Part shown: positions 1 to 64,000 of the stretch, piece by piece
How the letters are laid out: each line of letters starts with the position of its first letter
Position numbering within the stretch: position 1 is the stretch's first letter
Translations under genes and position numbers: made by a program
Notes under the pieces: model-generated
Seen by the model: only the letters and a program-made list of their open reading frames with translations
Told to the model about the DNA's origin: nothing
The model's database searches: none
Source of the DNA: Klebsiella pneumoniae
GTDB lineage: Bacteria > Desulfobacterota > Binatia > UBA12015
Length of the DNA stretch: 64,000 nucleotides
Assembly: GCA_945872365.1 (NCBI GenBank)
Contig: CAMBZJ010000004.1
Location: 68,265 to 132,264, forward strand
Direction: 5' to 3'

Positions 1-389
1 ACGACCCCGGTGATCGCAGGGGATGCCGCCAGCGGTTCGACGAAGGCCGCTTCGCCGACGACCCTGATGCGAGGCGTGCCCGGCCCGAGCGCCAAGAGCA
101 CCCCGACGCCTTCCTCGGGGTTGGGCGACACCCGGCGCACCGCGGTCACGGCGAAGGGAATCTCGGCCGACCCGACGAGGAGCACGACGTCGATCATGCG
201 GGTGGGATCGCCCTTGCCGATCACGCCTTCCATGCGGACGATGTTGAAACCGAATCGACCCTGTTGCGCCGCGGCTGGCCGGCCTGCAGCGAGCAGTAAG
301 AGGGCGCCCAGGACGCAGGTTCGCAGAGCGGGTGGGCTCGGGCTGCGCTGGTGCTGCCGGGCGGGCGTCGAGGTCCGTGGCACGATCAT
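1..389 (-). CDS. Hypothetical secreted protein, partial (5' part in window, continues beyond coordinate 1)
   Basis: Minus-strand frame open from ATG at 389..387 to the window edge. Translation MIVPRTSTPARQHQRSPSPPALRTCVLGALLLLAAGRPAAAQQGRFGFNIVRMEG... has a signal-peptide-like hydrophobic stretch. Not in the ORF track because it runs off the edge. The overlapping plus ORF 10..462 is low-complexity junk. Confidence 0.4.
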   Translation of the reverse strand, partial: MIVPRTSTPARQHQRSPSPPALRTCVLGALLLLAAGRPAAAQQGRFGFNIVRMEGVIGKGDPTRMIDVVLLVGSAEIPFAVTAVRRVSPNPEEGVGVLLALGPGTPRIRVVGEAAFVEPLAASPAITGV

Positions 390-446
390 GGCCGACGGGC
401 CTAGCGGCCGGGCGCAACACGGGCAACCGCGGGCCAAGGCCGAAGC

Positions 447-1139
447 GTGCGGCGGCCGATGATCTCGGTCGTGGTGCCCGCACTCGACGAGGCGAGCGGC
501 ATTGCCGTCTGTCTCGCCTCGGCGCGCGACCCTCACGTCGCGGATATCATCGTCGTCGACGGCGGGAGCCGCGACGCGACCTCGGAACTCGCTGGTCGGC
601 TGGCCGACCGCGTCCTCCGCGCCGCGCCGGGGCGCGCCCTCCAGATGAATGCGGGAGCCGCGATCGCGCGCGGCGACGTCCTGCTCTTTCTCCACGCGGA
701 CAGCCGCCTGCCCGCGGGGTTCGGCGCCTCGGTGACCCGGGCGATCGAGGGCGGTGCCGTCGGTGGGCGCTTCGACGTGCGGCTGCGGGGCCGGCATCCC
801 GGCTTTCCGCTGCTCGGCGCGGCCATCAACGCACGATCGCGCTGGAGTGGAATCGCAACCGGCGATCAGGCGATCTTCGTGCGTCGCACGACCTTCGACG
901 CCATCGGCGGGTTCGAGCCGATTCCCCTCATGGAGGACGTCCGCCTCAGTAGGACACTCGGCCGCTGCGGCTCGTTCGTGGCGTTGCGTGATCGGGTCGA
1001 GACCTCCGGGCGGCGCTGGGAGGAATACGGCTTCGTGCGAACCGTGCTCCTGATGTGGCGCTTGCGGTTCCTGCACGCCTGCGGGGTTCCGCCCGAGGAT
1101 CTGGTCGGACGCTACCCGCCGCACCGCGCGCGCGAATGA
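447..1139 (+). CDS. Family 2 glycosyltransferase (TIGR04283-like)
   Basis: MISVVVPALDEASGIAVCLAS...IIVVDGGSRDATSELA...ED; GT-A fold motifs. Confidence 0.8.
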   Translation: MRRPMISVVVPALDEASGIAVCLASARDPHVADIIVVDGGSRDATSELAGRLADRVLRAAPGRALQMNAGAAIARGDVLLFLHADSRLPAGFGASVTRAIEGGAVGGRFDVRLRGRHPGFPLLGAAINARSRWSGIATGDQAIFVRRTTFDAIGGFEPIPLMEDVRLSRTLGRCGSFVALRDRVETSGRRWEEYGFVRTVLLMWRLRFLHACGVPPEDLVGRYPPHRARE

Positions 1140-1155
1140 CGGTTCGGGGCCCGGG

Positions 1156-1410
1156 TCAGGCCTCGGGTCGTTCGTCGGCCGGATCGACCCTGTCGTTCTC
1201 AGCGGGGAAGGTGAGCGCGAGTTCCTCGGCCTGCCTCTTGCCGGTGAGGGGGTTCTCGACGACGATGTAGGTCACCGCGCGGCCGGCCTGCAGTTCCTCG
1301 ATCGAATCCTCCGGGACGTGGCTCACGTGGAAGAAGATCGAGCGATTCGACCCCTCGGGCGTGATGAAGCCAAAGCCGCGGTCGGCGATGTAGTTCGCGA
1401 TTCGACCGTT
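1156..1410 (-). CDS. Cold-shock domain protein (CspA family); start codon not identifiable
   Basis: Translation NGRIANYIADRGFGFITPEGSNRSIFFHVSHV...LQAGRAVTYIVVENPLTGKRQAEELALT matches the CSD RNP1/RNP2 motifs. The frame is open only from a TGA at 1449..1447 and has no ATG/GTG/TTG before GFGFI. Not in the ORF track. Confidence 0.6.
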   Translation of the reverse strand, partial: NGRIANYIADRGFGFITPEGSNRSIFFHVSHVPEDSIEELQAGRAVTYIVVENPLTGKRQAEELALTFPAENDRVDPADERPEA

Positions 1411-2612
1411 GGCGCGGGAGCTCGGGCGGCGAGCGTCGCCGCGATCTCACCGGGCAGCGGTTGGTCGACCGGCTCGCGGCGGGGCACGTCCGGCGCGCCC
1501 TCCACCTCCTGCAAAAGCGCGCGGGCGCGCGCGTCGGTCGGATCGTGGTCGAGCGCGTTGCGCAGTCGTGCGAGTGCCGTGGTGCGGTCGCCGTGCTCCC
1601 AGGCGATTTCTGCCATGGTGCGGTGGACTTCGACCGCGAGCGAGGAGTGTGGCGGCACCCGGCCCGCGCTGAGGCGCTCGAGGACCTCGAGCGCGGTGAC
1701 CGGACGGCCGAGTGCGCGATGCAGGTTCGCCAACTCGATACGGATCTGGACCTCGCCCCGCGGGTGGCGTTCCAGTGCGTGCTGCAGGGACGAGGCCGCC
1801 TCGGCATGGCGGCCTCGCGCGAGAAGAAAGCGGCTGAGCCCGAGAAGCGCCACGCTTCCCTTGGGCATGGCCACGGCCTCGAGGAGGACCACCTCGGCCT
1901 CCGCCTCCCGCCCGCTGGTCTCGAGCGCGAGGCCCAGCCGTTCGAGAATCGCGGCAGACGACGGATCGAGGCGGCGGGCTTCGGTCAGCAGTGCGATGGC
2001 CCGCTCGGCGTCTCCGTCGCGGAGGTGAGTGGCTGCGGCGCTAGCGAGGAGATGCTCGCGCTTGATCGCTGCATCGGGCCGAGCGTCGAGTCGTTCGCAG
2101 CGCTCGAGTATTTCACGCGCGCGGGTGGTCTCCCCGATCTCGCGGCTGTTGCGGGCAAGGTGGAAGAGCACCTGCGATTGGATCCCGAGGCTGCGCTCCC
2201 GCTGGGCGGGGTTCGCACCCGTCCAAGCGTGGTCCGCGGCTTCCAGGTTCGCCGCCGCCTCGCGCGGACGATGCAGTCGCTCGAGGCAATAGCCGCGGCG
2301 GAACAGCGCCAGATGATAGTCGGGAAACGTGGCCAGCGCGTGGTCGTACCAGGAGATCGCACGCGCCCAGCGCTTGGCACGCTGGAAGAACCAGCCCGTC
2401 TGCGCATGGTACAGGGCGGCGCGGCTCGGGTGGAGTTCCGCGCAGCGCGAGTAGAAGCGCTCGACCTTGGTGGCATTTCCGGCGATCGAGTGAGCGCGGG
2501 CCACCCGGACCAGGAGGTCGAGATCCTTCCACTCGGGGCCGCCGACCTCGTCAAGGTCGCCCCAGCGGACGAGAACCGGGTCGAGGTCGCCTTGTCGTCC
2601 GGCTTCCGTCAA
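1323..2612 (-). CDS. TPR-repeat protein
   Basis: Multiple TPR-like repeats (AISWYDHALATFPDYHLALFRRGYCLERL..., ALEVLERLSAGR...). The likely start is TTG at 2612..2610, overlapping the purN stop (TTGA). The low-complexity C-terminal tail overlaps the csp 5' region in another frame. Confidence 0.6.
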   Translation of the reverse strand: MTEAGRQGDLDPVLVRWGDLDEVGGPEWKDLDLLVRVARAHSIAGNATKVERFYSRCAELHPSRAALYHAQTGWFFQRAKRWARAISWYDHALATFPDYHLALFRRGYCLERLHRPREAAANLEAADHAWTGANPAQRERSLGIQSQVLFHLARNSREIGETTRAREILERCERLDARPDAAIKREHLLASAAATHLRDGDAERAIALLTEARRLDPSSAAILERLGLALETSGREAEAEVVLLEAVAMPKGSVALLGLSRFLLARGRHAEAASSLQHALERHPRGEVQIRIELANLHRALGRPVTALEVLERLSAGRVPPHSSLAVEVHRTMAEIAWEHGDRTTALARLRNALDHDPTDARARALLQEVEGAPDVPRREPVDQPLPGEIAATLAARAPAPTVESRTTSPTAALASSRPRGRIARSSST

Positions 2613-3214
2613 GTGAACCCACCGAGAACGCGGCGACCGGAGATGCGCAGGCCGCCATGTGCGAGTTTCTGGAGGGCGAGCGGGTAGAGTCGATGCTCTT
2701 CTGCGAGGACCCGGGCCGCCAGGCTCTCCTCGGTGTCGTCGTCGAGGATCGGGACGGCGGCCTGCGCGATGATCGCTCCGTGATCCATCTTCTCGTCCAC
2801 GTAATGGATGGTGACGCCGGCGAGCCGCACGCCGTACTCGAGCGCCTGTCGCTGGGCGTGCAGCCCGGGAAAAGCGGGGAGCAGTGCGGGATGGACGTTC
2901 AGTACGCGTCCGGGGAACGCCGCGAGGAACACCGGCGTCACGATCCGATCGAAGCCGGCGAGGGCGACCGAGTCGGTGCCGTGCTGGCGGAGGACCTCGA
3001 CGAGAGTTGCATCGTAGCTCGCCCGGTCGGCATGGCCCCCGTGTGGCAGGATCGCGATGGGCACGCCGTGGCGACGGGCGTGCTCCAGGCCGGTGGCCTC
3101 CGGGCGATTCGTCACGACAAGAGTGGGCGTGGCATCGAGACGGCCCTCCGCGATGGCGCGCAGGATCGCTTCCAGGTTCGAACCACGACCGGAGATGAGG
3201 ACGGCGAGTTTCAT
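2609..3214 (-). CDS. purN: Phosphoribosylglycinamide formyltransferase
   Basis: MKLAVLISGRGSNLEAIL...NVHPALLPAFPGLHAQRQALEYGV; ATG at 3214. Confidence 0.9.
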   Translation of the reverse strand: MKLAVLISGRGSNLEAILRAIAEGRLDATPTLVVTNRPEATGLEHARRHGVPIAILPHGGHADRASYDATLVEVLRQHGTDSVALAGFDRIVTPVFLAAFPGRVLNVHPALLPAFPGLHAQRQALEYGVRLAGVTIHYVDEKMDHGAIIAQAAVPILDDDTEESLAARVLAEEHRLYPLALQKLAHGGLRISGRRVLGGFT

Positions 3215-3324
3215 GGGGGTTCTCTCGTGTTGGGATGGGCCGCTCGGCGGCGTCGGGAGTAAATCGGCGTCCTTTTCTAGCCCGAAGCGGTACGGCCGGC
3301 AAGCCGGAGCTATTCGGCAAAAAT

Positions 3325-4050
3325 TTATTTCCCGGGTCGTAGAGTACGGCCGAGCGTCCACAGTTCGACCCGCCGCGCCCCGGCCCGGCGCAGGACGCTG
3401 GCACACTCGTCGGAGGTGGCTCCGGAGGTGAGGACGTCGTCGACCAGGAGGATGCTCCGACCTTCGACCGCTGCGGCGTCGCGCACCCGGAACGCCCCGC
3501 GTACATTCGCCTCCCGCGCTCCCCGGCCGAGCGCCGTCTGGCTGGCTCCGCCGCGCAGTCGTCGCAGGGCCGCCAGGACCGGAAGGGCCCGCGTCGAGGC
3601 TACCGCACGGGCCAAGACGGCCGCCTGGTCGAATCCTCGGCGCAGCAGACGCGCCCTGCGCATCGGAGTCGGCACGATGGCGTCCGCATCGGTCTCGAAA
3701 GCGCGGGTGCGTTCTGCGAACAGGCGTGCGAGGCAGGCGCCGATCGCATGGTCGCCCTGGTACTTCCAGCGCACGAGAGCCGTCCGCAGGAGGGCGCCCC
3801 CATCTCCGGCCCGGTAGGGCAGACAGGCACGGGTTCGCTCGACGGCGGGTGGGCTCACCGTGCAACGATCGCAAGGGTTTCTCTCGCCCGGTTCCGCACA
3901 CTTGCCGCAGCCATCGGGCAAAGGGGCGAGGCGGCGGCGACAGGATCGGCAGGGGGCAGGAGGACTTGCCAGGGGCCGGTCGCGGCCGCAAAGAGGGCAG
4001 GCGGGCGGGTAGATGACCGCGGCGAGAACCTCTAGAAGGGTCGTTGCCAT
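3325..4050 (-). CDS. comF: ComF-family phosphoribosyltransferase-domain protein
   Basis: N-terminal Cys-rich zinc-finger-like region (CPLCG...CRSC...CGKC...CDRC) and C-terminal PRTase motif ILLVDDVLTSGAT. Confidence 0.75.
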   Translation of the reverse strand: MATTLLEVLAAVIYPPACPLCGRDRPLASPPAPCRSCRRRLAPLPDGCGKCAEPGERNPCDRCTVSPPAVERTRACLPYRAGDGGALLRTALVRWKYQGDHAIGACLARLFAERTRAFETDADAIVPTPMRRARLLRRGFDQAAVLARAVASTRALPVLAALRRLRGGASQTALGRGAREANVRGAFRVRDAAAVEGRSILLVDDVLTSGATSDECASVLRRAGARRVELWTLGRTLRPGK

Positions 4051-4139
4051 CGCCGGGAGCCGGATAGGCGAGCCGAAGGGGCGCGTCGATGGCTTGGGCG
4101 TCATGAATGGGCGGGGCCCGCGACCGCGAAAGCCGGAAC

Positions 4140-4325
4140 ATGTTTCGTTTTCTTCTGGGAAGCGCTATCGGGGGGGCTCTGACCTGGTGGTCTCTGACCG
4201 GGCAGGTTCCATTCAGCGACGACGCGACGACGTGGCTCTCGAAGGCGGCCTCGGGGTATACGCCGGGTGCGTATGCACCGGACCGGGAAGAGGATCTGAT
4301 CCGCCCCCGGGACCGAACCAGGTGA
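4140..4325 (+). CDS. Small hypothetical membrane protein
   Basis: MFRFLLGSAIGGALTWWSL is TM-like; short ORF in a lower-GC spacer upstream of greA; weak. Confidence 0.25.
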   Translation: MFRFLLGSAIGGALTWWSLTGQVPFSDDATTWLSKAASGYTPGAYAPDREEDLIRPRDRTR

Positions 4326-4335
4326 AGGAAGTCCG

Positions 4336-4830
4336 ATGTTTCTACCCATCGTCGAGCGTCTGAAGCTCGAACTGGCCGAGAAGCAGCGCGAACTGCAGCA
4401 GGACCTCCCGGCTCGGCTCGAGGAGGCGCGGGCGCACGGCGACTTGCGCGAGAACGCCGAGTACGAAGCGGCCAAGAACCGGCAGGGAATCCTGCGGGCC
4501 CAGGTCGCCCAACTCCAGACCAGGATCCGGGAGCTTTCGGTCTACACGATCGCGCAGATCCCGCGTGATCGGATTTCCTATGGCAGCCGCGTGACGGTCG
4601 AGGATGCCGACTCGGGCGAGTCGATCGAGTACCGCCTGGTATTCCCGGAGGAAGTCGACGCCGCCATGGGTCTGATCTCGATCAGTTCGCCGATCGGGCA
4701 GGGACTCGTCAACCGGACCGCGGGCGACGAAGTGACCGTGCAGACGCCTCGCGGTCGCAAGACCTACCAGGTGTTGAGCGTCGTCACGCTCCACGATCAG
4801 CCGGACGCGCTCGGCGACAAGCGAGCATGA
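4336..4830 (+). CDS. greA: Transcription elongation factor GreA
   Basis: HGDLRENAEYEAAKNRQ coiled-coil motif and C-terminal FKBP-like domain. Confidence 0.85.
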   Translation: MFLPIVERLKLELAEKQRELQQDLPARLEEARAHGDLRENAEYEAAKNRQGILRAQVAQLQTRIRELSVYTIAQIPRDRISYGSRVTVEDADSGESIEYRLVFPEEVDAAMGLISISSPIGQGLVNRTAGDEVTVQTPRGRKTYQVLSVVTLHDQPDALGDKRA

Positions 4831-6653
4831 AAAAGCCGGAGGCCGAGACGCTGCGGAGCTTGCCGGAGATGTTCTTCCGTCGGTCCGCTCGCTACGGAGA
4901 CAAGCCGCGCTACCGGGTGTTTCGCGAAGGCACCTGGCAGGAGTTCACGTGGCGCGACATGGAGACGGCCGTGCGCGAGATCGCGGCCGGGCTGATCGCG
5001 CTCGGCCTCGAACCGGGGCAACGGGCCGCGATCTTCTCCGGGACCCGTCCGGAATGGCTCGAAGCCGATCTCGGCATCCAGTCGACGGGGGGCGTGACGA
5101 TCCCGATCTACCAGTCGAACCTTACCAACGAGGCCGGCTACATCCTGCGCGACTCGGATTCGGGTTTTGTCTTTTGCGACGGGGAGAAGACACTCGCCAA
5201 GGTGAGGGAGGCGGTCGCCGCCGGCATCACGCTCGACGACGAAAGCCACGCCGACGTGAAGGTGCACAAGATCATCCTCATCGAGGGCGCCGCCACGGGC
5301 GAAGACGTCATGACGCTCGCGGATCTGCGGCGCATGGGGCGAGGCAACGCCGCAGCGGTGGCACGGGTGGACGAGAGGATCGCCGCCATCGATCGCGGCG
5401 ACATCGCGACCATCGTCTACACGTCGGGCACGACAGGCTCGCCCAAGGGCGTCGTCCAGTCGCACCACAATCACCTCTCGATGATCGAGAACAGTGCCCG
5501 CATCAACGTACTCGACGAGGGCGAGGTGGACTTCTTCTTCCTGCCGCTCGCGCACTCCTTTGCCCGCTTCGTGGGCTACTTCGGCCTCTACGCGGGCAGT
5601 GTGACGGCTTACGCGCGCAGCATCGACACGCTCGCCGACGACATCAAGGCGACCCGCCCCCACGTGATCCCGGCCGTACCTCGGATCTACGAGAAGATCT
5701 TCGGCAAGATCCAGTCCACGGCCGAGGCAGGCGGCTGGCTGAAGAAGCAGATCTTCGATTGGGCCGTCGCGGTGGGCAAGCGGCGCAGCGCCTGCCTGCA
5801 GGCCAAGGAGTCCCCGCCCATGCTGCTCGAACTGCAGTATGCTCTCGCCGACCGGCTGGTCTTCGCGAAGTTGCGCGACCTGCTCGGCGGCAACATCCGG
5901 ATCATGATCTCCGGAGCCTCGCCGCTCGCGCGCGAGATCCAGGAATTCTTCCACGCGGCCGGGTTGCTGATCCTCGAAGGCTACGGCCTCACGGAGACGA
6001 CCCCGGCGCTCACGATGAACCGGCCCGACGACTTCAAGTTCGGCAGCGTCGGGAAGCCCATCCCGGAGGTCGAGTTGCGGATCGCCTCCGACGGCGAGAT
6101 CTTCGCGAAGGCCCCCAACGTCGCGCTCGGCTACTACCGTCGGCCGGAGGAGACGGCGGCTTCCTGGGATCGGGAGGGCTGGTTCCATACTGGCGACATC
6201 GGCGAGATCGACGCCGAGGGCTTCCTGCGGATCACCGACCGAAAGAAGGACCTGATCAAGACTTCGGGCGGCAAGTACGTGGCACCGCAGAAGATCGAGA
6301 ACCTGCTGAAGATGCAGGCCCACATAAGCCAGGCCGTGGTTATCGGCGACAACCGCAAGTACTGCACGGTTCTCCTCGCTCTCGATCCCGACTCGGTACC
6401 ACAGTTCGCGCAGCGTTTCGGCCTCGCGAACGACCCGGAGCAGGTCGCGCGCCACCCCGAGGTCCAGAAGGTCATCGAGGAGCAGGTGAAGAAGGTGAAC
6501 GAGAAACTCGCTTCGTGGGAGAGCGTCAAGTACTTCCGCATCCTGCCACGGGAACTGTCGGAGGCCGGGGGGGAGCTCACGCCCTCGCTCAAGGTGAAGC
6601 GCAAGTCGGTCGCCAGCCACTACGGCGCCCTCATCGAGGAGATGTACTCCTAG
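4827..6653 (+). CDS. Long-chain fatty-acid--CoA ligase (AMP-binding)
   Basis: YTSGTTGSPKGV AMP-binding signature; C-terminal GWFHTGD...TDRKKDLIKTSGGKYV. Confidence 0.9.
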   Translation: MKKPEAETLRSLPEMFFRRSARYGDKPRYRVFREGTWQEFTWRDMETAVREIAAGLIALGLEPGQRAAIFSGTRPEWLEADLGIQSTGGVTIPIYQSNLTNEAGYILRDSDSGFVFCDGEKTLAKVREAVAAGITLDDESHADVKVHKIILIEGAATGEDVMTLADLRRMGRGNAAAVARVDERIAAIDRGDIATIVYTSGTTGSPKGVVQSHHNHLSMIENSARINVLDEGEVDFFFLPLAHSFARFVGYFGLYAGSVTAYARSIDTLADDIKATRPHVIPAVPRIYEKIFGKIQSTAEAGGWLKKQIFDWAVAVGKRRSACLQAKESPPMLLELQYALADRLVFAKLRDLLGGNIRIMISGASPLAREIQEFFHAAGLLILEGYGLTETTPALTMNRPDDFKFGSVGKPIPEVELRIASDGEIFAKAPNVALGYYRRPEETAASWDREGWFHTGDIGEIDAEGFLRITDRKKDLIKTSGGKYVAPQKIENLLKMQAHISQAVVIGDNRKYCTVLLALDPDSVPQFAQRFGLANDPEQVARHPEVQKVIEEQVKKVNEKLASWESVKYFRILPRELSEAGGELTPSLKVKRKSVASHYGALIEEMYS

Positions 6654-6733
6654 AATCCGACCGAGTTCTGCGAAGTTGCAGCCCCTCAGGGTGCATGTTA
6701 CCCCACTTGGCGTCTAGGCCGTCTCGGGAGCGA

Positions 6734-6761
6734 AAGCGGGCCACGTGCCCGCTTTTTTTTT
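6734..6761 (+). terminator. Rho-independent terminator after the acyl-CoA ligase
   Basis: GC stem AGCGGGCCACGTGCCCGCT followed by a T9 tract. Confidence 0.7.
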
Positions 6762-6866
6762 CCGAGGCGCCGACGGCGTCGAGGGATTCCGCAACAGGGG
6801 GTTCGATCGGGAGAGCAGGGAGTGGCCGGCACTCCGCCGTCGGCGGGGCCGGACCGGGGCGCGACG

Positions 6867-7358
6867 ATGGCGAGGAGCTCGGTGGAAGACACGGTGACAC
6901 GACTGGTCGAGCCTGTTGCGCAGGAGCGCGGCATGGAGCTCGTCGACGTCGAGTTCCACCCTGCCGGTCGCCGCTCCGTCCTTCGCCTGACGATGGACCG
7001 CGAGGGGGGCATCGGTCTCGACGAGCTTGCCGAGGCGAGCCGCGAGGTGAGTGACCTCCTCGACGCCCACGACGCGGTCCCGGGCATCTACACGCTGGAG
7101 TGTTCCTCGCCGGGCATCAACCGGCCGCTGCGCAAAGCCGCCGACTTCGCGCGCTTCGTCGGCAAGCCGGTCCGGGTGAAGACCCACGCACCGATCGACG
7201 GCGCCCGCGTCTTCGTCGGGCGGCTCGCCGCAGCGGATCCCGAGACGATCGAGGTCGAGGACGCCTCGCGCGGTCGGGTAGTCGTCCCGATCGCGGACGT
7301 GGAACGGGCCAACTACGAGCATGATTTCGCCGAGGGGCGCCGCAGCAAGCGCTCCTGA
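6867..7358 (+). CDS. rimP: Ribosome maturation factor RimP
   Basis: VTRLVEPVAQERGMELVDVEF...YTLECSSPGINRPL. Confidence 0.85.
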   Translation: MARSSVEDTVTRLVEPVAQERGMELVDVEFHPAGRRSVLRLTMDREGGIGLDELAEASREVSDLLDAHDAVPGIYTLECSSPGINRPLRKAADFARFVGKPVRVKTHAPIDGARVFVGRLAAADPETIEVEDASRGRVVVPIADVERANYEHDFAEGRRSKRS

Positions 7359-7377
7359 GCGATCGGAGGATTCCGCC

Positions 7378-8847
7378 ATGGACCAACTTCAGCTGAGCCG
7401 GGTGATCGAACAGGTCAGCAAGGAGAAGCAGATTGATCGCGAAGTCGTCATCGAAGCGATCGAGAGTGCCATGGTCCAGGCCGCCAAGCGGCAATACGGT
7501 CTCAACCGCCTGATCGAAGCCAAGTACAACGTCGAGATCGGAGACGTCGAACTTTTCGAGATCAAGCGCGTGGTCGACCTGGTCGTGGACGCGGAAAACG
7601 AGATTACTTTCGAGGTGGCCCGCAGGGATCTCGACGACCAAGCCGAGGTGGGCGACGAGATCCTGAAGAAGTTACCGCGGATCGACGGCCGCATCGCTGC
7701 CCAGACGGCGAAACAGGGCATCATCCAGAAGGTCCGCGATGCCGAGCGGCAGATCATCTACAACGAGTTCAAGGACCGCAAGGGCGAGATCTTCTCCGGC
7801 ACGGTGCAGCGCTTCGAGAAGAAGAACATCATCGTGAACCTCGGGCGCACCGACGCCATCCTCCCCGAGAAGGAGCAGATTCCACGCGAGCGCTACCGGC
7901 AGGGCGATCGTATTCGGGCCTACATCTACGACGTCGACCTGACCGCGAAGGGCCCGCAGATCGTCCTGAGCCGGACCCACCCGAACCTGCTCATCGAACT
8001 CTTCCGGCAGGAGGTCCCCGAGATCTACGAGGGGATCGTCGAGGTCAAGGCCGCCGTTCGGGAGCCGGGGGGGCGCGCCAAGATCGCGGTCGTGTCGCAT
8101 GACCGCGAGGTCGACCCGGTCGGCGCCTGCGTCGGCATGCGCGGTACGCGGGTCCAGTCGGTCGTGCAGGAATTGCGCGGCGAGAAGATTGACATCATCC
8201 ACTATACGCCGGATCCAGCCGAGTTCGTTTGCCGGGCCCTCGCGCCTGCCAAGGTCTCGAAGATCATCCTCGACGAGGGCGAGCACCTGATGGAGGTGAT
8301 CGTCCCCGACGACCAACTCTCACTCGCGATCGGAAAGAAGGGTCAGAACGTCACGCTCGCCTCGCGCCTGACGGGCTGGAAGCTCGACATCCGCGGGGAG
8401 GCCGAGGCGGACGAGGAGGCGCGCAACGCGCGAGCCTCGTTGCTCTCGATCCCGGGTCTGAGCGACGTCACGGCGGAGATCTTCCTGCAGAACAACTTCA
8501 AGTCGGCCGAAGACCTGGCCGCCGCCGATCTGGATATGGTCGCGGAGATCGAGGGAATCGGGCCCGAGCGCGCGCTGGGCATCCTCGAGTCGGCCCGTGA
8601 ACACGTCCGCGACAAGCAGGCTCGGGCGGCGGAACAGGCCCTCGTAGCGGCGGAAGAGGCCCGTGTCGCGGCGGAACAGGCCCTCGTAGCGGCGGAAGAG
8701 GCCCGGCTCGCCGCGGAGGCGGCGGCGAACGCACCCGCGGTGGTCGATGCGGCCGGCGACCTCGTCGTGGGCTCGGACGAGGCCGCACCGGGTCCGGATC
8801 TCGCCCTGGTGGTTCCCGCGGTCGACGGGGAGCCCGGCCAGGGATGA
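7378..8847 (+). CDS. nusA: Transcription termination/antitermination factor NusA
   Basis: S1 and KH domains (GDRIRAYIYDV..., VDPVGACVGMRGTRVQ). GGAGGA RBS at 7364. The C-terminus carries a tandem-repeat extension. Confidence 0.95.
   Translation: MDQLQLSRVIEQVSKEKQIDREVVIEAIESAMVQAAKRQYGLNRLIEAKYNVEIGDVELFEIKRVVDLVVDAENEITFEVARRDLDDQAEVGDEILKKLPRIDGRIAAQTAKQGIIQKVRDAERQIIYNEFKDRKGEIFSGTVQRFEKKNIIVNLGRTDAILPEKEQIPRERYRQGDRIRAYIYDVDLTAKGPQIVLSRTHPNLLIELFRQEVPEIYEGIVEVKAAVREPGGRAKIAVVSHDREVDPVGACVGMRGTRVQSVVQELRGEKIDIIHYTPDPAEFVCRALAPAKVSKIILDEGEHLMEVIVPDDQLSLAIGKKGQNVTLASRLTGWKLDIRGEAEADEEARNARASLLSIPGLSDVTAEIFLQNNFKSAEDLAAADLDMVAEIEGIGPERALGILESAREHVRDKQARAAEQALVAAEEARVAAEQALVAAEEARLAAEAAANAPAVVDAAGDLVVGSDEAAPGPDLALVVPAVDGEPGQG
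8626..8709 (+). repeat. 2 x 42-bp near-perfect tandem repeat inside the nusA 3' end
   Basis: GCGGCGGAACAGGCCCTCGTAGCGGCGGAAGAGGCCCG(T/G)(G/C)TC twice; encodes AAEQALVAAEEAR(V/L) twice. Confidence 0.9.
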
Positions 8848-9194
8848 CCCGAGCCCGCAATACACTGCGAACCGCCCCGAAGGCTCACGCGGCGCTGCGC
8901 CCTCGCGGCGGAGGGTCCCTGCACGTACCGGTTCGCATCTGCGCCGGATGTGGGCGTCCGGCCCCGCAAGTCGAGATGCGTCGACTCGCGCTCGGGGCCG
9001 GTCGCGCCACGGTCGAGTGGCGCAAGAGCGGCGGGCGGGGTACTTACCTGCACCAGGCGGGGGAGTGCGAGCGGCTCTTCGTCGCTGGCAAGAGAAGGTT
9101 ACCCGGACTGCGGGCCTTGGTGCCGCGCGCGGCACGGGAGGCTCTTCTCGGTCTGGGTGAACGGCCGCCCCGCGTCGGGTCGGACAGGTCGTAA
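8844..9194 (+). CDS. ylxR: YlxR/DUF448-family protein
   Basis: [20 protein letters not shown]; canonical position between nusA and infB; ATGA overlap with the nusA stop. Confidence 0.75.
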
Positions 9195-9208
9195 AGGACG
9201 CGCAGCGT

Positions 9209-11974
9209 ATGTCGAAGCGGATCTCGGAAGTGGCGAAGGAGTGGGGTGTTCCTGCCAAGGACATCCTCGCCAAGCTCGAGCAGTTCGGGATCCAGGGGCG
9301 TCGTGTTCAGAGCGGCATCGCCGACGACGAGGCCGCGCGCGTGCGCGTCGAATTGGGACTGGTGCATGAACCGACCGTATCGGTCGGCGGCGAGCGCGTG
9401 GTCGGCGAGCGCATGGTGACCGAACGCGAAGCCGGAGCCTCGGTGACATCTCGCGAACAGATCGTCGAGGCACGCGTTCGTCCGAACGTCATTCGACGAC
9501 GGACCCAGCGCGTCGATGTCGTGAAGGAGGACGCGCCGCCCGCTCCGGTGGGGGGCGCGGGCGACGGGGCTTTCTTCGGCCTGTCCGAGATGCCGGTCCA
9601 CGGCACGGAGAACGCCGGTTTCACAGGCGACATCGTGGGACTCGAGACGAGTTTCGAGCGCACCGACGACAGCGCGGCGATGGTCGACTTCGGACCCGCG
9701 GTGGTGGTCGAGCGCATCGCGCCGCCGCCGCCTCCACCACCGGCCCCGAGCCGCGTCGGCGAGATCTCTTCCGCGCCGCGTTTCGAGGTCTCGCCGTCGC
9801 CAACCGAGGCTCCGCGACTGGTCAGAACGAGTGCGCTGTCGCGAGCTGCCCTGGCGGCTCCCAGCCTGGACGACGGGATGCGCCGGGTCCAAGTGCTCGG
9901 CAGGATCACCCTGACCAAGCCCGAGCCCCCGCAGCCGCGCCCCCGTCCGGCCGCTCCGAGCGCACCGGGCGCCGCCCCGGCGCCCGGTGGTCCTCCCGGA
10001 GAGACCGCCGAGGAGGCCGCGCGACGCAAGCGCACCGGCAAGAAAGTCATCCGTAAGCCAGGCCAGTTCGACCCGTTCGCAGAGCGCACCTCGCGGCTCG
10101 GCCGCAAGCCCCTCAAGAAGCGCGCGGCCCCCGGTAAGGAGCAGAAGCGCACCGAGATCACCACCCCTTCGGCACGCAAGCGCATCGTGCGCATCAGCGA
10201 GGTCATCACGGTCGGCGAACTCGCCCGCGAGATGGGCCTCAAGGCCGGCGAGGTCATCAAGAAACTGATGGATCTCGGCGTCATGGCCACGATGAACCAC
10301 GTGCTCGACCACGACCACGCGGTGCTCGTCGCCTCCGAGTTCGATTACACGGTCGAGAACGTCGCCTTCGATGCCGAGAAGGAGATCGAAGGAGCGACGG
10401 CCGAAGAGGAACGCGGCGAAAAGGTGCCACGCTACCCGGTCGTGACGGTCATGGGACACGTCGACCACGGAAAGACCTCGCTGCTCGACGCGATCCGGAC
10501 GACCAGCGTCGCGGCGGGTGAGGCGGGCGGCATCACCCAGCACATCGGCGCCTACACCGTCGATGTTCGCGACCGCCGCATCACCTTCCTCGACACCCCG
10601 GGCCACGAGGCCTTCACGTCGATGCGTGCCCGCGGTGCGAGCATCACCGACATCGTCATCCTGGTCGTCGCGGCGGATGACGGCGTGATGCCGCAGACGG
10701 TCGAGGCCATCAACCACGCGCGCGCGGCCGGTGTGCCGATCATCGTCGCGATGAACAAGATCGACCGCCCGGACTCGCAGGCGGAGAAGGTCAAGCAGGC
10801 GTTGTCGGACAATGGGCTCGTGGCCGAGGACTGGGGAGGCGACACGATGGTCGTGCCGGTCTCGGCCAAGACCAAGCAGGGGATCGACCAACTGCTCGAT
10901 ATGGTCCTGCTCCAGGCCGACGTGCTCGAATTGCATGCGCACGCGGCCGCCCGGGCTCGCGGGACGGTCGTCGAGGCCAAACTCGACCGCGGCCGCGGTC
11001 CGGTGGCCACGGTCCTCATTCAGGAAGGCACGCTTCACAACGGCGACCCGTTCGTCGTCGGCCTGCAGTACGGGCGCATCCGCGCCATGCTCGACTCGCA
11101 TGGCGAGAAACTCGAGTCGGCGGGTCCCTCGACACCGGTCGAGATTCTCGGCCTGTCGGGCGTCCCCGACGCCGGCGACCAGTTCGCGTCGGTTGCCGAC
11201 GAGGCGACGGCGCGGCAGGTCGCCGAGCACCGGCGCGAGAAGCAGCGTCAGACCGACCTCTCGAAACCGAGCAAGATCTCGCTCGACGACCTCTATAGGC
11301 AACTCGAGAAGGGTGTGGCGAAGGAACTGCGCGTGGTTCTCAAGACCGACGTGCAGGGCTCGATCGACGCATTGCGCGACGCGCTTGCGCGCCTGTCGAC
11401 CGACGAGGTGCAACTCAATGTGCTGCACGCCTCGGTGGGCGGCGTCACAGAGTCCGACGTCCTGCTCGCATCGGCATCCAACGCGATCATCCTCGGGTTC
11501 AACGTGCGGCCCGAGTCCAAGGCTGCACAACTCGCCGAGCGCGAGGGCGTCGACATCCGGCTGTACACGATCATCTACGACGCCATCAACCAGGTCCGAG
11601 AGGCGCTCGAGGGAATGCTCGCACCGACGATCCGCGAGAAGACCGTCGGGCGCGCGGAGGTCCGCCAGGTATTCGGCGTGAGCGGCGCGGGCGTGATCGC
11701 CGGCTGCCAGGTGACCGACGGCAAGATCCTGCGCGGCGGACTCGCGCGACTGGTGCGCGACCACGCGGTCATCCACACGGGAAAGATCGGCAGCCTGCGC
11801 CGTTTCAAGGACGATGTGCGCGAGGTCCTGTCGGGCTACGAGTGCGGCATCGGCCTTGAATCGTTCAACGACATCAAGCCCGGCGACGTGGTGGAGGTCT
11901 ACGAAACCGAGGAGGTCGCTCGTCGGATGACTCCGCCGGCGCCCAAGGGGCAGTACGCGGAGCGCTACGCCTGA
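9209..11974 (+). CDS. infB: Translation initiation factor IF-2
   Basis: G-domain [31 protein letters not shown]; Pro/Ala-rich N-terminal linker. Confidence 0.97.
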
Positions 11975-12001
11975 TCCCTCATCCGGGTCGGGGAGTCGCA
12001 T

Positions 12002-12463
12002 TTGACGCGGGGGCGAGGAGAGCGCGGCAGCGGGGGTGAGCCGGTCGGCGGCGAGGCCTCACGTCGCGCCGATCGGGTGGGGCACGAGATCCAGCGTGTT
12101 CTCTCCGAAATGCTGATCCGCCGCAGCAAGGACCCGCGCCTCGTCGACGTGACGATCACGGCGGTTCGACTTGCCCCGGACCTGCGTCTCGCCCGCGTGT
12201 ACTTCACGCTGCTCGACGCGGGAGCCGATCGCAAGGAAGCATTGCGTGCGCTCGAGCACGCAACGCCCTTTCTGCGCCGTGGCGTCGCCCAGGCCGTCTC
12301 GTTGCGCTACATGCCCGACCTCGATTTCCGCTTCGACGAGGGACTTGTGGGGGCGCGGCGCATCGACGAGTTGCTGCGCGGGGTTCACGCGACCACGGCC
12401 GAGACTCCCGCCGAGGCGGTGCCTTCCGGGGGCGACGGGAGCGACGACGGGGGTGACGCCTGA
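12002..12463 (+). CDS. rbfA: Ribosome-binding factor A
   Basis: RVGHEIQRVLSEMLIRRSKDPRL...ITAVRLAPDLRLARVYF. The start is uncertain: TTG at 12002 gives a 24-aa Gly/Arg extension; GTG at ~12098 is an alternative. Confidence 0.8.
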   Translation: MTRGRGERGSGGEPVGGEASRRADRVGHEIQRVLSEMLIRRSKDPRLVDVTITAVRLAPDLRLARVYFTLLDAGADRKEALRALEHATPFLRRGVAQAVSLRYMPDLDFRFDEGLVGARRIDELLRGVHATTAETPAEAVPSGGDGSDDGGDA

Positions 12464-13368
12464 ACGCCGGGGGCATCCTCCTCGTCGACAAGCCCGAGGG
12501 ACCCACCTCCGCCGAAGTCGTCCGTGTCCTGAAGCGCCGCTTTCGCCCGGAATCGATCGGGCATCTCGGAACGCTCGACCCGATGGCGACCGGACTCCTC
12601 CCGCTGTGCATCGACGACGGAACCAAAATCGCCCAATTCCTCGCCGCCGAGCGCAAGAGCTACCGCGGCCGGATCCGGCTCGGACGGTCGACGGATACCC
12701 TCGACCGTACCGGCAGGACTACCGGTGAAGCCCGGGTGCCGGTCTTCACGCCGGACGAGCTGGCCGGCGTTGCGAATCGCCTTCTCGGGAAGAGTCGACA
12801 GCGTCCGCCGATGTACTCGGCGGTCAAGCAGGATGGCCAGGAGCTCTACAAGCTGGCTCGCCGGGGAATCGAGGTCGAGCGAGAAGAGCGCCCGATCGAG
12901 ATTCTCGCCCTTTCGCTGGCGATCGTTCCGGGGGACGCCGAGGCCGTCGATTTCACCGTCGACTGTTCGAAGGGCACCTACGTGCGGGTGCTCGCAGAGG
13001 AGATCGCCGCCCGCCTGGGCACGTTGGGCTGCCTCGAGTCTCTGCGGCGCACGAGCTTCGGCAGCTTTTCGGTCGAGGATGCCCGTCCGCTCGCGGCGCT
13101 GCTCGAGGTGGAAGCGTTGCCACTGATCGAGCCACGGGTGGCTCTCCGCCCGATCCGGGAGATCGAGATCGATCGCGGCCTCGCCTTTTCGGTCGCGGCA
13201 GGACAGCGCGACGCGATGGGCCGTGTTGACCCGCCGCGACCCGGAGATCACCTGGGGGCGCTCATCGCACCCGGTGGTCGCCTCCTGGCAGTGGTCGAGG
13301 TCGACGCGGAGAGTTGGACCCTGCGCCGGGTCCTTGACCCGGAGGCGACTCGCCTTTACAGGGCCTGA
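12460..13368 (+). CDS. truB: tRNA pseudouridine(55) synthase TruB; no canonical start codon
   Basis: GILLVDKPEGPTSAEVV...GHLGTLDPMATGLLP, including the catalytic Asp in GTLDP. These essential residues are encoded at 12469-12590, upstream of the first ATG (12583). The frame opens after TGA 12454-56, and the only candidate starts are CTG at 12460 or ATC at 12475. Confidence 0.8.
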   Translation: MNAGGILLVDKPEGPTSAEVVRVLKRRFRPESIGHLGTLDPMATGLLPLCIDDGTKIAQFLAAERKSYRGRIRLGRSTDTLDRTGRTTGEARVPVFTPDELAGVANRLLGKSRQRPPMYSAVKQDGQELYKLARRGIEVEREERPIEILALSLAIVPGDAEAVDFTVDCSKGTYVRVLAEEIAARLGTLGCLESLRRTSFGSFSVEDARPLAALLEVEALPLIEPRVALRPIREIEIDRGLAFSVAAGQRDAMGRVDPPRPGDHLGALIAPGGRLLAVVEVDAESWTLRRVLDPEATRLYRA

Positions 13369-13413
13369 CCGGCCTGTTAGCTAGGCGGGCAATAGACGTA
13401 TGGAGGAAAGACA

Positions 13414-13683
13414 GTGGCGTTAGCCTCGGCGCGCAAGGCGGAAGTCGTCGGCGACTACCGGCTGCACGAAAAAGACACGGGCTCTTCGGAGGTGCAGGTC
13501 GCTCTACTGAGCGAGCGTATCGGTCAGCTGACCGAGCACTTCAAGATGCACGTGAAGGACCACCACTCCCAGAGGGGGCTGATCAAGCTCGTCGGTCAAC
13601 GGCGACGTCTGCTCGACTACCTGAAGAGAGAGGACCCGGCGCGTTACAAGCAGGTCATCGACCGGCTCGGACTGCGCAAGTAG
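13414..13683 (+). CDS. rpsO: 30S ribosomal protein S15
   Basis: Full-length 89-aa S15 ([11 protein letters not shown]...). Confidence 0.95.
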
Positions 13684-13750
13684 CGTCCCTCCCACTGCCG
13701 AACTCCCTTGCGCCGCGCGGCATGATGGCTTCGCGCGGCAGGAGAAGTCC

Positions 13751-15847
<2,097 letters not shown>

Positions 15848-15869
15848 GCCGTCGCGCTCTCCGCGTTTC

Positions 15870-17162
15870 GTGGCGACACCCGCAAGCACCGGCAGAGTCG
15901 GCGGCGTTCGGCGCACCGTGCTGCCCAACGGCTTGCGGGTGTTGACCGAGTCCGTTCCCCAGTTCGTCTCGACCTCCGTCGGAATCTGGGTCGAGAACGG
16001 TTCGCGCTACGAGGACCCATCACAGAACGGTATCTCGCACTTCCTGGAGCACCTGTTCTTCAAGGGCACCCGGCGCCGCACGGCCAAGCAGATCGCCGAG
16101 GAGATCGACGCGGTCGGCGGCGTGCTCAATGCCTTCACCGGCAAGGAGTACACCTGCTACTACGCGAAGGTGCTGCGGGAGGACCTTCCGCTCGCCCTCG
16201 ACGTCCTTTCGGACATCTTTCTCGAGTCGAATTTCGACCCGGAGGAGATCGACCGGGAGCGCACGGTGATCCTCCAAGAGATCTCGGAGATCGAGGACAC
16301 GCCCGACGACTACGTCCACGACCTTTTCAGCCGGCGCTTCTGGCCGGGGCATCCGCTTTCCTACCCCATCTGCGGTACCGCGGAGACGGTCGGCGCGATG
16401 CGGCGCGAGGACTTTCTCGAATTCATCTCGCGTCAGTATCGCCCCGATCGAATCGTCATCGCGGCGGCCGGAGGCGTCGACCACGACTGGCTCGTCGACC
16501 GGATCGCGACCAGCTTCGGCGGGCTCGCGGGGGCGACGGCGGCGCCGATCTATACGGTACCGGAGGTTCAGCCCGGACTCGCGGTCTTCGAGAAGGACCT
16601 CGAACAGGTCCACATGAACCTCGGGCTTCCCGGGATCTCCCACGACGATCCGCGTCGCTATGCGGCCTACGTCCTCAACACGGCGCTCGGCGGCGGAATG
16701 AGTTCACGGCTCTTCCAAGAGGTCCGCGAGAAGCGCGGCAAGGCTTACTCGATCGCTTCGTTCCTGAGTTCCTACGTCGGTGCGGGCTACCTCGCCGTCT
16801 ACGCCGGCCTCGCCGCGCCCTGCGTCGCGGAGGTGCTCGAGGTGATCGTACGCGAGTTCGCGACCTTGCGGGCCGACGGCCTCGCCGATGACGAGTTGGC
16901 CAGGGCCAAGAGCCAGATCAAGGGCAACATGCTGCTCGCACTCGAAAGCAGCGAGAGTCGCATGGGCCGGATCGCAAAGAACGAGATCTACTTTGGGCAT
17001 GATATTGCGCCCGAGGAGGTCGCCGCCGAAATCGATGCGGTCGGATCCGCAGACGTGCTCGCGATCGCGCGTGACCTCTTCCGTGCCGATCAGGTCGGCG
17101 TCGCACTGCTCGGCAAGCTGGGCGAACACGCGGTGGACGAGTCGGTCTTGCGCTTTTCCTGA
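15870..17162 (+). CDS. M16-family zinc peptidase (pitrilysin-like)
   Basis: HFLEHLFFKGT inverted zincin motif (HxxEH). Confidence 0.85.
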   Translation: MATPASTGRVGGVRRTVLPNGLRVLTESVPQFVSTSVGIWVENGSRYEDPSQNGISHFLEHLFFKGTRRRTAKQIAEEIDAVGGVLNAFTGKEYTCYYAKVLREDLPLALDVLSDIFLESNFDPEEIDRERTVILQEISEIEDTPDDYVHDLFSRRFWPGHPLSYPICGTAETVGAMRREDFLEFISRQYRPDRIVIAAAGGVDHDWLVDRIATSFGGLAGATAAPIYTVPEVQPGLAVFEKDLEQVHMNLGLPGISHDDPRRYAAYVLNTALGGGMSSRLFQEVREKRGKAYSIASFLSSYVGAGYLAVYAGLAAPCVAEVLEVIVREFATLRADGLADDELARAKSQIKGNMLLALESSESRMGRIAKNEIYFGHDIAPEEVAAEIDAVGSADVLAIARDLFRADQVGVALLGKLGEHAVDESVLRFS

Positions 17163-17180
17163 TCCGGGAGGCGAGTTTCG

Positions 17181-17693
17181 ATGGCGGAGTCGCGCGAAGC
17201 CGTGCCCATCGCGATCTGGCGGGTCTCGGGGTCGCGCGCGCCCTTGCCGCGCTACATGACCGAGGGAGCATCGGGCTGCGACCTCGCCGCCGCGATCGAT
17301 GAGGAGATCGTGCTCGAGCCACTGGGTCGAGCGCTGGTGCCGACCGGCCTTGCGATCGCGTTGCCCGACGGCTTCGAGGCGCAGGTGCGGCCGCGTAGCG
17401 GGCTTGCCGTGCGCGAGGGCATCACGGTGCTGAACGCACCCGGGACGATCGACGCCGACTACCGCGGCGAGATCAAGGTCGTGCTGGTGAACCTCGGCTC
17501 CGAGAGACGTCGCATCGAGCCGGGCGAGCGGATCGCACAGCTCGTCGTCGCCCGCGTCGCCCGTGCCGACTGGCGCAGCGTGGAGCCGGGCAGCGAAGAG
17601 CAGGAGGCGCTGGCGGGTGGTCGCGCCGTGACGGCGCGGGGACCGGGGGGTTTCGGACACACCGGGCGCGGGGGCGCCGGGGAGGGGACATGA
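17181..17693 (+). CDS. dut: dUTP diphosphatase
   Basis: ASGCDLAA...[27 protein letters not shown] motifs; ~20-aa Gly-rich C-terminal extension; 4-nt overlap with purB. Confidence 0.9.
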
Positions 17694-19024
17694 TCGGGCG
17701 GTACACGAGACCGGAGATGGCGGCGATCTGGAGCGACGAGCGTCGCCTCGACACCTGGCTGGAGATCGAAATCGCCGTCTGCGAGGCGCTCGCACGTCGC
17801 GGCGATGTGCCGGCCGAGGCGGCAAGGGACATCCGGATGAAGGCGAAAGTCGACCCAGCGCGCGTCGCCGAGATCGAGGCCGAAGTGAAGCACGACGTGA
17901 TCGCTTTCGTCACCGCGGCGGCCGAGAGCGTCGGCCCGTCGGGTCGCTGGCTCCATCTCGGGCTCACGTCCTCCGACGTGATCGACACGGCGTTCGCGGT
18001 CCAACTCTGCGCGGCCGGCCACCTCTTGCTGCGCGACGTCGTGGCGCTGCTCGAGCCCATCCGCAAGCTCGCCGCGGAACATGTGCTGACGCCGATGATC
18101 GGCCGAACCCACGGCGTCCACGCCGAGCCCATCACGTTCGGACTGAAGGCGGCGAGTTGGTATGCCGAGTTCACGCGGGCCTTCGACCGGCTGGAGGTGG
18201 CGACCCGCGAGGTCGCGACCGGCAAGCTCTCGGGCGCCGTCGGCACCTACGGCCACATCGCGCCTGACGTCGAGAAGGAAGTCCTCGCCACTCTCGGACT
18301 GCAGCCCGAGCCGGTGGCGACCCAGGTCGTACCGCGCGATCGACACGCAGCCTTCTTCTCGGCGCTGGCGCTCGTCGCCTGCTCGGTCGAGCGCGTCGCG
18401 ACCGAATTGCGCCATCTCCAGCGCACGGAAGTGCTCGAGGCCGAGGAGCCGTTCGCCCGGGGCCAGAAGGGTTCTTCGGCGATGCCGCACAAGCGCAATC
18501 CCTGGATGGCGGAGAACCTCTGCGGTCTCGCGCGCCTGGTGCGCGGTTACGCGACGAGCGCGCTCGAGAACGTCGCCCTCTGGCACGAGCGCGACATCAG
18601 CCACTCCTCGGTCGAGCGCGTGATCGGGCCCGACGCCTGTCTCGCCCTCGACTTCATGCTGGCGCGGCTCGCGGGCATCCTCTCGGGGCTCGTTGTCTAT
18701 CCCGATCGGATGGCGGCCAATGCCGCGCAGTCGGGCGATCTCGTCTTCTCGGAGACGGTCCTGCTGGCTCTCGTCTATGCCGGGGTGCCGCGCGAGGAGG
18801 GCTATCGCTGGGTCCAGCGGGCGGCCTTCGCGGCGCGCGACGGCAAGGGTAGCTTCCGCGAGCTGGCGGCGGCCGATCGCGACATCTCGCGCGTCCTGCC
18901 GCCCGCGCGAATCACCGAGCTCTTCGATCCGGAGCGCCACGGTCGCCATGCCCGGGAGATCGTCGACCGGGCACTTGCGGTGCGCCCGGCTCTGCCGCCT
19001 GCACCGTGGCCCGGGGCTCGTTAA
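17690..19024 (+). CDS. purB: Adenylosuccinate lyase
   Basis: [16 protein letters not shown]...[11 protein letters not shown] signature. Confidence 0.95.
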
Positions 19025-19087
19025 GGAATGCATGCCGGCCCGCGGCCCGATCGCGCCGCGGCTTCCCGGACCGAGGGGGAAGGACCC

Positions 19088-19795
19088 ATGGAGAAGCGGG
19101 AGAAACTTTACGAAGGCAAGGCGAAGCAGGTCTGGTCGACCGACGACCCGGACCTCGTCGTCCAGTACTTCAAGGACGACGCGACCGCCTTCAACGCGCA
19201 GAAGAAGGGTACGATCGCCGCCAAGGGCGTCGTCAACAACGCGATCTCCGAGGTTCTCTTCAAGCACCTGGAGAAGCGGGGCGTGAAGACCCATCTCGTC
19301 GAGCGTCTGTCCGAGCGCGAGATGCTCGTGAAGAAGCTGCAGATCGTCCCGGTCGAGCTCGTCGTGCGCAACATCGTCGCCGGCAGCATGGCCAAGCGCC
19401 TCGGCCTCGAGGAGGGCGCAGACCTCCCGTCTCCGATCGTCGAGCTCTTCTACAAGGACGATGCGCTCGGCGACCCCATGATCAACGAGTGGCACGTGAC
19501 GGTGCTGAAGATGGCCACCCGGGCCGAGATCGACCACATGACCGAACAGGGGCTGCGGATCAACGAGCTTCTGCGCGCCTTCTTCCTCGAGCGCGGGATC
19601 CTGCTGGTCGACTTCAAGCTCGAGTTCGGCCGTACCGCGTCGGGCGAGATCCTGCTCGGCGACGAGATCTGCCCGGACACCTGCCGCTTCTGGGACGCCA
19701 AGACGCGCGAGAAACTCGACAAGGACCGATTCCGGCGCGACCTGGGCGGGGTGGAGGAGGCCTACCAGGAAGTGTATAGGCGCGTCGTAACGTGA
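19088..19795 (+). CDS. purC: Phosphoribosylaminoimidazole-succinocarboxamide synthase (SAICAR synthetase)
   Basis: MEKREKLYEGKAKQVWSTDDPD...; internal ATG 19088 chosen over the track start 19028. Confidence 0.9.
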   Translation: MEKREKLYEGKAKQVWSTDDPDLVVQYFKDDATAFNAQKKGTIAAKGVVNNAISEVLFKHLEKRGVKTHLVERLSEREMLVKKLQIVPVELVVRNIVAGSMAKRLGLEEGADLPSPIVELFYKDDALGDPMINEWHVTVLKMATRAEIDHMTEQGLRINELLRAFFLERGILLVDFKLEFGRTASGEILLGDEICPDTCRFWDAKTREKLDKDRFRRDLGGVEEAYQEVYRRVVT

Positions 19796-20073
19796 TCGCG
19801 CGCGTCGTCATCATGCCGAAGCGGGGCGTCCTCGATCCTCAGGGCAAGGCCATCTGCTCGTCCCTGCACGCGATGGGCTATCCGGAGGTCGATGACGTCC
19901 GCATGGGCAAGTTCCTCGAGCTGACGCTCGGCGACGGTGCCGCGGCAGGCGATCGCGCCCAACGGGTGAAGTCGATGTGTGAGCGCCTGCTCGCCAACGG
20001 CGTGATCGAGGACTTCCACGTCGAGATCGTCGACGGGGACGTCGCCGTCGATCAGGCGGGCGGCTCGCGGTGA
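19792..20073 (+). CDS. purS: FGAM synthase PurS subunit
   Basis: ~90-aa protein; MPKRGVLDPQGKA motif; ATGA coupling to purC and purQ. Confidence 0.85.
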   Translation: MIARVVIMPKRGVLDPQGKAICSSLHAMGYPEVDDVRMGKFLELTLGDGAAAGDRAQRVKSMCERLLANGVIEDFHVEIVDGDVAVDQAGGSR

Positions 20074-20837
20074 AGTGGGGGGTGGTGACGTTTCCCGGCT
20101 CGAATGACGACCGGGATACCGTCCATGTCCTCCAAGGCGTCCTCGGCCAGGAGACCGTCGCGCTGTGGCACAAGAGCGCCGACCTGCGCGGGGTCGACTG
20201 CGTCGTCCTGCCGGGCGGCTTCTCCTACGGCGACTACCTGCGCTGCGGGGCGATCGCGCGGTTCTCGCCGATCATGGGGGCGATCGCGGAGCACGCCGAG
20301 AGCGGCGGCTTGGTTCTCGGTATCTGCAACGGCTTCCAGGTACTCTGCGAGGCGGGACTTCTGCCCGGCGCGCTGGTGCGCAATCGCGGGCTGCGCTTCG
20401 TCTGTCGCGACGTGACGCTGCGGGTCGAGAACATCTCGAATCCATTCATGAACCTGGCGTTCGGCGGCGACGTCTGGCGGATCCCGGTCAAGCACGGCGA
20501 AGGCTGCTACGTCGCCGACGATGCGACTCTCGACCGGATGGAGCGCGAGGGCCGGATCCTGGTGCGCTACTGCCGTCCCGACGGTACGCGGGAACGCGAT
20601 GCGGCCGCCGACCGGAGCGCCTACAACCCCAACGGCTCGGTCCGCGATGTAGCTGGGGTGATGAACGAAGGCCGCAACGTGTTCGGGCTCATGCCGCATC
20701 CCGAGCATGCGGCGGATCCCGCTGTGCTTGCGGTCGAGGGGGCCCGGCGAAGCGCCGACGGCATGCGTATCTTCCAGTCGATCGCCCACTGGGTGTCCGC
20801 GGCGCGCGAGCGAGCGCGTGCGGGATCGATGCGCTGA
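20070..20837 (+). CDS. purQ: FGAM synthase glutamine amidotransferase subunit PurQ
   Basis: [11 protein letters not shown]...GGFSYGDYL...GICNGFQ... catalytic Cys in GICNG. Confidence 0.92.
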
Positions 20838-20838
20838 C

Positions 20839-23079
20839 GTGGGCAAGCCACCATCCGACCAGCGGCCGCCCGTCACGCCGGAACTCGCACGCGAGCACGG
20901 ACTGACCACCGAAGAGTGGATTCGGCTCACCGGGCGGCTCGGCCGTGTGCCGACCTACGAGGAGCTCGGCGTCGCCGCGGTCATGTGGTCCGAGCACTGC
21001 AGCTACAAGAGCTCGCTTTTCCATCTCCGTCGGCTTCCCACGGAGGGCGAGCGCGTCGTCCAAGGACCGGGCGAGAACGCCGGCGCCGTCTCGATCGGCG
21101 GCGGGCTTGCCGTCGTCTTCAAGATCGAGAGCCACAACCACCCGTCGTACATCGAGCCCTACCAGGGCGCGGCGACCGGCGTGGGAGGCATCCTGCGCGA
21201 CATCTTCACGATGGGTGCACGGCCGATCGCGTCGCTGAACTCGCTGCGCTTCGGCGACTTTGCCCATCCCAGGACACGCAGCCTGGTGCGCGGCGTGGTC
21301 GCGGGCATCGGCGGTTACGGCAATTCGATCGGGGTCCCGACCGTCGGCGGCGAGGTCTACTTCGACCACGGTTACGACGGCAACTGCCTGGTGAACGCCT
21401 TTACGCTCGGTGTCGTCGAGGAGGCGAAACTCATGCTCGCCAAGGCGAGCGGCGTCGGCAACCCGGTCCTGCTGATCGGGTCCCGCACCGGGCGCGACGG
21501 TATCCACGGCGCGAGCCTGCTCGCGTCGGCGGAGTTCGACGCGACCAGCGAGGAGAAGCGGCCGACCGTGCAGGTGGGCGACCCCTTCACCGAGAAGCTC
21601 CTGCTCGAGGCGACGCTCGAGATTCAGGCCGCCGACCTGGCCGTAGCCGTGCAGGACCTCGGTGCGGCCGGTCTCACGAGTTCGAGCGTCGAGATGGCTT
21701 CGCGCGGCGGACTCGGCATCGACCTCGACCTCGACCACGTGCCGCTGCGCGAGACGGGCATGACGGCCTACGAGATCATGCTGTCGGAGTCACAGGAGCG
21801 CATGCTGATCGTGGCCGAACCGGCCCGCGTGGCGGACATCCAGGCGGTGTGCCGCAAGTGGGACCTGGAGGCCGCCGTCGTCGGACGCCTGACCGACGAC
21901 GGCATCTACCGGGTCCGCCACCGTGGCGAAGAGGTCATCGCGGTGCCGGTCGACCTGCTCGCGGAACCGCCGGCCCTCGAGCGACCGATCGCGGAACCAG
22001 CCGAGACCGCCGGGGAGGTAAGCCCGGAGGTGTTCCCGGAGCCCGCCGACTACGACCGGGTGCTGCGCCAACTGGTCACGTCCCCGAACCTCTGCTCGCG
22101 CAACTGGATCTGGGATCAATACGACCACTTCGTCGGAGGTGGTACACTCGTCCACCCGGGTGGCGACGCTGCGGTCGTCCAGGTGCCCGGTAGACAGGCG
22201 AAGATCGCGATGACCGTCGACTGCAATTCGCGCTACTGCGCGCTCGATCCCTACGTCGGCGCGAGCATTGCGATCTGCGAGGCGGCCCGCAACCTGGTCG
22301 CAACCGGGGCGGAACCGATCGGGGTTTCGGATTGTCTCAATTTCGGCAATCCGGAGCGTCCGGAAATCATGTGGCAGTTCGAGCAGGCGGTGAACGGGAT
22401 CCGCGATGCCTGCGCGGCCTTCCATCTGCCGGTCGTCAGCGGCAACGTGAGCTTTTACAACGAGACCGAGGGCCGGGCGATCCCGCCGACGCCGACGATC
22501 GCGATGGTCGGGCTGGTCCGAGCGGCGCAGCCTCTCACGTCGTGGTTCAAGGTGGCGGGAGACGAGATCTTCCTCCTCGGCAGTTCGCGCGAGGAACTCG
22601 CCGGCAGCGAGTTCGCGGCCCTGGTGCACGGTCGGCGCGGCGGAGCGCCGCCTTGGGTGGATTTTCGCGCCGAACTTGCGCTTCACGAGACGATTCTGCG
22701 TGCGGCTGACCGCGGGCTCCTGGCTTCCTGCCACGATGTTTCCGAGGGTGGGCTCGCGATGGCAGTCGTCGAGGCTTGCTGCTCGATACCCGACGGGCTT
22801 CCGATGCACGGAGCGCGGATCCGGCTCTCCGAGGGAATGCGTCCCGACGCCTTCCTCTTCGGCGAAAGCCAAGGGCGGATGCTGGTAAGCGTGCGGCGCG
22901 AGAGCGCGCCCGCTCTGCGCGAACTCGCGTCCTCGACCAAGGTGCCGATCGCCGCGCTCGGCGAGGTCGGCGGCGCGACGCTCGACTTCGACGACCTCGT
23001 CTCGATCCGGATCCGCGAACTCGCCGAACTCTGGCGCGGGGCCCTCGGCCTACTCGTCGACGCCGGAGACAGCCGGTGA
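20839..23079 (+). CDS. purL: FGAM synthase large subunit PurL
   Basis: GTG start right after the purQ stop; [11 protein letters not shown]...[12 protein letters not shown]...ESHNHPS. Confidence 0.92.
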
Positions 23080-24563
23080 GCGAGCCCTCGGCGGAGAAGC
23101 TTGGGGCGAGGGCGCCCCTCGTGGCGCCCTGGGCGTCGGGTCACGACTCCGCCGACCGGTTCCACGAGGAGTGCGGCGTCGTCGGCATCCACGGACACGC
23201 TGAAGCCTCCAACCTCGCCTATCTGGCGCTCTACTCGATGCAGCACCGCGGGCAGGAGTCGGCCGGTATCGTCTCGTCGCGCGGCGACGCCCTGATCTCC
23301 CATCGTGGTCTGGGCCTGGTCGCCGACGTTTTCAATCCCGACATCATCCACAGACTCACCGGGACGTCGGCGATCGGCCACAATCGCTACGCGACCCACG
23401 GTGAGACGGTCCTCAAGAACGCGCAGCCGCTGGTCGTCGAGTACTCCGGCGGGGCGCTCGCGATCGCCCACAACGGGAATCTCGTGAACGCCAACCAGGT
23501 ACGCGAGCGTCTCGAGTCCTCGGGGTCGATCTTCCAGTCGACCTCCGATACCGAGGTCATCATCCACCTGATCGCGCAATCGCGCGCGGGCACGCTGGTC
23601 GGTAAACTGGTCGAGGCGCTCCTGGAGGTGCGCGGCGCCTATTCCCTCGTGTTGTTGTCGCGCGACGAACTCATCGCCGTGCGCGATCCGCACGGGCTCC
23701 GGCCGCTGGTGCTCGGGCGGGTGAAGGACGCCTGGGTCGTCGTCTCGGAAACCTGCGCGCTCGACTTGATCAACGCGGATTACGTGCGCGAGGTCGAGCC
23801 GGGCGAGATCCTCGTCGTCAATTCCCGGGGACTCCAGTCGCACCGTCTCCTGCCGGCGGGCGAACCCCACCACTGCGTCTTCGAGTACGTCTACTTCGCC
23901 CGCCCCGACAGCCGGGTCTTCGGGCGCACCGTCTACCAAGTGCGCCGGGAACTCGGCCGGCAACTCGCGCGCGAGAGCCACGTTCCCTCGGACCTGGTGA
24001 TCCCGGTGCCGGACTCCGGGGTGCCTGCGGCACTCGGCTATGCGGAGCAGGCGGGCGTCCCCTACGAGATGGGATTGATCCGCAACCACTACGTCGGGCG
24101 GACGTTCATCGAGCCGACCGACTCGATCCGCCACTTCGGCGTTCGGGTCAAGCTCAACGCGATGCCCGAACTGCTCCTCGACAAGCGCGTGATCGTCGTC
24201 GACGACTCCCTGGTGCGGGGGACGACCAGCAAGAAGATCGTCGCGATGATCCGCTTGGCGGGTGCGCGAGAGGTCCACATGCGGATCAGTTCGCCGCCCA
24301 CGATCTCGCCTTGCTACTACGGGATCGACACCCCGACGCGCGAGGAACTCATCGCGGCCTCGCAGTCGGTCGAGGAGATTCGCCGCTTCATCGGCGCGGA
24401 TTCGCTCGCCTACCTGAGCGAGGAAGGTCTGTTCGCGTTCGACCCGAGTCAGCGCACGCGCTTCTGCAGCGCCTGCTTCACCGGGCACTACCCGGTTGAA
24501 GTGGACGAGATGGCTGAGCCGCGGCAGTTGAAGCTCTTCGACGCCTCCGCGCGTCGCCGGTGA
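23076..24563 (+). CDS. purF: Amidophosphoribosyltransferase
   Basis: GTGA overlap with the purL stop; CGVVGIHGH Ntn-hydrolase N-terminus and PRTase domain [14 protein letters not shown]. Confidence 0.92.
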
Positions 24564-26201
24564 TCAGCCGGCATGCCAGGGAACCGGGCGCTGCGAGATC
24601 GGGTCGCGCACCAGGATCGAGTCGTGCTTCCAGTGCACGTCGTCGGTCTCGGGGCAGTCGACATTGAAGTGGAGGCCCCGGCTTTCGCGCCGCTGTGCGG
24701 CCGACGCGATGATGAGGTCGGCGACCGTCGCCAGATTACGCACTTCGAGCGAGTCGGCTGTGGGGAGAAAGTCCCAGTAATCGTCCCGTATCTCGTCGAG
24801 CACCAGGTCGATCCGGGCGCGGGCGCGCGCGAGCCGGCGATCGCTGCGGACGATGCCGACGTAGTTCCACATGAAGCGGCGGATCTCCTCCCAGCTCTGG
24901 CTCACCAGCACCGACTCGTCGCTCGACCGGGCACTTCCGGGGTTCCAGGCGGGGATGCCGGGAGGCGGCTCCTGATCCGCGGCGAGGCGCAAGCCGGCGT
25001 CCTCCGCGGCCCGGTGCCCGAAGACGAGTCCCTCGAGCAGTGAGTTCGAGGCGAGGCGGTTGGCGCCGTGGAGGCCGGTGGAGGCGACTTCGCCGGCGGC
25101 CCAGAGTCCGTCGAGGCTCGTGCGGCCCCGGTCGTCGGTGAGGACTCCGCCGCAGGTGTAGTGGGCGGCGGGCACGACCGGGATCGGCTCGCGGGTGGGG
25201 TCGATCCCGTACTCGCGGCAGCGGGCGATGATGGTCGGAAAGCGCTGCTCGAGGAATCCGGCAGGGCGGTGCGAGATGTCGAGCAGTACGCAGTCGAAGC
25301 CGCGCGACTTCATCTCGCGATCGATCGCGCGTGCGACGATATCGCGCGGTGCGAGTTCGGCGCGCTTGTCGTAGGCGGCCATGAACGGCGTTCCGTCGGG
25401 ACGCTTGAGGACGCCGCCTTCGCCGCGCACCGTCTCGCTGATGAGGAACGACTTGGCCAGCGGATGGTAGAGGCAGGTCGGGTGGAACTGGATGAACTCC
25501 ATGTTCGCGATCGGCGCGCCCGCGCGGTAAGCGATCGCGACGCCGTCGCCGGTCGCGACGTCGGGATTGCTGGTGTACAGGTAGACCTTGCCGGCGCCGC
25601 CGGTTGCGAGAATGGTGGTGCGGGCGCGCAGCGTCAGGACACCGCCCGATTGCTTGTCGAGCGCGTAGGCGCCCCAGCATCGCGGCGGCCCGGGCAGGCC
25701 GAACTTGGTGCTCACCAGGAGGTCGACCGCGAGCGTCTGCTCGAGGATGCTGATCGAAGGCCGGGCGTGAACCGCCTCGATCAGCGCCCGCATCATCTCG
25801 TGCCCGGTCGAATCGAGGGCGTGGAGGATGCGCCGCCTGGAGTGGCCGCCCTCGAGGCTGAGATCGACGTCATAGGCGTCGTCGGCGTCGGGTCGCAGCG
25901 AGAATCGGGTGCCGAGCGCGATCATGTCCCGCACCCGCCGTGGACCCTCCTCGACGACGAGTCGCACGATGTCGGGGTGACAGAGACCGGCTCCCGCGAC
26001 CTCGGTGTCGGTGGCGTGCGAGTCGAGTGAGTCGTCCGGACTCCAGACCGAGGCGATGCCACCCTGCGCCCAGTCGCTCGACCCCTCGGGAAGGCGGGCC
26101 TTGGTGACGACGCAGACGCTGCCATGGCGGGAGGCCTCGAGTGCCGCTGCCATGCCGGCGATGCCGCTGCCCAGTACCAGGAAGTCGAAGTCTCGGGTCA
26201 T
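24564..26201 (-). CDS. nadB: L-aspartate oxidase
   Basis: MTRDFDFLVLGSGIAGMAAALEAS FAD fold; RAELAPRDIVARAI; its stop abuts the purF stop (TGATCA). Confidence 0.92.
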   Translation of the reverse strand: MTRDFDFLVLGSGIAGMAAALEASRHGSVCVVTKARLPEGSSDWAQGGIASVWSPDDSLDSHATDTEVAGAGLCHPDIVRLVVEEGPRRVRDMIALGTRFSLRPDADDAYDVDLSLEGGHSRRRILHALDSTGHEMMRALIEAVHARPSISILEQTLAVDLLVSTKFGLPGPPRCWGAYALDKQSGGVLTLRARTTILATGGAGKVYLYTSNPDVATGDGVAIAYRAGAPIANMEFIQFHPTCLYHPLAKSFLISETVRGEGGVLKRPDGTPFMAAYDKRAELAPRDIVARAIDREMKSRGFDCVLLDISHRPAGFLEQRFPTIIARCREYGIDPTREPIPVVPAAHYTCGGVLTDDRGRTSLDGLWAAGEVASTGLHGANRLASNSLLEGLVFGHRAAEDAGLRLAADQEPPPGIPAWNPGSARSSDESVLVSQSWEEIRRFMWNYVGIVRSDRRLARARARIDLVLDEIRDDYWDFLPTADSLEVRNLATVADLIIASAAQRRESRGLHFNVDCPETDDVHWKHDSILVRDPISQRPVPWHAG

Positions 26202-26402
26202 CGGCGTTGCCCGGTCACCATCTGTGCCGGGCCGGACCCCGGTACATCTATAAAACCTCCGGGGAAACCGCCCGCAAGTCCAGCGTCCCACCGCAGGTGC
26301 GGGCGGGCGACGGCCTCTCGGCGTGGATCGACCCGGTGCGTCAAGGAAAATGCCTTTCGCGGGTTTGACCCGGAGGGGGGTGCGCGGTTAGGTTCCGTCC
26401 CG

Positions 26403-27344
26403 ATGCAGGATGATCCGCTCTTCACCGATGGAGCGGCGTGCGGGGATGCAGGCGGATGCCGGCGAACCCTTCCCGCGGCAACTTTGGTGGCCCTCGTACT
26501 TGCGGCCTCGGCGATGTTCGGAACCTCCCCGGCCTTGGCCGGGGGCAAAAACCGAACAGCCGGCCCCGCGCGAGGCGACCGCGTCTACAGTTTCGTCGAC
26601 CGTGCGAACACGATCCATTTCAGCAACATCAGGCCCGAGGCCGACTCGCGCTGGAAGCCCCTGAGGGCGGCCCTCGGGACCGGGTCGGGTGGCGAGGTGT
26701 CACGCCTGATCTTCACCCCGGGGTCGGGCAAGCGCTTCCGCGTCCCCAAGGATCGGCTCGATCCGGCGAATCCGGCCTACGCGACGAACTTCGTCGGTCC
26801 GCCGTCGCCCCGGGCGCGCGGGGTGTCGGGCAGACTCGGCCCCGATGGGATGCCGCCCCGGGACCTGACGCGGATGATCGACCGGGCGGCGCAGCGCCAC
26901 GGGGTCGAGCCGGAACTCGTGCACGCCGTCGTACGAGCCGAGTCCGGGTACAACGACCAAGCCGTGTCGCGTGCGGGGGCGATGGGCCTCATGCAGCTCA
27001 TGCCGGGAACCGCGGACATGGTCGGGGTGAGCGACGCCTTCGAACCCGCGCAGAACGTCGAGGGTGGCACCCAATACCTGCGCATGATGCTCGATCGCTT
27101 CGGCAACGACTTGACGCTCGCGATCGCGGCGTACAACGCCGGGCCGTCGGCCGTGGAGAACTACGGCGGCGTGCCACCCTATCGCGAGACCCGCGAGTAC
27201 CTCGGTCGCGTGCTGCGATTCCGCGACGAGTTCCTCGCCAACCGGACACTCGATCGCGTGCGCAATCTCGATCGCGTGCGCAGTCTCGATCGCCAACCCA
27301 TCCGGCTCGCCCGCAGCTTCGGCTGGCCGGCGCCACGGCGCTAG
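26403..27344 (+). CDS. Lytic murein transglycosylase (SLT domain) with DUF4124-like N-terminal region
   Basis: ELVHAVVRAESGYNDQAVSRAGAMGLMQLMPGTA...AYNAGPSAV. A signal-peptide-like start is possible at TTG/GTG 26484/26487 (MVALVLAASAMFGTSPALA). Confidence 0.8.
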   Translation: MQDDPLFTDGAACGDAGGCRRTLPAATLVALVLAASAMFGTSPALAGGKNRTAGPARGDRVYSFVDRANTIHFSNIRPEADSRWKPLRAALGTGSGGEVSRLIFTPGSGKRFRVPKDRLDPANPAYATNFVGPPSPRARGVSGRLGPDGMPPRDLTRMIDRAAQRHGVEPELVHAVVRAESGYNDQAVSRAGAMGLMQLMPGTADMVGVSDAFEPAQNVEGGTQYLRMMLDRFGNDLTLAIAAYNAGPSAVENYGGVPPYRETREYLGRVLRFRDEFLANRTLDRVRNLDRVRSLDRQPIRLARSFGWPAPRR

Positions 27345-27355
27345 GTGGTCCGGGG

Positions 27356-27949
27356 ATGAAGGCGACGCCGTCCGCCACGACAGGCAGGGCGGCTGCCCTG
27401 AACCTCCCGAACGTCCTCTCGCTCGGGCGCCTGCTGGTCGCTCCGGTGCTCATCTGGTTGCTCACCGACTCGGGGCCGCGTGCGGCGGCAATCGGCGCGG
27501 TCATCTTCCTGCTCGCCTGCCTGAGCGATTGGCTCGACGGCTACCTGGCCCGAACGCGCGGTCTCACGACGCAATTGGGAAAGTTCCTCGACCCGCTCGC
27601 CGACAAGGTCCTCGTCATCAGCGCCCTCGTCATGCTCGCCGCGATGCCCGAGGGGCCGCGTGTACCCGCCTGGATGGTCGCGATCATCGCCGCCCGGGAA
27701 CTGGCGGTGACGGGACTCAGGACGATCGCCCTCGGCGAGGGGATCGTGCTCGGAGCCGAGTCGCTCGGCAAGGCGAAGATGACCTTCGAGGTAATCGCTC
27801 TCGTGCCGTTGATCGCCCGCTACCGGCTGGGTCCCATCGACCTCTTCCAGGCCGGCATGGTCTTCCTGTGGATCGCGCTCCTGGTCGCCCTGTGGTCGGG
27901 AATCGCCTATCCGGTGCGCCTCGTGCGGGCGCTCCAGCAGCGCGCCTGA
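27356..27949 (+). CDS. pgsA: CDP-diacylglycerol--glycerol-3-phosphate 3-phosphatidyltransferase
   Basis: CDP-alcohol phosphotransferase motif DWLDGYLAR...GKFLDPLADK. Confidence 0.88.
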   Translation: MKATPSATTGRAAALNLPNVLSLGRLLVAPVLIWLLTDSGPRAAAIGAVIFLLACLSDWLDGYLARTRGLTTQLGKFLDPLADKVLVISALVMLAAMPEGPRVPAWMVAIIAARELAVTGLRTIALGEGIVLGAESLGKAKMTFEVIALVPLIARYRLGPIDLFQAGMVFLWIALLVALWSGIAYPVRLVRALQQRA

Positions 27950-28007
27950 CCCTCGTGTCGCCTTGCGCCCGGGCAGCGAGGGGGGTATCGTCTCGAGCGT
28001 CGGGCGG

Positions 28008-28120
28008 GTGAGTGATAGCTAGGTCCCGCGCAAGAGCGGGTCGCGAACCCCGCCAGGCCCGGAAGGGAGCAACGGTCCCGATTTCTCTCTGTGCCGCGGG
28101 GGTGCCTAGCTATCACTGAC
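28008..28120 (+). ncRNA. ffs: Signal recognition particle RNA (small 4.5S type)
   Basis: Conserved domain-IV core CCAGGCCCGGAAGGGAGCAACGG (compare E. coli CAGGUCCGGAAGGAAGCAGCC). A perfect 12-bp terminal helix GTGATAGCTAGG...CCTAGCTATCAC closes the molecule. It lies immediately upstream of dnaX, the canonical ffs-dnaX-ybaB-recR arrangement. The boundaries are read by eye, so the exact 5' and 3' ends may differ by a few nt. Confidence 0.8.
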
Positions 28121-28212
28121 CTTCCCGAACGTCGCGCCCCAGCCCCCTCTCCGGCGCGACTCTCCGCACGGCGCGGACTTTCCAGGGAGGGGCGCGAGGC
28201 GGATCGGCCGAG

Positions 28213-30054
28213 ATGAGCGGCGAGGCGGAGTTGTTTCCCACGACTGGTGCCCCGGCGCAGGCCGGCGGCGCTTACCAGGTGCTCGCTCGTCGCGCCCGAC
28301 CGCAGACCTTCGCCGACGTCGTCGGCCAGGAGCACGTCACCCAGACGCTGGTGAATGCGATCCGTGCCGGGCGCGTGGCTCACGCCTTCGTCTTCAGCGG
28401 CATGCGCGGCGTGGGGAAGACGACGACCGCGCGCATTCTCGCCAAGGCGCTCAACTGCGAAAACGGGCCCACGGCGGAACCCTGCAATCGCTGCATCAAT
28501 TGCATGGAGATCACCGAGGGGCGATCGCTCGACGTCTTCGAGGTGGATGCCGCATCGCAGACCGGCATCGACGCCGCGCGCGAACTGCTGGAAACCGTCA
28601 AGTACCAGCCGGCCTCCGGGCGCCACCGCATCTACATCATCGACGAGGCGCATGGCCTGTCCAAGCAGGCTATCGACGCCTTCCTGAAGACGCTCGAAGA
28701 GCCGCCGCCGCACGTGAAGTTCATCCTCGCGACGACGGCTGCCCACAAGCTCCCCGCGACCGTCCTCTCGCGCTGCCAGCGCTATGATTTTCGCGCCGTG
28801 GCCGGCGAGACCGTGGCGGCGGCGCTCGGTGCGATCGCCACCCGCGAGGGCGTGGAGGCGGATCCGGAGGCGCTGCTCGCGATCGCGCGCGAATCGGGTG
28901 GGAGCATGCGCGACGCGACCTCGCTGCTCGACCAGGTGCTCGCCTTCGCCGGTGGCCGGATCGATGCGGCTGCGATCGCGGAGTCGCTCGGACTGCCGGA
29001 TCGACGCGCGGTGCGGGAACTGCTGGCCGCGGTGGCGGCGCGCTCCGCGTCGGACGCGCTCGAGGTGCTCGCCCGGGTCCAGGCGCAGGGCACCGACTTG
29101 TCGCGGCTCTGTGCGGACCTGCTCGAACGCATCCGCAACCTGAGCATTCTGGCGGCCGCCGGCAAGGGGGTCCTCACCGACCTGCAGCCTGCCGAGATCG
29201 AGGAGTTGGAGGCGGCGGGCAAGGGGATCGACCCGGCCGATCTCCAGCGCTGGTTCCGGATCGTGCTCGATACGCTCGGCGACATCGCACGCGCCCCCGA
29301 CCCGAGACTCGTCGTCGAGATGGCGGTGGTCCGCATGGCGGTGCTCACGCCACTGGTCGGGATCGGCGAACTGGTCGTGCGGCTCGAAGCGATCGAGAGC
29401 GGGAGCGCGGGTGGGAGTGCACCGCCGGCGGCATCGCGCCCGTCGTCCGGCGGCGGATGGCGCTCGACGGCGGCGTTGCCCACGACGACCGCGGCGCCGC
29501 TGCGCCCCGCGACGGCAGCGGGGGCGCGCTCCGGCGGCGCCGTGATCGCCGCACCCACCGCGGCCAGCGGTATCGGAGAGTCGGTGGACGACGGGACACG
29601 CGTCATGGAGCGCCCCGCGGACTCGACCGGTCCGGCATCGGCGGCGGGCGCCTCGACGGCGAGTGCTTCCGACGAGGCGCGCTGGCAGCACCTCGTCGAG
29701 GGGCTGCAGCGCGAGCGGGCCGCCAAGTTCTTCCGCCTGTCTTACAGTCGACTTCTCTCGATCGACGACGAGGAGGCGCGCGTGGCGGTGACCGGGCGCG
29801 AGGCCGTGACGGCGCTTTCCGAACGCGAGGTGCGCGCGGCCGTCGAGGCGGCGATCGAGCGCACCTTCGGGCGGCGGGTCCGCTTCGCGCCGATGGTCCC
29901 GGGTCCGGGGCCGGGGGATGCGACCGGTCCTGCGCCGGCGCGGCCCGAGACCAAGACGCTCGATCGCCAGGCGCGCGAGGACCCGCTCGTTCAGGCGAGC
30001 GTCGAGATCCTCGAAGGTACGGTCGAGGCGGTCGTGCCGCGCAATCGGCGCTGA
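28213..30054 (+). CDS. dnaX: DNA polymerase III subunits gamma/tau
   Basis: AAA+ motifs GMRGVGKTTTARILAKALNCE, IYIIDEAH; Pro/Ala-rich tau linker. Confidence 0.93.
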   Translation: MSGEAELFPTTGAPAQAGGAYQVLARRARPQTFADVVGQEHVTQTLVNAIRAGRVAHAFVFSGMRGVGKTTTARILAKALNCENGPTAEPCNRCINCMEITEGRSLDVFEVDAASQTGIDAARELLETVKYQPASGRHRIYIIDEAHGLSKQAIDAFLKTLEEPPPHVKFILATTAAHKLPATVLSRCQRYDFRAVAGETVAAALGAIATREGVEADPEALLAIARESGGSMRDATSLLDQVLAFAGGRIDAAAIAESLGLPDRRAVRELLAAVAARSASDALEVLARVQAQGTDLSRLCADLLERIRNLSILAAAGKGVLTDLQPAEIEELEAAGKGIDPADLQRWFRIVLDTLGDIARAPDPRLVVEMAVVRMAVLTPLVGIGELVVRLEAIESGSAGGSAPPAASRPSSGGGWRSTAALPTTTAAPLRPATAAGARSGGAVIAAPTAASGIGESVDDGTRVMERPADSTGPASAAGASTASASDEARWQHLVEGLQRERAAKFFRLSYSRLLSIDDEEARVAVTGREAVTALSEREVRAAVEAAIERTFGRRVRFAPMVPGPGPGDATGPAPARPETKTLDRQAREDPLVQASVEILEGTVEAVVPRNRR

Positions 30055-30093
30055 TCCGGCGCCGCCTCCGGCGATGCGAGGAAGGGGGAGGGT

Positions 30094-30423
30094 ATGGCGA
30101 AGGGCTTCGAGATCCCGGGTCTCGGCGACCTGGTGGAGCAGGCGAAGGCGATGCAGGAACGCCTCGCCTCGGCGCAGGCCGAGGTCGGTCTGCGGGTGGT
30201 CGAGGCTTCGGCCGGTGGCGGCATGGTGACCGCACGCATGAACGGCCGCCTGGAATTGCTCGCGATCACGATCGATCCGAAGGTCGTCGCGGCGGGCGAT
30301 CGAGAGATGTTGCAGGACCTCGTCGTCGCCGCCGTGAACCAGGCCGTGAAGAAGGGGCAGGAGATGATGGCCGAGGAGATGAAGAAACTCACCGGCGGGC
30401 TGCGCATCCCGGGTCTGGGCTGA
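30094..30423 (+). CDS. ybaB: Nucleoid-associated protein YbaB/EbfC
   Basis: 109 aa; MQERLASAQAEV...; conserved position after dnaX. Confidence 0.9.
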   Translation: MAKGFEIPGLGDLVEQAKAMQERLASAQAEVGLRVVEASAGGGMVTARMNGRLELLAITIDPKVVAAGDREMLQDLVVAAVNQAVKKGQEMMAEEMKKLTGGLRIPGLG

Positions 30424-30435
30424 TCGGAGCCATCG

Positions 30436-31038
30436 GTGTCGTCGGAACTCACGCCATCGATGCAGCGGCTGGTAGAGGAGTTCAAGCGACTGCCGGGTGT
30501 CGGCGAGAAGACGGCATTGCGGCTCGCTTTCTTCGTGCTGCGCACCGAGTCGTCGTTCGCGGCTCACTTCGCCCAGGCCCTGCTCGGGGTGAAGGAGCAA
30601 AGCCGCCTGTGCTCCGTTTGTTTCGGGTTGACCGAGCGCGATCCCTGCCCGATCTGCTTGGACCCCCGGCGCAAGCCCGAGGAAGTATGCGTGGTCGAGG
30701 AACCGGCCGACTTGATGGCCTTCGAGCGGGCGCGGGAATACCGCGGTCGCTACCATGTGCTCGGTGGCGCGCTGGCGCCCCTCGATGGTGTCGGGCCCGA
30801 GCACCTGCGCTGCGGCGAACTGGTCGAGCGGGTGCGGGCTGGGGGTATCGCCGAGGTGATCGTTGCGACGAATCCGACGCCCGAGGGAGAAGCGACCGCC
30901 CTCTACGTCGCGCGCATGCTCAAGCCGCTCGGGGTGCGGGTGACGCGGATCGCCCGAGGGCTGCCGATGGGCGGGGACGTGGAGTACACCGACGTCGTTA
31001 CCCTGACGAAGTCGCTCGAGGGCCGTCAGGAGATGTGA
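30436..31038 (+). CDS. recR: Recombination protein RecR
   Basis: LPGVGEKTALRLAFF HhH; C4 zinc finger CSVCFGLTERDPCPIC; Toprim domain. Confidence 0.93.
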   Translation: MSSELTPSMQRLVEEFKRLPGVGEKTALRLAFFVLRTESSFAAHFAQALLGVKEQSRLCSVCFGLTERDPCPICLDPRRKPEEVCVVEEPADLMAFERAREYRGRYHVLGGALAPLDGVGPEHLRCGELVERVRAGGIAEVIVATNPTPEGEATALYVARMLKPLGVRVTRIARGLPMGGDVEYTDVVTLTKSLEGRQEM

Positions 31039-31107
31039 GCGGGGGCCAGGACTTTCGAGGGGTCATTGGTTGAGGCTCCCGGCCGATGTTGCTAGGCAAG
31101 GGCGCTC

Positions 31108-32121
31108 ATGGCCGAGTCTTCCAAAACGCCCCCGAAGCCCGCTGGGGCCCCCGCGACCGGCCGCAAGGCCGTCGTGGCCCCGGTGAAGCAGGATTACTCG
31201 TTCACGACCCTGGTTCCCAGGGACGTGAACATCGACTTCGTGGGCAAGAGGAAGTTCTTCCTCCTGCTCTCGACCCTGCTGAACCTGGCGGCGATCGGGT
31301 TGCTGCTCACCCGCGGGCTCAACCTGGGCATCGACTTCAAGGGCGGCACCGACATCCGCCTGCGGTTCTCCGAGCAGACCACGGCTTCGGCGGTGCGCGA
31401 CGAACTCGCGGAGTTGAACCTCCGCGACCTGACGGTTCAGGACTTCGGCGAACAGGGCAAGGAGTTCCTCCTGCGCTTCGAGACGCAGGAAGGCCAGGAA
31501 ATGGCGACCATCACCGACACGCTGAAGGCCCTTCTCCAGAAGGGCCATCCCGGCGACGAGTCGTTCGAGATCCTGAGCGTCGAGAGCGTGGGGCCGCGTG
31601 TCGGGTCGGAATTGCGCAGGCGCGGCTTCATGGCGGTAGCGGTAGCGACGCTCTTCATGGGCTTCTACGTCGCGATACGTTTCGACCTGAGCTTTGGCGT
31701 GGGCGCCGTGATCGCGCTGATCCACGACGTGCTCATCACCCTCGGAGCCCTCATCCTGACGCGCATGGCGTTCGACCTGACGACGCTCGCCGCGGTGCTT
31801 ACGGTGGTCGGCTTCTCCATTCACGACACGATCATCGTATCGGACCGCATCCGCGAGAAGTTGCGCAAGGACCGCAAGGCACCCCTGGCCCAGATCATCA
31901 ACCAGAGCATCAACGAGACGCTTTCGCGCACGCTGCTCACCACCGGCACCGCGCTCCTCGTCCTGCTCGCGCTCCTGTTCCTCGGCGGCAAGGGATTGCA
32001 GCCGTTCGCGGTCGCGCTCATCGTCGGTTTCATCACGGGCACGTACTCGTCGATCTACATCGCGGCCCCGGTCGTGTTGTTCTGGGCGGACCGGCTCAAG
32101 ATGGGCGCGAACAAGGCCTGA
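31108..32121 (+). CDS. secF: Protein-export membrane protein SecF
   Basis: IDFVGKRKFFLLLSTLL...GIDFKGGT and C-terminal 6-TM region; no secD adjacent. Confidence 0.85.
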   Translation: MAESSKTPPKPAGAPATGRKAVVAPVKQDYSFTTLVPRDVNIDFVGKRKFFLLLSTLLNLAAIGLLLTRGLNLGIDFKGGTDIRLRFSEQTTASAVRDELAELNLRDLTVQDFGEQGKEFLLRFETQEGQEMATITDTLKALLQKGHPGDESFEILSVESVGPRVGSELRRRGFMAVAVATLFMGFYVAIRFDLSFGVGAVIALIHDVLITLGALILTRMAFDLTTLAAVLTVVGFSIHDTIIVSDRIREKLRKDRKAPLAQIINQSINETLSRTLLTTGTALLVLLALLFLGGKGLQPFAVALIVGFITGTYSSIYIAAPVVLFWADRLKMGANKA

Positions 32122-32187
32122 ATCCGTGCGCGCGCCTGGGGATGGTGCGAGCTCGCGCCGTCGCAGCCCGTGCCCGTTCCGTCGCAC

Positions 32188-32261
32188 GCCCCCGTAGCTC
32201 AGGTGGATAGAGCACAGGATTCCTAATCCTGGGGTCCCGCGTTCGAATCGCGGCGGGGGCA
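32188..32261 (+). tRNA. tRNA-Arg (anticodon CCT)
   Basis: Cloverleaf folded by hand: acceptor GCCCCCG/CGGGGGC; D arm GCTC...GAGC; anticodon stem CAGGA/TCCTG with loop TTCCTAA; T arm CCGCG-TTCGAAT-CGCGG; 74 nt, CCA not encoded. Confidence 0.9.
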
Positions 32262-32286
32262 TGACGGGGCGTTCGCGGCGAGACAC

Positions 32287-34161
32287 TTGCCCGAGGAGGC
32301 CCCCCTCATGCCGTCTGATGACAGCCAAGTCTGCCTGACTCAGGCGGAACGCGAAACACTCCGCATCCGCTATCGCGAAGAGCGCGACAAGCGCCTGCGC
32401 GCCGACGGCAACCACCAGTATGTCGAGCCGACCGGTCGCTTCGCCCACTTCGTCGAAGACCCCTATGTCCCGCGGGTCGAGCGCGCACCGGTCTTCTCCG
32501 AGGTCACGGTCGCGTTCATCGGTGGTGGCTTCGCCGGACTCTGCACCGGCGCCCGCATGAAACAGGCGGGTATCGAGGACTTCCACATCATCGAGGGGGG
32601 CGGCGACTTCGGCGGGGTCTGGTACTGGAACCGATACCCCGGCGCGATGTGCGACACGGCGGCGATGGTCTACCTGCCGCTCATCGAGGAGGTCGGCACC
32701 CGGCCTACGATGAAGTACGTCCTTGCGCCGGAGATCTGGCGCCACGCGCTGCGGATCGCCGAGGCCTTCGGGCTGCGCGGGAAGGCGCTCTTCTCGACCA
32801 ACGTCACGCTGCTCGAGTGGGACGAATGCGACGCGCGCTGGGTCATCCACACCGACCGCGGCGACCGGATCCGCGCGCGTTTCGTCGCGATGGGCACGGG
32901 GCCCCTTCACCGGCCGAAACTCCCCGGGGTCCCGGGGCTGGAAAGCTTCGGCGGTCAAGCCTTTCATACGAGCCGCTGGGACTATGCATGGACCGGCGGC
33001 GACCCGAGCGGGTCTCCCATGACCCGACTTGCCGATAAGCGGGTCGGGATCATCGGCACGGGTGCGACCGCCGTGCAGTGCATCCCCCCACTCGGACGCG
33101 ACGCAAGGGAACTCTTCGTGTTCCAGCGCACGCCCTCGTCGATCGACGTCCGCAACAACCACCCGATCGACCCGGCCTGGTTCGATAGCCTCGATCCTGG
33201 CTGGCAGGCGAAGTGGCTCATGAACTTCGCGACGCTCCAGACCGGCGGCTTCGCCGACGAGGATCTCGTGCAGGACGGCTGGACCGACATCGCGACCCGG
33301 GTCCGGGATCGCATCGTGAAAGACCTCGGCGAGAGCGGCAGCATGCTCGACATGGCCGCGATCCGGAAGGCCTTCGAGGGCAGCGACGACGAGAAGATGA
33401 CCGAGATCCGGGCGCGCGTGGACGCGATCGTGAGGGATCCCGCGACCGCGGAGAAGCTCAAGCCCTGGTACCGCCAGCTCTGCAAGCGTCCCTGTTTCCA
33501 CGACGAGTATCTCCAGAGCTTCAATCGGCCGAACGTGCACCTCGTCGACACCGACGGCAAGGGAGTCGAGCGTATCGACGCGACCGGCGTCTGGGCGAAC
33601 GGCCGGCACTTTGCGCTCGACGGCCTCGTCTTCGCCTCGGGCTTCGAGTTCGCGACCGACTTCACGCGCAGGTGCGGCTTCGAGACGAGAGGGCGGGACG
33701 GCGAGACGCTGTCCGCGCACTGGAAGGGCGGCATGCGGAGCCTGCACGGCATCCACGCGCACGGCTTCCCCAACCTCTTCATCGTGAGTCTCTCGCAGGG
33801 AGGCGGACTCATCTCGAATATCACCCAGAACCTGGTCGAGGCCGGCACGACGATCGCGAAGGTGGTGCGCCATGCGCTCGACGCCGGGCGCGAGCATGTC
33901 GAGGCGACGCCTGCGGCCGAGGGTTTCTGGGTCGACCTGATCGAGAGCGCCCCCGATACCTTTCTCGGCAACCCGGAGTGCACGCCGGGCTACTACAACA
34001 ACGAGGGCCAGGAGATGGGCCGACGAGAACGCCTGAACGTCGGGCGGCACCCGCTCGGTCCGGTCGCCTACTTCCAGTACATCGACGAGTGGCGCAAGTC
34101 GGGGCGATTCGAGGGCCTCGAGTTCCGACGCGCATCCGAGGCGGCGAAGGTCGCGGGCTGA
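32287..34161 (+). CDS. Type I Baeyer-Villiger (flavin-containing) monooxygenase
   Basis: Two Rossmann motifs (GGGFAGL; GIIGTGATAVQ) and the BVMO fingerprint FGGQAFHTSRWD (FxGxxxHxxxWD). Confidence 0.88.
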   Translation: MPEEAPLMPSDDSQVCLTQAERETLRIRYREERDKRLRADGNHQYVEPTGRFAHFVEDPYVPRVERAPVFSEVTVAFIGGGFAGLCTGARMKQAGIEDFHIIEGGGDFGGVWYWNRYPGAMCDTAAMVYLPLIEEVGTRPTMKYVLAPEIWRHALRIAEAFGLRGKALFSTNVTLLEWDECDARWVIHTDRGDRIRARFVAMGTGPLHRPKLPGVPGLESFGGQAFHTSRWDYAWTGGDPSGSPMTRLADKRVGIIGTGATAVQCIPPLGRDARELFVFQRTPSSIDVRNNHPIDPAWFDSLDPGWQAKWLMNFATLQTGGFADEDLVQDGWTDIATRVRDRIVKDLGESGSMLDMAAIRKAFEGSDDEKMTEIRARVDAIVRDPATAEKLKPWYRQLCKRPCFHDEYLQSFNRPNVHLVDTDGKGVERIDATGVWANGRHFALDGLVFASGFEFATDFTRRCGFETRGRDGETLSAHWKGGMRSLHGIHAHGFPNLFIVSLSQGGGLISNITQNLVEAGTTIAKVVRHALDAGREHVEATPAAEGFWVDLIESAPDTFLGNPECTPGYYNNEGQEMGRRERLNVGRHPLGPVAYFQYIDEWRKSGRFEGLEFRRASEAAKVAG

Positions 34162-34170
34162 ACGAAGAGT

Positions 34171-35082
34171 CTACTCGGCGGTGCCCCGCTCCTTCAGGTG
34201 TCTCGCGAGTTGACGGTCGTGCCGGCTCGCGGCGCTCAAGGGGGCGATGTAGGGCTCCCAACGCGGCGGGCCCGCGGCGGATGGCCGGTCGCCCATGACG
34301 GTCACGCGCTGGATAAGGCGGTCGCCCTCGAAGTCGTCGAGCACGTGGTGCTGTGTGCAGCGATTGTCCCAGATGGCGATCGTGCCCGCCGTCCAGCGGT
34401 AGCGGACGGTGAAGCGCGGGCTGGTCGCCCAGCGGACGAGGAAGGCGAGGAGTGCGTCGCTCTCCTGGTGGCTCAGCTCGACGATGCGCCGGGTGAAGTG
34501 TTCGTTCACGAAGAGCGACTTGCGCCCGGTCTCCGGGTGGACCCGCACGACCGGGTGGATCGCGGTGCGCTCGGAGTGGCCGTGGGGATCTGCGTCGTGG
34601 AGCGCGGTCAGACCCTCGCAGAAGTCGCGCATCGCGGGCGAGAGCGTGTCGTAGGCGCGGTACATGTTGGCCCAGAGCGTGTCGCCGCCGACCTCCGGGC
34701 ACTCTGCCATCTGGAGGATCGACAGGACCGACGGCTCGTCGGCGCAGGTGAGGTCACTGTGCCACTCGTCGGCGATGCCCCCCACGCCGCCGCGTGCATG
34801 GAGCTGGAAGAATTCCGGCCGCTCCGAGCGCAGGTCGAGATTCGGGTGCGACTCGAGCTTCCCGAAGAGCCGCCCGAAGGCGACATGCTGGTCGGGATCG
34901 AGGTGCTGGCCTGGCAGGAACAGGACGAGGTGTTCGAGCAGCAACTCGCGGAGCCGATGGGCCTCCGCGGGCCCCGCCTTCGCGATCTCGATTCCCGTGA
35001 CCTCCGCGCCCAGGGACCCGGACAGGCGCCGGATGCTCAATTCGCCTCGCTGGTGGTGGTGGTGGTGGTCGCTCGTCTCCAT
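34171..35082 (-). CDS. TauD/TfdA-family Fe(II)/2-oxoglutarate dioxygenase
   Basis: WHSDLT (HxD) iron site plus a distal His region; the N-terminus carries a native His5 run (METSDHHHHHQ). Confidence 0.8.
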   Translation of the reverse strand: METSDHHHHHQRGELSIRRLSGSLGAEVTGIEIAKAGPAEAHRLRELLLEHLVLFLPGQHLDPDQHVAFGRLFGKLESHPNLDLRSERPEFFQLHARGGVGGIADEWHSDLTCADEPSVLSILQMAECPEVGGDTLWANMYRAYDTLSPAMRDFCEGLTALHDADPHGHSERTAIHPVVRVHPETGRKSLFVNEHFTRRIVELSHQESDALLAFLVRWATSPRFTVRYRWTAGTIAIWDNRCTQHHVLDDFEGDRLIQRVTVMGDRPSAAGPPRWEPYIAPLSAASRHDRQLARHLKERGTAE

Positions 35083-35267
35083 GTTTCCTCCACCGCGTTG
35101 CGGCCCCTCGGAGGGCTGGCGCCGGCGCGGGCGACGGAACTTGCAGCAGGCCCGTCTCCAGGCCGCGGAGCCCTAAAAGCCCGGAGCCCCCGGAATATCC
35201 GGCGGCGGGGGAAGCAGTCAACGAGGGATCTCCCACGAGGATCGACGTCGTGCCGGCGGTGCGAGCT

Positions 35268-36020
35268 TCAGGTGGCGGACGGAGTCTCGACCGACTCCTG
35301 CACGGTGGGGGCGCTCTCCCGGCCTCGCCGGATCATGCGAAAGGCGGTCCCCGTCGCACCGAGCCTCGGATAGGGTCCGGTGGATCGGACGTAGAGGATC
35401 GGCTCGCTGTGGACGATCTCGAAGGAGGGTGAGAAGAGCGACGGAACGTCGGCGTCGGAACCTCTTCGCGAAAACAGGAGGAACTTCGCTCCCGGGCGCG
35501 CCCACGAGGTCAGGTTCGCGAGGTAGACCTCGCGCTGCAGGACCGGGAGGACGTGGTAGCAGCCGCGGTCGAACAGGAAGTCGAAGCGTCCCTCCATTTC
35601 TTCGGTGGCTTGCGAGACGTCGAGCGTGCGGAACTCGAGGCGTGGCGCCAGGTGCCCGAAGTGAAGGCTTCCGAGCCGGGTCGCCTCCTCGGAGATGTCG
35701 GCAGCCAGCACGTCGAACCCCTGCTCGGCGAGCCATGCGGCGACCTGTCCCCGGCCCGTCCCGACGTCGATGCACCGGGATCCGGGTGCGATCCATCCGT
35801 CCGCGACCGCCGTCTTCAGTTGATCCGGCACGACGTCGGCGAGCACGCCGGGGTCACGGGAGCGCTCGACGACCCACTGGCGCTCCCAGTAGCGCTCGTC
35901 GAACGTCCGCAACACGGGCTCCAGGTGGCGCCCGAGCCAGCGAAATGGCCCGGGTAGGGCGATCAGCCGCCATGCGGAGCGGCGAACGCGATCTCCCCAG
36001 TCCAGCGCGATCCTCTTCAT
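35268..36020 (-). CDS. Class I SAM-dependent methyltransferase (TPMT/TehB-like)
   Basis: IDVGTGRGQVAAWLAEQGFDVLAADIS SAM-binding motif I; ATG at 36020 (alternative 36026). Confidence 0.75.
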   Translation of the reverse strand: MKRIALDWGDRVRRSAWRLIALPGPFRWLGRHLEPVLRTFDERYWERQWVVERSRDPGVLADVVPDQLKTAVADGWIAPGSRCIDVGTGRGQVAAWLAEQGFDVLAADISEEATRLGSLHFGHLAPRLEFRTLDVSQATEEMEGRFDFLFDRGCYHVLPVLQREVYLANLTSWARPGAKFLLFSRRGSDADVPSLFSPSFEIVHSEPILYVRSTGPYPRLGATGTAFRMIRRGRESAPTVQESVETPSAT

Positions 36021-36574
36021 GCCCATCGTTCGACAACTTGCCCGAAAGCTCGGGACGCCGTGCTTGGCGTAAAGCGCCCAGCCTCGGAAACTCCGCTCGC
36101 GGCGCCCCGCCCGTCTTCGAGCCGAGGCGATTCGCCGCGGGGAGCCGGGAGGAGGGGGCCGCCCCGCGGGGCGGCCCCCTTCGATGTCACTTCGCGAGGA
36201 CGACCAGTTCCGTCCTGCGGTTTCGTGCGCGCCCCTCGTCCGTGGTGACAGCCGCCATAAAGGCCCGATTGCGAGATCCGCGCCTTGATAGCGGACTACT
36301 GCAGGAGCCTTCGAGGGCCTTGTAGGGCAAAAACGAAGTCCGGTGCAAGGGGGTTTTCGGGATGCGTCGAGCTCTGGGGCGAGTTCAAGATAGCCGAGGC
36401 GTCGATTTCCGGGCGAGTCCGGCCCGGGGCCTCGGCTGCGCGCCCGCGCGGGTGCCCTCTCGCGCCCTGCGGGTACCGCGCCATCCGCCCGAATCACGGC
36501 CGCAGTTGCTGGTTGGGCGGGACGCGGACGGGGGGCAGTACTCAGGGAAGACCGACTGCCTGGGCGTCTCAAGG

Positions 36575-36965
36575 CGGGTGGACTCGCACGACCGGGTGGA
36601 TCGCGGTGCGCTCGGAGTGGCCGTGGGGATCTGCGTCATGGAGCGCGGTCAGGCCCTCGCAGAAGTCGCGCATCGCGGGCGAGAGCGTGTCGTAGGCGCG
36701 GTACATGTTGGTCCAAAGCGTGTGGCCGCCGACCTCCGGGCAGTTTGCCATCTGGAGGATCGACAGCACCGACGGCTCGTCGGCGCAGGTGAGATCGCTG
36801 TGTCACTCGTCGGCGATGCCCCCCACGCCGCCGCGTGCATGGAGCTGGAAGAATTCCGGTCGCTCCGAGCGCAGGTCATCCGAGCGCAGGTCGAGGTTCG
36901 GGTGCGACTCGAGCTTCCCGAAGAGCTGTCCAAACCCGTCATGCTGGTCGGGATCGAGGCGCTTA
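36575..36965 (-). pseudogene. Duplicated internal fragment of the TauD-family dioxygenase gene (remnant)
   Basis: ~380-bp near-identical direct repeat of 34533-34912 with point differences. One substitution turns the Trp codon of the WHSD iron-site motif into a stop. A 15-bp internal tandem duplication (CCGAGCGCAGGTCAT/CCGAGCGCAGGTCGA) is also present. No start codon or gene 5'/3' ends. Confidence 0.75.
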
Positions 36966-37026
36966 CCCTTGGGCGACCGGCGGGAGCGATCGTGACTCGC
37001 ACGCGCTCGCTCCTACAGTCGCTGTT

Positions 37027-37743
37027 TCAGTCCTGCTCCCGCATTGCCCCGACCATATGCATCGTGTAGAATGTGGTGTGAACCGACGGCGCAGATCCGT
37101 CGGGCGTCGAGACGATTCGGGTCCGCGTCTCCACCGACGTTCCTCCGTATGTGGATAGAAGCAGGATCCCGTCGACCTTCGAGAAAGACCCTTCGGCAAA
37201 GGCCGGGCCGCCGTCCGGGATCTCCGCCGGCGGCGGGGCGAGGAGGTCGATCTCGTAACGGAGTCCCGCGACGGGGCCACCGGTGACGAGGTCCTTCCGA
37301 CTGCCGGGGATCTGCGCGAGGATTACCCGGTCCGCATAGGACACCCAGCGAAAACCGATCTCGCTTTCGACCGTCCACGGAAGCCATGAAGGCGGATCGG
37401 CCGGGTCGTGGGGGCGTTGCCCGTCGAGCCCCGGGATGGCCGCTGCGTTCACGCTCGTGAAGCGGAAAGCCTTGCGGCCACGCCATCGTGCCGTCCCGTC
37501 GCGATCGAAGCTCAACGTCCCGGAGGAGGTTAAGTCGATATCGCGCTCGGGCACGCTCCGGGCTGGATCCTGGCCGGCCGCGTAGACGGTCACGCCGGCC
37601 GTCCAGATACCGTGAATCGGGCCGTCGGTCAGCGAGCGATGGCCACGGCCGAGTATGGGCAGAGCGGCTTCGGCGGCCCGCGTGGTACCGACTGCGGCGA
37701 GCACGCCGGTCGCGGCGAAGAATGGAAAATCTCGTCTCTGCAT
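37027..37743 (-). CDS. Hypothetical exported protein (Tat-like signal)
   Basis: MQRRDFPFFAATGVLAAVGTTRAAEA N-terminus; no recognisable domain. Confidence 0.55.
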   Translation of the reverse strand: MQRRDFPFFAATGVLAAVGTTRAAEAALPILGRGHRSLTDGPIHGIWTAGVTVYAAGQDPARSVPERDIDLTSSGTLSFDRDGTARWRGRKAFRFTSVNAAAIPGLDGQRPHDPADPPSWLPWTVESEIGFRWVSYADRVILAQIPGSRKDLVTGGPVAGLRYEIDLLAPPPAEIPDGGPAFAEGSFSKVDGILLLSTYGGTSVETRTRIVSTPDGSAPSVHTTFYTMHMVGAMREQD

Positions 37744-37989
37744 CCGGTGTTCCTCCTTGAATATAAACTTGGCCCGCGTGCGTCTCCCTTCGGATACGCC
37801 TGGGCGGGGGAGATGGTCAATTCGGCATTTTCGAAGTGGGCCGGGATTGTCGGGTGGCACGGTTCACGCGGAGGGACGGGTCTTCGAGGACAAGACCTGT
37901 TCGAGGTCATCGAGGATCGGCACGGGGAGCGGCGGAAGGGATGGGTTTCGCATCGCCGAGCACCAGGTCCTGAAGGGAGGCGCGGGCGC

Positions 37990-38080
37990 CACTTTCGAGC
38001 CTGGACTACCAAACCCCGATCGAGTTCAAGGCGGGGAGCATTAAGAATACCACCCAGCCGACGGAGTCAGATTCTCAATA
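37990..38080 (+). mobile_element. Remnant of an IS3/rve-type transposase C-terminus
   Basis: Frame ending ...LDYQTPIEFKAGS... matches the conserved C-terminal (L/G)Y.TP.EF motif of integrase-core transposases. Only ~25 codons are intact, in a locally lower-GC patch. Confidence 0.35.
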
Positions 38081-38271
38081 ATCGATTGGCCCAGAGAACC
38101 CGGGCAGCTCACAGGCTCCTTCGACGGGCGCTTCCAACCGACACGCCGGCCGAGTCATAACGCGGGCCTCGGCCCAGCCGCAAGCTGGAGTAATCCCCCG
38201 GGCGGTCGAACCCGGGTTCCGGTTGGTCCGGAGGCATGTTTCCAGGATAGGACGGGAGCCGGGGAGGATTC

Positions 38272-39486
38272 ATGGCACGCGTCATTAAACTCGGAATCAA
38301 GCGACCCGTGAGTGGTCCGCTGCTCCCGGACCCGGAGCCGCGCGAGGCTCTTTACACGATCATCTCGGTCGACGACCACCTGATGGAGCCGCCGCATCTC
38401 TTCGACGGGCGACTCCCTGCGCGCTTCGCCGAAGTTGCACCGCGCGTCGTCGAGACCGAAGAGGGCCACCAGGTCTGGGTCTTCGAGGACACGCCGTACT
38501 TTCAGGTGGGATTCATGTGCGTCGCTGGCCGCGCCCGAGACGACCAGCGCTTCGAGCCGGCGCGCTTCGAGGAGATGCGACGCGGGTGCTGGGACCCGGA
38601 CGCCCGCATTCGCGACATGGACATCAACGGAGTGTGGGCGTCGGTGAATTACCCGTCGGGCGTCACGGGCTTCGGCGGCACTCTCTTCTCCGAGGCGCGC
38701 GACAAGGAACTCGGGCTCGCCTGCGTGCGTGCCTGGAACGACTGGGTCTACGAGGAGTGGCACCAGCCGCATCCCGAGCGGATCATTCCGCTCGGGATCA
38801 CCTTTCTCGCCGACGCGGAGAAGGGCGCCGAGGAGATCCGTCGGAACGCAGCGCGCGGTTTTAAAGCGGTGACGGTTCCCGAGCAGCCGCACAAGCAGAA
38901 CCTCCCATCGGTCTTCGACCCGTTCTGGGAGCCGATCGTGCGGGCGTGCGCCGAGACCGGTACGGTGCTGTCGCTCCACGTCGGTTCGTCGGGCTTCGGC
39001 AGCATTCCGCCGGGCGGCGGCATGGAACTCGGCGCGACCAAGTTTGGGCCCATGGCGATCGAGACCTGCGCGGAGTGGCTCTGGAGCGGCTGGCCGGCCC
39101 GTTACCCGGACCTGAAGCTCGCGATTGCCGAGAGCGGGATCGGCTGGGTCGCGATGCTCTGCGACCGGCTCGACAACATCATGGCGCGATCGGGCTACGG
39201 CGCGGGCTGGCCTGACCCGAAGAACTCGCCGTCGGACGTGCTGCGGCGGAACTTCTGGTTCTGCCTGATCGACGACCCCTCGACAATCTGCACGCTCGAC
39301 AAGATTGGCATCGACCATGTGGTCGCCGAATCGGACTACCCTCACGGTGACGGAACCTGGCCCGACACGCAGCGCGTGATGCAGCGCATGCTCGGCGGGT
39401 TGCCCGACGAGTGGATCCGCAAGATATGCCACGAGAACGCGGCGAAGCTCTACCGCCATCCACTGCCGGCGACCTGTCGGCCCTGA
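38272..39486 (+). CDS. Amidohydrolase-2 family metal-dependent hydrolase (ACMSD/LigI-like)
   Basis: IISVDDHLMEPPHLF (the HxH-type metal site is replaced by DxH, as in this family) ... VAESDYPHGD C-terminal motif. Confidence 0.8.
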   Translation: MARVIKLGIKRPVSGPLLPDPEPREALYTIISVDDHLMEPPHLFDGRLPARFAEVAPRVVETEEGHQVWVFEDTPYFQVGFMCVAGRARDDQRFEPARFEEMRRGCWDPDARIRDMDINGVWASVNYPSGVTGFGGTLFSEARDKELGLACVRAWNDWVYEEWHQPHPERIIPLGITFLADAEKGAEEIRRNAARGFKAVTVPEQPHKQNLPSVFDPFWEPIVRACAETGTVLSLHVGSSGFGSIPPGGGMELGATKFGPMAIETCAEWLWSGWPARYPDLKLAIAESGIGWVAMLCDRLDNIMARSGYGAGWPDPKNSPSDVLRRNFWFCLIDDPSTICTLDKIGIDHVVAESDYPHGDGTWPDTQRVMQRMLGGLPDEWIRKICHENAAKLYRHPLPATCRP

Positions 39487-39614
39487 GCGCGCGGAGTCTC
39501 CTCCCGAAGGTTTTGCATCCTCCACGGGCCCCCTGATCTCAAGCAGCGATCGAGAAGCCGCCGCGAGACTTGGGCGAAGCTTGCTCGATGAGTGATTACT
39601 TCTAGAGTAGGGGC

Positions 39615-40460
39615 ATGGACTATCGGGTCGAGGACCTTGCTGCGGCGGCCGGGGTGACCGTGGACACCCTGCGGTACTACCAAGGAAAAGGGCTACTGCC
39701 GGCTCCGCGGAGAGTGGGGCGGCGGGTGGTCTACGGCTCGGTCCATCTCGAAGGACTCCAGCGCATTCGGGAATGGCAGGAACAGGGGCTGTCGCTGGCG
39801 GTGATCCGACGGTTGGTCGGGGGAAGGCGCGAAGATGGCCCACAAGCCGGCTCGAGGGCCGGCGCAGGGAGGAGCGCACCCGCCGCACGGGGGCCGGCGA
39901 ACCGACGGTCAAGCCGGCCGGCGAGCGCCCCCGCACTGGAAGACCGACTGCTCGACGCACTCGTGGCCGCGCGCGGTCCGGCACGCTTGAGCCGCGGGGA
40001 GCTGGCGACGGCGGCAGGGGTTCCGGAGGAATTGGTGTCGGCCGTCGTGCAGGCCGGTCTCGTCGAGCCGGTCACCGCCGGCGGGCAGGAGACCTTCGGT
40101 GCGACGGAGGTCGACATGGCTCGTGCCGCGCTCGCGCTGCTGCGAGAGGGTCTTCCGATCGGAGACTTACTCGGCCTCGCGATTGCGCATTCCGCCAACG
40201 TGCGTGTGGTGGTCGACCGCGCGATGGACCTCTTCACCGACCACGTTCGGCATACCGAAGGCGACGAGAGACCGGCGGAGGAAGTCGTGCATGCCTTCCA
40301 GCGGCTCATCCCCGCGGTCACGGCACTCGTCGCAAACCACTTCCACCGCACGCTCGTCGCCCGGGCTCTGGCACGTCTCGAGCGCGACGGGGAGAGGGAC
40401 GCCCTCGCGCACGCCATCGAGGCGACTCGCAGCGGTCGTCTGGAGGTCGCATGGCGCTAG
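39615..40460 (+). CDS. MerR-family transcriptional regulator with ~200-aa C-terminal domain
   Basis: N-terminal HTH YRVEDLAAAAGVTVDTLRYYQGKGLLP. Its stop overlaps the ubiE start by 10 nt. Confidence 0.8.
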   Translation: MDYRVEDLAAAAGVTVDTLRYYQGKGLLPAPRRVGRRVVYGSVHLEGLQRIREWQEQGLSLAVIRRLVGGRREDGPQAGSRAGAGRSAPAARGPANRRSSRPASAPALEDRLLDALVAARGPARLSRGELATAAGVPEELVSAVVQAGLVEPVTAGGQETFGATEVDMARAALALLREGLPIGDLLGLAIAHSANVRVVVDRAMDLFTDHVRHTEGDERPAEEVVHAFQRLIPAVTALVANHFHRTLVARALARLERDGERDALAHAIEATRSGRLEVAWR

Positions 40461-41152
40461 TGCTTCCGGAACCCGAGGCCAAGGCGGCCTCCGTGCGGGC
40501 GATGTTCGACCGGATCGCCCCGAGTTACGATCGCTTGAACGGGTTGCTCACGCTGCGCATGGACCGCGCGTGGCGTCGCGCAGCGATGGCATCGGCCGAA
40601 CTGACTCGGGGTGATCTGCTGGTGGACGTCGCCTGTGGTACGGGCGATTTCCTCGACCTGGCGGCGGACGCCGGGATCCGCGCGGTCGGTCTCGACTTCT
40701 CGGCAGGCATGCTCGCGGCCGCTCGGCGGCGCGGTACCGGGCCCCTCGTCCGAGCCGACGCGCTCGCCATGCCGCTACCCGACGCCTGCGCCGATGCGCT
40801 CACCTGCGGCTTTGCCTTGCGCAACTTCGTCGCGATTCCGCCCATGTTAGGCGAAGCGGCCCGCGTCCTGCGCCCGGGCGGCCGACTCGTCCTGCTCGAG
40901 GTCGCGACGCCGGAACATCCCGCCCTGCGCTTCGGCCACGCGCTCTACTTCCGGCGGCTCGTACCCTGGCTCGGTGCGCTCTTCGCCGAGCGAAGCGCCT
41001 ACGAATATCTGCCGCAGTCCACGGTCTACCTGCCGTCGCCAAGCGAACTGGGCCGGCAGGTTCGCGACGCCGGCTTCAGCGACATCATCCGCCGCACCTT
41101 CGGGCTGGGTGCCGTGCAGTTGATCTCCGCGCGCCGCCGGGGGACCGACTGA
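40451..41152 (+). CDS. ubiE: Demethylmenaquinone/ubiquinone methyltransferase
   Basis: MFDRIAPSYDRLN...LLVDVACGTGDF...VLRPGGRLVLLE. Confidence 0.88.
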   Translation: MALVLPEPEAKAASVRAMFDRIAPSYDRLNGLLTLRMDRAWRRAAMASAELTRGDLLVDVACGTGDFLDLAADAGIRAVGLDFSAGMLAAARRRGTGPLVRADALAMPLPDACADALTCGFALRNFVAIPPMLGEAARVLRPGGRLVLLEVATPEHPALRFGHALYFRRLVPWLGALFAERSAYEYLPQSTVYLPSPSELGRQVRDAGFSDIIRRTFGLGAVQLISARRRGTD

Positions 41153-42516
41153 TGCGGCGGGTCGACGAGAGTCCTGGCCGCGAAGCGGCACGGGGGTCGG
41201 TCGAATGGGCGTCGTGCGAAACCTCCCGGGAAGTCTCTCCCGTGGGCTTCCTGCGCGCCTTTCCCGACGAGCACCAGTTCCTGTGGTCCAGGGGCTCGAC
41301 AGGCGAAGCGATCGCCGCGGTCGGCCGGGTCGTTGGCTGGCGCGCTTGCGGGCCTGGACGATTCGGCGACGTCGCCGCTGCCATGCGCCACGCCTTCGCA
41401 GGTTCGACCGGGCCGGGGGCCGACCATGCCCTCGCGGTAGGCGGATTTGCCTTCGACGAGAACCACGTTGAGGGCGCCGACTGGCAGGGGTTCCCGGCCA
41501 CCGACTGGCTGTTTCCCCGCCTGGCACTGGTTCGACGTGCGGGTGTGACGCGACTGGTCGCGGCGGCGGCTTCGTGCGAATCGTCCGGAAATCCCTCCGG
41601 CACCGCGCGATCCGTCGCCGAAGCCGCCCTTCGCCGGCTCGCGACGGGACCCGATCGCTCCGGGGTGGCGCCACCCTCGGCCGGGTCGTCGGCTCGCTTC
41701 GAGATCGCCGCCACTTCTTCGGCTGACGACTGGCGCGGTGCGGTCGAGTCGCTACTGGCTCGCATCGCCGCAGGGTCCCTCGACAAGCTGGTTCTCGCCC
41801 GCTCGATTCGCGTATTCTCTGAACGGGTCTTCGATCCCCTGCGCGTCGTCGAGCGACTCGCCGAGGCCCATCCCGATTGCGCGACGTTCGCGGTCCGGCG
41901 GGGCCCGGCGACGCTCGTCGGTGCCACACCGGAGCGGTTGGTGCGGGTCCGGCAGCACGGCGTGGATGTTTCGGTTCTCGCGGGTACGGCGCGGCGAGGC
42001 GAGTCGAGGACCGACGACCGCGCACGCGGGCTCGCGCTGCTTGCCGCGGCAAAGGAGCGGCATGAGCACGCGCTCGTTCTCTCGGCCGTCCGCGAGGCGC
42101 TCGGGCCCCTGTGCGCTCGTGTCGCCTCCCCTGAGGCCCCGCGACTGTTGCGGACCCAGGCGGTGCAGCATCTCTGGACTCCGGTGCGAGGGGTCCTGCG
42201 GCCGGAGGCCGGGCTCTTCGACTGCGTCGCTGCCCTCCACCCGACGCCGGCCGTCTGCGGGACGCCTCGCGAGACGGCTCGCTCGCTCATCGAGTCGTCG
42301 GAAGGCCTTGCGCGGGGTTGGTGGTCGGGAGGCGTCGGCTGGAGCGATGGCCGCGGAGGCGAGGTTTCCGTCGTCCTGCGAAGTGCCTTGCTGCGCGATC
42401 GAGAGGCGCTTCTTTGCGCGGGAGCGGGAATCGTCGCCGGTTCACACTGGGAGGACGAACTCGAGGAGACCCGTCTCAAGTTGCGCCCCATGCTCGCGGC
42501 GCTTGTCGAGGTGTGA
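41152..42516 (+). CDS. menF: Isochorismate synthase (menaquinone-specific)
   Basis: Chorismate-binding C-terminal domain (PTPAVCGTPRETA...GWWSGGVGW...). TGATG overlap with ubiE. Confidence 0.85.
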   Translation: MRRVDESPGREAARGSVEWASCETSREVSPVGFLRAFPDEHQFLWSRGSTGEAIAAVGRVVGWRACGPGRFGDVAAAMRHAFAGSTGPGADHALAVGGFAFDENHVEGADWQGFPATDWLFPRLALVRRAGVTRLVAAAASCESSGNPSGTARSVAEAALRRLATGPDRSGVAPPSAGSSARFEIAATSSADDWRGAVESLLARIAAGSLDKLVLARSIRVFSERVFDPLRVVERLAEAHPDCATFAVRRGPATLVGATPERLVRVRQHGVDVSVLAGTARRGESRTDDRARGLALLAAAKERHEHALVLSAVREALGPLCARVASPEAPRLLRTQAVQHLWTPVRGVLRPEAGLFDCVAALHPTPAVCGTPRETARSLIESSEGLARGWWSGGVGWSDGRGGEVSVVLRSALLRDREALLCAGAGIVAGSHWEDELEETRLKLRPMLAALVEV

Positions 42517-42517
42517 G

Positions 42518-44311
42518 GTGGAGTCTCTCTCCGCCATCCCCAACCGCAGTTTCCTCGCACCGAAGGTGCTCGCGGCCGGCCTCGCGAATGCCGGTGTGAG
42601 CGACGTCTGCATCTCGCCCGGAAGTCGGTCGGCCCCACTCGCGCTCGCGTTTGCCGGGCAGGCCGGACTGCGCTGCTGGTCGCACGTGGACGAGCGCTCG
42701 GGGGCGTTCTTCGCACTCGGTCTCGCACGCGCCTCGCGCCGCCCTGTGGCCGTGCTGTGCACGTCGGGGACGGCGGCCGCGAACTTCCTGCCCGCCGTCG
42801 TCGAAGCGTGGCATGCGCGGGTCCCGCTCGTCGTGCTCACCGCCGACCGGCCTCCCGAGTTGCGCGATTGTGGCGCCGGACAGACGATCGATCAGCATCG
42901 GATCTTCGGGTCGCATGTACGCTGGTTCGTCGAGGTGTCGATCCCCGAACCTAGCGTCGAGGCCGTTCGGTGGCTTCGAAGTCTTGCCGGGCGGGCGGTC
43001 GCGGAAGCGCTCGGGCCGCCGGCCGGCCCGGTTCACCTGAACGTCCCGCTGCGTGAACCGCTCGTGCCCGTGGTGATTGCCGGCGACGTGCCCGAGGAAG
43101 TTGCGCGGTTCGCGACTTCGAGTCAGGCTGCGTTCCGACGCGCCGACAGCCCCCGACTGCGGGCCGACCGCGCCGCCATCGAAGCGGCTGCGTCCTCCCT
43201 CGTCGAATCTCGCCGCCCGATTCTCGTCGCCGGTCCGCTCGACGATCCCGATCCGGACCTGCCGGGTGCGGTCGCGGCGCTGGCCGACGCAATCGGTGCA
43301 CCGGTTCTCGCCGAACCGGCTTCGAATCTGCGTCGACCGGCCCTCGATGGCCGGCTGGTGGAGGCGCACGAGGCACTCCTGCGGACGCCGCACTTCGCGG
43401 AGTCCCACGAGTTCGACGCGGTGATTCGCCTCGGCGCGCCGCCGACGTCGAAATCGCTCGCCACGCGCTTGTGGTCCCGGGACGGCGTACCGCACGTCCT
43501 CCTCGACGGCGCGGACGGATGGCCCGACCCGGCGGCGGTGGCGACACACGTTCTTCGGTCGGAACCGACGATCGCCTGTGCGGACCTCGCGTGCGCAATC
43601 AGAGCGATCCGACCCGGCGAGCCTGCCGCGGATCCTGCCTGGCGGTCGTCGTGGACGGGTGCAGGCGAGTGCGCACGTCGGACCCTCGCCGAGGCTCGCA
43701 CCGGCGACAGCTTCGCGCACGAGGCGCATGTGATCGGAGCCCTCGCCGAAGCGCTTCCGGCTGGCGCACTGCTCTACGTCGGAAACAGCCTGGCGATCCG
43801 CGCGCTCGACTGGTTCTGGCCAGCCGATGCACCGCGCGTGCGCGTGCTGGCCAACCGCGGTGCGAACGGGATCGACGGCTTTGCGTCGAGTGTTCTCGGT
43901 GCGGCCGCGGCGTCGGTCGGACCGGTCGTCGGACTCTGCGGCGATCTCACGTTCTACCATGACCTGAACGGCCTGATGGCAATCCGGCGCTACGGGCTTC
44001 GGGTCGTCCTCGTGGTCATGAACAACGACGGTGGTGGCATCTTCGACTACCTGCCCGTGGCCGATCAGCCGCAGTACTACGAGGAGTTTTTCGCGACCCC
44101 CCACGGACTCGATTTTCGTCCAGTCGTCGAGATGTACGGGGCGGCTTTCGATCGCGTGAGTTCGCCTGCCGCGATCGCGGGAGCGATCCGCACCGCGCTG
44201 CGAGCGCCTGGATCAACGGTCGTCGAGGTTTCCCTGGATCGCCGTCTCGGGGTGGCTGCGCACCGGCGCGGTTGGGAAACCGTGCGCCTGGCCCTGGAGA
44301 AGGCGACATGA
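42518..44311 (+). CDS. menD: 2-succinyl-5-enolpyruvyl-6-hydroxy-3-cyclohexene-1-carboxylate synthase
   Basis: ThDP enzyme; ISPGSRSAPLALAF, CTSGTAAANFLPAVVEA, ...VVMNNDGGGIF. GTG start directly after the menF stop. Confidence 0.88.
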   Translation: MESLSAIPNRSFLAPKVLAAGLANAGVSDVCISPGSRSAPLALAFAGQAGLRCWSHVDERSGAFFALGLARASRRPVAVLCTSGTAAANFLPAVVEAWHARVPLVVLTADRPPELRDCGAGQTIDQHRIFGSHVRWFVEVSIPEPSVEAVRWLRSLAGRAVAEALGPPAGPVHLNVPLREPLVPVVIAGDVPEEVARFATSSQAAFRRADSPRLRADRAAIEAAASSLVESRRPILVAGPLDDPDPDLPGAVAALADAIGAPVLAEPASNLRRPALDGRLVEAHEALLRTPHFAESHEFDAVIRLGAPPTSKSLATRLWSRDGVPHVLLDGADGWPDPAAVATHVLRSEPTIACADLACAIRAIRPGEPAADPAWRSSWTGAGECARRTLAEARTGDSFAHEAHVIGALAEALPAGALLYVGNSLAIRALDWFWPADAPRVRVLANRGANGIDGFASSVLGAAAASVGPVVGLCGDLTFYHDLNGLMAIRRYGLRVVLVVMNNDGGGIFDYLPVADQPQYYEEFFATPHGLDFRPVVEMYGAAFDRVSSPAAIAGAIRTALRAPGSTVVEVSLDRRLGVAAHRRGWETVRLALEKAT

Positions 44312-45159
44312 AGCGCCCGGGCGCGGTGGGAAGCGCTGCTCGGCCCGAGGCACTGTCGTTTTGCCTGCACGGCGAGGGGCCGGCGCTCGTTCTGCTCCAC
44401 GGCTTCACCGGGAGTGCCTCGTCTTGGGACCCGGTCTTGATCGACGATCTCGGGAAAGCGCCGCGGACGATCATCGCGGTCGATTTGCCCGGGCACGGTG
44501 GTTCGCCTCTGCCCAGTCCGGGGGACCGACTCGGCGAGGTGGCCGATGCCGCGGTCTCCGTCCTCGACGAAGTGGGTGTCGAGCGGGCGGACTGGCTCGG
44601 CTACTCGCTGGGGGGCCGTGCGGCTCTGCACGTGGTGTTGCGACACCCGGACCGGGTGAATCGGCTCGTCCTCGAAGGTGCTTCGCCCGGGATCGCCGAT
44701 CGGGCGCAACGATCGGCCCGTGCCGAGGAAGATGCACGGCTCGCCAAGTCGATTGAAAGCGACGGGTTGTCCGCTTTCGTCGATCGATGGATGGCGCAGC
44801 CGATCTTCGCGACCCAACGGACCCTGCCGGTCGACGTGCGCGAGCGTGAACGTGAGAATCGTCTAGCCGGCTCGGCCCACGGCTACGCGGCAGCGCTGCG
44901 CTCGATGGGCACCGGGGTGCAGGAGCCCCTCTGGCAGGCACTCGGGGCGGTCGTAGCACCCGTCCTGCTCGTCGCCGGGGAGCACGACGAGAAGTTTCGC
45001 AGGCTCGCCGTCGACATGGCGGAAGCTCTGCCATGCGCGAGGCTCGAGATCGTCGCCGGGGCAGGTCATGCAGCTCACCTCGAGCGGCCGCGCGCCTTCG
45101 CCGCGACCGTCAGGCGTTTTCTCGACGAGCGAAGGCAGGACGGCCACGCGGCCGCCTGA
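44308..45159 (+). CDS. menH: SHCHC synthase (alpha/beta hydrolase)
   Basis: [14 protein letters not shown]...[10 protein letters not shown] nucleophile elbow. ATGA overlap with menD. Confidence 0.8.
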
Positions 45160-45196
45160 GCAGGACCGTCCGCATCACGAAGGAGGAATATTCGAC

Positions 45197-46015
45197 ATGG
45201 ACATCGCCTGGCGCAGCATGCGCAACTACGAGGACATCCGCTACGAGGTCGCAGACGGGATCGCCAAGATCACCATCGACAGGCCGGAGGTGAGGAACGC
45301 CTTCCGTCCGAAAACCCTTTTCGAACTCGCCGAAGCCTTCAACGCCGCCCGCGACGATTCCTCGGTAGGCGTCATCATCCTGACCGGAGAGGGGGATCTG
45401 GCGTTCTGCTCCGGGGGCGACCAACGCATCCGGGGCGAAGCGGGCTACGTGGGCGAGGATGGCGTGGCGCGGCTCAACGTCCTCGACCTGCAGCGCCAGA
45501 TCCGGACGTTGCCGAAACCGGTCATTGCCATGGTCGCGGGCTATGCGATCGGTGGCGGGCACGTGCTCCACGTGGTCTGCGACCTCACGATCGCCGCCGA
45601 CAACGCGATCTTCGGGCAAACCGGGCCGAAGGTCGGGTCCTTTGATGGTGGCTACGGCGCCGGTTACCTCGCGCGCATCGTCGGCCACAAGAAGGCTCGC
45701 GAAATCTGGTACCTCTGCCGACAATACGACGCGCGGCAGGCGCAGGAAATGGGACTCGTGAATCATGTCGTCCCGCTCGCAAGGCTGGAGGAGGAGACAG
45801 TCGCCTGGTGCCGCGAGATCCTCCAGAAGAGTCCGCTGGCCTTGCGCTGTCTCAAGGCCGCGTTCAATGCCGACACCGACGGACTCGCAGGTCTCCAGGA
45901 ACTCGCCGGCAACGCGACGCTGCTCTACTACATGTCCGAGGAAGCCAGGGAAGGAAAGACGGCCTTCCTCGAAAAGCGGCGTCCGGAGTTCGAAAGATTC
46001 CCGAGACTCCCGTGA
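45197..46015 (+). CDS. menB: 1,4-dihydroxy-2-naphthoyl-CoA synthase
   Basis: Crotonase fold; [14 protein letters not shown]...[25 protein letters not shown] at 45181. Confidence 0.93.
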
Positions 46016-46929
46016 GCGACGCGGCGAGCCTCGGGGGCGATCGGCCCGGCCGCAGAATCCGGATCTGGCTCGACGCCGCTCGACCGCGGACGCTCCCGGC
46101 CGCGTTCGTACCGGTGTTGGTGGGCACGGCGGCGTCGGCGAACGCCGGTGCATGGCGGCCAGAGACGGCCCTGCTCGCGCTGGCGAGCATGCTGCTGCTT
46201 CAGGTCGGGACGAACTTCCTGAACGATTGGGGCGACGCGCGGCGTGGCGCCGACGGAGAGGATCGCATCGGTCCGATCCGCGCGGTCCAGAGCGGGCTCC
46301 TTTCCCGCGAAGCCATGCTCGGGGGTGCGCTCGTCGCCTTCGCGAGCGCTTGTGCGATCGGGCTGCTGCTCGTGGCGCGCGGTGGCTGGCCCATCCTGGT
46401 GGCGGGATTGATCGGGCTTCTGGCCGGCGCTGGCTACACGGCCGGTCCCTATCCCTTTGCCTATCACGCATTGGGTGAGGTCGTCGTCTTCGTCGCCTTC
46501 GGTCCCCTCGCGGTCTGCGCGACCGAGTGGCTGCAACGGGGGGCCGTCTCGGCCGTGGGCGCCATCGCCTCGGTGGCAGTCGGGTTACTCGCCTCGGCGA
46601 TCCTCGTCGTGAACAACCTCCGCGACATCGAGAGCGATCGACGGGTCGGGAAGTACACGATCGCCGTCGCGCTGGGGGCCCCGGCGATGCGGTTCGTCTA
46701 TGTCGGCCTGCTGGGCGCGGCCGCGTGTGTCCCGTTGCTGCTCGCTTCGGGCGGGTTCACCTCCGGGCGCGTGCTGATCTCGTGGGGCGCGTTCCCGCTC
46801 GCAGTCGAGCCGTTGCGCGCGGTATTCGGCCCCCCCGACGGTCCGACGCTGAACGCGGCGCTGGCCGCGACCGCACGTTTCCTCCTCGTCTTCGGCGGGC
46901 TTCTGTCGCTCGGGCTCGTGGCAGGTTGA
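46012..46929 (+). CDS. menA: 1,4-dihydroxy-2-naphthoate octaprenyltransferase
   Basis: UbiA-family TM protein with [11 protein letters not shown] motif. GTGA overlap with menB. Confidence 0.88.
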
Positions 46930-46966
46930 CCATGGGCCTCGGGTACGGTTCGAGGCGCTGTCTACC

Positions 46967-48055
46967 GTGAGAATCGCGCAGGTCGAGTTGGTTCCGTACG
47001 CGATTGCGCTGCGCGAGCCGATCGTCACGACGTTCGGTGCGATCACCCGGCGACGTGGCGCGATCATTCGCCTCGTCGTCGACGGGCCTGCGGGCGGAAG
47101 CGGGGAGGAAGGCCTCGGCGACTTCTCTCCCCACCCGGCCGCCTCGGATCAATCGATACGGCTTGCGTGGCGGGCCGCAAGCCGCGCGGCGCTCGATCTC
47201 CGCGGCGCGGACGTGTCGCGCATCGACGAAGTGCTGCGCGCTGCGCGACGCCTACCACCGTCGGCGGCGATGGCCCTCGACCTCGCACTGGTCGACTTGA
47301 AGGCCCGCATCGAGGGCCGCCGGCTGTGCGACACGCTGGGTGGCGCACGTCGCGACTCCGTCGCCACGAGCCACCTCCTGGGTGCCGACCCGGAGAGCGA
47401 CGCCCGGCGCGCTCTCGATTCCGGCTATACGGCGATGAAGCTCAAGGCGGACGGGCAGGTCGATACGACCGTGCGTCGTGTGCGGGAGGTTCTCCGGGTG
47501 GCGCCCGGGGTCGCGTTGCGCGTGGACGTCAACGGCGCGTGGTCAGTGAGGCAAGCGTTGCGAGCGGCGTCTCTCCTTTCGGGAGAGGTGGAGTGGCTGG
47601 AACAGCCGGTGGCCCCTGAAGACGTCGCGGGACTCGCTTGCGTCCGTCGTGCGGGGCACCTGAAGGTCGCAGCCGACGAGTCCGTGACCGACGTCGGCTC
47701 GGTCGAGGATCTCGAGCGGCATGGCGCGGCCGATGTCGTGGTAATCAAGCTCGTCCAGGTAGGCGGGTGGTCACGCGCGATCGAGGTCGCCGCGGCCGCT
47801 CGCCGGGCCGGGATGGGCGTCACCGTCACGACGGCGATCGACTCGGGGCTGGCTGCCGCGGCAGCGCTGCACCTCGCGCTCGCGCTGCCGGAGCCCATGA
47901 TCGCGTGCGGCGTGGCCACCGGAAACTGCCTGACCGGTGACGTCGTCATCGACCCGGTGGCGGACGGACCCCGGATGGCCCCGCCGCCGGGCCCTGGTCT
48001 CGGCGTGCGTCTCGACCGTGCCGCTCTCGCGAGATTCCGGACGGAGCAGCCATGA
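46967..48055 (+). CDS. menC: o-succinylbenzoate synthase (enolase superfamily)
   Basis: GTG start; MKLKADG...VDVNGAW...KLVQVGG enolase-type motifs; context between menA and menE. Confidence 0.8.
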   Translation: MRIAQVELVPYAIALREPIVTTFGAITRRRGAIIRLVVDGPAGGSGEEGLGDFSPHPAASDQSIRLAWRAASRAALDLRGADVSRIDEVLRAARRLPPSAAMALDLALVDLKARIEGRRLCDTLGGARRDSVATSHLLGADPESDARRALDSGYTAMKLKADGQVDTTVRRVREVLRVAPGVALRVDVNGAWSVRQALRAASLLSGEVEWLEQPVAPEDVAGLACVRRAGHLKVAADESVTDVGSVEDLERHGAADVVVIKLVQVGGWSRAIEVAAAARRAGMGVTVTTAIDSGLAAAAALHLALALPEPMIACGVATGNCLTGDVVIDPVADGPRMAPPPGPGLGVRLDRAALARFRTEQP

Positions 48056-49632
48056 TCGCAGTCGACTGGCTCCGGAACGCCGCCCTGGCTCGGCCCGATG
48101 CCGTGGCCCTGGAGATGCCCGGGCGCCCACCGATGAGCTTCGCCCAACTCGAGGCGCGGGTCGTGCGGCTCGCCGGGGGGCTCGGTTCGGCTGGGTTTTC
48201 CGCGGGCGATCGTGTGGTTGCGGTTCTTCCGAACGGCGCTGCGATGGTCGAGTTACTGCATGCGGTCCCACGCCTCGGAGGGGTGCTCGTTCCGATCGAT
48301 CCCCGCTCGACCGCCGTGGAGATCGAGCGGGCCAGGTCCTTGGTCGGCGGGAAGTGGCTGCTCCTCGGACCCGGCGTCCCCGGAGCCGTCGAACGGTCGC
48401 CCTGGGAGGGCGAGGTGCGGCTGGTTCATGCACTCGAGGACGAGATCCTGGTCGATCCGGCGCCGTCGTGCGATTCCCTTGGCGCACCTCCACCTGCGGC
48501 GCTCGATCTCGATCGTCCGCACTCCGTCGTCTTCACCTCTGGAACCAGCGGGCGTCCGAGGGCGATCGTCCTGACGGCTCGGAATCTTCTCGCCAGCGCT
48601 CTTGCGAGCGCGGAGCGCCTGGGGATCCGCAGCGACGATCGATGGCTGTGCACCCTGCCGCTGCACCACGTCGGAGGACTCTCCGTGCTCGTGCGCAGCG
48701 TGATCCTGGGGTTCACGACCGTTCTCCATGGCCGTTTCGAGCCGAACGCGGTCGCCGAGGCGCTGATCGACGAAGGCGTGAACCTCGTCTCCCTCGTCCC
48801 GACGACGCTGCGGCGGACGATCGAGGCACTCGGGACTCGGGCGGCAGGGACCCGTCTTCGCGCGATCCTGCTCGGTGGTGCGGCGGCGTCGCCCGAACTG
48901 CTCGACCGGGCACGAGCCCTCGGGCTGCCGATTGCCCCTACCTACGGGATGACGGAGGCGGCCTCGCAGGTTGCAACGGCCGCGCCCGGTGACCCGTGCA
49001 TGGCAGAGGGCAAGGTGGGACGGCCCCTGCGGGGAGTCGTGATCCGGATCGTGCGAGGCGATGACGGGGTGGCATCACCCGGCGAGCCGGGCGAGATCCT
49101 GCTCGCAGGCCCGACGATCTCAGGCGGCGAGATGAACGCCGACGGCTCGATTCGCCGGACCCTCGTCGATGGCTGGTTGTGGACGGGCGACCTGGGCGTA
49201 CTCGACGGGAACGGGTGCTTGCGCATCCTCGGTCGTCGCGACGACATGATCGTGACCGGCGGCGAGAACGTCGCCCCCGACGAGGTGGAGGCCGCACTTC
49301 TCGCGCACCCATGGGTCGCAGAAGCCGGGGTGGCGGGGGAGCCCGATCCGGAGTGGGGTGAGGTGGTGGCTGCGTGGATCGTGCCGGGCCCGCGGATCCC
49401 GACCCTCGAGGACCTGCGCGCGCATTGCCGTGTGACGCTCGCGCCGCACAAGCTTCCGCGCCGTCTACACATCCTCGCATCGCTTCCACGAACATCGCTC
49501 GGCAAGCTCAGGCGCTCCGAGCTTCGAGGTACCTCGCTCGGCCCGGGACCCGGAACGACCCGAGCGGTCGCAGGCGTTGCGCATGAGAACGGTGCGGCTC
49601 CGCCATCCCTTGGCGTGAAGGTCCGCTCATGA
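48052..49632 (+). CDS. menE: o-succinylbenzoate--CoA ligase
   Basis: AMP-binding FTSGTSGRPRAIV...GMTEA...WLWTGDLG...GRRDDMIVTGGENV. Confidence 0.85.
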   Translation: MIAVDWLRNAALARPDAVALEMPGRPPMSFAQLEARVVRLAGGLGSAGFSAGDRVVAVLPNGAAMVELLHAVPRLGGVLVPIDPRSTAVEIERARSLVGGKWLLLGPGVPGAVERSPWEGEVRLVHALEDEILVDPAPSCDSLGAPPPAALDLDRPHSVVFTSGTSGRPRAIVLTARNLLASALASAERLGIRSDDRWLCTLPLHHVGGLSVLVRSVILGFTTVLHGRFEPNAVAEALIDEGVNLVSLVPTTLRRTIEALGTRAAGTRLRAILLGGAAASPELLDRARALGLPIAPTYGMTEAASQVATAAPGDPCMAEGKVGRPLRGVVIRIVRGDDGVASPGEPGEILLAGPTISGGEMNADGSIRRTLVDGWLWTGDLGVLDGNGCLRILGRRDDMIVTGGENVAPDEVEAALLAHPWVAEAGVAGEPDPEWGEVVAAWIVPGPRIPTLEDLRAHCRVTLAPHKLPRRLHILASLPRTSLGKLRRSELRGTSLGPGPGTTRAVAGVAHENGAAPPSLGVKVRS

Positions 49633-49648
49633 TGGCCGCCGGCCTGCG

Positions 49649-50117
49649 GTGAGAATGCACCCGGCGAACCGAGGAGTGCTCCGGCTCGTGCTGCTCGCGA
49701 TGCTTGTCGGGGTTCTGGCCGGTGCACGCGTCGGCAGGGCAGGGACGGGCGCCCCCGGGCCGGAAATGGGCCCTCGAGGGCAGGACAACTGGGCGCGCCT
49801 CCTGCTGGTCGGCGACTCGATCGTCGCCGGCGTACCAGGGGAAACGTCGGAGTCTGGCCTGCCGGCCCGGGTCCAGGCGATGCTTCAACACTGGGTCGTC
49901 TGACCGTATCCACCCCAACGACGCAGGCATGCAGGTGCTCGGCCGCAGGCTCGGCGCGGAACTCGACAAGATCCTGGAAAACGAACGAACACGCTCTCAG
50001 GCGGGACGCCGTGACCAGCGCCACCCGGCTTCGAGTTTCAAGGGCCAGCCACCCTCGCCGGGTGCGACGGCGAGGCCGCCCTCGGGGCCCGCCGTGGAAG
50101 CCCGTCCACCGGAGTAG
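49649..50117 (+). pseudogene. Disrupted SGNH/GDSL hydrolase
   Basis: Block I (LLLVGDSIVAG) with N-terminal signal-like region is in one frame (49649..49903). Block V (DRIHPNDAGMQVLGRRL, DxxH) is in another frame (from ~49892). They are separated by only ~35 codons instead of the usual ~100, with a frameshift/stop between them. Confidence 0.55.
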
Positions 50118-50186
50118 CCCCCGGGTAGGACGCCCGTCGTCCATCGCCGAGGTGCTCGCGGTCGGCGGCCGTCGTCGATCAAGGCC

Positions 50187-50219
50187 GAGGCGAGGACGTT
50201 ATCGATCCGTCCTCGCCTC
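50187..50219. terminator. Perfect 12-bp GC-rich hairpin downstream of the CocE/NonD gene (terminator-like, no U tract)
   Basis: GAGGCGAGGACG-TTATCGATC-CGTCCTCGCCTC. Confidence 0.35.
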
Positions 50220-50236
50220 GACCGCTCTTCCATCCG

Positions 50237-52597
50237 TCAGCCCGGCTGGTTGCGCGACTCGATGAACCTCCGGCAGGGGTTGCCGCGCAGCACGCCGCAC
50301 TCGGGCCGGTCGGCCGGCACCTCGAGGCTTCCCTGCGGCAGGACGGGCATCACGATCGACGAGGCATGGGCACCGCCCCGGCCGATGCTGTAGCGGTCGC
50401 CTGCGCTGCCCGGGTTCTCGAAGAACCAGAGCGGCAGGTCGCGACCGGGCGTGTTCAACTGCACACGCAGGCGAGAACCGGCGCGCAGCGCATGGGCCAC
50501 GCTGAAGATCGGCACGCGGACGAGCGTGAATTCGCCGCGCGGCAGTGACTCGTAGTCGCCGTCCGCAAACCGCATCCGCACGAGGAACTCGTCGGAGTGC
50601 TCCTCGTCGACCTTGCGGTAGCCGGCGAGCTGGATGCCATTCTGGAGGCGGATCTCGTCGCCGTCGGGCGTCACCTCGGACAGCACGATCTCGAGCGGGG
50701 CGTCACCCGCGTCAGTCGCGATCCAGACCTCAGCGTAGCCGGGCCCTGCGAGCACCTGCGTCGAAGCGAGCGGAGCGGTCAGGTACGAGAGCCCCTTGCC
50801 GTCGGCCGCGCGGGTCCAGTCGAAGTTGAGCGTCGTCGCCGGCCTGATGAAGTCGTAGGCGCCGTTCTGGGCATAGCCGATCGGACCCGCCTCCGCGTCG
50901 AACTCGAAAGTGTCCGCGGCGTCCCCCGCGGGCTGGGATTCCGAGAGTCCCTCGGCGCCGTCGAAATAGAGCTTCCAGGCCTGTGCATCGCGCGGGGGCC
51001 ACTGGTCGTAGGTGGCGGAGTAGCGGTGGATCGGTGCGCCGGGGACGCCGGCGCCTGCACCCGACTCGAACAGAACGGTGACCGGCGCGTCGGATTCGAA
51101 GCGGGCGAGCGCGGCCCCGTACTGGCTGTCGGCCAGGTCGGCAAAGCGATCGGGCTCGAGAGGGAGCGGCGCACCGTAGTTGCCGACCATCTCGCCCGGG
51201 ATCGCGAGGCGGACCGCGGGGTTCACGTGCGGCACGGTCTTGTCGACGTAGAGGGACAGGAACTCGAACCAGTGACTCAGGTGATAAGCCTGGTAGCCGT
51301 CGGGATGGTGGCCGTTGAAGACGTAGAAGTGCTTGGAGGGCGAACGGTCGAAGTAGTTGAGCATCCCGGCGAAGCGCGGCCCGGTCTGTTCGTCCTGCCA
51401 GGCGCTCGTGAGGAAGACCGGGGCCTGAATTTCGCGCACCAGCTTCGAGAGGTCGCGGCTGTCGGCATCGGCCGGGCGACGCTGGAGCGAACTCACGAAC
51501 TTCTCGAATGGGATGCTCTGGGTGCGGATCGCCTGGTTCGCCTCGCAAGTCGTGTCACCGGCCCTGATCCGCTTCCCGGTCCATCCTTGGCCGCTCGGGG
51601 CCGACTCGCGGTCGCGCTGGGCGAGCCACTGCTTGGTGAAACCCGAGTTGTAGATGCCGCCCGGCCAGGACATCTGCCAGGAGTCCTCGATCACCGAGAG
51701 CGAGGTGATGCCGGCCAGATGGGGCGGATTGGTGGCAGCCACGTAGAGTTGCGAGTTGCCGGCATAGGAAAGTCCGACCATGCCGACGACGCCGTTCTTC
51801 ACCCAGGACTGCCGGGCGGCGATCTCGATCGCGTCGTAGCCGTCGGCCTGCTGGGCCGCGTTGAAGAAGTCGAAGGTGCCGCCCGAGCAGCCGGTCCCTC
51901 GGACGTTCACGCCGACGGTGGCGAAACCGAAGGCACCGGCGATCATGGAGCCCGGCTGGGGCTTCTCGGGATTCGAGGGGTCGTAGCCCGAGTACTCAAC
52001 GACGGTCGGATAGGGCGGGGGGCCGTAGAGCCGCGGGTCGGGGAAGCGGACCATGGCCGAGAGCGTGACGCCGTCGCGCATGGTGAGGTAGTTCACGCCC
52101 TCCTCGAAGGTGTAGCCGTCGATCGGCTTGCCGCCGATGACCTGCATGGGAACCCCCTGGAGAGACTGACCGGTGTAAAGCGATTCGTCCGGATGGTCGT
52201 CGCGACCGTGCACGCTGAAGGCGCCGGAAGCCTCGACGGGGTTCTTCTCCTCGTCGCTGATCACGTAGCCGGTACCGACCTTGAGGGCCTCCCCTCCGTT
52301 GGCGGCGGGGAGTTCGCCGCTCCCCGGGTCGATGACCGCGTGCTGTGATGGAATGTAGGCGAATACCGCCTGGCCAAGCTTGTCGGCGATCAGCGTGAGT
52401 TTCCGGTTGCCGGTGCCGTCGACGAGGGTGAGCTTCTCGCCCGGGTCGGCGCCGGTCACCGTCGCCAGTTGGACTCCGGGGGTCACCGTGAAGCGCGCCG
52501 GGGCGGTTTGCGGTCCGGCGGACCCGCTGTCGCCGCAGGCGGCAAGGCCGAGACCGGAAGCGAGGAGAACGAAGAGGGTTGTGGAAGATCGGGTCAC
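50237..52597 (-). CDS. CocE/NonD-family (S15 X-Pro dipeptidyl-peptidase-like) hydrolase, lipoprotein
   Basis: Lipoprotein signal MTRSSTTLFVLLASGLGLAAC; nucleophile elbow GLSYAG; ~780 aa with C-terminal beta-sandwich region. Confidence 0.8.
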   Translation of the reverse strand: MTRSSTTLFVLLASGLGLAACGDSGSAGPQTAPARFTVTPGVQLATVTGADPGEKLTLVDGTGNRKLTLIADKLGQAVFAYIPSQHAVIDPGSGELPAANGGEALKVGTGYVISDEEKNPVEASGAFSVHGRDDHPDESLYTGQSLQGVPMQVIGGKPIDGYTFEEGVNYLTMRDGVTLSAMVRFPDPRLYGPPPYPTVVEYSGYDPSNPEKPQPGSMIAGAFGFATVGVNVRGTGCSGGTFDFFNAAQQADGYDAIEIAARQSWVKNGVVGMVGLSYAGNSQLYVAATNPPHLAGITSLSVIEDSWQMSWPGGIYNSGFTKQWLAQRDRESAPSGQGWTGKRIRAGDTTCEANQAIRTQSIPFEKFVSSLQRRPADADSRDLSKLVREIQAPVFLTSAWQDEQTGPRFAGMLNYFDRSPSKHFYVFNGHHPDGYQAYHLSHWFEFLSLYVDKTVPHVNPAVRLAIPGEMVGNYGAPLPLEPDRFADLADSQYGAALARFESDAPVTVLFESGAGAGVPGAPIHRYSATYDQWPPRDAQAWKLYFDGAEGLSESQPAGDAADTFEFDAEAGPIGYAQNGAYDFIRPATTLNFDWTRAADGKGLSYLTAPLASTQVLAGPGYAEVWIATDAGDAPLEIVLSEVTPDGDEIRLQNGIQLAGYRKVDEEHSDEFLVRMRFADGDYESLPRGEFTLVRVPIFSVAHALRAGSRLRVQLNTPGRDLPLWFFENPGSAGDRYSIGRGGAHASSIVMPVLPQGSLEVPADRPECGVLRGNPCRRFIESRNQPG

Positions 52598-52767
52598 ATG
52601 GGTCTCCTGGTGCGGGTTTCGAGGTGCGTCTCGTGGAGGCAGAGTCTCGTCGTCGGAGCCCGGGTCCGGGCCGGAATGCCGTTCTGTACCGGACGGTCCG
52701 CTCCGGGGTACGCGGTCGCGGGTACCCCGGTCAAGAGCGCTTGTGGGATTTGGGGCGAAAATGGCCT

Positions 52768-53736
52768 TTGTTCGTAGGGCACCTGTCGCCCACTTCAGCC
52801 CACTCCTCCAACCGCCGCGACTTCATGCGGCTTGCGGCAGGAGCTGGCGCCTCGCTCGGCCTCGCGTCGCTGTTCGCGACGCCCGCGCGAGCCGGGGCCG
52901 CGACGGCGCCCCCGGCCGCAAGCGGCAAACCCTTCGACCTCGTGGGCCTGAAGATGCCCTTCCGTCAGGACGACCCGGCCTGGGGCCGCGACGTCATGTG
53001 GGACCGCAAGCTGGTCCTGAAGGCTGCCGCCCTCAACAAGACTCCGAAGGCCACGGCGAACGCGCTGCTGCGCGAGTTCGAGGACGGCAACACGATCGCC
53101 AACGAGGGCTGCCTCCTCACCTGCATGGCGATGGTGCTGCGCATGCTGGCGCCGGCTGGTCATGGGACCTGGACGCCCCGCACGCTCAACCGCGCAGCGC
53201 AGGCCGCCTATTACTACACGCGCTGCGGGCTCTCGATGACGACCCTCAACGCCGACCTGGTTTCGGAGGTTTCCGAGGGCACCGTGCAACTCGGTCCCAA
53301 GGAGGAGTACCTGCCGGCGGTGTCGCCCTGGCCGTCGGTCTTCTGCGATACGGCGCCTCTCGTGCGTGCCTACCGCAGCCTCGCCCCGGAGAAGCGCGCC
53401 GACTTTCTCGTCGTACTGAAGATCGGTACGTACGACGACACGGTGGCGTCGCACTACGTGCTCCTCGATCCCAACTCGACCGACGGGCCCGACGTCCGCG
53501 ATGCCGAAATCCTCGACCCCGCCATGCCCGCGGGGCAGACCGGGAAGTGGCGGCTCTCGGACTCCTCGGCCTGGATCACCGGAGATCCCGAGATCGCAGC
53601 CGGTTGGGCGGTCGACGGCATCGTACCGATGCAGATCGCCGGTGCCTGGGTCTACACGCGGTGGGAGGCGGCGGCCGGTCGAACCATGCTCGCACCGCTC
53701 GTGGGAGCCTGGGCCGGCGAACTCGCTCGCGGTTGA
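52768..53736 (+). CDS. Tat-exported standalone peptidase-C39-like cysteine peptidase
   Basis: TTG start gives MFVGHLSPTSAHSSNRRDFMRLAAGAGASLGLASLFATPARA, a twin-arginine signal. EGCLLTCMAMVLRML aligns with the C39 dCGpacLamvlr catalytic-Cys motif, and SHYVLLD aligns with the catalytic-His (HfvVl) motif about 110 aa downstream. Confidence 0.65.
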   Translation: MFVGHLSPTSAHSSNRRDFMRLAAGAGASLGLASLFATPARAGAATAPPAASGKPFDLVGLKMPFRQDDPAWGRDVMWDRKLVLKAAALNKTPKATANALLREFEDGNTIANEGCLLTCMAMVLRMLAPAGHGTWTPRTLNRAAQAAYYYTRCGLSMTTLNADLVSEVSEGTVQLGPKEEYLPAVSPWPSVFCDTAPLVRAYRSLAPEKRADFLVVLKIGTYDDTVASHYVLLDPNSTDGPDVRDAEILDPAMPAGQTGKWRLSDSSAWITGDPEIAAGWAVDGIVPMQIAGAWVYTRWEAAAGRTMLAPLVGAWAGELARG

Positions 53737-53751
53737 GACCGGGTCGGCGGA

Positions 53752-55653
53752 TCAGCGGTTGGCGGCCGCCGGCAAGTAGACGCGGCTGTAGCCCAGGAGG
53801 GTACCGGTCGCGAAGGCCAGGTCGATCTGTGCCACCTGGTAGTCGACGATCGCCTTCACCTCGCGGATCTGCGCTTCGCCGAGGCGCGTCAGGCCTTCGA
53901 GAACCTCGGTCATGGTGCGCAGGCCCTCGCGGAACTGGGTGAGTTCGGCGTCGTAGTTGATGCCGGCGACCGCGACGTTCTGGCGGGCGGCCAGAATGCG
54001 TTGCCAGTTCTGCTGCAACTGGTCGAGGGCATCGAAGATCTCCCGGCGCACGGTAAGTTCGCGCAGCACACGACTCGCGAGGCGTTGCTGTCGCTCCTGG
54101 ATGGCGCGCTCGAGCTTCGAGCGGCGCGCCTGATTGGTGAGCGGGATCTCCAGTCGGCCACCGACGAACCACTCGTCGTAGGGCCCGCCGAAGGTGTCTC
54201 CCCAGGACGAGCCGTAGCCGTCGCCCGATTGCCCGAGCGGCGCATAGCTGTACTCGACGGTGAAGAGGGGCAGGGTCTGGTTCTCGAGGTAGTCGATCTT
54301 CACGAGGTCCGAGGCGAGCTTCAACTCCAGTTCGAGGAGTTCCAGGCGGCCCTCGATGGCCTGCCGGACGAGCGCATCTCGGTCGAAGTCGAAGCGCACC
54401 AGTTGCGGTCGGGTCTCGGGCACCAGCAGGACCGGTGAGCCGAGCTCGAGGTCGGGGTCGTTCAGAAAGAGCTTCAACTGGCGCTCGCGTAGCTTGAGGG
54501 CGGTCTCGGCCTGCACGAGCGACTCGAGCCGCTCGGCAACCCCGAGTTCGGCGCGGTTCACCTCGACCGCCGGGGAGAAGCCCTCGGCGACACGCTGGCG
54601 GACCAGTTTCAGATTGCCCTGCGCGTTCTCGTATTGCTGGCGCCGCACGTCGAGTTCGGCCCAGGCGCCGTAGACCGCCCAGTAGGCCTTGTCGATCGCC
54701 GCGAGGATGCGGATCGCCTGGAGTCGGGTCTTCACGTCGGTCGCGCGCTGGTCGTACTCGGCGATCCGGATGCTGGCGACGTTCGTCCCGAGTCCGGCGT
54801 CGCGAAGCAGCGGCTGGCTCGCCGAGAAGCGCAGCGCCGACAACCACTGGTCCGAGGGAATGTCGGTGAGGGCGTTCTTCTGGCTGAACGGTGCGCTCAC
54901 GGCCAGTCGCCCGCCGGTGCGCAGCGGAATGGAGATCCCGGCGTCGACCTCGAGGGAGTTCACCTTCTCGGGTAGTTCGATCAGGCGCGCCGTCTGCCCT
55001 TCGAGCGGCGAGCCTGGGTCTGTCTTGAACGTGACGAGGTCGCCGGAGAGCTTCGGCGTGTACTTCTTCCCGTATTTCGCGCGGGCGAAGATCAGGTCGT
55101 CGAACTTCGCGCGCTCCTCGTTCACCAGCAGCGAGGCGATCTTGGGATCGAGTTGGGCGATCTGCAGTTCGAGGTTGTTGCGCAGGGCCTCCTCGCGGAC
55201 GTCGGCGAGCGTGACCGGGATCGTCCCGCGGCTCCGAGCGGCCTCGAATCGACGGGGCGGGGCGGGCGTCGCCGCAGGCGCCGGCGCAGCGGTGCCGGGT
55301 GCCATCGATGCATCCGGCGCCGTCGCGGAAGCGGTCGCAGCCGCCCCAGCGCGCCTCGCCTCGTCGAGCCGCGGCACCGCGAGCCGACGCGGCCCGCTTG
55401 ACGGGTCCGACCAGTCCTGGCGTGCGACGGCCTCGTCGAGGGTCTCGCGATCGCGGGCGATGGAGTCGAGGTCGATGCTCTCCCCGGCGGCGAGCCGGTT
55501 GCGCACCCGGCCTTCCATCTCCGGCGAGATGCGGCCGTGGTAACTCGTGCAGGACGCCGCGAGACACGCGAGGGCGGCGAGCATGGCGGCCTGCATGCCA
55601 TAGGTGGCGGTCTTGTGGTGCTGCGGCCGTTGCATGGCGGGTCGTCCGATCAC
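53752..55653 (-). CDS. TolC-family outer-membrane efflux/secretion protein with long Ala/Pro-rich N-terminal region
   Basis: Lipobox-like LAALACLAASC; two TolC repeat halves (LTLADVREEALRNNLELQIAQ... and ...AIQERQQRLASRV...); last gene of the minus-strand operon. Confidence 0.85.
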   Translation of the reverse strand: MIGRPAMQRPQHHKTATYGMQAAMLAALACLAASCTSYHGRISPEMEGRVRNRLAAGESIDLDSIARDRETLDEAVARQDWSDPSSGPRRLAVPRLDEARRAGAAATASATAPDASMAPGTAAPAPAATPAPPRRFEAARSRGTIPVTLADVREEALRNNLELQIAQLDPKIASLLVNEERAKFDDLIFARAKYGKKYTPKLSGDLVTFKTDPGSPLEGQTARLIELPEKVNSLEVDAGISIPLRTGGRLAVSAPFSQKNALTDIPSDQWLSALRFSASQPLLRDAGLGTNVASIRIAEYDQRATDVKTRLQAIRILAAIDKAYWAVYGAWAELDVRRQQYENAQGNLKLVRQRVAEGFSPAVEVNRAELGVAERLESLVQAETALKLRERQLKLFLNDPDLELGSPVLLVPETRPQLVRFDFDRDALVRQAIEGRLELLELELKLASDLVKIDYLENQTLPLFTVEYSYAPLGQSGDGYGSSWGDTFGGPYDEWFVGGRLEIPLTNQARRSKLERAIQERQQRLASRVLRELTVRREIFDALDQLQQNWQRILAARQNVAVAGINYDAELTQFREGLRTMTEVLEGLTRLGEAQIREVKAIVDYQVAQIDLAFATGTLLGYSRVYLPAAANR

Positions 55654-56966
55654 TTCACGCGCTTGCGGGCGACGTCCGGCTTGGGCTTCTCCTCGGGAAT
55701 GCGTGGCGGAAATCCGTTGAGCTGGCGCCAGGTCTCGTAACCGACGGTCACGCGATCGAGGAGAATCCAGCCGCGTGCCTGGCTCCCCTGGCGGAGAAAG
55801 CGATCCGAAGGCCAGGAGCGCTCGCTCTCGTCAGGGACGACCATGACCCGAAACTTCCCCTTGCCGTCGTCGGTCGGATCGACGAAGGCCACCTCGCCGG
55901 CGAAGCTACCGACCGCGACCTCGGGCCAGCCGCCGAACTGCACGGCGGGCCAACCCTCGAACTGGAGACGTACCTTGCGTCCCGGCGTGATGAGTGGCGC
56001 GTCGTTGCCGCGCACGAGGAGCGCGACGCCACGCCGGCTGGTCTCCGGTACGAGCACGACGAGCGGGTCGCCGGGCTTGAGCACCTCGGCGTCGGGATTG
56101 TTCAGGAGTCGCAGGACCACGCCGTCGCGCGGCGCGGTGATCGTCTGGGCGCGCTGGCGCGCGATGTCGACCTCGAGCTTGAGCATCGACTGCCGCCCGT
56201 CGGCGACTTCCCCGGCCACCTTGCTCGCGGAGGCCGATGCCGACTCGACCCTCGCCTGGGCGTCGGCGCGGGTCCGGTCGACCTCGACATCCGCGGCGCG
56301 CAACTCGGCCTTCGCCGCCTCGAGCGTGGCCCGCGAGGAGTTCAGGCTGCGCCGGGCGACTTCGGCATCGCGCTCGGCGACCTCGACGTCGCGTCTCGAA
56401 ACGACCCCGGAGCGGAGCAGGCGTGCAAGGCGCGCCGACTGCGTGGTCGCGGCCGTCAGCGAGGCCTCGGCGCCGCTCACCGCCTCCCGGGCGCCGCGGG
56501 CGCGTTCGCCCACGCCATCGAGACGTTGCCGGGCCGCGCCGACCTGGAGGTCGCGGCCGGACTCGATCTGCTGGAGCTGCAGCTGGTAGCTGCGCAGTTC
56601 CTGGTCCTTCGCGTCGATCTTCGACTGGAGTTCACGCTTCTGCCCCTCGAGTCGCACGAGGGCCTCGGGGTCGATGTCGGAGACGTCGGCGAGCAGGTCG
56701 CCGGCCTTCACGATCGAGCCTTCCTGGACATGCCAGCGCAAGACGCGTCCACCGACCGGTGTGTCGACGGTCTGCTGGCGTTCGTTCGGGAGGAACGCCG
56801 TCACCTCGCCGGTTGCCTGGATGTTCTGCACCCACGGCAGGAGGAGCATGGCGATCGGCGTGAGGACCATCGCCCAGGAGCAGGCGGTCGCCATCCGACT
56901 CACGATGAGCGGCGTCTGTGCCACGCTGAGGGCGGTCGCAAAGCCGCGATCGGTGGATGGTCTCAT
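55650..56966 (-). CDS. HlyD-family membrane fusion protein (T1SS)
   Basis: N-terminal TM segment, long coiled coil and C-terminal beta-barrel (HlyD_3-like) region. ATGA overlaps with the flanking genes. Confidence 0.85.
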   Translation of the reverse strand: MRPSTDRGFATALSVAQTPLIVSRMATACSWAMVLTPIAMLLLPWVQNIQATGEVTAFLPNERQQTVDTPVGGRVLRWHVQEGSIVKAGDLLADVSDIDPEALVRLEGQKRELQSKIDAKDQELRSYQLQLQQIESGRDLQVGAARQRLDGVGERARGAREAVSGAEASLTAATTQSARLARLLRSGVVSRRDVEVAERDAEVARRSLNSSRATLEAAKAELRAADVEVDRTRADAQARVESASASASKVAGEVADGRQSMLKLEVDIARQRAQTITAPRDGVVLRLLNNPDAEVLKPGDPLVVLVPETSRRGVALLVRGNDAPLITPGRKVRLQFEGWPAVQFGGWPEVAVGSFAGEVAFVDPTDDGKGKFRVMVVPDESERSWPSDRFLRQGSQARGWILLDRVTVGYETWRQLNGFPPRIPEEKPKPDVARKRVK

Positions 56967-59119
56967 GCGGCCTGCCCTCCCGCATCACGGTCGCGACCGG
57001 ATTCGAGTCGCACGGTGCGGTCGCAAACGCTTGCGATCGCGGTGGAGCGGGTCAGCAGGACGAGGGTGAAGCGCCGCGCGGGATCGAGGAGCGCGGCGAC
57101 CGCGTCGCCGCGGTCGTCTTCGTCGAGGTCGTCGAGCAGGCCGTCCACGATCACGAGTTCGGGGTCCCCTGCGAGGGCGCGCGCGAGCATGAGACGCCTC
57201 ACCTGCCCGCCGGAGAGGGGAGCACCACCGGGGACCAGCCTGGTCTGCAGGCCGCCGGCTAGGAGCCGCAGGCCCTCGAGCAGGCCGGTCGCCGAAAGGG
57301 CCGAGACGACTTGCTCATGCGTCACCTCGCCTCGGCCGAGACGGACGTTCTCGTAGATCGTGTCCTTGATCACCTCGGGCTCCGAGGCGAGACCAATGCG
57401 CCTGCGGACCTCCACGAGGCGCAGTTCGCGGAGATCGAAGCGATTGAGTCGGATCGTACCCCGATCCGGGCGCCGCAGACCGACGAGGAGAGTGGCCAAG
57501 GTGCCCTTGCCGCTGCCCTCGGCGCCGAGGACAGCCACCCGTTCGCCGGGTTCGGCGCGGAGGTCGAGTCCCCGGAAGACCGGTGGCGAGTGCTCGTGCG
57601 AGAAGTGCAGATCGCTCGCCTCGAGTTCCATCGGCGCATGATTCCACCGACCGGCGACGTCGGATCCCTGCTGTGGTTCCAGCGGCAGGTCGATCAGGTG
57701 TCCGAGCTTGTCCGACGCGGCTAGCAGGTCGTAGTAGCTCTCGAGTTGCTTCCCGAACTTGGCGAACGAACTCAGCAGGGATGTGACGATCAGCTCCGCC
57801 GCGACGAGTTGTCCCAGGGAGAGTTGGGCATCCATCACCAGGAGTCCGCCCAAACCGAGAAGTGCTGTGCCGGCGACCGCCGACAGCACGGCGAGCGCAA
57901 CGTTCTGGCGCAGCACCACGCGGTAGTGTCGCCCACGGGCATGCAGATAACCGTGCGAAAGCAGGTCGGTGCGTTCCGCTGCGTGGTCCGGGCCCCCGTA
58001 GAGCTTGAAGGAGAGGGAGTTGCGGGCGACGTTCTCGAGCCAGGCCGCGACGGCATACTTCGCCCGCGACTCGGCGATCGCCGTCTCGGTCGCGCCGCGT
58101 CCGAGCAGGAAGACGATTCCGAGCAGGCAAGCCACGAGGATCGAGTCGAAGCCAAGCAGCCACGGATGGTAGAAAGCCAGCACGACCAGTCCGATGATCG
58201 CCTGCAACAGCGTTGCGACCCCATCGAGGAGGAGCGTCGCCGCCGCCTTCTGCACGGTCATGACCTCGAAGAAGCGATTCACCAGCTCGGCCCCGTGCGC
58301 CCGGTCATGCACCGCCTGGGTGACGCGCGGCAGGCGCCAAGCGAGGTCGGCGGCGATACGGGCGAAAATCCGTCGCTGGATGATCTCGACCAGGTAGGCC
58401 TGCGAGATGCGCAGCACGCCCGAGAAGGCGAGGAAGACGAAGAGCATGAAGACGAGGACGAGCAGCGGTTGACGCAGCCCGCCCATAGCCACGGAGTTCA
58501 CCAGGGCCTGGACCGCCACGGGCGTCGCGAGTCCGAGAAGGCCGACCCCGATCGCGAACTCGATGACCCGGACCAGGTCGCGGCGCTCCGGTCGCAGGAG
58601 TTCCCAGAGTCGGGCCTGAGGGGGCGTGTCGTGGCCGTGATCGGCGCGGGCGGCATGCAGGGGTGCCGCCGGCGCGACGACGACCCAGTCCCGCGGGCGA
58701 TCGACATCGGTCCCGAGGCGAGCGGCGAGGCGATCGAGGCTCTCCCGCGAATCGGCCGTGGAGTGGGCATCCACGCGGGTACATTTCAGCGCGCCACCGA
58801 CCGCTCCCCAAACGAGCGTGCAGGCGCCCGACGCTCCGGGGCCGGAGTTCTCGAAAGTGATCGCGGGAGCTTCTTCGCCGGAGAGGTCCGCTACTTCGCG
58901 CAGCGACAGCCGCACCGGCCTCGCGGCGAGGCCGCGATAGGTGGCGCGCGCCATGAATCTCTCGATGCCGTCGAGCGATTCCCCGACGCCCTCGCCACCG
59001 AAGTCGCTCTCGCCGGGTGTCCCGACGTGGAGACGCTCGACCACCAGGTGCAGGACCCGGTCGAGAGCGGGCAGGGGGCCGCGCGGGGGCTCGGGGATGT
59101 CGTCTTGGAACGCGGACAT
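56963..59119 (-). CDS. T1SS ABC transporter (permease/ATPase) with N-terminal C39-like domain lacking the catalytic Cys
   Basis: Walker A GAEGSGKGT; signature LSGGQVRRL; Walker B LVIVDGLLDDLD; 6-TM domain. The ~150-aa N-terminal domain matches the C39 scaffold (...RATYRGLAARPVRLSLREV...PAI...), but the Cys position is non-Cys, as in the HlyB CLD. Confidence 0.85.
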   Translation of the reverse strand: MSAFQDDIPEPPRGPLPALDRVLHLVVERLHVGTPGESDFGGEGVGESLDGIERFMARATYRGLAARPVRLSLREVADLSGEEAPAITFENSGPGASGACTLVWGAVGGALKCTRVDAHSTADSRESLDRLAARLGTDVDRPRDWVVVAPAAPLHAARADHGHDTPPQARLWELLRPERRDLVRVIEFAIGVGLLGLATPVAVQALVNSVAMGGLRQPLLVLVFMLFVFLAFSGVLRISQAYLVEIIQRRIFARIAADLAWRLPRVTQAVHDRAHGAELVNRFFEVMTVQKAAATLLLDGVATLLQAIIGLVVLAFYHPWLLGFDSILVACLLGIVFLLGRGATETAIAESRAKYAVAAWLENVARNSLSFKLYGGPDHAAERTDLLSHGYLHARGRHYRVVLRQNVALAVLSAVAGTALLGLGGLLVMDAQLSLGQLVAAELIVTSLLSSFAKFGKQLESYYDLLAASDKLGHLIDLPLEPQQGSDVAGRWNHAPMELEASDLHFSHEHSPPVFRGLDLRAEPGERVAVLGAEGSGKGTLATLLVGLRRPDRGTIRLNRFDLRELRLVEVRRRIGLASEPEVIKDTIYENVRLGRGEVTHEQVVSALSATGLLEGLRLLAGGLQTRLVPGGAPLSGGQVRRLMLARALAGDPELVIVDGLLDDLDEDDRGDAVAALLDPARRFTLVLLTRSTAIASVCDRTVRLESGRDRDAGGQAA

Positions 59120-59153
59120 GACTCGGGTGTCCTTGGAGCGGGCGGGGAGAAGA

Positions 59154-59534
59154 TCAGCGCCGGGTCGGCCGCCGCAAGATCAGCTTCAACAAGTCGTCGA
59201 CGGCGCAATGACTCTCCACCGGGTGGCGCAGCGGTAGGGCCGTCTTGATCTCGTAGTGGTTGCGCCGGCCGTCGCGGTGGCGCTCGATGTAACCGGCCTC
59301 CTCCAGTTCCGAGACGATCCGCTGCACGGCGCGCTCTGTCACACCCACCGAGCCAGAGACGTCCCGCATCCGCGCGGCCGGGTCCTGGCTGAGGCACACG
59401 AGGACGTGCGCGTGGTTGGTGAGAAAGGTCCACGGCGCGCGCGGCGTCCTCGCAGCGGGTTGCGGGCCGGACGCAGTCTTCTTTCGCGTGGCGCGCCGCT
59501 GCGGGGCGTGTGCGGGGCGTGCGGTCTCGTCCAT
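59154..59534 (-). CDS. ArsR/MarR-type winged-helix transcriptional regulator
   Basis: FLTNHAHVLVCLSQDPAARMRDVSGSVGVTERAVQRIVSELEEAGYIERHRDGRRNHYEI wHTH; first gene of the T1SS operon. Confidence 0.65.
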   Translation of the reverse strand: MDETARPAHAPQRRATRKKTASGPQPAARTPRAPWTFLTNHAHVLVCLSQDPAARMRDVSGSVGVTERAVQRIVSELEEAGYIERHRDGRRNHYEIKTALPLRHPVESHCAVDDLLKLILRRPTRR

Positions 59535-59757
59535 GCCTCTCTCCTAGCAGGTCAGTTCGCGATTAGCAATACACGATATAAACGTCGCAATAACCTGCGG
59601 GCCCGACCGGCGAGGGCTGCGGGCGGGCGCCCGGGTCGGGCCCGACTCGGACCATCGAGGCGGTGCGGGACCCGGGGCTCGCTTGTTCCGAGGCCGGGTG
59701 CGGACTATTCACCTTCATCGCGCAACCGCGACGTCGCGTCGCCACTGGAGACCCCCG
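59535..59757. promoter_or_regulatory. Divergent promoter/operator region between the regulator-T1SS operon and H-NOX
   Basis: Locally AT-rich stretch GCGATTAGCAATACACGATATAAACGTCGCAATAACC with direct repeat GCAATA...N18...GCAATA, in an otherwise ~70% GC context. Confidence 0.45.
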
Positions 59758-60318
59758 ATGTACGGACTCATCAATACCGCCGTGAAGGATCTGATCGTGA
59801 CCCGCTTCGGCGCCGACAAGTGGGAACAGATCGTCGAGAAGGCGAAGACCGGCGAGGGCAACTTCGTCCTCATGCAGAAGTACCCCGACGACGTCACCTA
59901 CCGTCTCGTCGGAGCGGCCAGCGAAGTCCTTGGTGCGCCTGCCAACGACCTTCTCGAGGCATTCGGCGAGTACTGGACGCAGTACTCGGCGGAGGCGGGC
60001 TTCGGGCACCTCCTCGACTTCGCCGGCGACAATCTGGTCGACTTCCTGCGCAACCTCGACAGCATGCACACCCGGATCGGGATGACGTTCACCGAGCTCG
60101 AGCCTCCGTCATTCACCGTGTCCGACATTCAGGACGGCAGCCTCCGGCTGCACTATCGCTCGAAGCGCCCCGGCCTTGCCCCGGTAGCGATGGGAATGGT
60201 GAGGGGCCTCGGCAAGCGTTTCAATACTCCGATCGAGATCGAACTGGTCCGCTCCCGAGAGAGCGGGCACGATCACGACGAGTTCCTCGTGCGCCACGGA
60301 GCTGCCGCGAGCGCCTGA
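59758..60318 (+). CDS. H-NOX (heme nitric oxide/oxygen-binding) domain protein, standalone
   Basis: MYGLINTAVKDLIVTRFGADKWEQI N-terminus; proximal His in NLDSMHTRI; Y-x-S-x-R heme-propionate motif in HYRSKR; 186 aa with no fused output domain. Confidence 0.85.
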   Translation: MYGLINTAVKDLIVTRFGADKWEQIVEKAKTGEGNFVLMQKYPDDVTYRLVGAASEVLGAPANDLLEAFGEYWTQYSAEAGFGHLLDFAGDNLVDFLRNLDSMHTRIGMTFTELEPPSFTVSDIQDGSLRLHYRSKRPGLAPVAMGMVRGLGKRFNTPIEIELVRSRESGHDHDEFLVRHGAAASA

Positions 60319-60624
60319 GCCCGTGGCCGACCGGACCACGATGGGCCGCTGCGAAGCTGCCCGCTCAGCCGCGTCTGTCGCGCGCGAGGGCAGGAGATGA
60401 GGCGTCGATGGCGGGCGTGGCAGGAGGCCGTGCCACCTTGAGCCGTCCGCACCGCGCACGACCGCATCGAGGGGTGCATCCTCTTCCTCGGGGAGGTCCA
60501 CGTAGATCACGGTGCCCGTGAACCGGTTGAAGATGAAACCGTCGCCATAGACCCAGAGGCCGCCGTAGGCGAGGGCGCCGCCGACGAATCCGAGAGCGAG
60601 CAGAAACGCCGTCGTTCGCGTCAT
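60109..60624 (-). CDS. Hypothetical small membrane protein ORF (doubtful); 3' part antisense to H-NOX
   Basis: MTRTTAFLLALGFVGGALAYGGLWVYG TM-like N-terminus. The ORF extends 210 nt into the H-NOX coding region, so at least its 3' portion is probably non-coding read-through of a GC-rich frame. Confidence 0.25.
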   Translation of the reverse strand: MTRTTAFLLALGFVGGALAYGGLWVYGDGFIFNRFTGTVIYVDLPEEEDAPLDAVVRGADGSRWHGLLPRPPSTPHLLPSRATDAAERAASQRPIVVRSATGSGARGSSVAHEELVVIVPALSGADQFDLDRSIETLAEAPHHSHRYRGKAGALRAIVQPEAAVLNVGHGE

Positions 60625-60743
60625 GATGGTCTCCCGACCGGTGCTCTCTCCGGATGCATGCCTTGCCCGCCCTTCCGGCCGTCGATATACCAGCGCACCG
60701 GGCCGGGGGCATTCCCCGACGACCCGTGGGAGCGGGGGAGGCC

Positions 60744-61901
60744 ATGGGCGTGCGTCGGGAGGAATACGAGGCTCGCGAAAGCGACCTGCTCGCTCCCTGG
60801 GCGACGCGCAGTGCGGGTTCGCGCGGCCGCGAGTACCCCGAAGCCGAGCACCCGCTCCGCACCGCCTTCCAGCGAGACCGGGACCGGATCATCCATTCGA
60901 CGGCGTTTCGCCGCCTCGAATACAAGACCCAGGTCTTCGTGAACCACGAGGGCGACTACTACCGGACGCGCCTCACCCACACGATGGAGGGCGCCCAGAT
61001 CACCCGCACCATCGCTCGCGCGCTGCGCCTGAACGAGGATCTGGCGGAGGCGGTCGTGCTCGCCCACGATCTCGGGCACACGCCGTTCGGGCATGCCGGG
61101 GAGAAGGTTCTCGACGGGCTCATGGAGCCCCACGGCGGATTCGAGCACAATCTGCAGAGCCTGCGGATCGTCGAACTCCTCGAAGAGCGCTACCCCGATT
61201 TTCCCGGCCTGAACCTCACCTGGGAGCTGCGCGAGGGCATCGCGAAACACTCCGGTGACTACGACCGGCCGTCGATCCGCCGCTTCGATCCTGCGACCGC
61301 GCCCTGTCTCGAAGCGCAGATCGCGGACTTCGCCGACGAGATCGCCTACAACTGCCACGACATCGACGACGGGCTGCAATCGCTCATGCTGCGGCCCGAA
61401 GACATGGACCAGGTCGGCCTGTGGCGCGAGCATTTCGCATCCGCCAAGGCCGTGGCGCCCCACGCGCCGTTCTCGATCGTGCGTTACCAGACGGTGCGCC
61501 GCATCCTCGACGCGATGGTCTCGGAGCTCGTCCGCTTCACCGAGCAGGAACTCCGAGCCCGCGGAATCGAGACCCTTGCCGACGTGCAGGCGGTGAAGCC
61601 GCGCCTCGCCGGCTACGGCGACGAGATGCAGGCGCAGATTCTGGAACTCAAGCGCTTTCTGATGGACCATCTGTACACGCACGTCCGCGTGACGCGGATG
61701 GGCATGAAGGCACGCACGGTGATCAGCGGTCTCTTCCGCACCTATATGGACGAGCCGCGCCAGATGCCGCCTCACGTCCATGCCCACGTCGAGAGGGGTG
61801 AGCCGGTACCGCGCGTGATCGCCGACTACATCGCCGGCATGACCGACCGATTCGCTCTCGACGAGTACGCGAAGCTCTTCGACCCGCTCGAGAAGGTATG
61901 A
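60744..61901 (+). CDS. dgt: dGTPase-like HD-domain triphosphohydrolase
   Basis: FQRDRDRIIHSTAFRRLEYKTQVF...RTRLTHTMEGAQI...AHDLGHTPFGHAGE. ATG 60744 has a GGGGGAG RBS. Confidence 0.85.
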   Translation: MGVRREEYEARESDLLAPWATRSAGSRGREYPEAEHPLRTAFQRDRDRIIHSTAFRRLEYKTQVFVNHEGDYYRTRLTHTMEGAQITRTIARALRLNEDLAEAVVLAHDLGHTPFGHAGEKVLDGLMEPHGGFEHNLQSLRIVELLEERYPDFPGLNLTWELREGIAKHSGDYDRPSIRRFDPATAPCLEAQIADFADEIAYNCHDIDDGLQSLMLRPEDMDQVGLWREHFASAKAVAPHAPFSIVRYQTVRRILDAMVSELVRFTEQELRARGIETLADVQAVKPRLAGYGDEMQAQILELKRFLMDHLYTHVRVTRMGMKARTVISGLFRTYMDEPRQMPPHVHAHVERGEPVPRVIADYIAGMTDRFALDEYAKLFDPLEKV

Positions 61902-62530
61902 AGCGGCGCGCCTGCCTCGAGATCCACCGCGATGATCACAAGTACGACACCCTCGGACGGATCTTCCTCGGCGTCGTCGACGGCGAGGAGATTCTGGATC
62001 TCTTGCGGCGCTACCTCGGGCCTCAGGCCTCGTTGCACAGGGTCGAGCTCCGGGACGACGTGCTCGCCATCGAGGCCGACATTCGGGAGTTTCCCGAGGA
62101 GAGCGCAAACCTGGTCGAGATCGGGCGTTCGATGCTGCGCCGCGGGATCACTCGGTCCGCGATCGGGCAGATCGAGGAAGCGCTTCGCCTCGCGCCGCTC
62201 AATGCCGAGGCCCTCAAGACCATCGGTCGCTACCACTACCGGCGCCGGGAGAGGGAACTCGCCCGGCGCTACCTGATCCGCGCCCGCGAGGCGGCACCGG
62301 GGGACACCGAAGTGCTGCGGCTCCTGGCCGAGATCGCGATCCACGCCGACCGGCCGCTCGAGGCACGCGGCTACCTGGAGCGGGCGCTGCGGATTCACCC
62401 AGGCGACCGTCGTGCCCGCGCCGCGCTGGCGCGACTCCGTCCTGCGGGCGAGAGGTCCTTGGGCCCGGTGGAAGCTGAAGACCTGGAAGTCGACGACGAG
62501 TCCCCGGACGGCTCCGAACCGAACGACTGA
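61898..62530 (+). CDS. TPR-repeat protein
   Basis: TPR-like repeats (AIGQIEEALRLAPLNAEALKTIGRYHY...). ATGA overlap with dgt. Confidence 0.6.
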   Translation: MKRRACLEIHRDDHKYDTLGRIFLGVVDGEEILDLLRRYLGPQASLHRVELRDDVLAIEADIREFPEESANLVEIGRSMLRRGITRSAIGQIEEALRLAPLNAEALKTIGRYHYRRRERELARRYLIRAREAAPGDTEVLRLLAEIAIHADRPLEARGYLERALRIHPGDRRARAALARLRPAGERSLGPVEAEDLEVDDESPDGSEPND

Positions 62531-62819
62531 GAAAGCGGAAACCCGTTACCAGCTTGGGCTTTCCGCGAGTGCAGTTGTCATAATCAATCTTATCGGACAT
62601 TTCGGGCTTGCAGGTAGAAGTAGCCACGAAGTAGCCACGCTTCAGCTTTCCCCGACGGAACCGGTTGGCTGACTCGCGGTTGACCATGGACCTTGGGCGC
62701 AGCCCGATACGGGCCGGCGACCGATCGACCAGTCCTCTCGTCGGGCGTTCGCTGGCTCAGGCAGGATCTCGACTCTTACGTATTCCCTGAAGGCTTTGGG
62801 GTCCCGTTGTCACGTCCGC

Positions 62820-63536
62820 TTAGCTCTTCCACGTCTCCGCACCCAGTGGCAGCTCGTTCAACTCCGCCCTAACCTCGCGCCATGTTGGGTAGTGCTTGCT
62901 CAGCAGCGCGAGGAACTTCTCACTGTGTGTGGGTGAAATCAGGTGAAGCATCTCGTGAACGACGACGTACTCCAACACGTCCTTCGGCTTCTTCACCAGT
63001 TCGGTGTTCAGGCGGATGTTTCTTGCTCGGTGGTTGCAGCCGCCCCACTTGGTCTTCATGCGCTGGAGGAAGTAGCCGGTCACCTTGACGCCGAGCCTTG
63101 ATTCCCATTTGCGGATCAACTCTGACACGACCTCGTGCAGCAGGGACCGATGCCATTCCTGCATGACGGCATCGCGCTTTGTCCGCGTGCTGCCAGGGCG
63201 CATGGTCAGCGTGATGCGGCGGTGGCTGAGACGCACGGACGGCTTTTCATCCTTCTCGATGACGGACAGCAGATACCGCCGACCCCATAGGTAATGGCTC
63301 TCGCGTTCGACGAACTCACGCGGCGTCTCGCGCGCCTGCCCACGCAGCTTCGCCTGCTGGTCCCGTATCCAGCCGAGCTTCGAGGCCGCATAGGCGCGGG
63401 CCACTTCGAGGCGCGTTGCTTTCGGTGCGACCAGCGTGACTCGACCGCTCGGCGGGTGCACCGAGAGGTGGACGTGCTTGACGTCCTTGCGCGTCACGTC
63501 GATGGCGATGTCACCGAGCTGGATCGTCTCGGTCAT
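62820..63536 (-). CDS. M48-family/YgjP-like zinc metallopeptidase (DUF45)
   Basis: HEMLHL zinc motif; typical partner gene of type I R-M systems; its start overlaps the hsdR stop. Confidence 0.8.
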   Translation of the reverse strand: MTETIQLGDIAIDVTRKDVKHVHLSVHPPSGRVTLVAPKATRLEVARAYAASKLGWIRDQQAKLRGQARETPREFVERESHYLWGRRYLLSVIEKDEKPSVRLSHRRITLTMRPGSTRTKRDAVMQEWHRSLLHEVVSELIRKWESRLGVKVTGYFLQRMKTKWGGCNHRARNIRLNTELVKKPKDVLEYVVVHEMLHLISPTHSEKFLALLSKHYPTWREVRAELNELPLGAETWKS

Positions 63537-64000
63537 CAGTACCCCGGCTGGTTCTTGACCAGCTCGAAGAGCGCGAGGGTCGCTTCGCGGCTGCGGTCGA
63601 GAATCGGGAACAGAGCGTTGAGTACCTGTGCCTCCCTCGCCTGGTCACCCTTCCAGCCTGCCGGCGCCCGCTCGCGCATCACGCGGTCGATCTCGAGAGC
63701 CAACCCGAGGCGCTCATCCCCATACTCGGCGCGGGGCTCGGCGACCCCCGCTACCTCGGCGCCGCACATCGCCAGGATCCGCGGCAGGTTGTTGTAGATC
63801 ACGGTCGCCTCGCGCTTGCCTTGCAGCGCCGCGGGGATGGCCTCATCGGGTTGCTTGGTGGCCAGCCGCTTTACCAGCGCCGCGGCCTTCTTCAAAAACT
63901 CCTCATACGCGGCGGCATCCACCCGGCTCTGCTTGATGAGGTCGTCGAGCAGCTGCGACATCAGCTCGTAGAACCGGGGGTCGGTGAGCTGGTCGCGGAT
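63536..64000 (-). CDS. hsdR: Type I restriction enzyme R subunit, C-terminal part (gene continues beyond the window end)
   Basis: The frame stays open through the window edge (...IRDQLTDPRFYELMSQLLDDLIKQSRV...AAYEEFLKKAAALVKRL...). HsdR C-terminal (DUF3387-like) helical domain; lower local GC. Confidence 0.6.
   Translation of the reverse strand: MRDQLTDPRFYELMSQLLDDLIKQSRVDAAAYEEFLKKAAALVKRLATKQPDEAIPAALQGKREATVIYNNLPRILAMCGAEVAGVAEPRAEYGDERLGLALEIDRVMRERAPAGWKGDQAREAQVLNALFPILDRSREATLALFELVKNQPGY

Follow-up and report, generated by a model that had tools for sequence, protein, structure and literature searches.

A probable patch of independent oxygenase genes between tRNA-Arg(CCT) and the menaquinone operon

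The 7.3 kb between a tRNA-Arg(CCT) gene and a MerR-men operon, within the 64,000-nucleotide stretch of DNA that we analyzed (the window), probably make up a lineage-specific patch with native composition, in which the genes are independent of one another and form no pathway cassette (Table 1). The left flank consists of core genes (nusA, infB, rbfA, truB, pnp, pur genes, nadB, dnaX, ybaB, recR and secF) and the right flank is the men operon; the stretch between the tRNA and this operon is filled with lineage-specific, non-housekeeping genes, in agreement with the first-pass annotation, which had described it as accessory metabolism. The gene content that it listed is also confirmed: the tRNA, a type I Baeyer-Villiger monooxygenase (BVMO), a TauD dioxygenase, a SAM methyltransferase, a Tat-signal ORF, a PF04909 protein and a MerR regulator. 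We regard the locus as an ordinary one, with known families in a patch of unrelated oxygenase genes that appear to form three independent transcription units. The first would be a PockeMO/PtlE-like type I BVMO standing alone on the + strand; the second a methyltransferase-TauD pair on the - strand, with a dead TauD fragment and a fast-evolving Tat-signal ORFan upstream of the pair; and the third the PF04909 gene, on the + strand and running into the MerR-men operon.

Table 1. Features from the tRNA-Arg gene to the men operon (window positions)
Feature	Position	Strand	Remarks
tRNA-Arg (anticodon CCT)	32188..32261	+	ARAGORN; Rfam RF00005, 65 bits
Type I BVMO, PockeMO/PtlE-like long form	32308..34161	+	Motifs, PDB 5mq6, NCBIfam PtlE model
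TauD/TfdA-family Fe(II)/2-oxoglutarate dioxygenase	34171..35082	-	PF02668, 9e-62; convergent with BVMO
Class I SAM-dependent methyltransferase	35268..36020	-	Methyltransf_25/23/11; upstream of TauD, co-directional
Non-coding spacer	36021..36574	.	No gene detected
Pseudogene, duplicated internal TauD fragment (residues ~59-183 of intact gene)	36575..36963	-	Direct repeat; PF02668
Lineage-restricted ORF, 238 aa, twin-arginine-like signal (by reading)	37027..37743	-	Starts MQRRDFPFFAATGVLAAVGTTRAAEA
Non-coding spacer between divergent Tat ORF and ARO gene	37744..38271	.	Transposase-tail-like motif inside, unconfirmed
Putative amidohydrolase-related dinuclear oxygenase (ARO), DitZ/PtmU3-like	38272..39486	+	PF04909 at 1.1e-26; both ARO motifs
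MerR-family regulator, Rv1828_C domain	39615..40460	+	PF13411, 9e-23; PF28507 precomputed
Menaquinone operon menG(ubiE)-menF-menD-menH-menB-menA-menC-menE	40451..49632	+	Pfam, NCBIfam; gene calls in near-identical contig L079

The PF04909 protein had been taken for an amidohydrolase-2 lactonase; the family was right but the lactonase assignment was not, and the motifs and fold are those of a two-metal oxygenase of the DitZ/PtmU3 type. Its signature motifs, D34-D35-H36 and D355-Y-P-H358-G-D360, are kept in 120/120 homologues; no hydrolase or decarboxylase of PF04909 that has been characterised carries D-x-H or D-x-P-H-x-D/E motifs of this kind, and the 'x' of D-x-H is Asp in DitZ (PMC13154177), as it is here. 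DitZ (8uyr) is matched at 2.4e-69 with the single sequence and 2.3e-82 with a family profile, and PtmU3 at 3e-36 and 1.8e-44 respectively. The order of PDB matches is DitZ, PtmU3, 4dzi and TruffO/SfbO/AibH2, followed by LigW and ACMSD decarboxylases, so that the best eight are ARO oxygenases or one uncharacterised relative; no LigI-type lactonase is matched in the PDB at E<=10 in either the single-sequence or the family-profile search. Foldseek on an AF2 model (pLDDT 85) also places DitZ at the top (TM 0.85, rmsd 2.5), with PtmU3 at TM 0.76. The protein thus groups away from the lactonases, as the first-pass annotation had allowed that it might, lying with the oxygenases and with the decarboxylases after these. 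A LigI-like lactonase was rejected because both ARO motifs are present, the top folds are oxygenases, and no lactonase appears at that threshold; both the sequence and the model indicate that this protein does not hydrolyse lactones.

The subfamily (405 aa) is very tightly conserved: clusters at >=72% identity number over 120, and 5,875 proteins fall within E<=1e-30. Comparison of strains reveals 3-4 synonymous and 0-1 nonsynonymous codon changes in the gene, which is under purifying selection. DitZ from Rhodococcus rhodochrous (PDB 8UYR) and PtmU3 (PDB 6OMP/6OMQ) are diiron high-potential AROs that hydroxylate diterpenoids (PMC13154177). We infer that the protein described here is of the same high-potential type, with a two-metal centre, probably diiron, coordinated by D34, H36, H236, E287, D355, H358 and D360, and that, with O2 and an external reductant, it would carry out C-H hydroxylation on a hydrophobic compound; the substrate is probably an acid of alicyclic or isoprenoid type, or its CoA thioester. 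No reductase partner (a Rieske or other ferredoxin) was seen among the gene calls run through Pfam, and these span most of the window.

The BVMO carries every type I fingerprint, including the full FxGxxxHxxxWD motif reported earlier; a motif scan places FGGQAFHTSRWD at residue 221 and GGVWYWNRYPGAMCD at residue 109, together with two Rossmann motifs. Its likely start is the ATG at 32308, with a TTG at 32287 upstream as a possible alternative. It aligns over its full length with PockeMO (5mq6, 1.5e-117), and the NCBIfam PtlE model is covered from position 1 to 587 of 587; the score of 675 bits falls below the equivalog cut-off of 1100, and the protein is therefore not a PtlE orthologue. Strains differ by 20-21 synonymous and 10 nonsynonymous codon changes, and the gene is under purifying selection. 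The enzyme would use FAD, NADPH and O2 to insert oxygen beside a ketone that is probably bulky or acyl-CoA-linked, and any esterase or lactonase acting after it would be encoded outside the block.

It had also been proposed that these two genes constitute a ketone-to-lactone-to-hydroxyacid route, in which the BVMO would produce a lactone for the PF04909 enzyme to open in the manner of LigI. BVMO products are indeed esters or lactones, and LigI does belong to PF04909 (PMC13154177); however, the ARO motifs and oxygenase fold matches described above already contradict this scheme, and the genes are unlinked both here and elsewhere. Here they belong to different transcription units, and the 4 kb that separate them include decayed DNA; among seven other genomic contexts of 80-88% homologues there is not a single case of the BVMO and ARO genes adjoining each other, or of either adjoining a TauD gene. 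BVMO orthologues (80-83% identity) lie in the order panBC-panD-BVMO-ACAD-smpB-tmRNA or CoA ligase-BVMO-ACAD-SDR-smpB, and ARO homologues (84-88% identity) lie among genes for MaoC/ChsH1-like, DUF35/ChsH2-like, Ltp2-like thiolase, SDR, CoA-ligase, enoyl-CoA hydratase and P450 proteins. We therefore consider the lactonase route highly improbable.

The best PDB match of the TauD gene product is PlaO1 (7qtd, 1.2e-71), a diterpenoid-modifying Fe/2OG enzyme (PMC12006828), with TauD next at 2e-55. It reaches 226 bits with the NCBIfam taurine dioxygenase model (cut-off 313) and 92 with that for PtlD (cut-off 550); the HxD motif is H108-S-D110, and an N-terminal His run varies in length between strains. 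A segment of this gene (34534-34907) recurs in the pseudogene with 96%/91% identity, bearing out the gene-fragment duplication noted previously. The copy matches PF02668 at 3e-12 on a 66-aa ORF, has a TGG>TGA stop ahead of the HxD motif and a 15-nt internal tandem duplication, and is found also in L043 and L085. The adjacent methyltransferase, earlier termed TPMT-like, is a class I SAM methyltransferase, but its TPMT match is weak (31 bits), as are its TPMT/TehB-like similarities overall, and no NCBIfam model reaches its own cut-off. Its 4-5 synonymous and 6-7 nonsynonymous changes between strains are small counts that suggest weak constraint.

The Tat ORF has no match in Pfam, NCBIfam or the PDB, only two representatives among 1.84 billion, and a single-sequence AF2 model with a pLDDT of 33. 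It differs from L085 at 45 of 717 nt, compared with 4 of 1215 nt in the adjoining ARO gene, and is locally hypervariable and fast-evolving; neither it nor the methyltransferase gene is clearly under purifying selection. Of the two spacers, the one beside the methyltransferase gene is 99.2-99.3% identical between strains and the one beside the ARO gene 99.8-100% identical in L078 and L085. For the first of these, Pfam gave no match to the four longest of twelve stop-free six-frame stretches (>=45 aa). An insertion sequence remnant had been reported, and the sole candidate that we found is a short transposase-tail-like motif, SLDYQTPIEFKAGS, at ~37990-38030 (+); Pfam, NCBIfam and tblastn gave it no support in any frame of the two non-coding stretches, and the remnant is not sustained. 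The truncated TauD duplicate and ~1.1 kb of non-coding DNA are nonetheless signs of local rearrangement and of decay, and decay had been claimed earlier.

The genes could in principle cooperate on one substrate class (terpenoid or alicyclic) as a loose catabolic module that is not an operon, with the ARO, TauD or both hydroxylating a scaffold, a dehydrogenase encoded elsewhere making the ketone, the BVMO turning this into an ester or lactone, and a hydrolase, likewise from another locus, opening it. Among characterised or solved proteins, those closest to the three oxygenases (PtlE/PockeMO, PlaO1 and DitZ/PtmU3) all act on terpenoid or polycyclic scaffolds (PMC12006828, PMC13154177), and therefore a common substrate class is conceivable; all three genes are intact, and the BVMO and ARO genes are under purifying selection. 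Nevertheless, the homologues are not co-localised in the seven other contexts, the block has no dehydrogenase, esterase, transporter or dedicated regulator, its units are parted by a pseudogene and non-coding DNA, and at 33-45% identity little can be predicted about substrate from the nearest solved structure. Such cooperation seems unlikely.

An old island, acquired horizontally at tRNA-Arg(CCT) and since stripped of integrase and att sites and ameliorated in composition, seems quite unlikely. What stands of the island proposal is a synteny breakpoint just past the tRNA. The order secF then tRNA-Arg(CCT) is shared by L001, L002, L041 and L043, and beyond the species synteny was compared in three short contigs (L001, L002 and L003). 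In L002 the tRNA is followed by a dGTPase gene whose place in the window is 28 kb downstream, whereas L001 has a BVMO there (86% aa identity), with an extra gene ahead of the tRNA and a tRNA-BVMO gap of 600 nt rather than the 46 nt seen here. The pseudogene fragment and ORFan within the block also favor an island. So do BVMO and ARO homologues at 70-88% identity, whose MAGs carry the labels of several different phyla, a distribution that suggests mobility of these families. However, codon bias (0.195-0.276, against 0.12-0.37 in other genes) and tetranucleotide deviation (-0.2 to +1.7 SD, with up to +2.1 in the men operon) are native and indistinguishable from the flanks. There is no confirmed insertion sequence. 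As had been noted, an integrase and a tRNA-derived repeat are likewise absent: a search with the final 16-30 nt of the tRNA, allowing ~15-20% mismatches, gave no other match in the 64 kb. Moreover, each of six same-species contigs (L041, L043, L078-L080 and L085) carries whatever part of the block it overlaps, at 97.7-99.99% nucleotide identity, and the tRNA-Arg-BVMO arrangement is kept in a genus-level relative at ~84%. The 28 kb interval missing in L002 includes the men operon as well as a type I secretion system, and rearrangement therefore looks likelier than a 7-kb island. We favor the reading of a native patch, the present arrangement of which probably arose by local rearrangement at the synteny breakpoint beside the tRNA.

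The MerR gene, previously counted in the block, is real but heads the men operon, and starts just past 39600, where the block had been taken to end. The order MerR-menG-menF-menD... is kept in relatives at 54-61% identity with other upstream neighbours, and MerR is the first gene of a conserved MerR-menGFD(H)BACE operon outside the accessory block.

Several known systems bear comparison. Like tRNA-integrated genomic islands, the block lies directly 3' of a tRNA, has accessory content and a pseudogene fragment, and sits where relatives differ; unlike them, it has no integrase, tRNA 3'-end direct repeat or compositional deviation, is invariant in presence among the sampled strains, and the interval variable in L002 spans a housekeeping operon. 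The BVMO shares FxGxxxHxxxWD, the long GGxWxxxxYPGxxxD motif and two Rossmann motifs with the long-form type I enzymes PockeMO (polycyclic ketone monooxygenase, PDB 5MQ6) and PtlE/PntE ((neo)pentalenolactone D synthases), and it can be aligned with PockeMO end to end, from the N-terminal extension through to the C-terminal region; its orthologues (80-83%) differ in lying beside acyl-CoA dehydrogenase and smpB genes, often with CoA-ligase and SDR genes, and not in terpenoid biosynthetic clusters. TauD resembles PlaO1 (PDB 7QTD) and TauD/AtsK in its full-length PF02668 domain and HxD motif, but is paired with a methyltransferase, unlike the tauABC or pla cluster genes. LigI, the 2-pyrone-4,6-dicarboxylate lactonase, shares the PF04909 superfamily with the block protein but has neither of its two motifs (PMC13154177), and shows no pairwise or profile similarity to it at E<=10. 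Compared with DitZ and PtmU3, the ARO belongs to a separate subfamily (33% and 27% identical, respectively) outside any dit or ptm cluster, but it has in common with them the PF04909 TIM-barrel fold, the N-terminal D-D-H, the C-terminal D-Y-P-H-x-D and a full-length alignment.

Gene finding in the window relied on third-position GC first, because the window is about 68% GC, and on profile searches (Pfam, NCBIfam) second. The features of the 32.3–39.6 kb block and its flanks are collected in the table, and the list of block genes in the first-pass annotation proves right on profile searches and motif reading. Rfam returns the tRNA alone, and no regulatory RNA, for the block; promoter and terminator scans gave counts near the shuffled expectation and are uninformative. 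We note that a solitary secF, lacking a neighbouring secD, follows recR, and that the order dnaX-ybaB-recR-secF is also found in the related contigs L001 and L002 and in L016.

Features of the block and its flanks (window coordinates)
Feature	Position	Strand	Remarks
Left flank, core genes			nusA, infB, rbfA, truB, pnp, peptidase, purB/C/Q/L/F, nadB, transglycosylase, dnaX, ybaB, recR, secF
secF	31108-32121		last left-flank gene before the tRNA
tRNA-Arg(CCT)	32188-32261		
Baeyer-Villiger monooxygenase (BVMO)	32308-34161	+	
TauD (Fe(II)/2OG dioxygenase)	34171-35082	-	
SAM methyltransferase (MT)	35268-36020	-	
Non-coding			0.55 kb, between MT and TauD fragment
TauD fragment	36575-36963	-	pseudogene
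Tat-signal ORF	37027-37743	-	
Non-coding			0.53 kb (528-nt spacer), between Tat-signal ORF and PF04909 gene
PF04909 protein (predicted ARO)	38272-39486	+	
MerR	39615-40460	+	
menG-F-D-H-B-A-C-E	ends 49632		right flank
S15 peptidase, type I secretion system			after the men operon
dGTPase	60627-61901		after the secretion system

Characterised members of PF04909 include hydrolases (LigI), decarboxylases (LigW, ACMSD) and amidohydrolase-related dinuclear oxygenases, or AROs (PtmU3, AibH2, SfbO, DitZ) (PMC10811679, PMC13154177). Two motifs define the AROs, D-x-H in the N-terminal part (strand 1) and D-x-P-H-x-D/E in the C-terminal part, both stated to be absent from every characterised PF04909 hydrolase or decarboxylase; the enzymes are further marked by a redox-active dinuclear Fe/Mn cofactor and O2-dependent oxidation; a neighbouring Rieske-ferredoxin reductase partner was the route to the discovery of the low-potential AROs and is not a universal criterion (PMC10811679, PMC13154177). 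The window protein is a PF04909 (amidohydrolase_2) TIM-barrel (Pfam 1.1e-26) in which the first motif is present as D34-D35-H36, within a predicted strand (E30-37) and aligned with the DDH of DitZ and the DSH of PtmU3, all three residues being invariant in an alignment of 31 sequences. The second motif is D355-Y-P-H-G-D360, preceded by at least about 200 residues as the ARO definition asks, and aligned with DYPHSD of DitZ and DYPHLE of PtmU3. Both motifs are found in all 120 of the 120 closest homologues.

The best PDB match of this protein is DitZ (2.4e-69 with the single sequence and 2.3e-82 with the family profile), followed by PtmU3 (3e-36 and 1.8e-44), the uncharacterised 4dzi, the oxygenases TruffO, SfbO and AibH2, and then LigW (1e-7) and ACMSD (1e-5); no LigI chain or other lactonase appears among the matches at E<=0.01 (single sequence) or E<=10 (profile). 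An AlphaFold (AF2) model built from 31 homologues (pLDDT 85) superposes best in Foldseek on DitZ (TM 0.85, rmsd 2.5 Å, 33% identity), with PtmU3 next. Because motifs, PDB ranking and fold all place the protein with the oxygenases and not with the lactonases, the earlier reading of it as a LigI-like lactonase has to be abandoned. It is, on its sequence and modelled fold, a predicted O2-activating dinuclear oxygenase of the ARO superfamily, whose two-metal, probably diiron, centre would catalyse C-H hydroxylation of a hydrophobic acid or CoA ester. No reductase partner came to light: neither Rieske nor ferredoxin domains turned up in the Pfam-scanned gene calls, a set spanning most of the 64-kb window, or beside ARO homologues in other contigs.

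The first-pass annotation had also taken the block for a probable old island next to tRNA-Arg, while remarking that neither an integrase nor a tRNA-derived repeat was visible, and that remark is borne out. No integrase or recombinase lies by the tRNA in the block gene calls or in the 10 scanned of the 22 stop-free six-frame spacer stretches (at least 45 aa); a search with the last 16–30 nt of the tRNA, allowing 2–6 mismatches on both strands of the whole 64-kb window, gave no match, and a repeat search of the window returned no family matching the tRNA 3' end. Judged against the 64-kb window alone, the block is native in GC, GC3, codon bias and tetranucleotides: its GC is 0.655–0.694 (window 0.64–0.75), the Karlin codon bias of its genes, 0.195–0.276 against 0.12–0.37 for the rest, stays within the core-gene range, and its tetranucleotide deviation is −0.2 to +1.7 SD, with values up to +2.1 in the men operon. 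Six same-species metagenome contigs (L041, L043 and L078–L080, from lakes, and L085; 97.7–99.99% nucleotide identity) have the same arrangement wherever they overlap the block. Integrase, tRNA-derived repeat and deviant composition, the testable hallmarks of an island, are all missing.

In the genus-level relative L001 (secF 86%, recR 90%, BVMO 86% aa) the order is secF, an extra 424-aa gene, tRNA-Arg and BVMO, after which the contig ends; the extra gene (L001 11060–12331, minus strand) has a PP-loop-like SGGVDS motif, and the gap between tRNA and BVMO is about 600 nt, compared with 46 nt in the window. In L002, a more distant relative (secF 75%, recR 85%), tRNA-Arg is followed directly by a dGTPase gene (both within L002 2911–4951, corresponding to window 32188–32261 plus 60476–62124); the block and a further 21 kb beyond it, the men operon among them, are lacking there. 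Since the L002 dGTPase adjoins the tRNA and that of the window lies at 60.6 kb, the two differ by 28 kb that include the men operon and secretion system, and this segment (block, men operon, S15 peptidase and type I secretion system) must be elsewhere or absent in the L002 lineage. The relative L003 (69%) has no tRNA at the corresponding place. The tRNA is a synteny breakpoint, but nothing marks 32.3–39.6 kb as a discrete acquired element.

MerR does not belong to the block, with which it was previously counted, but opens the men operon (39615–49632). It carries an Rv1828_C domain (PF28507), differs between strains by synonymous changes only, and in relatives (L081, L082; 54–61% identity) is likewise followed by menG-menF-menD, with unrelated upstream neighbours (CheW and an enoyl-CoA hydratase in one relative, an ABC transporter in a second). 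An Rv1828_C-type MerR heading menG-F-D-(H)-B-A-C-E may be a regulator dedicated to menaquinone synthesis. A role for the ARO in menaquinone synthesis, considered because its gene adjoins the operon, was rejected since the relatives' MerR-men operons have other genes upstream. Adjacency to a tRNA and accessory-looking content do not suffice for an island call, and in this case the evidence from composition, att repeats and strains, like the flanking regulator's membership of the men operon, points the other way.

The type I BVMO has the full fingerprint claimed for it, FxGxxxHxxxW[P/D] being present as FGGQAFHTSRWD at residue 221 and the long motif [A/G]GxWxxxx[F/Y]P[G/M]xxxD as GGVWYWNRYPGAMCD at 109, together with Rossmann motifs at 79 (GGGFAG) and 257 (GTGATA). 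Compared with solved BVMOs it matches PockeMO over its full length (1.5e-117), PAMO (5e-76) and OTEMO, STMO and CHMO (1e-57 to 6e-65), and its score of 674.9 bits against NCBIfam NF045818, the PtlE/PntE neopentalenolactone/pentalenolactone D synthase equivalog, is below the cut-off of 1100. We classify it as a PockeMO/PtlE-like long form, which, with FAD, NADPH and O2, would turn a bulky or acyl-linked ketone into an ester or lactone. Orthologues at 80–83% identity occur either in the order panBC-panD-BVMO-(acyl-CoA dehydrogenase)-smpB-tmRNA or as CoA ligase-BVMO-acyl-CoA dehydrogenase-SDR-smpB; in L075, L076, L077 and L084, contigs carrying such orthologues, the BVMO is always just 5' of smpB, usually with the acyl-CoA dehydrogenase between them, while tmRNA follows smpB in L076 and L077 and panBC-panD lies upstream of the BVMO in two cases.

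The TauD protein matches PF02668 (9e-62, profile positions 2–267), has the HxD iron ligands as H108-S-D110 and, by sequence reading, the distal His in WDNRCTQHH. It falls below the cut-off of the taurine dioxygenase equivalog NF007104 (226.3 bits against 313), and its nearest solved relative is PlaO1 (1.2e-71); it would carry out a 2OG-dependent oxidation, possibly together with the adjoining methyltransferase. The protein begins METSDHHHHHQ, and the histidine run (35053–35067) varies in length, with three in the same-species contig L043, five in the window and six in L041. The gene-fragment duplication reported earlier is real and dead: the TauD fragment is a duplicate at 96%/91% identity that has lost both gene ends and carries a TGG>TGA stop immediately 5' of the HxD motif and a 15-nt internal duplication. 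This tandem duplication (36878–36892, GACCTGCGCTCGGAT/G) belongs to the window strain and is not seen in L043 or L085.

An IS remnant had been reported from the same region, the sole IS-like candidate being a short motif, SLDYQTPIEFKAGS, that resembles a DDE-transposase tail. It is unconfirmed because the 10 stretches scanned, of 22 stop-free six-frame ones (at least 45 aa) in 35990–36600 and 37720–38290, have no Pfam or NCBIfam match, and the stitched transposase-tail-like peptide has none in Pfam, in NCBIfam or by tblastn against plasmids. In the spacer between the ARO gene and MerR (window ~39548), L078 (2330–2535) and L080 (1660–1865) have about 206 extra nt that are absent from the window and L079, with a short GCGATC-like microhomology at the junction.

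The Tat-signal ORF has a candidate signal read from the sequence, MQRRDFPFFAATGVLAAVGTTRAAEA (twin-arginine, hydrophobic stretch and AxA-type site), and strains scarcely differ in its first 27 residues. It has no match in Pfam, NCBIfam or PDB sequences, its single-sequence AF2 model (pLDDT 33) is unusable, and an exhaustive HMMER search found only two representatives, both from the same lineage. Against the same-species contig L085 (2011–2727) it differs by 45 substitutions in 717 nt, with no indels and the ORF length kept, whereas the neighbouring ARO gene differs at 4 of 1215 nt and the 528-nt spacer by a single substitution. The differences lie in three patches (37031–37186, 37324–37402 and 37507–37615) that are mosaic among strains, L043 included; this ORFan is locally hypervariable. 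A diversity-generating retroelement was considered and rejected, there being no template repeat in the window and no annotated reverse transcriptase. Codon changes between strains number 9 synonymous and 13 nonsynonymous in the Tat-signal ORF (13 and 27 against L085) and 4–5 and 6–7 in the methyltransferase, both of which look weakly constrained, compared with 20–21 and 10 in the BVMO and 3–4 and 0–1 in the ARO. Decay or fast evolution thus seems to affect the middle of the block, while the two oxygenases that flank it are maintained.

The proposed route from ketone to lactone to acid is not encoded here, since the PF04909 protein is a predicted oxygenase and gene order, in the window and elsewhere, gives no sign that BVMO and ARO work together. 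A stretch of 4.1 kb that includes the pseudogene, the ORFan and 1.1 kb without coding sequence separates the BVMO from the ARO gene, which continues into the MerR-men operon; the BVMO and TauD genes are convergent, 9 bp apart, and the methyltransferase and TauD are co-directional. In GCA_900174565.1 the BVMO and ARO families are on separate contigs. It is conceivable that BVMO, TauD and ARO cooperate on one class of terpenoid or polycyclic substrate, as the closest characterised relatives of all three act on such scaffolds (PMC12006828, PMC13154177), but we consider this unlikely: gene neighbourhoods lend it no support, and in those of the homologues examined neither the BVMO nor the ARO family is ever beside the other, a TauD gene or an esterase. 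We regard the locus as ordinary: a patch of oxygenase genes specific to the lineage, sited where gene order has been rearranged.

The ARO has a different usual home. Its subfamily, of which the window member has 405 aa, numbers more than 5,800 proteins at E<=1e-30; every one of the closest 120 clusters is at least 72% identical, and the homologues come from uncultured soil and freshwater lineages labelled Binatia, Myxococcota or Deltaproteobacteria. Homologues at 84–88% identity (in L036, L037–L038 and L039–L040) lie amid genes for MaoC/ChsH1-like, DUF35/ChsH2-like and Ltp2-like thiolase proteins, in clusters that also hold SDRs, CoA ligases, enoyl-CoA hydratases, an acyl-CoA dehydrogenase and P450s. 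This is the gene set of steroid/terpenoid acyl-CoA side-chain degradation, and the ChsH1/ChsH2/Ltp2-like setting hints at a hydroxylation, as yet uncharacterised, in the catabolism of alicyclic or steroid acyl-CoAs. Because these hydratase-aldolase, CoA-ligase, SDR and P450 genes adjoin it, we tentatively propose that this large, tightly conserved and uncharacterised subfamily could supply a diiron C-H hydroxylation so far unrecognised in the breakdown of steroid, terpenoid or alicyclic acyl-CoA side chains, being mis-annotated everywhere as 'amidohydrolase', and that the window copy could be stray but functional.

An amidohydrolase 2 beside a BVMO invites a lactone-hydrolysis reading, and pathway inference from the Pfam name alone would be wrong here and for thousands of near-identical environmental homologues; more useful leads are the large ARO subfamily tied to ChsH/Ltp2-type clusters and the locally hypervariable, putatively secreted ORFan. 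The parts of the block are newly found members of already known families. DitZ is a diiron, high-potential enzyme with an Asp between the D and H of D-x-H (PMC13154177). The window ARO likewise has an Asp at this position, and it differs from LigI, whose type of active site is without D-x-H and D-x-P-H-x-D/E, in having both.

Follow-up and report, generated by a model that had tools for sequence, protein, structure and literature searches.

The 64,000-nucleotide stretch of DNA analysed here (the window) carries an intact TauD/TfdA-family dioxygenase gene and, about 2 kb upstream of it on the same strand, a damaged partial copy of about 390 bp (the remnant). We read the remnant as a relic of a recombination-mediated partial duplication, which, judging from its sequence, would have no function. 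The explanation as a whole, in which the remnant is what is left of a second TauD copy and integration of a methyltransferase cassette is the favoured route, has a probability that we put at about 80%. Comparison with relatives showed that the ancestral locus was ordered amidohydrolase / p238 / TauD / BVMO, and that the window's clade has two diverged spacer-TauD units, in direct orientation, around a SAM-methyltransferase gene. Campbell-type single-crossover integration and homology-facilitated illegitimate recombination both leave gene relics of this kind in bacteria.

An intact TauD gene and its damaged partial copy

The intact gene has the domain and the iron ligands of its family. Residues 17-261 of its product correspond to positions 2-267 of the 267-position PF02668 profile (E=9e-62), a full-length domain, and the protein has both H108-x-D110 and a distal TQH motif. 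Among solved structures the nearest is PlaO1 (7qtd), whose WHTD and TQHY motifs align with the iron triad of the window's protein (WHSD at 107-110 and CTQHH at 242-246).

A first-pass annotation of the window had described a mutated, same-orientation copy of an internal TauD segment, and its coordinates proved correct within 1-5 nt. Self-BLAST of the 64-kb window recovered this duplication (E=7e-145) as the sole sizeable repeat, the only other pair being 50 nt long. A repeat finder resolved it into two direct pairs, 34534-34833 / 36575-36874 (300 nt, 96%) and 34823-34907 / 36879-36963 (85 nt, 91%), and pairwise alignment into two gapless blocks (34907-34837 = 36963-36893 and 34836-34534 = 36877-36575). 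There are 21 substitutions over 374 aligned nt (94% nucleotide identity) and 15 extra nt in the remnant. The alignment also bore out the differences that had been listed for the second copy, namely scattered point changes, a stop codon in place of the WHSD tryptophan, and a 15-bp tandem duplication.

The G>A change at 34762/36803 that converts TGG (Trp107) to TGA is common to the remnants of every lineage examined; the HSD codons are kept, but behind the stop. A second substitution, D134H, falls in the conserved GGD motif. The extra 15 nt (minus strand 36892-36878, GACCTGCGCTCGGAT) are a tandem copy of the adjoining 15 nt (GACCTGCGCTCGGAG) and are limited to the window's own lineage (the window, L001 and L082-L085), whereas remnants of other lineages lack them; those of L098/L099 have a lineage-specific 9-bp deletion. 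Missing from the upstream TauD unit are the 5' 175 nt and the 3' third, although degenerate homology may continue for ~25 nt on the 3' side (to about 36550). Translated, the remnant matches PF02668 at profile positions 100-187 only (E=3.7e-15), and tblastn matched residues 58-183 at 89% identity. Set against the TauD/TfdA dioxygenases (PF02668, PlaO1), the intact gene is alike in its full-length profile and HxD...H ligands, whereas the remnant differs in having no start codon, in lacking the first 58 and last 120 codons (the distal His included) and in being broken at Trp107. As predicted from these losses, its product could neither fold nor bind iron. Homology to a functional gene, truncation at both ends, W107*, D134H and the 15-bp or 9-bp indels together mark the remnant as a pseudogene relic.

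Rfam, searched with the locus at E up to 1, gave no match, and so no support for a structured RNA in either the remnant or the 0.55-kb spacer. The antisense transcript suggested in the first-pass annotation is not supported by the layout: the remnant lies in sense orientation between co-oriented genes, and a promoter-like site occurs on the plus strand only at 37044-37072, directed away from the remnant. Selective constraint was also considered; remnants across all lineages are only 0-3 nt apart and have the stop and both truncation points in common. This low diversity matches that of the whole insert, methyltransferase and spacers included (0-1.3%, vs p238 and BVMO allele classes up to 6% apart), and is not specific to the remnant.

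Table 1. Coordinates of the TauD copies and neighbouring features within the window
Feature	Position	Strand	Basis or remark
Flavin monooxygenase (BVMO/FMO-like), convergent with TauD	32287..34161	+	downstream flank conserved in every layout
Intact TauD/TfdA-family Fe(II)/2-oxoglutarate dioxygenase, 303 aa	34171..35082	-	ORF 35082..34171, Pfam, motifs
Segment of intact TauD matching the remnant	34534..34907	-	repeat finder and alignment
Diverged 5' 127 nt of intact TauD (His-run N-terminus METSDHHHHH...)	34956..35082	-	comparison with methyltransferase-less relatives
Methyltransferase-TauD spacer, about 186 bp	35083..35267	-	sigma-70-like site 35221-35194
Class I SAM-dependent methyltransferase, 252 aa, between the TauD copies	35268..36026	-	profile and comparative searches
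Perfect GC-rich palindrome/hairpin, 28-nt	36151..36180	.	MFE -38 kcal/mol for 66-nt context
Non-coding stretch, about 331 bp, after the remnant	36244..36574	-	varies most between strains
TauD remnant, codons 59-183 of second TauD copy	36575..36963	-	repeat finder, alignment, profile search, tblastn
TGA in place of Trp107 codon (WHSD iron-site motif)	36803..36805	-	alignment
15-bp in-frame tandem duplication (DLRSD|DLRSE)	36878..36892	-	alignment
p238-side spacer, ~62 bp	36966..37026	-	conserved in methyltransferase-less relatives
p238, 238 aa, Tat-like signal, ancestrally next to TauD on its upstream side	37027..37743	-	profile and comparative searches

Comparison with relatives and the route of duplication

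Relatives lacking the methyltransferase, with which the first-pass annotation had proposed a comparison, do exist. In L121-L123 a single complete TauD comes right after p238, behind an identical 62-bp spacer. L121 and L122 follow the window across p238 and the spacer as far as 36966, and the alignment resumes at nt 54 of the intact TauD; in these relatives the spacer is kept to the remnant's 5' edge and is followed by 40 bp and then a complete TauD. The remnant therefore occupies the ancestral TauD position. Where the relatives have ~80 bp, the window has ~1.9 kb, comprising the remnant, 330 bp of non-coding DNA, the hairpin, the methyltransferase and a new TauD 5' end. The outgroup loci L115-L120 are likewise without the methyltransferase. 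L167 has the order TauD>methyltransferase, the methyltransferase being downstream, and this pair adjoins the same BVMO.

The single complete TauD of L121-L123 indicates that the methyltransferase-bearing DNA is an insertion associated with the TauD duplication, as the first-pass annotation had proposed. A simple duplication of the target did not stand, because the downstream copy is complete and chimeric and the upstream one has been cut short on either side. Between the intact TauD and those of the methyltransferase-less relatives, nt 7-127 show 31 mismatches and a 12-nt indel, and nt 128-912 only four differing sites, which places a sharp recombination breakpoint at TauD nt 127/128. The intact TauD is complete and chimeric, its first 127 nt forming a new 5' end. 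The N-terminus of the methyltransferase-less relatives (A-type) is closer to the outgroup consensus than the window's, which argues that the A-type belongs to a long-functional gene.

Changes were polarised with L115 and L167, and the counts are small. The remnant branch has 14, of which 8 are non-synonymous (the stop among them) and 6 synonymous; the intact branch has six, with one non-synonymous and five synonymous. They fit a decaying pseudogene next to a constrained gene, the pattern being near-neutral on the remnant branch only. Synonymous markers of the remnant are nt 204G, 207T, 357G, 408T, 486T and 540A. All six intact-branch changes are also found in the methyltransferase-less relatives, so the remnant branched off earlier than the last ancestor shared by all intact copies and is not a recent self-copy.

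By the favoured route, a circularised TauD>methyltransferase cassette would have arrived from a close relative, a gene order that exists in L167, and integrated by a single homologous crossover of Campbell type near TauD nt 127/128. The result would have been two full TauD copies on either side of the methyltransferase, of which the redundant upstream copy would then have decayed through deletions and point mutation. The locus resembles known relics of duplicative recombination in that the acquired DNA lies between directly repeated portions of a resident gene, with one copy functional and chimeric and the other truncated, carrying stops and indels and showing a near-neutral non-synonymous:synonymous ratio. 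It differs from them in that there is no vector, integrase or transposase, no donor was found, and the remnant is trimmed at both ends, which requires more than one event.

Several observations weigh against cassette integration. Two later deletions are required, the 331-bp non-coding stretch and the hairpin-bearing piece are left unaccounted for, and the route gives no firm reason for the cluster of seven changes within 34 nt at the remnant's 5' edge. The methyltransferase-less layout could, moreover, be derived by recombinant deletion instead. Beyond this locus the methyltransferase has no relative of more than 66% identity, the next ones lying at 62-66%, and neither a donor nor a full-length TauD allele of the remnant type was found. 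GTDB representative genomes were of no use for the history, the nearest TauD protein being 73% identical and without synteny. The hallmarks of an IS or transposon (short target-site duplication, terminal inverted repeats, transposase) were not found: no inverted repeats of at least 20 nt occur in 33000-38500, no transposase-like ORF lies between the TauD copies, and the repeat is 374 nt long.

The intervening DNA was also searched. The 0.55-kb non-coding stretch matched neither Rfam nor Pfam. At its end the hairpin comes after the tail of a short ORF (...TDEGRARNRRTELVVLAK*, 36187-36243); scaffold L112 folds back at this palindrome. The ORF tail may resemble an OmpA C-terminus, though Pfam gave no OmpA match and the fetched loci held no comparator. 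We also asked whether the 331-bp stretch is what remains of the upstream TauD's 3' third, but the alignment was no better than shuffles and tblastn found nothing. Positions 35102-35160 of the methyltransferase-TauD spacer bear a weak resemblance to the spacer between p238 and TauD (24/1000 shuffles score as high).

The strongest competitor, still unlikely in our estimate, is that TauD was duplicated in tandem, in situ and long ago, around a TauD>methyltransferase pair already in place, with L121-L123 as later inter-copy recombinants from which the methyltransferase was deleted. Given the TauD>methyltransferase order beside the same BVMO in L167, one gain of the methyltransferase followed by losses is parsimonious. 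The TauD of L121 is exactly such a hybrid, with a different 5' 127 nt and a 3' part near-identical to the window's intact copy, and the two branches have similar numbers of synonymous changes (6 vs 5), as expected of paralogues of equal age. However, the 5' truncation is common to all remnant lineages, so the deletion must predate it, yet the 3' part of L121 is only 0.5% off the window. The 5' end that L121 would inherit from a decaying copy also looks well conserved against outgroups, and the two units diverge by 20-40% in their 5' parts vs 4% further 3', which is hard to obtain from a single in-situ duplication.

Homogenised copies in k=55 assemblies

The first-pass annotation had also suggested that the remnant could recombine with the intact gene. 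No deletion product was found; mosaics were seen, but in k=55 assemblies only, where they are likelier to be artefacts of the assembler. A block at TauD nt 321-408, with eight diagnostic sites, occurs in three states among near-identical haplotypes: L088-L097 have the remnant type in both copies, which splits TauD into 106 + 185 aa (P0132, 53 contig blocks), L101/L102 have the intact type in both, and in L100 the copies are properly distinct. Among the GROS21-1 samples, SAMEA9561251 yielded the split TauD and SAMEA9561285 a 'repaired' remnant. Together with a two-site mosaic in L104 and the remnant's AAC codon 127, also present in L110-type intact copies, this would be expected if the remnant and the intact TauD were actively converting each other in natural populations, with short tracts passing both ways: W107* and D134H would be carried into TauD and switch it off, or the remnant would be 'repaired'.

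We consider such conversion improbable, because all homogenised cases are GROS21-1 metaSPAdes scaffolds. Contigs from these assemblies begin exactly 55 nt ahead of the graph branch, indicating k=55, and only two identical runs, of 56 and 62 nt, reach 55 nt in length; these flank the 88-bp block, with identical edges in every case and in both directions. A search for a flank haplotype separating the 'converted' states found none. The copies are kept distinct in MEGAHIT k87/k141 contigs (L001, L099) and in two NCBI MAGs; JGI contigs span one copy only, of the intact type. In the L110/L111 lineage, where extra differences interrupt the 56-nt stretch, there was no homogenisation in the same pipeline. 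Bubble collapse is therefore the most likely cause of the 88-bp homogenisation in the k=55 metaSPAdes scaffolds, and real gene conversion less likely. The pattern is like de Bruijn-graph bulge collapse (metaSPAdes, k=55) in that one variant block of 88 bp is given a single sequence in both copies and contigs end in 55-nt overlaps at branches; it is unlike it in that it concerns other assemblies, the window's own two copies being resolved. The apparent placement of the remnant on a mobile module (L085, with different flanks) was likewise resolved, as a 2555-bp cyclic/tandem path in one GROS21-1 strain's assembly graph (L090) and not a second setting in the genome.

Slightly less probable again is that the remnant is a working conversion cassette that reversibly switches the dioxygenase off and on, the 53 'split TauD' contigs being genuine off-state alleles. 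Like the silent cassettes of Neisseria (pilS>pilE) and Borrelia (vls), the remnant is promoterless, partial and in the same orientation near an expressed homologue, and some assemblies of the TauD locus show mosaic blocks. Unlike them, the window holds one remnant, which carries a stop, and not several cassettes; its target is a cytoplasmic-type dioxygenase and not a variable surface antigen; and the mosaics have fixed edges and come from k=55 assemblies only.

That the window's repeat is itself an assembly artefact, as a chimeric join or a mis-placed strain variant, has a negligible chance: the source is evidently a metagenome assembly and assemblers stumble at this locus (fold-back scaffold L112; contigs breaking inside the repeat), but the p238 / remnant / methyltransferase / TauD / BVMO layout recurs in >25 independent contigs from various studies and assemblers (MEGAHIT k141/k87 contigs, metaSPAdes scaffolds, JGI contigs and two NCBI MAGs), with the same junctions and stop codon at 98-100% identity in independent samples and with lineage-specific indels.

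Significance of the relic

The practical effect of the remnant is to confuse short-k assemblers. With a 374-bp, 94%-identical intragenomic repeat, k=55 assemblies most likely put a stop into a functional gene or remove one from a pseudogene, and a TauD that is probably falsely 'pseudogenised' (P0132) has already reached a public protein catalogue. Calls of pseudogenes or gene conversion from such assemblies need to be checked for repeat-driven error. For the biology the significance is minor: the remnant is an ordinary gene relic, marking the entry of an accessory methyltransferase into a variable islet between conserved genes, where TauD and the methyltransferase travel together in two gene orders.

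A truncated second copy of TauD

The window carries a direct repeat, with one copy inside the intact TauD ORF (34534-34907) and the other upstream (36575-36963). In pairwise alignment the copies form two gapless blocks that differ by 21 substitutions in 374 nt, and the upstream copy is 15 nt longer. The repeated segment spans TauD codons 59-183, including the WHSD motif (codons 107-110), where the Trp107 codon is TGG at 34762 in the intact gene and TGA at 36803 in the remnant. The extra nucleotides (GACCTGCGCTCGGAT, 36892-36878) are an in-frame tandem duplicate of the next 15 nt. The first-pass annotation had described a duplicated TauD segment bearing a Trp-to-stop change and a 15-bp internal duplication; repeat finding and alignment bear out all three. 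With 58 codons missing at the start and 120 at the end, the remnant cannot encode an enzyme. Self-BLAST of the 64-kb window, a self-comparison of the kind that the annotation had proposed, recovered the TauD pair and no other repeat longer than 50 nt. An overlapping 50-nt direct repeat (8626-8717, offset 42 nt, 94% identity) probably lies inside a coding region.

The intact ORF encodes a TauD/TfdA-family dioxygenase (PF02668, E=9e-62) whose closest solved relative is PlaO1 (7qtd, E=1e-71); alignment to 7qtd located the HxD and distal TQH motifs. Its N-terminus has a natural His run (METSDHHHHHQ; window 35055-35069, codons 6-10), which varies between lineages (HHHHH or HHHH, giving 303 or 302 aa) and is missing from TauD of methyltransferase-less relatives. 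The short ORF tail beside the palindrome is reminiscent of an OmpA-family C-terminus, a likeness for which a Pfam search gave no support; it could be a second gene relic.

Features of the TauD locus and nearby RNA genes, listed along the minus strand, 5' to 3'
Feature	Position	Strand	Remarks
p238	37743..37027	-	238-aa protein, Tat-like signal, function not assigned
p238-remnant spacer		-	~62 bp
TauD remnant	36963..36575	-	
Stretch of 331 bp	36574..36244	-	No coding signal, no Rfam signal
Short ORF tail	36187-36243	-	Ends in TDEGRARNRRTELVVLAK and a stop; directly before hairpin
Perfect GC palindrome	36151-36180		-38 kcal/mol within 66-nt context
Class I SAM methyltransferase	36026..35268	-	Methyltransf_25/23/TPMT-like
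Methyltransferase-TauD spacer		-	186 bp, with sigma-70-like site
Intact TauD	35082..34171	-	303 aa
Flavin monooxygenase (BVMO)	32287..34161	+	Convergent
tRNA-Arg(CCT)	32188-32261	+	Between secF and BVMO, ~2 kb from TauD locus
Bacterial small SRP RNA	28017-28114	+	72 bits, upstream of dnaX

The repeat in independent assemblies

Exact-protein look-ups and one metagenome scan supplied the comparison set, in which many independent assemblies have the window's layout. These include MEGAHIT contigs L001 (k141; 99.2% identity over 4 kb, remnant identical to the window's) and L099 (k87), NCBI MAGs GCA_041192125.1 (L098) and GCA_947477625.1 (L110), and dozens of scaffolds named STUDY_SAMPLE_METAG-scaffold (L088-L114). 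JGI contigs L108 and L124 cover the methyltransferase-to-TauD side only, the remnant side lying outside their span. All remnants share the TGA codon and both truncation points and are 0-3 nt apart; the 15-bp duplication is limited to the window's lineage (window, L001, L082-L085), and L098 and L099 instead carry a 9-bp deletion at the remnant's 3' end. Because layout, stop codon and truncations recur in independent assemblies with lineage-specific indels, the repeat is real and has been inherited within a clade of uncultured bacteria. The mis-assembly of the window contig against which the first-pass annotation had cautioned is excluded at the assembly level by the MEGAHIT, MAG and scaffold data.

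Several contigs show other rearrangements. Scaffold L112 folds back exactly at the palindrome (28-30 nt), so that BVMO-TauD-methyltransferase is mirrored as methyltransferase-TauD-BVMO (924-4909), which is either a fold-back made during assembly or a true inverted duplication; five places of the same kind were reported. In the strain type of L090 (1-2610) and L085, the place of the 5' two-thirds of p238 is taken by a gene for a 317-aa Cys-rich secreted protein. There, the assembly graph contains a closed loop of 2555 bp (Cys-rich gene, p238 tail, remnant and 331-bp spacer), joined at window 36244/36243, which may reflect either a tandem duplication or a circular form. L085 1-2280 was considered as a remnant in foreign context and rejected, as it is a path around this cycle, present in L090. 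The GROS21-1 metagenome scaffold L106 (190-663) has a methyltransferase ORF of 157 aa and does not align to the window over the gene's initial 491 nt; it could be one more structural variant or an error of assembly.

Ancestral position and origin of the remnant

The comparison with methyltransferase-less relatives that had been proposed was provided by three JGI contigs without METHYLTRANSFERASE (L121-L123; protein P0123). Their order is amidohydrolase(-), p238(+), 101 bp, a single complete 299-aa TauD and BVMO(-), and both methyltransferase and remnant are absent. Alignment of their p238 and spacer to the window runs as far as 36966, the exact 5' edge of the remnant, and that of their TauD to the intact copy begins at nt 54; ~81 bp there correspond to ~1.94 kb in the window (36965-35030). 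The methyltransferase is likewise absent from the more distant L115-L120 (TauD 84% nt identity). The remnant thus sits where the single ancestral TauD was. Relative to L121-type genes the intact TauD is chimeric, with 31 mismatches and a 12-nt indel over nt 7-127 and only 4 mismatches over nt 128-912. Within the 186-bp spacer, one part shows weak similarity to the spacer between p238 and TauD (24/1000 shuffles score as high). Together, the chimeric copy and the spacer similarity suggest two diverged spacer-TauD units in tandem around the methyltransferase.

The 21 differences comprise 12 synonymous and 9 non-synonymous changes, the nonsense change counted among the latter. Polarisation with L115 and L167 placed 14 on the remnant branch (8 non-synonymous, 6 synonymous; V67D, A68G, R71Q, W107* and D134H are among those at conserved positions) and 6 on the intact branch (1 non-synonymous, 5 synonymous), with one ambiguous. 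This pattern is consistent with a remnant that decays neutrally and an intact gene kept under purifying selection; synonymous changes are about as many on either branch (6 and 5). All 6 intact-branch changes also occur in L121; the remnant therefore branched off earlier than the last ancestor shared by all intact copies, and cannot be a recent self-copy made within the window's lineage. The duplicative insertion proposed by the first-pass annotation is broadly right, in that the event was associated with the methyltransferase insertion. The remnant derives either from a diverged donor allele or from an old duplication, with L121 a later recombinant.

Insert diversity is 0-1.3% overall and the p238 and BVMO allele classes are up to 6% apart, which suggests a young insert spread by recombination. 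Each of these two genes occurs in two deeply diverged classes (up to 6% nt), shuffled among lineages regardless of methyltransferase presence, which indicates frequent homologous recombination in the population.

We favor integration of a circular cassette by single crossover, then decay, as the probable route. A circularized TauD>methyltransferase cassette would have arrived from a close relative, and one homologous crossover near nt 127/128 would have inserted it into a p238-TauD-BVMO locus, giving p238, hybrid TauD, X, methyltransferase, diverged spacer, chimeric TauD and BVMO; the redundant upstream TauD would then have lost its ends and gained a stop. This route would explain why the copies share an orientation and enclose the methyltransferase, why the remnant is diverged and lies at the ancestral position, and why the downstream TauD is chimeric; the diversity pattern is compatible with it. 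It would require two extra deletions and leaves segment 36027-36574 unaccounted for, and the cassette donor was not found among methyltransferase relatives outside the locus (<=66% identical). A less likely rival starts from an ancestral TauD>methyltransferase pair around which an old tandem duplication formed; recombination between the copies would later have produced the L121-type strains. The L121-type TauD N-terminus would then come from the decaying copy, and its good conservation argues against this route, as does the 5' truncation common to all remnants.

Outside the locus the next best methyltransferases are 62-66% identical, with no closer relative found. One of these, in L167 (3030-5219; 65% identical), lies 42 bp downstream of a TauD with 87% identity and is followed by the same BVMO in convergent orientation. 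This order is opposite to the window's; TauD and methyltransferase are therefore linked in two different orders, a hint that dioxygenase and methyltransferase may be functionally paired.

Apparent exchange between the copies, and its meaning

The first-pass annotation had proposed the remnant as a recombination substrate. The expected deletion product, spacer joined to a 5'-truncated hybrid TauD, was not found among the retrieved contigs; mosaics do occur in GROS21-1 scaffolds, probably through the assembler. The GROS21-1 scaffolds compared share one near-identical haplotype, yet the block at nt 321-408 (8 diagnostic sites, including the TGA) has three states. L088-L097 have the remnant type in both copies, giving stop-bearing full-length TauD genes (e.g., L088 9647-10558) called as ORFs of 106 and 185 aa; L101 and L102 have the intact type in both, leaving a remnant without the stop; in L100 the copies are properly distinct. 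The edges of the homogenized block never vary; they match nt 265-320 (56 nt) and nt 409-470 (62 nt), the only two stretches of 55 nt or more in which the copies are identical. Logan k=31 contigs end inside the 56-nt stretch.

By their STUDY_SAMPLE_METAG names, the GROS21-1 scaffolds appear to come from a metaSPAdes pipeline. Several start at a graph branch, where they overlap by exactly 55 nt, and one holds a run of 10 N, which indicates k=55. The pipeline is described in PMC11701688. No flanking haplotype separating the block states was found, the copies stay distinct in larger-k assemblies, and the L110/L111 lineage, even where assembled by the same pipeline, shows no homogenization, extra differences interrupting its 56-nt stretch. 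Taken together, these observations led us to conclude that the block is likely (about 85-90%) an assembler bulge collapse. Genuine gene conversion in both directions is the less likely alternative.

On its sequence the remnant itself is an ordinary gene relic, and nothing points to a function. A useful by-product is a documented example of how a repeat can create a false pseudogene in public metagenome assemblies: the split TauD, whose 185-aa product (P0132) the protein catalogue lists in 53 contig blocks, probably arose through bulge collapse at k=55.

Follow-up and report, generated by a model that had tools for sequence, protein, structure and literature searches.

We found that hnoX, a gene in the 64,000-nucleotide stretch of DNA that we analysed (the window), encodes a genuine, intact, and canonical member of the H-NOX family. 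The protein itself is ordinary, and what is unusual is the place of its gene. The NO receptor of animals has its bacterial relatives in the H-NOX proteins, and, to our knowledge, every characterised H-NOX has been understood through the effector gene that lies beside it. Here, a small and cleanly delimited clade retains the sensor under normal selection without the neighbour that 79 of 80 related species keep. This clade provides a natural experiment on the output of an unlinked H-NOX, which might be an effector encoded in trans or a new type of output. The protein belongs to a known family, and we regard its context as a useful lead, not as a discovery.

Fold and haem pocket of the H-NOX protein

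The original prediction described the product of hnoX as a textbook H-NOX protein of 186 amino acids with no other domain, and this is borne out by its family, its fold, and its motifs. The protein begins with MYGLINTAVKDLI, is translated from an ATG codon with a putative ribosome binding site (GGAGA) about 7 nt upstream, and contains no cysteines. Alignment to the HNOB family of Pfam (PF07700), which had been proposed as a check, gave a score of 173.8 bits (E = 3.5e-51; the cut-off is 25.5 bits) and covered positions 1-162 of the 163 positions in the profile. Sequence searches also matched the protein to the H-NOX of Nostoc sp. PCC 7120 (Alr2278; E about 1e-59 to 2e-59) and to the H-NOX domain of sGC beta1 (E about 1e-35). 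We built an AlphaFold model with 14 homologues (pLDDT 89.4), and this model is most similar to Nostoc H-NOX (PDB 2O09; TM 0.94, rmsd 1.2 Å), followed by chains of sGC beta1 (TM 0.88-0.91); we place the protein in the Nostoc/sGC-like clade of H-NOX proteins. The protein is thus predicted to have the H-NOX fold, with an N-terminal helical subdomain and an alpha/beta subdomain. Only the start needed correction: position 59535, which was originally given, is the first base of the intergenic region after the start codon of the neighbouring wHTH gene, and the coding sequence of hnoX begins 223 bp later (Table 1).

Table 1. Features at and around hnoX, in coordinates of the window
Feature	Position	Strand	Evidence or remark
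TolC/OEP-family outer-membrane channel, called as 627 aa	53752-55635	-	Pfam OEP
HlyD-family membrane-fusion protein, 438 aa	55650-56966	-	Pfam HlyD_3
ABC exporter, fused permease and ATPase, 718 aa	56963-59119	-	Pfam ABC_membrane, ABC_tran
wHTH regulator, MarR/ArsR-like, 126 aa, first gene of the exporter operon	59154-59534	-	Pfam HTH_24, MarR
Divergent intergenic region between the wHTH gene and hnoX, 223 bp	59535-59757	.	68% GC overall
Conserved 20-nt element, TCGTGTATTGCTAATCGCGA (also given as TCGTGNATTGCNANTCGCGA)	59557-59576	-	~22 nt upstream of the wHTH start
hnoX, H-NOX haem sensor without a fused domain, 186 aa	59758-60318	+	Pfam, homology, model
Small ORF, convergent with hnoX	60366-60624	-	Conserved across partner-less loci
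dGTP triphosphohydrolase, HD and HD_assoc	60744-61901	+	NF002326, 511 bits (cut-off 390)
TPR-repeat protein, 210 aa, overlaps the dGTPase stop codon	61898-62530	+	Pfam

The haem-binding residues are intact. His104 aligns with His105 of Nostoc H-NOX and with His102 of Tt H-NOX (the haem ligand from helix F), and the protein retains the Tyr133-x-Ser135-x-Arg137 motif for the haem propionates as well as the conserved prolines (Pro116 and Pro117) that are associated with haem distortion. Across 95 sequences of the clade, His104, Pro116/Pro117, Tyr133, and Arg137 are invariant (95/95), and residue 135 is serine in 87, as in the window, and threonine in 8. Loss of the proximal histidine or of the YxSxR motif upon careful alignment would have told against the original prediction, and neither was seen.

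The distal side of the pocket bears on the identity of the ligand. We aligned the window protein with the sequence of Tt H-NOX, whose numbering was checked by hand only at Trp9; His102, Tyr131/Ser133/Arg135, and Tyr140 land in the expected columns. In this alignment, the column of Tyr140 contains Val143 of the window protein (and Met, Phe, Val, or Leu elsewhere in the clade), and the columns of Trp9 and Asn74 are gaps, so the signature of the O2-binding subclass (a distal tyrosine with the Trp9/Asn74 hydrogen-bond network) was not found. The reading of the distal residue that had been suggested as a test of selectivity therefore points to the NO type: given the non-polar pocket and the established relations between structure and function in H-NOX proteins, we predict that this protein is a sensor of NO (and CO) that excludes O2, like Nostoc H-NOX and sGC.

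Signalling partners of hnoX

H-NOX proteins contact histidine kinases or DGC/PDEs that are "usually adjacent" or "in the same operon" (PMC8738867, PMC4436077). We examined gene calls and Pfam labels within 10 kb on either side of hnoX, and we made our own gene calls, with Pfam, over the remainder of the 64-kb window. In this span, which reaches about 60 kb upstream of hnoX and 10 kb downstream of it, we found no genes for kinases, GGDEF/EAL proteins, HD-GYP proteins, or MCPs. The claim that no histidine kinase, DGC/PDE, or MCP gene lies nearby thus holds well beyond the 2.5 kb for which it was made. Nor does the window contain a gene with an HNOBA domain and an output domain that abuts hnoX. 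When we compared the kinases of related loci to the window, either as tblastn queries or as HMMs, there was no match; in particular, tblastn with these kinases found no remnant in the 425-bp spacer downstream of hnoX (60319-60743), with only weak hits elsewhere (E > 1).

The HD-family gene that starts 425 bp past hnoX, at 60744, was already described as dGTPase-like, which is correct. It passes the dGTPase equivalog model NF002326, which rules out an HD-GYP enzyme that acts on c-di-GMP, and by its sequence it is a housekeeping dGTPase. The other ~50 kb of the window is devoted to housekeeping and metabolism (greA, nusA, infB, rbfA, truB, pnp, and dut, as well as pur genes, nadB, dnaX, recR, secF, and men-like genes). 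The 10 kb past the window, as seen on contigs from the same population, encodes a type I R-M island or metabolic genes. Many independent assemblies from the same population, and other species too, show the arrangement around hnoX, so it is not an artefact of assembly.

Nearly all other hnoX genes have a partner. A scan of GTDB with one genome per species returned 80 hnoX loci, and in 79 of them a signalling gene abuts hnoX, so that an hnoX without an adjacent partner (1 of 80) is much rarer in this clade than the original prediction could have anticipated. In 77 of the 80 loci, the abutting ORF contains an HNOBA domain (74 downstream of hnoX and 3 upstream, with one locus, L027, assigned by hand). 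We take HNOBA, the usual partner in this clade, to be the split counterpart of the H-NOXA domain of sGC (Pfam PF07701), following Iyer et al. 2003. Two flavobacterial loci instead have a 1,260-aa PAS-GAF kinase and a REC protein directly downstream. According to Pfam, which we ran on ten partner ORFs that were missed by an HMM for the kinase core, the outputs of the partner proteins include HK, HK-REC, GGDEF, GGDEF-EAL, SpoIIE, and GAF-PAS-STAS. The sole exception among the 80 loci is L017 (from the MAG REEB422), whose H-NOX is the closest to the window protein (75% identity).

Metagenomic relatives gave the same picture. We chose five close homologues (68-74% identity) on contigs that were long enough to judge, and all five are accompanied by an HNOBA-HisKA-HATPase_c gene, which encodes a kinase of 396-414 aa and either overlaps hnoX or begins 0-47 nt downstream. 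Another 11 pairs of H-NOX and kinase were inferred from identical lengths of the longest contig for the H-NOX and for the kinase.

The same difference separates the window from the systems that it most resembles. The alphaproteobacterial modules of H-NOX and HNOBA-HisKA-HATPase_c (P0004, P0010, P0013-P0015, and L018-L020) have H-NOX proteins that are 66-74% identical to the window protein, with the same length, the same motifs, and a sister position in the tree, but the HNOBA kinase (396-414 aa, 0-47 nt downstream) is absent from the locus in the window's lineage. The closest known systems include the H-NOX of Nostoc punctiforme along with Alr2278. Alr2278 is 51% identical to the window protein over its full length and is likewise a stand-alone protein of ~185 aa with the proximal histidine, the YxSxR motif, the conserved proline, and a non-polar distal position (Met144, corresponding to Val143). 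In all of the cyanobacterial loci that we retrieved (Nostoc, Calothrix, Anabaena, Nodularia, and others), however, a large HNOBA ORF lies directly downstream (an HMM detects the kinase core in most of these), and the window has none. The H-NOX domain of sGC beta1 (31-37% identity) shares the fold and the haem ligation, but it is fused to H-NOXA/PAS, coiled-coil, and cyclase domains, whereas the window protein has no fusion and no adjacent HNOBA gene. More distant (~20-25% identity) are the stand-alone, NO-selective H-NOX proteins that act on a separate effector, namely the HnoX/HnoK systems (Shewanella, HqsK of Vibrio, and CC2992/CC2993 of Caulobacter) and Hnox1-Lpg1057 of Legionella (PMC8738867, PMC10746521, PMC8846402); in these, unlike in the window, the effector gene is adjacent.

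The partner-less lineage and its conserved gene order

In a neighbour-joining tree, the six partner-less sequences (the window, L015/L097, L098, and L017/L099) form a single clade, which represents at least four species (the organism of the window and at least three others) and is sister to the kinase-linked alphaproteobacterial clade (66-74% identity). The simplest reading of this tree is that the linkage was lost once. A kinase or c-di-GMP partner in related genomes had been named as potential evidence against the original prediction. The sister clade does always have an HNOBA histidine kinase directly downstream of hnoX, and the partner-less lineage has none at the locus. Because of the constant arrangement in the sister clade, we conclude that the H-NOX of the window descends from a canonical kinase-coupled sensor.

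The loss of linkage was not accompanied by relaxed selection. For hnoX, dN/dS is 0.29 between the window and L017, 0.27 between the window and L015, and 0.13 between L017 and L015, which is similar to the values for three kinase-linked pairs at similar divergence (0.18-0.30). For comparison, the neighbouring genes of the window and L017 have dN/dS of 0.10 (dGTPase), 0.25 (ABC exporter), and 0.28 (wHTH regulator). Within the population, contigs L001-L006 differ from the hnoX of the window at 1-3 nucleotides, all of which are at third codon positions, and the protein is identical. Only six substitutions are fixed in the partner-less clade relative to its sister clade, and most of them are conservative (K7T, I65L, V107I, L109M, P112T, and Y134R). 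Thus, hnoX is maintained under purifying selection, without relaxation.

The gene order is also maintained. The genes for the OEP, HlyD, ABC, and wHTH proteins are followed by the divergent hnoX (behind a GST gene in some species), then by a small ORF that is convergent with hnoX, and then, divergent from the small ORF, by the genes for the dGTPase and the TPR protein. This collinear block extends over 7-9 kb across the lineage, with 68-88% protein identity, and L017 is collinear with the window from the OEP gene to the TPR gene (55173-62447; 71-83% nucleotide identity). Similarly, the closest homologues of the wHTH regulator (65-69% identity) lead to the same block in L097, L098, and L099-L101. 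In L097 and L098, the GST gene (369 aa) separates the wHTH gene from hnoX, and on the short contig L015 it is found upstream of hnoX. The window and L017 lack it at this position, and no gene like the GST of L015 was found elsewhere in the window.

The original prediction placed the wHTH regulator at the head of a type I secretion operon. Genes for an ABC exporter, an HlyD-type adaptor, and a TolC-type channel do follow the gene for the 126-aa regulator and are encoded together according to Pfam, but the proteins fall far short of the curated cut-offs of the best T1SS models in NCBIfam: the scores are 187.8 bits for the ABC protein (cut-off 693.1), 84.3 for HlyD (208.7), and 73.9 for OEP (225.2). 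"T1SS-like tripartite ABC exporter" therefore seems the safer label. We saw no RTX-like protein or protein with a C-terminal secretion signal beside the exporter genes. Two secreted-looking proteins are encoded adjacent to the exporter, one with an apparent Tat signal and the other with an apparent lipobox (both read by eye). The N-terminal domain of the ABC protein (~170 aa) has no match in Pfam. We considered whether this domain might be a hidden HNOBA/PAS receiver, but hhalign gave a probability of 0.1%, and a single-sequence model had a pLDDT of 39, which is too low for the fold to be read. The wHTH regulator consists of a core of ~90 aa with no ligand-binding domain; it matches the ArsR/SmtB model below the cut-off, and its family has over 7,800 members from many phyla.

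The small ORF is present in every partner-less locus and in none of the partnered loci. Its conservation is limited to the first ~55 codons (60460-60624), with dN/dS of 0.20 for this head and 0.54 for the tail. The product has a hydrophobic N-terminal stretch, which by eye is likely to be one transmembrane helix, and the motif YGDGFIFNRFTGTVIYVDLPEEE. It has no match in Pfam or NCBIfam, and among 1.84 billion representative proteins it has only about 7 clusters.

The control region between the wHTH gene and hnoX had been described as AT-rich, which is not the case: its overall GC content is the same as that of the window (68%), and only the ~80 bp beside the wHTH start are richer in AT (52-60% GC). 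The region cannot be aligned between species except for the 20-nt element and a weak CTTGTC motif. The 20-nt element has invariant positions across four species and is found once per locus in L017 and in L097-L101. It occurs only once in the window and in L098, so there were no further copies there to mark a regulon. The element probably serves the wHTH-exporter operon as its promoter or operator. The CTTGTC motif lies ~55 nt upstream of hnoX, even where hnoX is behind the GST gene, and may mark hnoX's own promoter. Around hnoX, we found no sigma-70-like promoter, no matches to Rfam, and just one terminator-like match, which is no more than expected by chance.

Possible outputs of the unlinked sensor

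Because hnoX is under normal purifying selection and the haem pocket is intact, we think that ordinary H-NOX signalling, in which NO is sensed on behalf of an unlinked effector, is the most likely role, and we give it about an even chance of being correct. In the ancestor, H-NOX would have been the sensor half of a two-gene module and would have regulated the protein encoded directly downstream, with its HNOBA domain and its output domain, most often a histidine kinase. The separation of hnoX from this partner would date to the common ancestor of the small lineage and would have left hnoX alone between the wHTH-exporter operon and the small ORF with the dGTPase gene. The ferrous haem of the present-day protein would bind NO, which would strain or break the bond between His104 and the iron, and the ensuing change in shape would modulate, via protein-protein contact, an effector that is encoded elsewhere in the genome. 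A profile search with the kinases of relatives listed about 105 HNOBA kinases, each on at most 9 contigs, as compared to 111 contigs for the H-NOX cluster of the window. If the same abundant population carried an HNOBA kinase, then we would expect a similar number of contigs, and none comes near. This comparison, which is indirect and is blind to other types of effectors, speaks against the presence of an HNOBA kinase at another place in this genome.

Alternatively, hnoX could be functionally joined to its neighbour, the divergent wHTH-ABC/HlyD/OEP operon: the regulator might control both divergent units as a stress regulon, or NO-bound H-NOX might bind the regulator so that export is controlled by NO. 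The two units are neighbours in every partner-less locus of sufficient length (the window, L017/L099, L097, and L098), they share a spacer with one strongly conserved element, and the regulator is small and lacks a ligand-binding domain of its own. There is also an indirect lead from a kinase-coupled H-NOX: deletion of hnox in Caulobacter alters the levels of the type-I-secreted S-layer protein, of its outer-membrane channel RsaFa, and of several GSTs (PMC10746521). However, a single collinear lineage accounts for all of these loci, which means that shared ancestry suffices to explain the adjacency, and the GST gene intervenes in L097, L098, and L015. The 20-nt element is close to the start of the wHTH gene and is unchanged whichever gene lies opposite, and on the side of hnoX only the weak CTTGTC motif is conserved. 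The large family of the regulator contrasts with the handful of clusters of partner-less H-NOX; the one 59%-identical member that we checked has neither hnoX nor the exporter nearby, and the regulator has no homologue in any of the 79 partnered loci. The N-terminal domain of the ABC exporter is not HNOBA-like, either. Overall, we consider a joint function of the two units to be unlikely. The original prediction called for a survey of linkage to wHTH-exporter operons, and such linkage is indeed conserved in the partner-less lineage, but only there. Its inference that H-NOX controls secretion or pairs directly with the regulator is not supported, as the case for coupling to secretion consists of gene order within one lineage. 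It is decidedly improbable that H-NOX exchanged its HNOBA kinase for a transcriptional output, by acting on the wHTH regulator or by being co-regulated by it through the 20-nt element as an operator. If this were true, then a tripartite ABC exporter (and a GST in some species) would be under the control of NO, and it would be the first pairing of an H-NOX with a transcription factor; we found no such pairing in the literature.

The locus has no partner, and no HNOBA kinase was seen at a comparable abundance, which would also be expected if H-NOX has no effector at all and was kept, after its partner was lost, for buffering or scavenging NO or for carrying haem. In some relatives, the gene lies behind a GST, which is a detoxification-type neighbour, and since the protein has no cysteines, any activity must rest on the haem. 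No bacterial H-NOX is known to us to act as an NO buffer. Furthermore, surface and C-terminal motifs that are typical of the partnered clade (such as GHDHDEF) are still conserved, and the rate of substitution is the same as in the signalling relatives, which fits a retained interface for protein-protein interactions better than a simple sink for the ligand. We view the effector-less explanation as quite unlikely and prefer signalling through an unlinked effector. Finally, a missing partner and functionally unrelated neighbours might indicate that the gene is a relic in decay or that the arrangement arose from errors in assembly or annotation. This is highly improbable and is largely refuted by the data: at least four species retain an intact reading frame, dN/dS is far below 1, the differences within the population are all synonymous, and the arrangement is found in independent MAGs as well as on many independent assemblies.

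Conserved elements flanking hnoX

We found that a 20-nt element, TCGTGNATTGCNANTCGCGA, lies about 22 nt 5' of the start of wHTH, the winged-helix regulator gene that heads the exporter operon. It is kept in all species of the partner-less lineage (the clade whose hnoX genes have no adjoining signalling partner gene), with a single copy at each locus. Outside of this element, the spacer 5' of wHTH has no alignable sequence among the lineage's species. Its probable role is that of operator or promoter for the wHTH-exporter operon.

On the hnoX side, a weakly conserved CTTGTC-type motif is found about 55 nt 5' of the gene in four relatives (L017, L015, L097, and L098). In three of these (L097, L098, and L015), a GST-like gene precedes hnoX, at a distance of 62-72 nt. 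This gene is not present at the hnoX loci of the window or of L017, and no homologue of it was found anywhere in the window. The motif is present behind either neighbour, the divergent wHTH gene or the same-strand GST gene, and it may be a promoter element of hnoX itself.

Positions of the features discussed (window coordinates unless a relative's locus or a population contig is named)
Feature	Position	Strand	Remarks
20-nt element TCGTGNATTGCNANTCGCGA	59557-59576	minus	conserved across the lineage
20-nt element, other copies	L017 4355-4374; L097 4826-4845; L098 7539-7558; L099 1209-1228
CTTGTC motif	59700-59715		weakly conserved; CTATTC in the window
GST-like gene, 369 aa	L097 3561-4670; L098 6356-7465; L015 1-810	as hnoX	GST_N_3, GST_N_2, GST_C
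Small ORF	60366-60624	minus	conserved portion 60460-60624; convergent with hnoX
ABC exporter residues 1-175	58595-59119	minus
303-aa protein	52825-53736	plus	Tat-like signal RRDFMRLAAGAG...; adjoins exporter operon
786-aa CocE/NonD (S15) hydrolase	50237-52597	minus	lipoprotein-like N-terminus; adjoins exporter operon
Type I restriction-modification island	62820-64000, running past window end; L001 13063-20561		3' of TPR gene
Menaquinone-biosynthesis-like cluster	41738-49632		from Pfam domains
tRNA-Arg(CCT)	32188-32261

A small ORF convergent with hnoX

Every partner-less hnoX locus also has a small ORF, whose longer form runs into the 3' end of hnoX. Purifying selection acts on its first ~55 codons (dN/dS of 0.20) and not on its tail. 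The product matches no family, and only about 7 clusters of it are found among 1.84 billion representative proteins. Its hydrophobic N-terminal stretch, which is followed by YGDGFIFNRFTGTVIYVDLPEEE, is likely to be one transmembrane helix, as judged by eye.

The exporter and adjoining proteins

The N-terminal ~170 amino acids of the ABC exporter are 42-48% identical within the lineage and match no Pfam family. We rejected an HNOBA-like identity for this region, as it has no resemblance to HNOBA; a single-sequence structure model of it was too low in quality for fold classification. The 303-aa protein, which matched no family, and the 786-aa hydrolase both have the look of secreted proteins, with their signals assigned by eye. 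Neither resembles a substrate of type I secretion.

Other features of the window

The cluster at 41738-49632 encodes proteins with Pfam domains akin to those of menaquinone biosynthesis. These are a MenD-like TPP enzyme, a MenB-like member of the enoyl-CoA hydratase family, a MenC-like MR_MLE protein, and a MenE-like AMP-binding ligase, where the Men labels are read from the domains. The type I restriction-modification island encodes a YgjP-like peptidase, HsdR, one uncharacterised gene, HsdS, and HsdM. It is strain-variable: the window has it 3' of the TPR gene, as do five of the six contigs shown from the organism's own population, and the other contig (L002) has methyltransferase, porin, and PhoD genes in its place.
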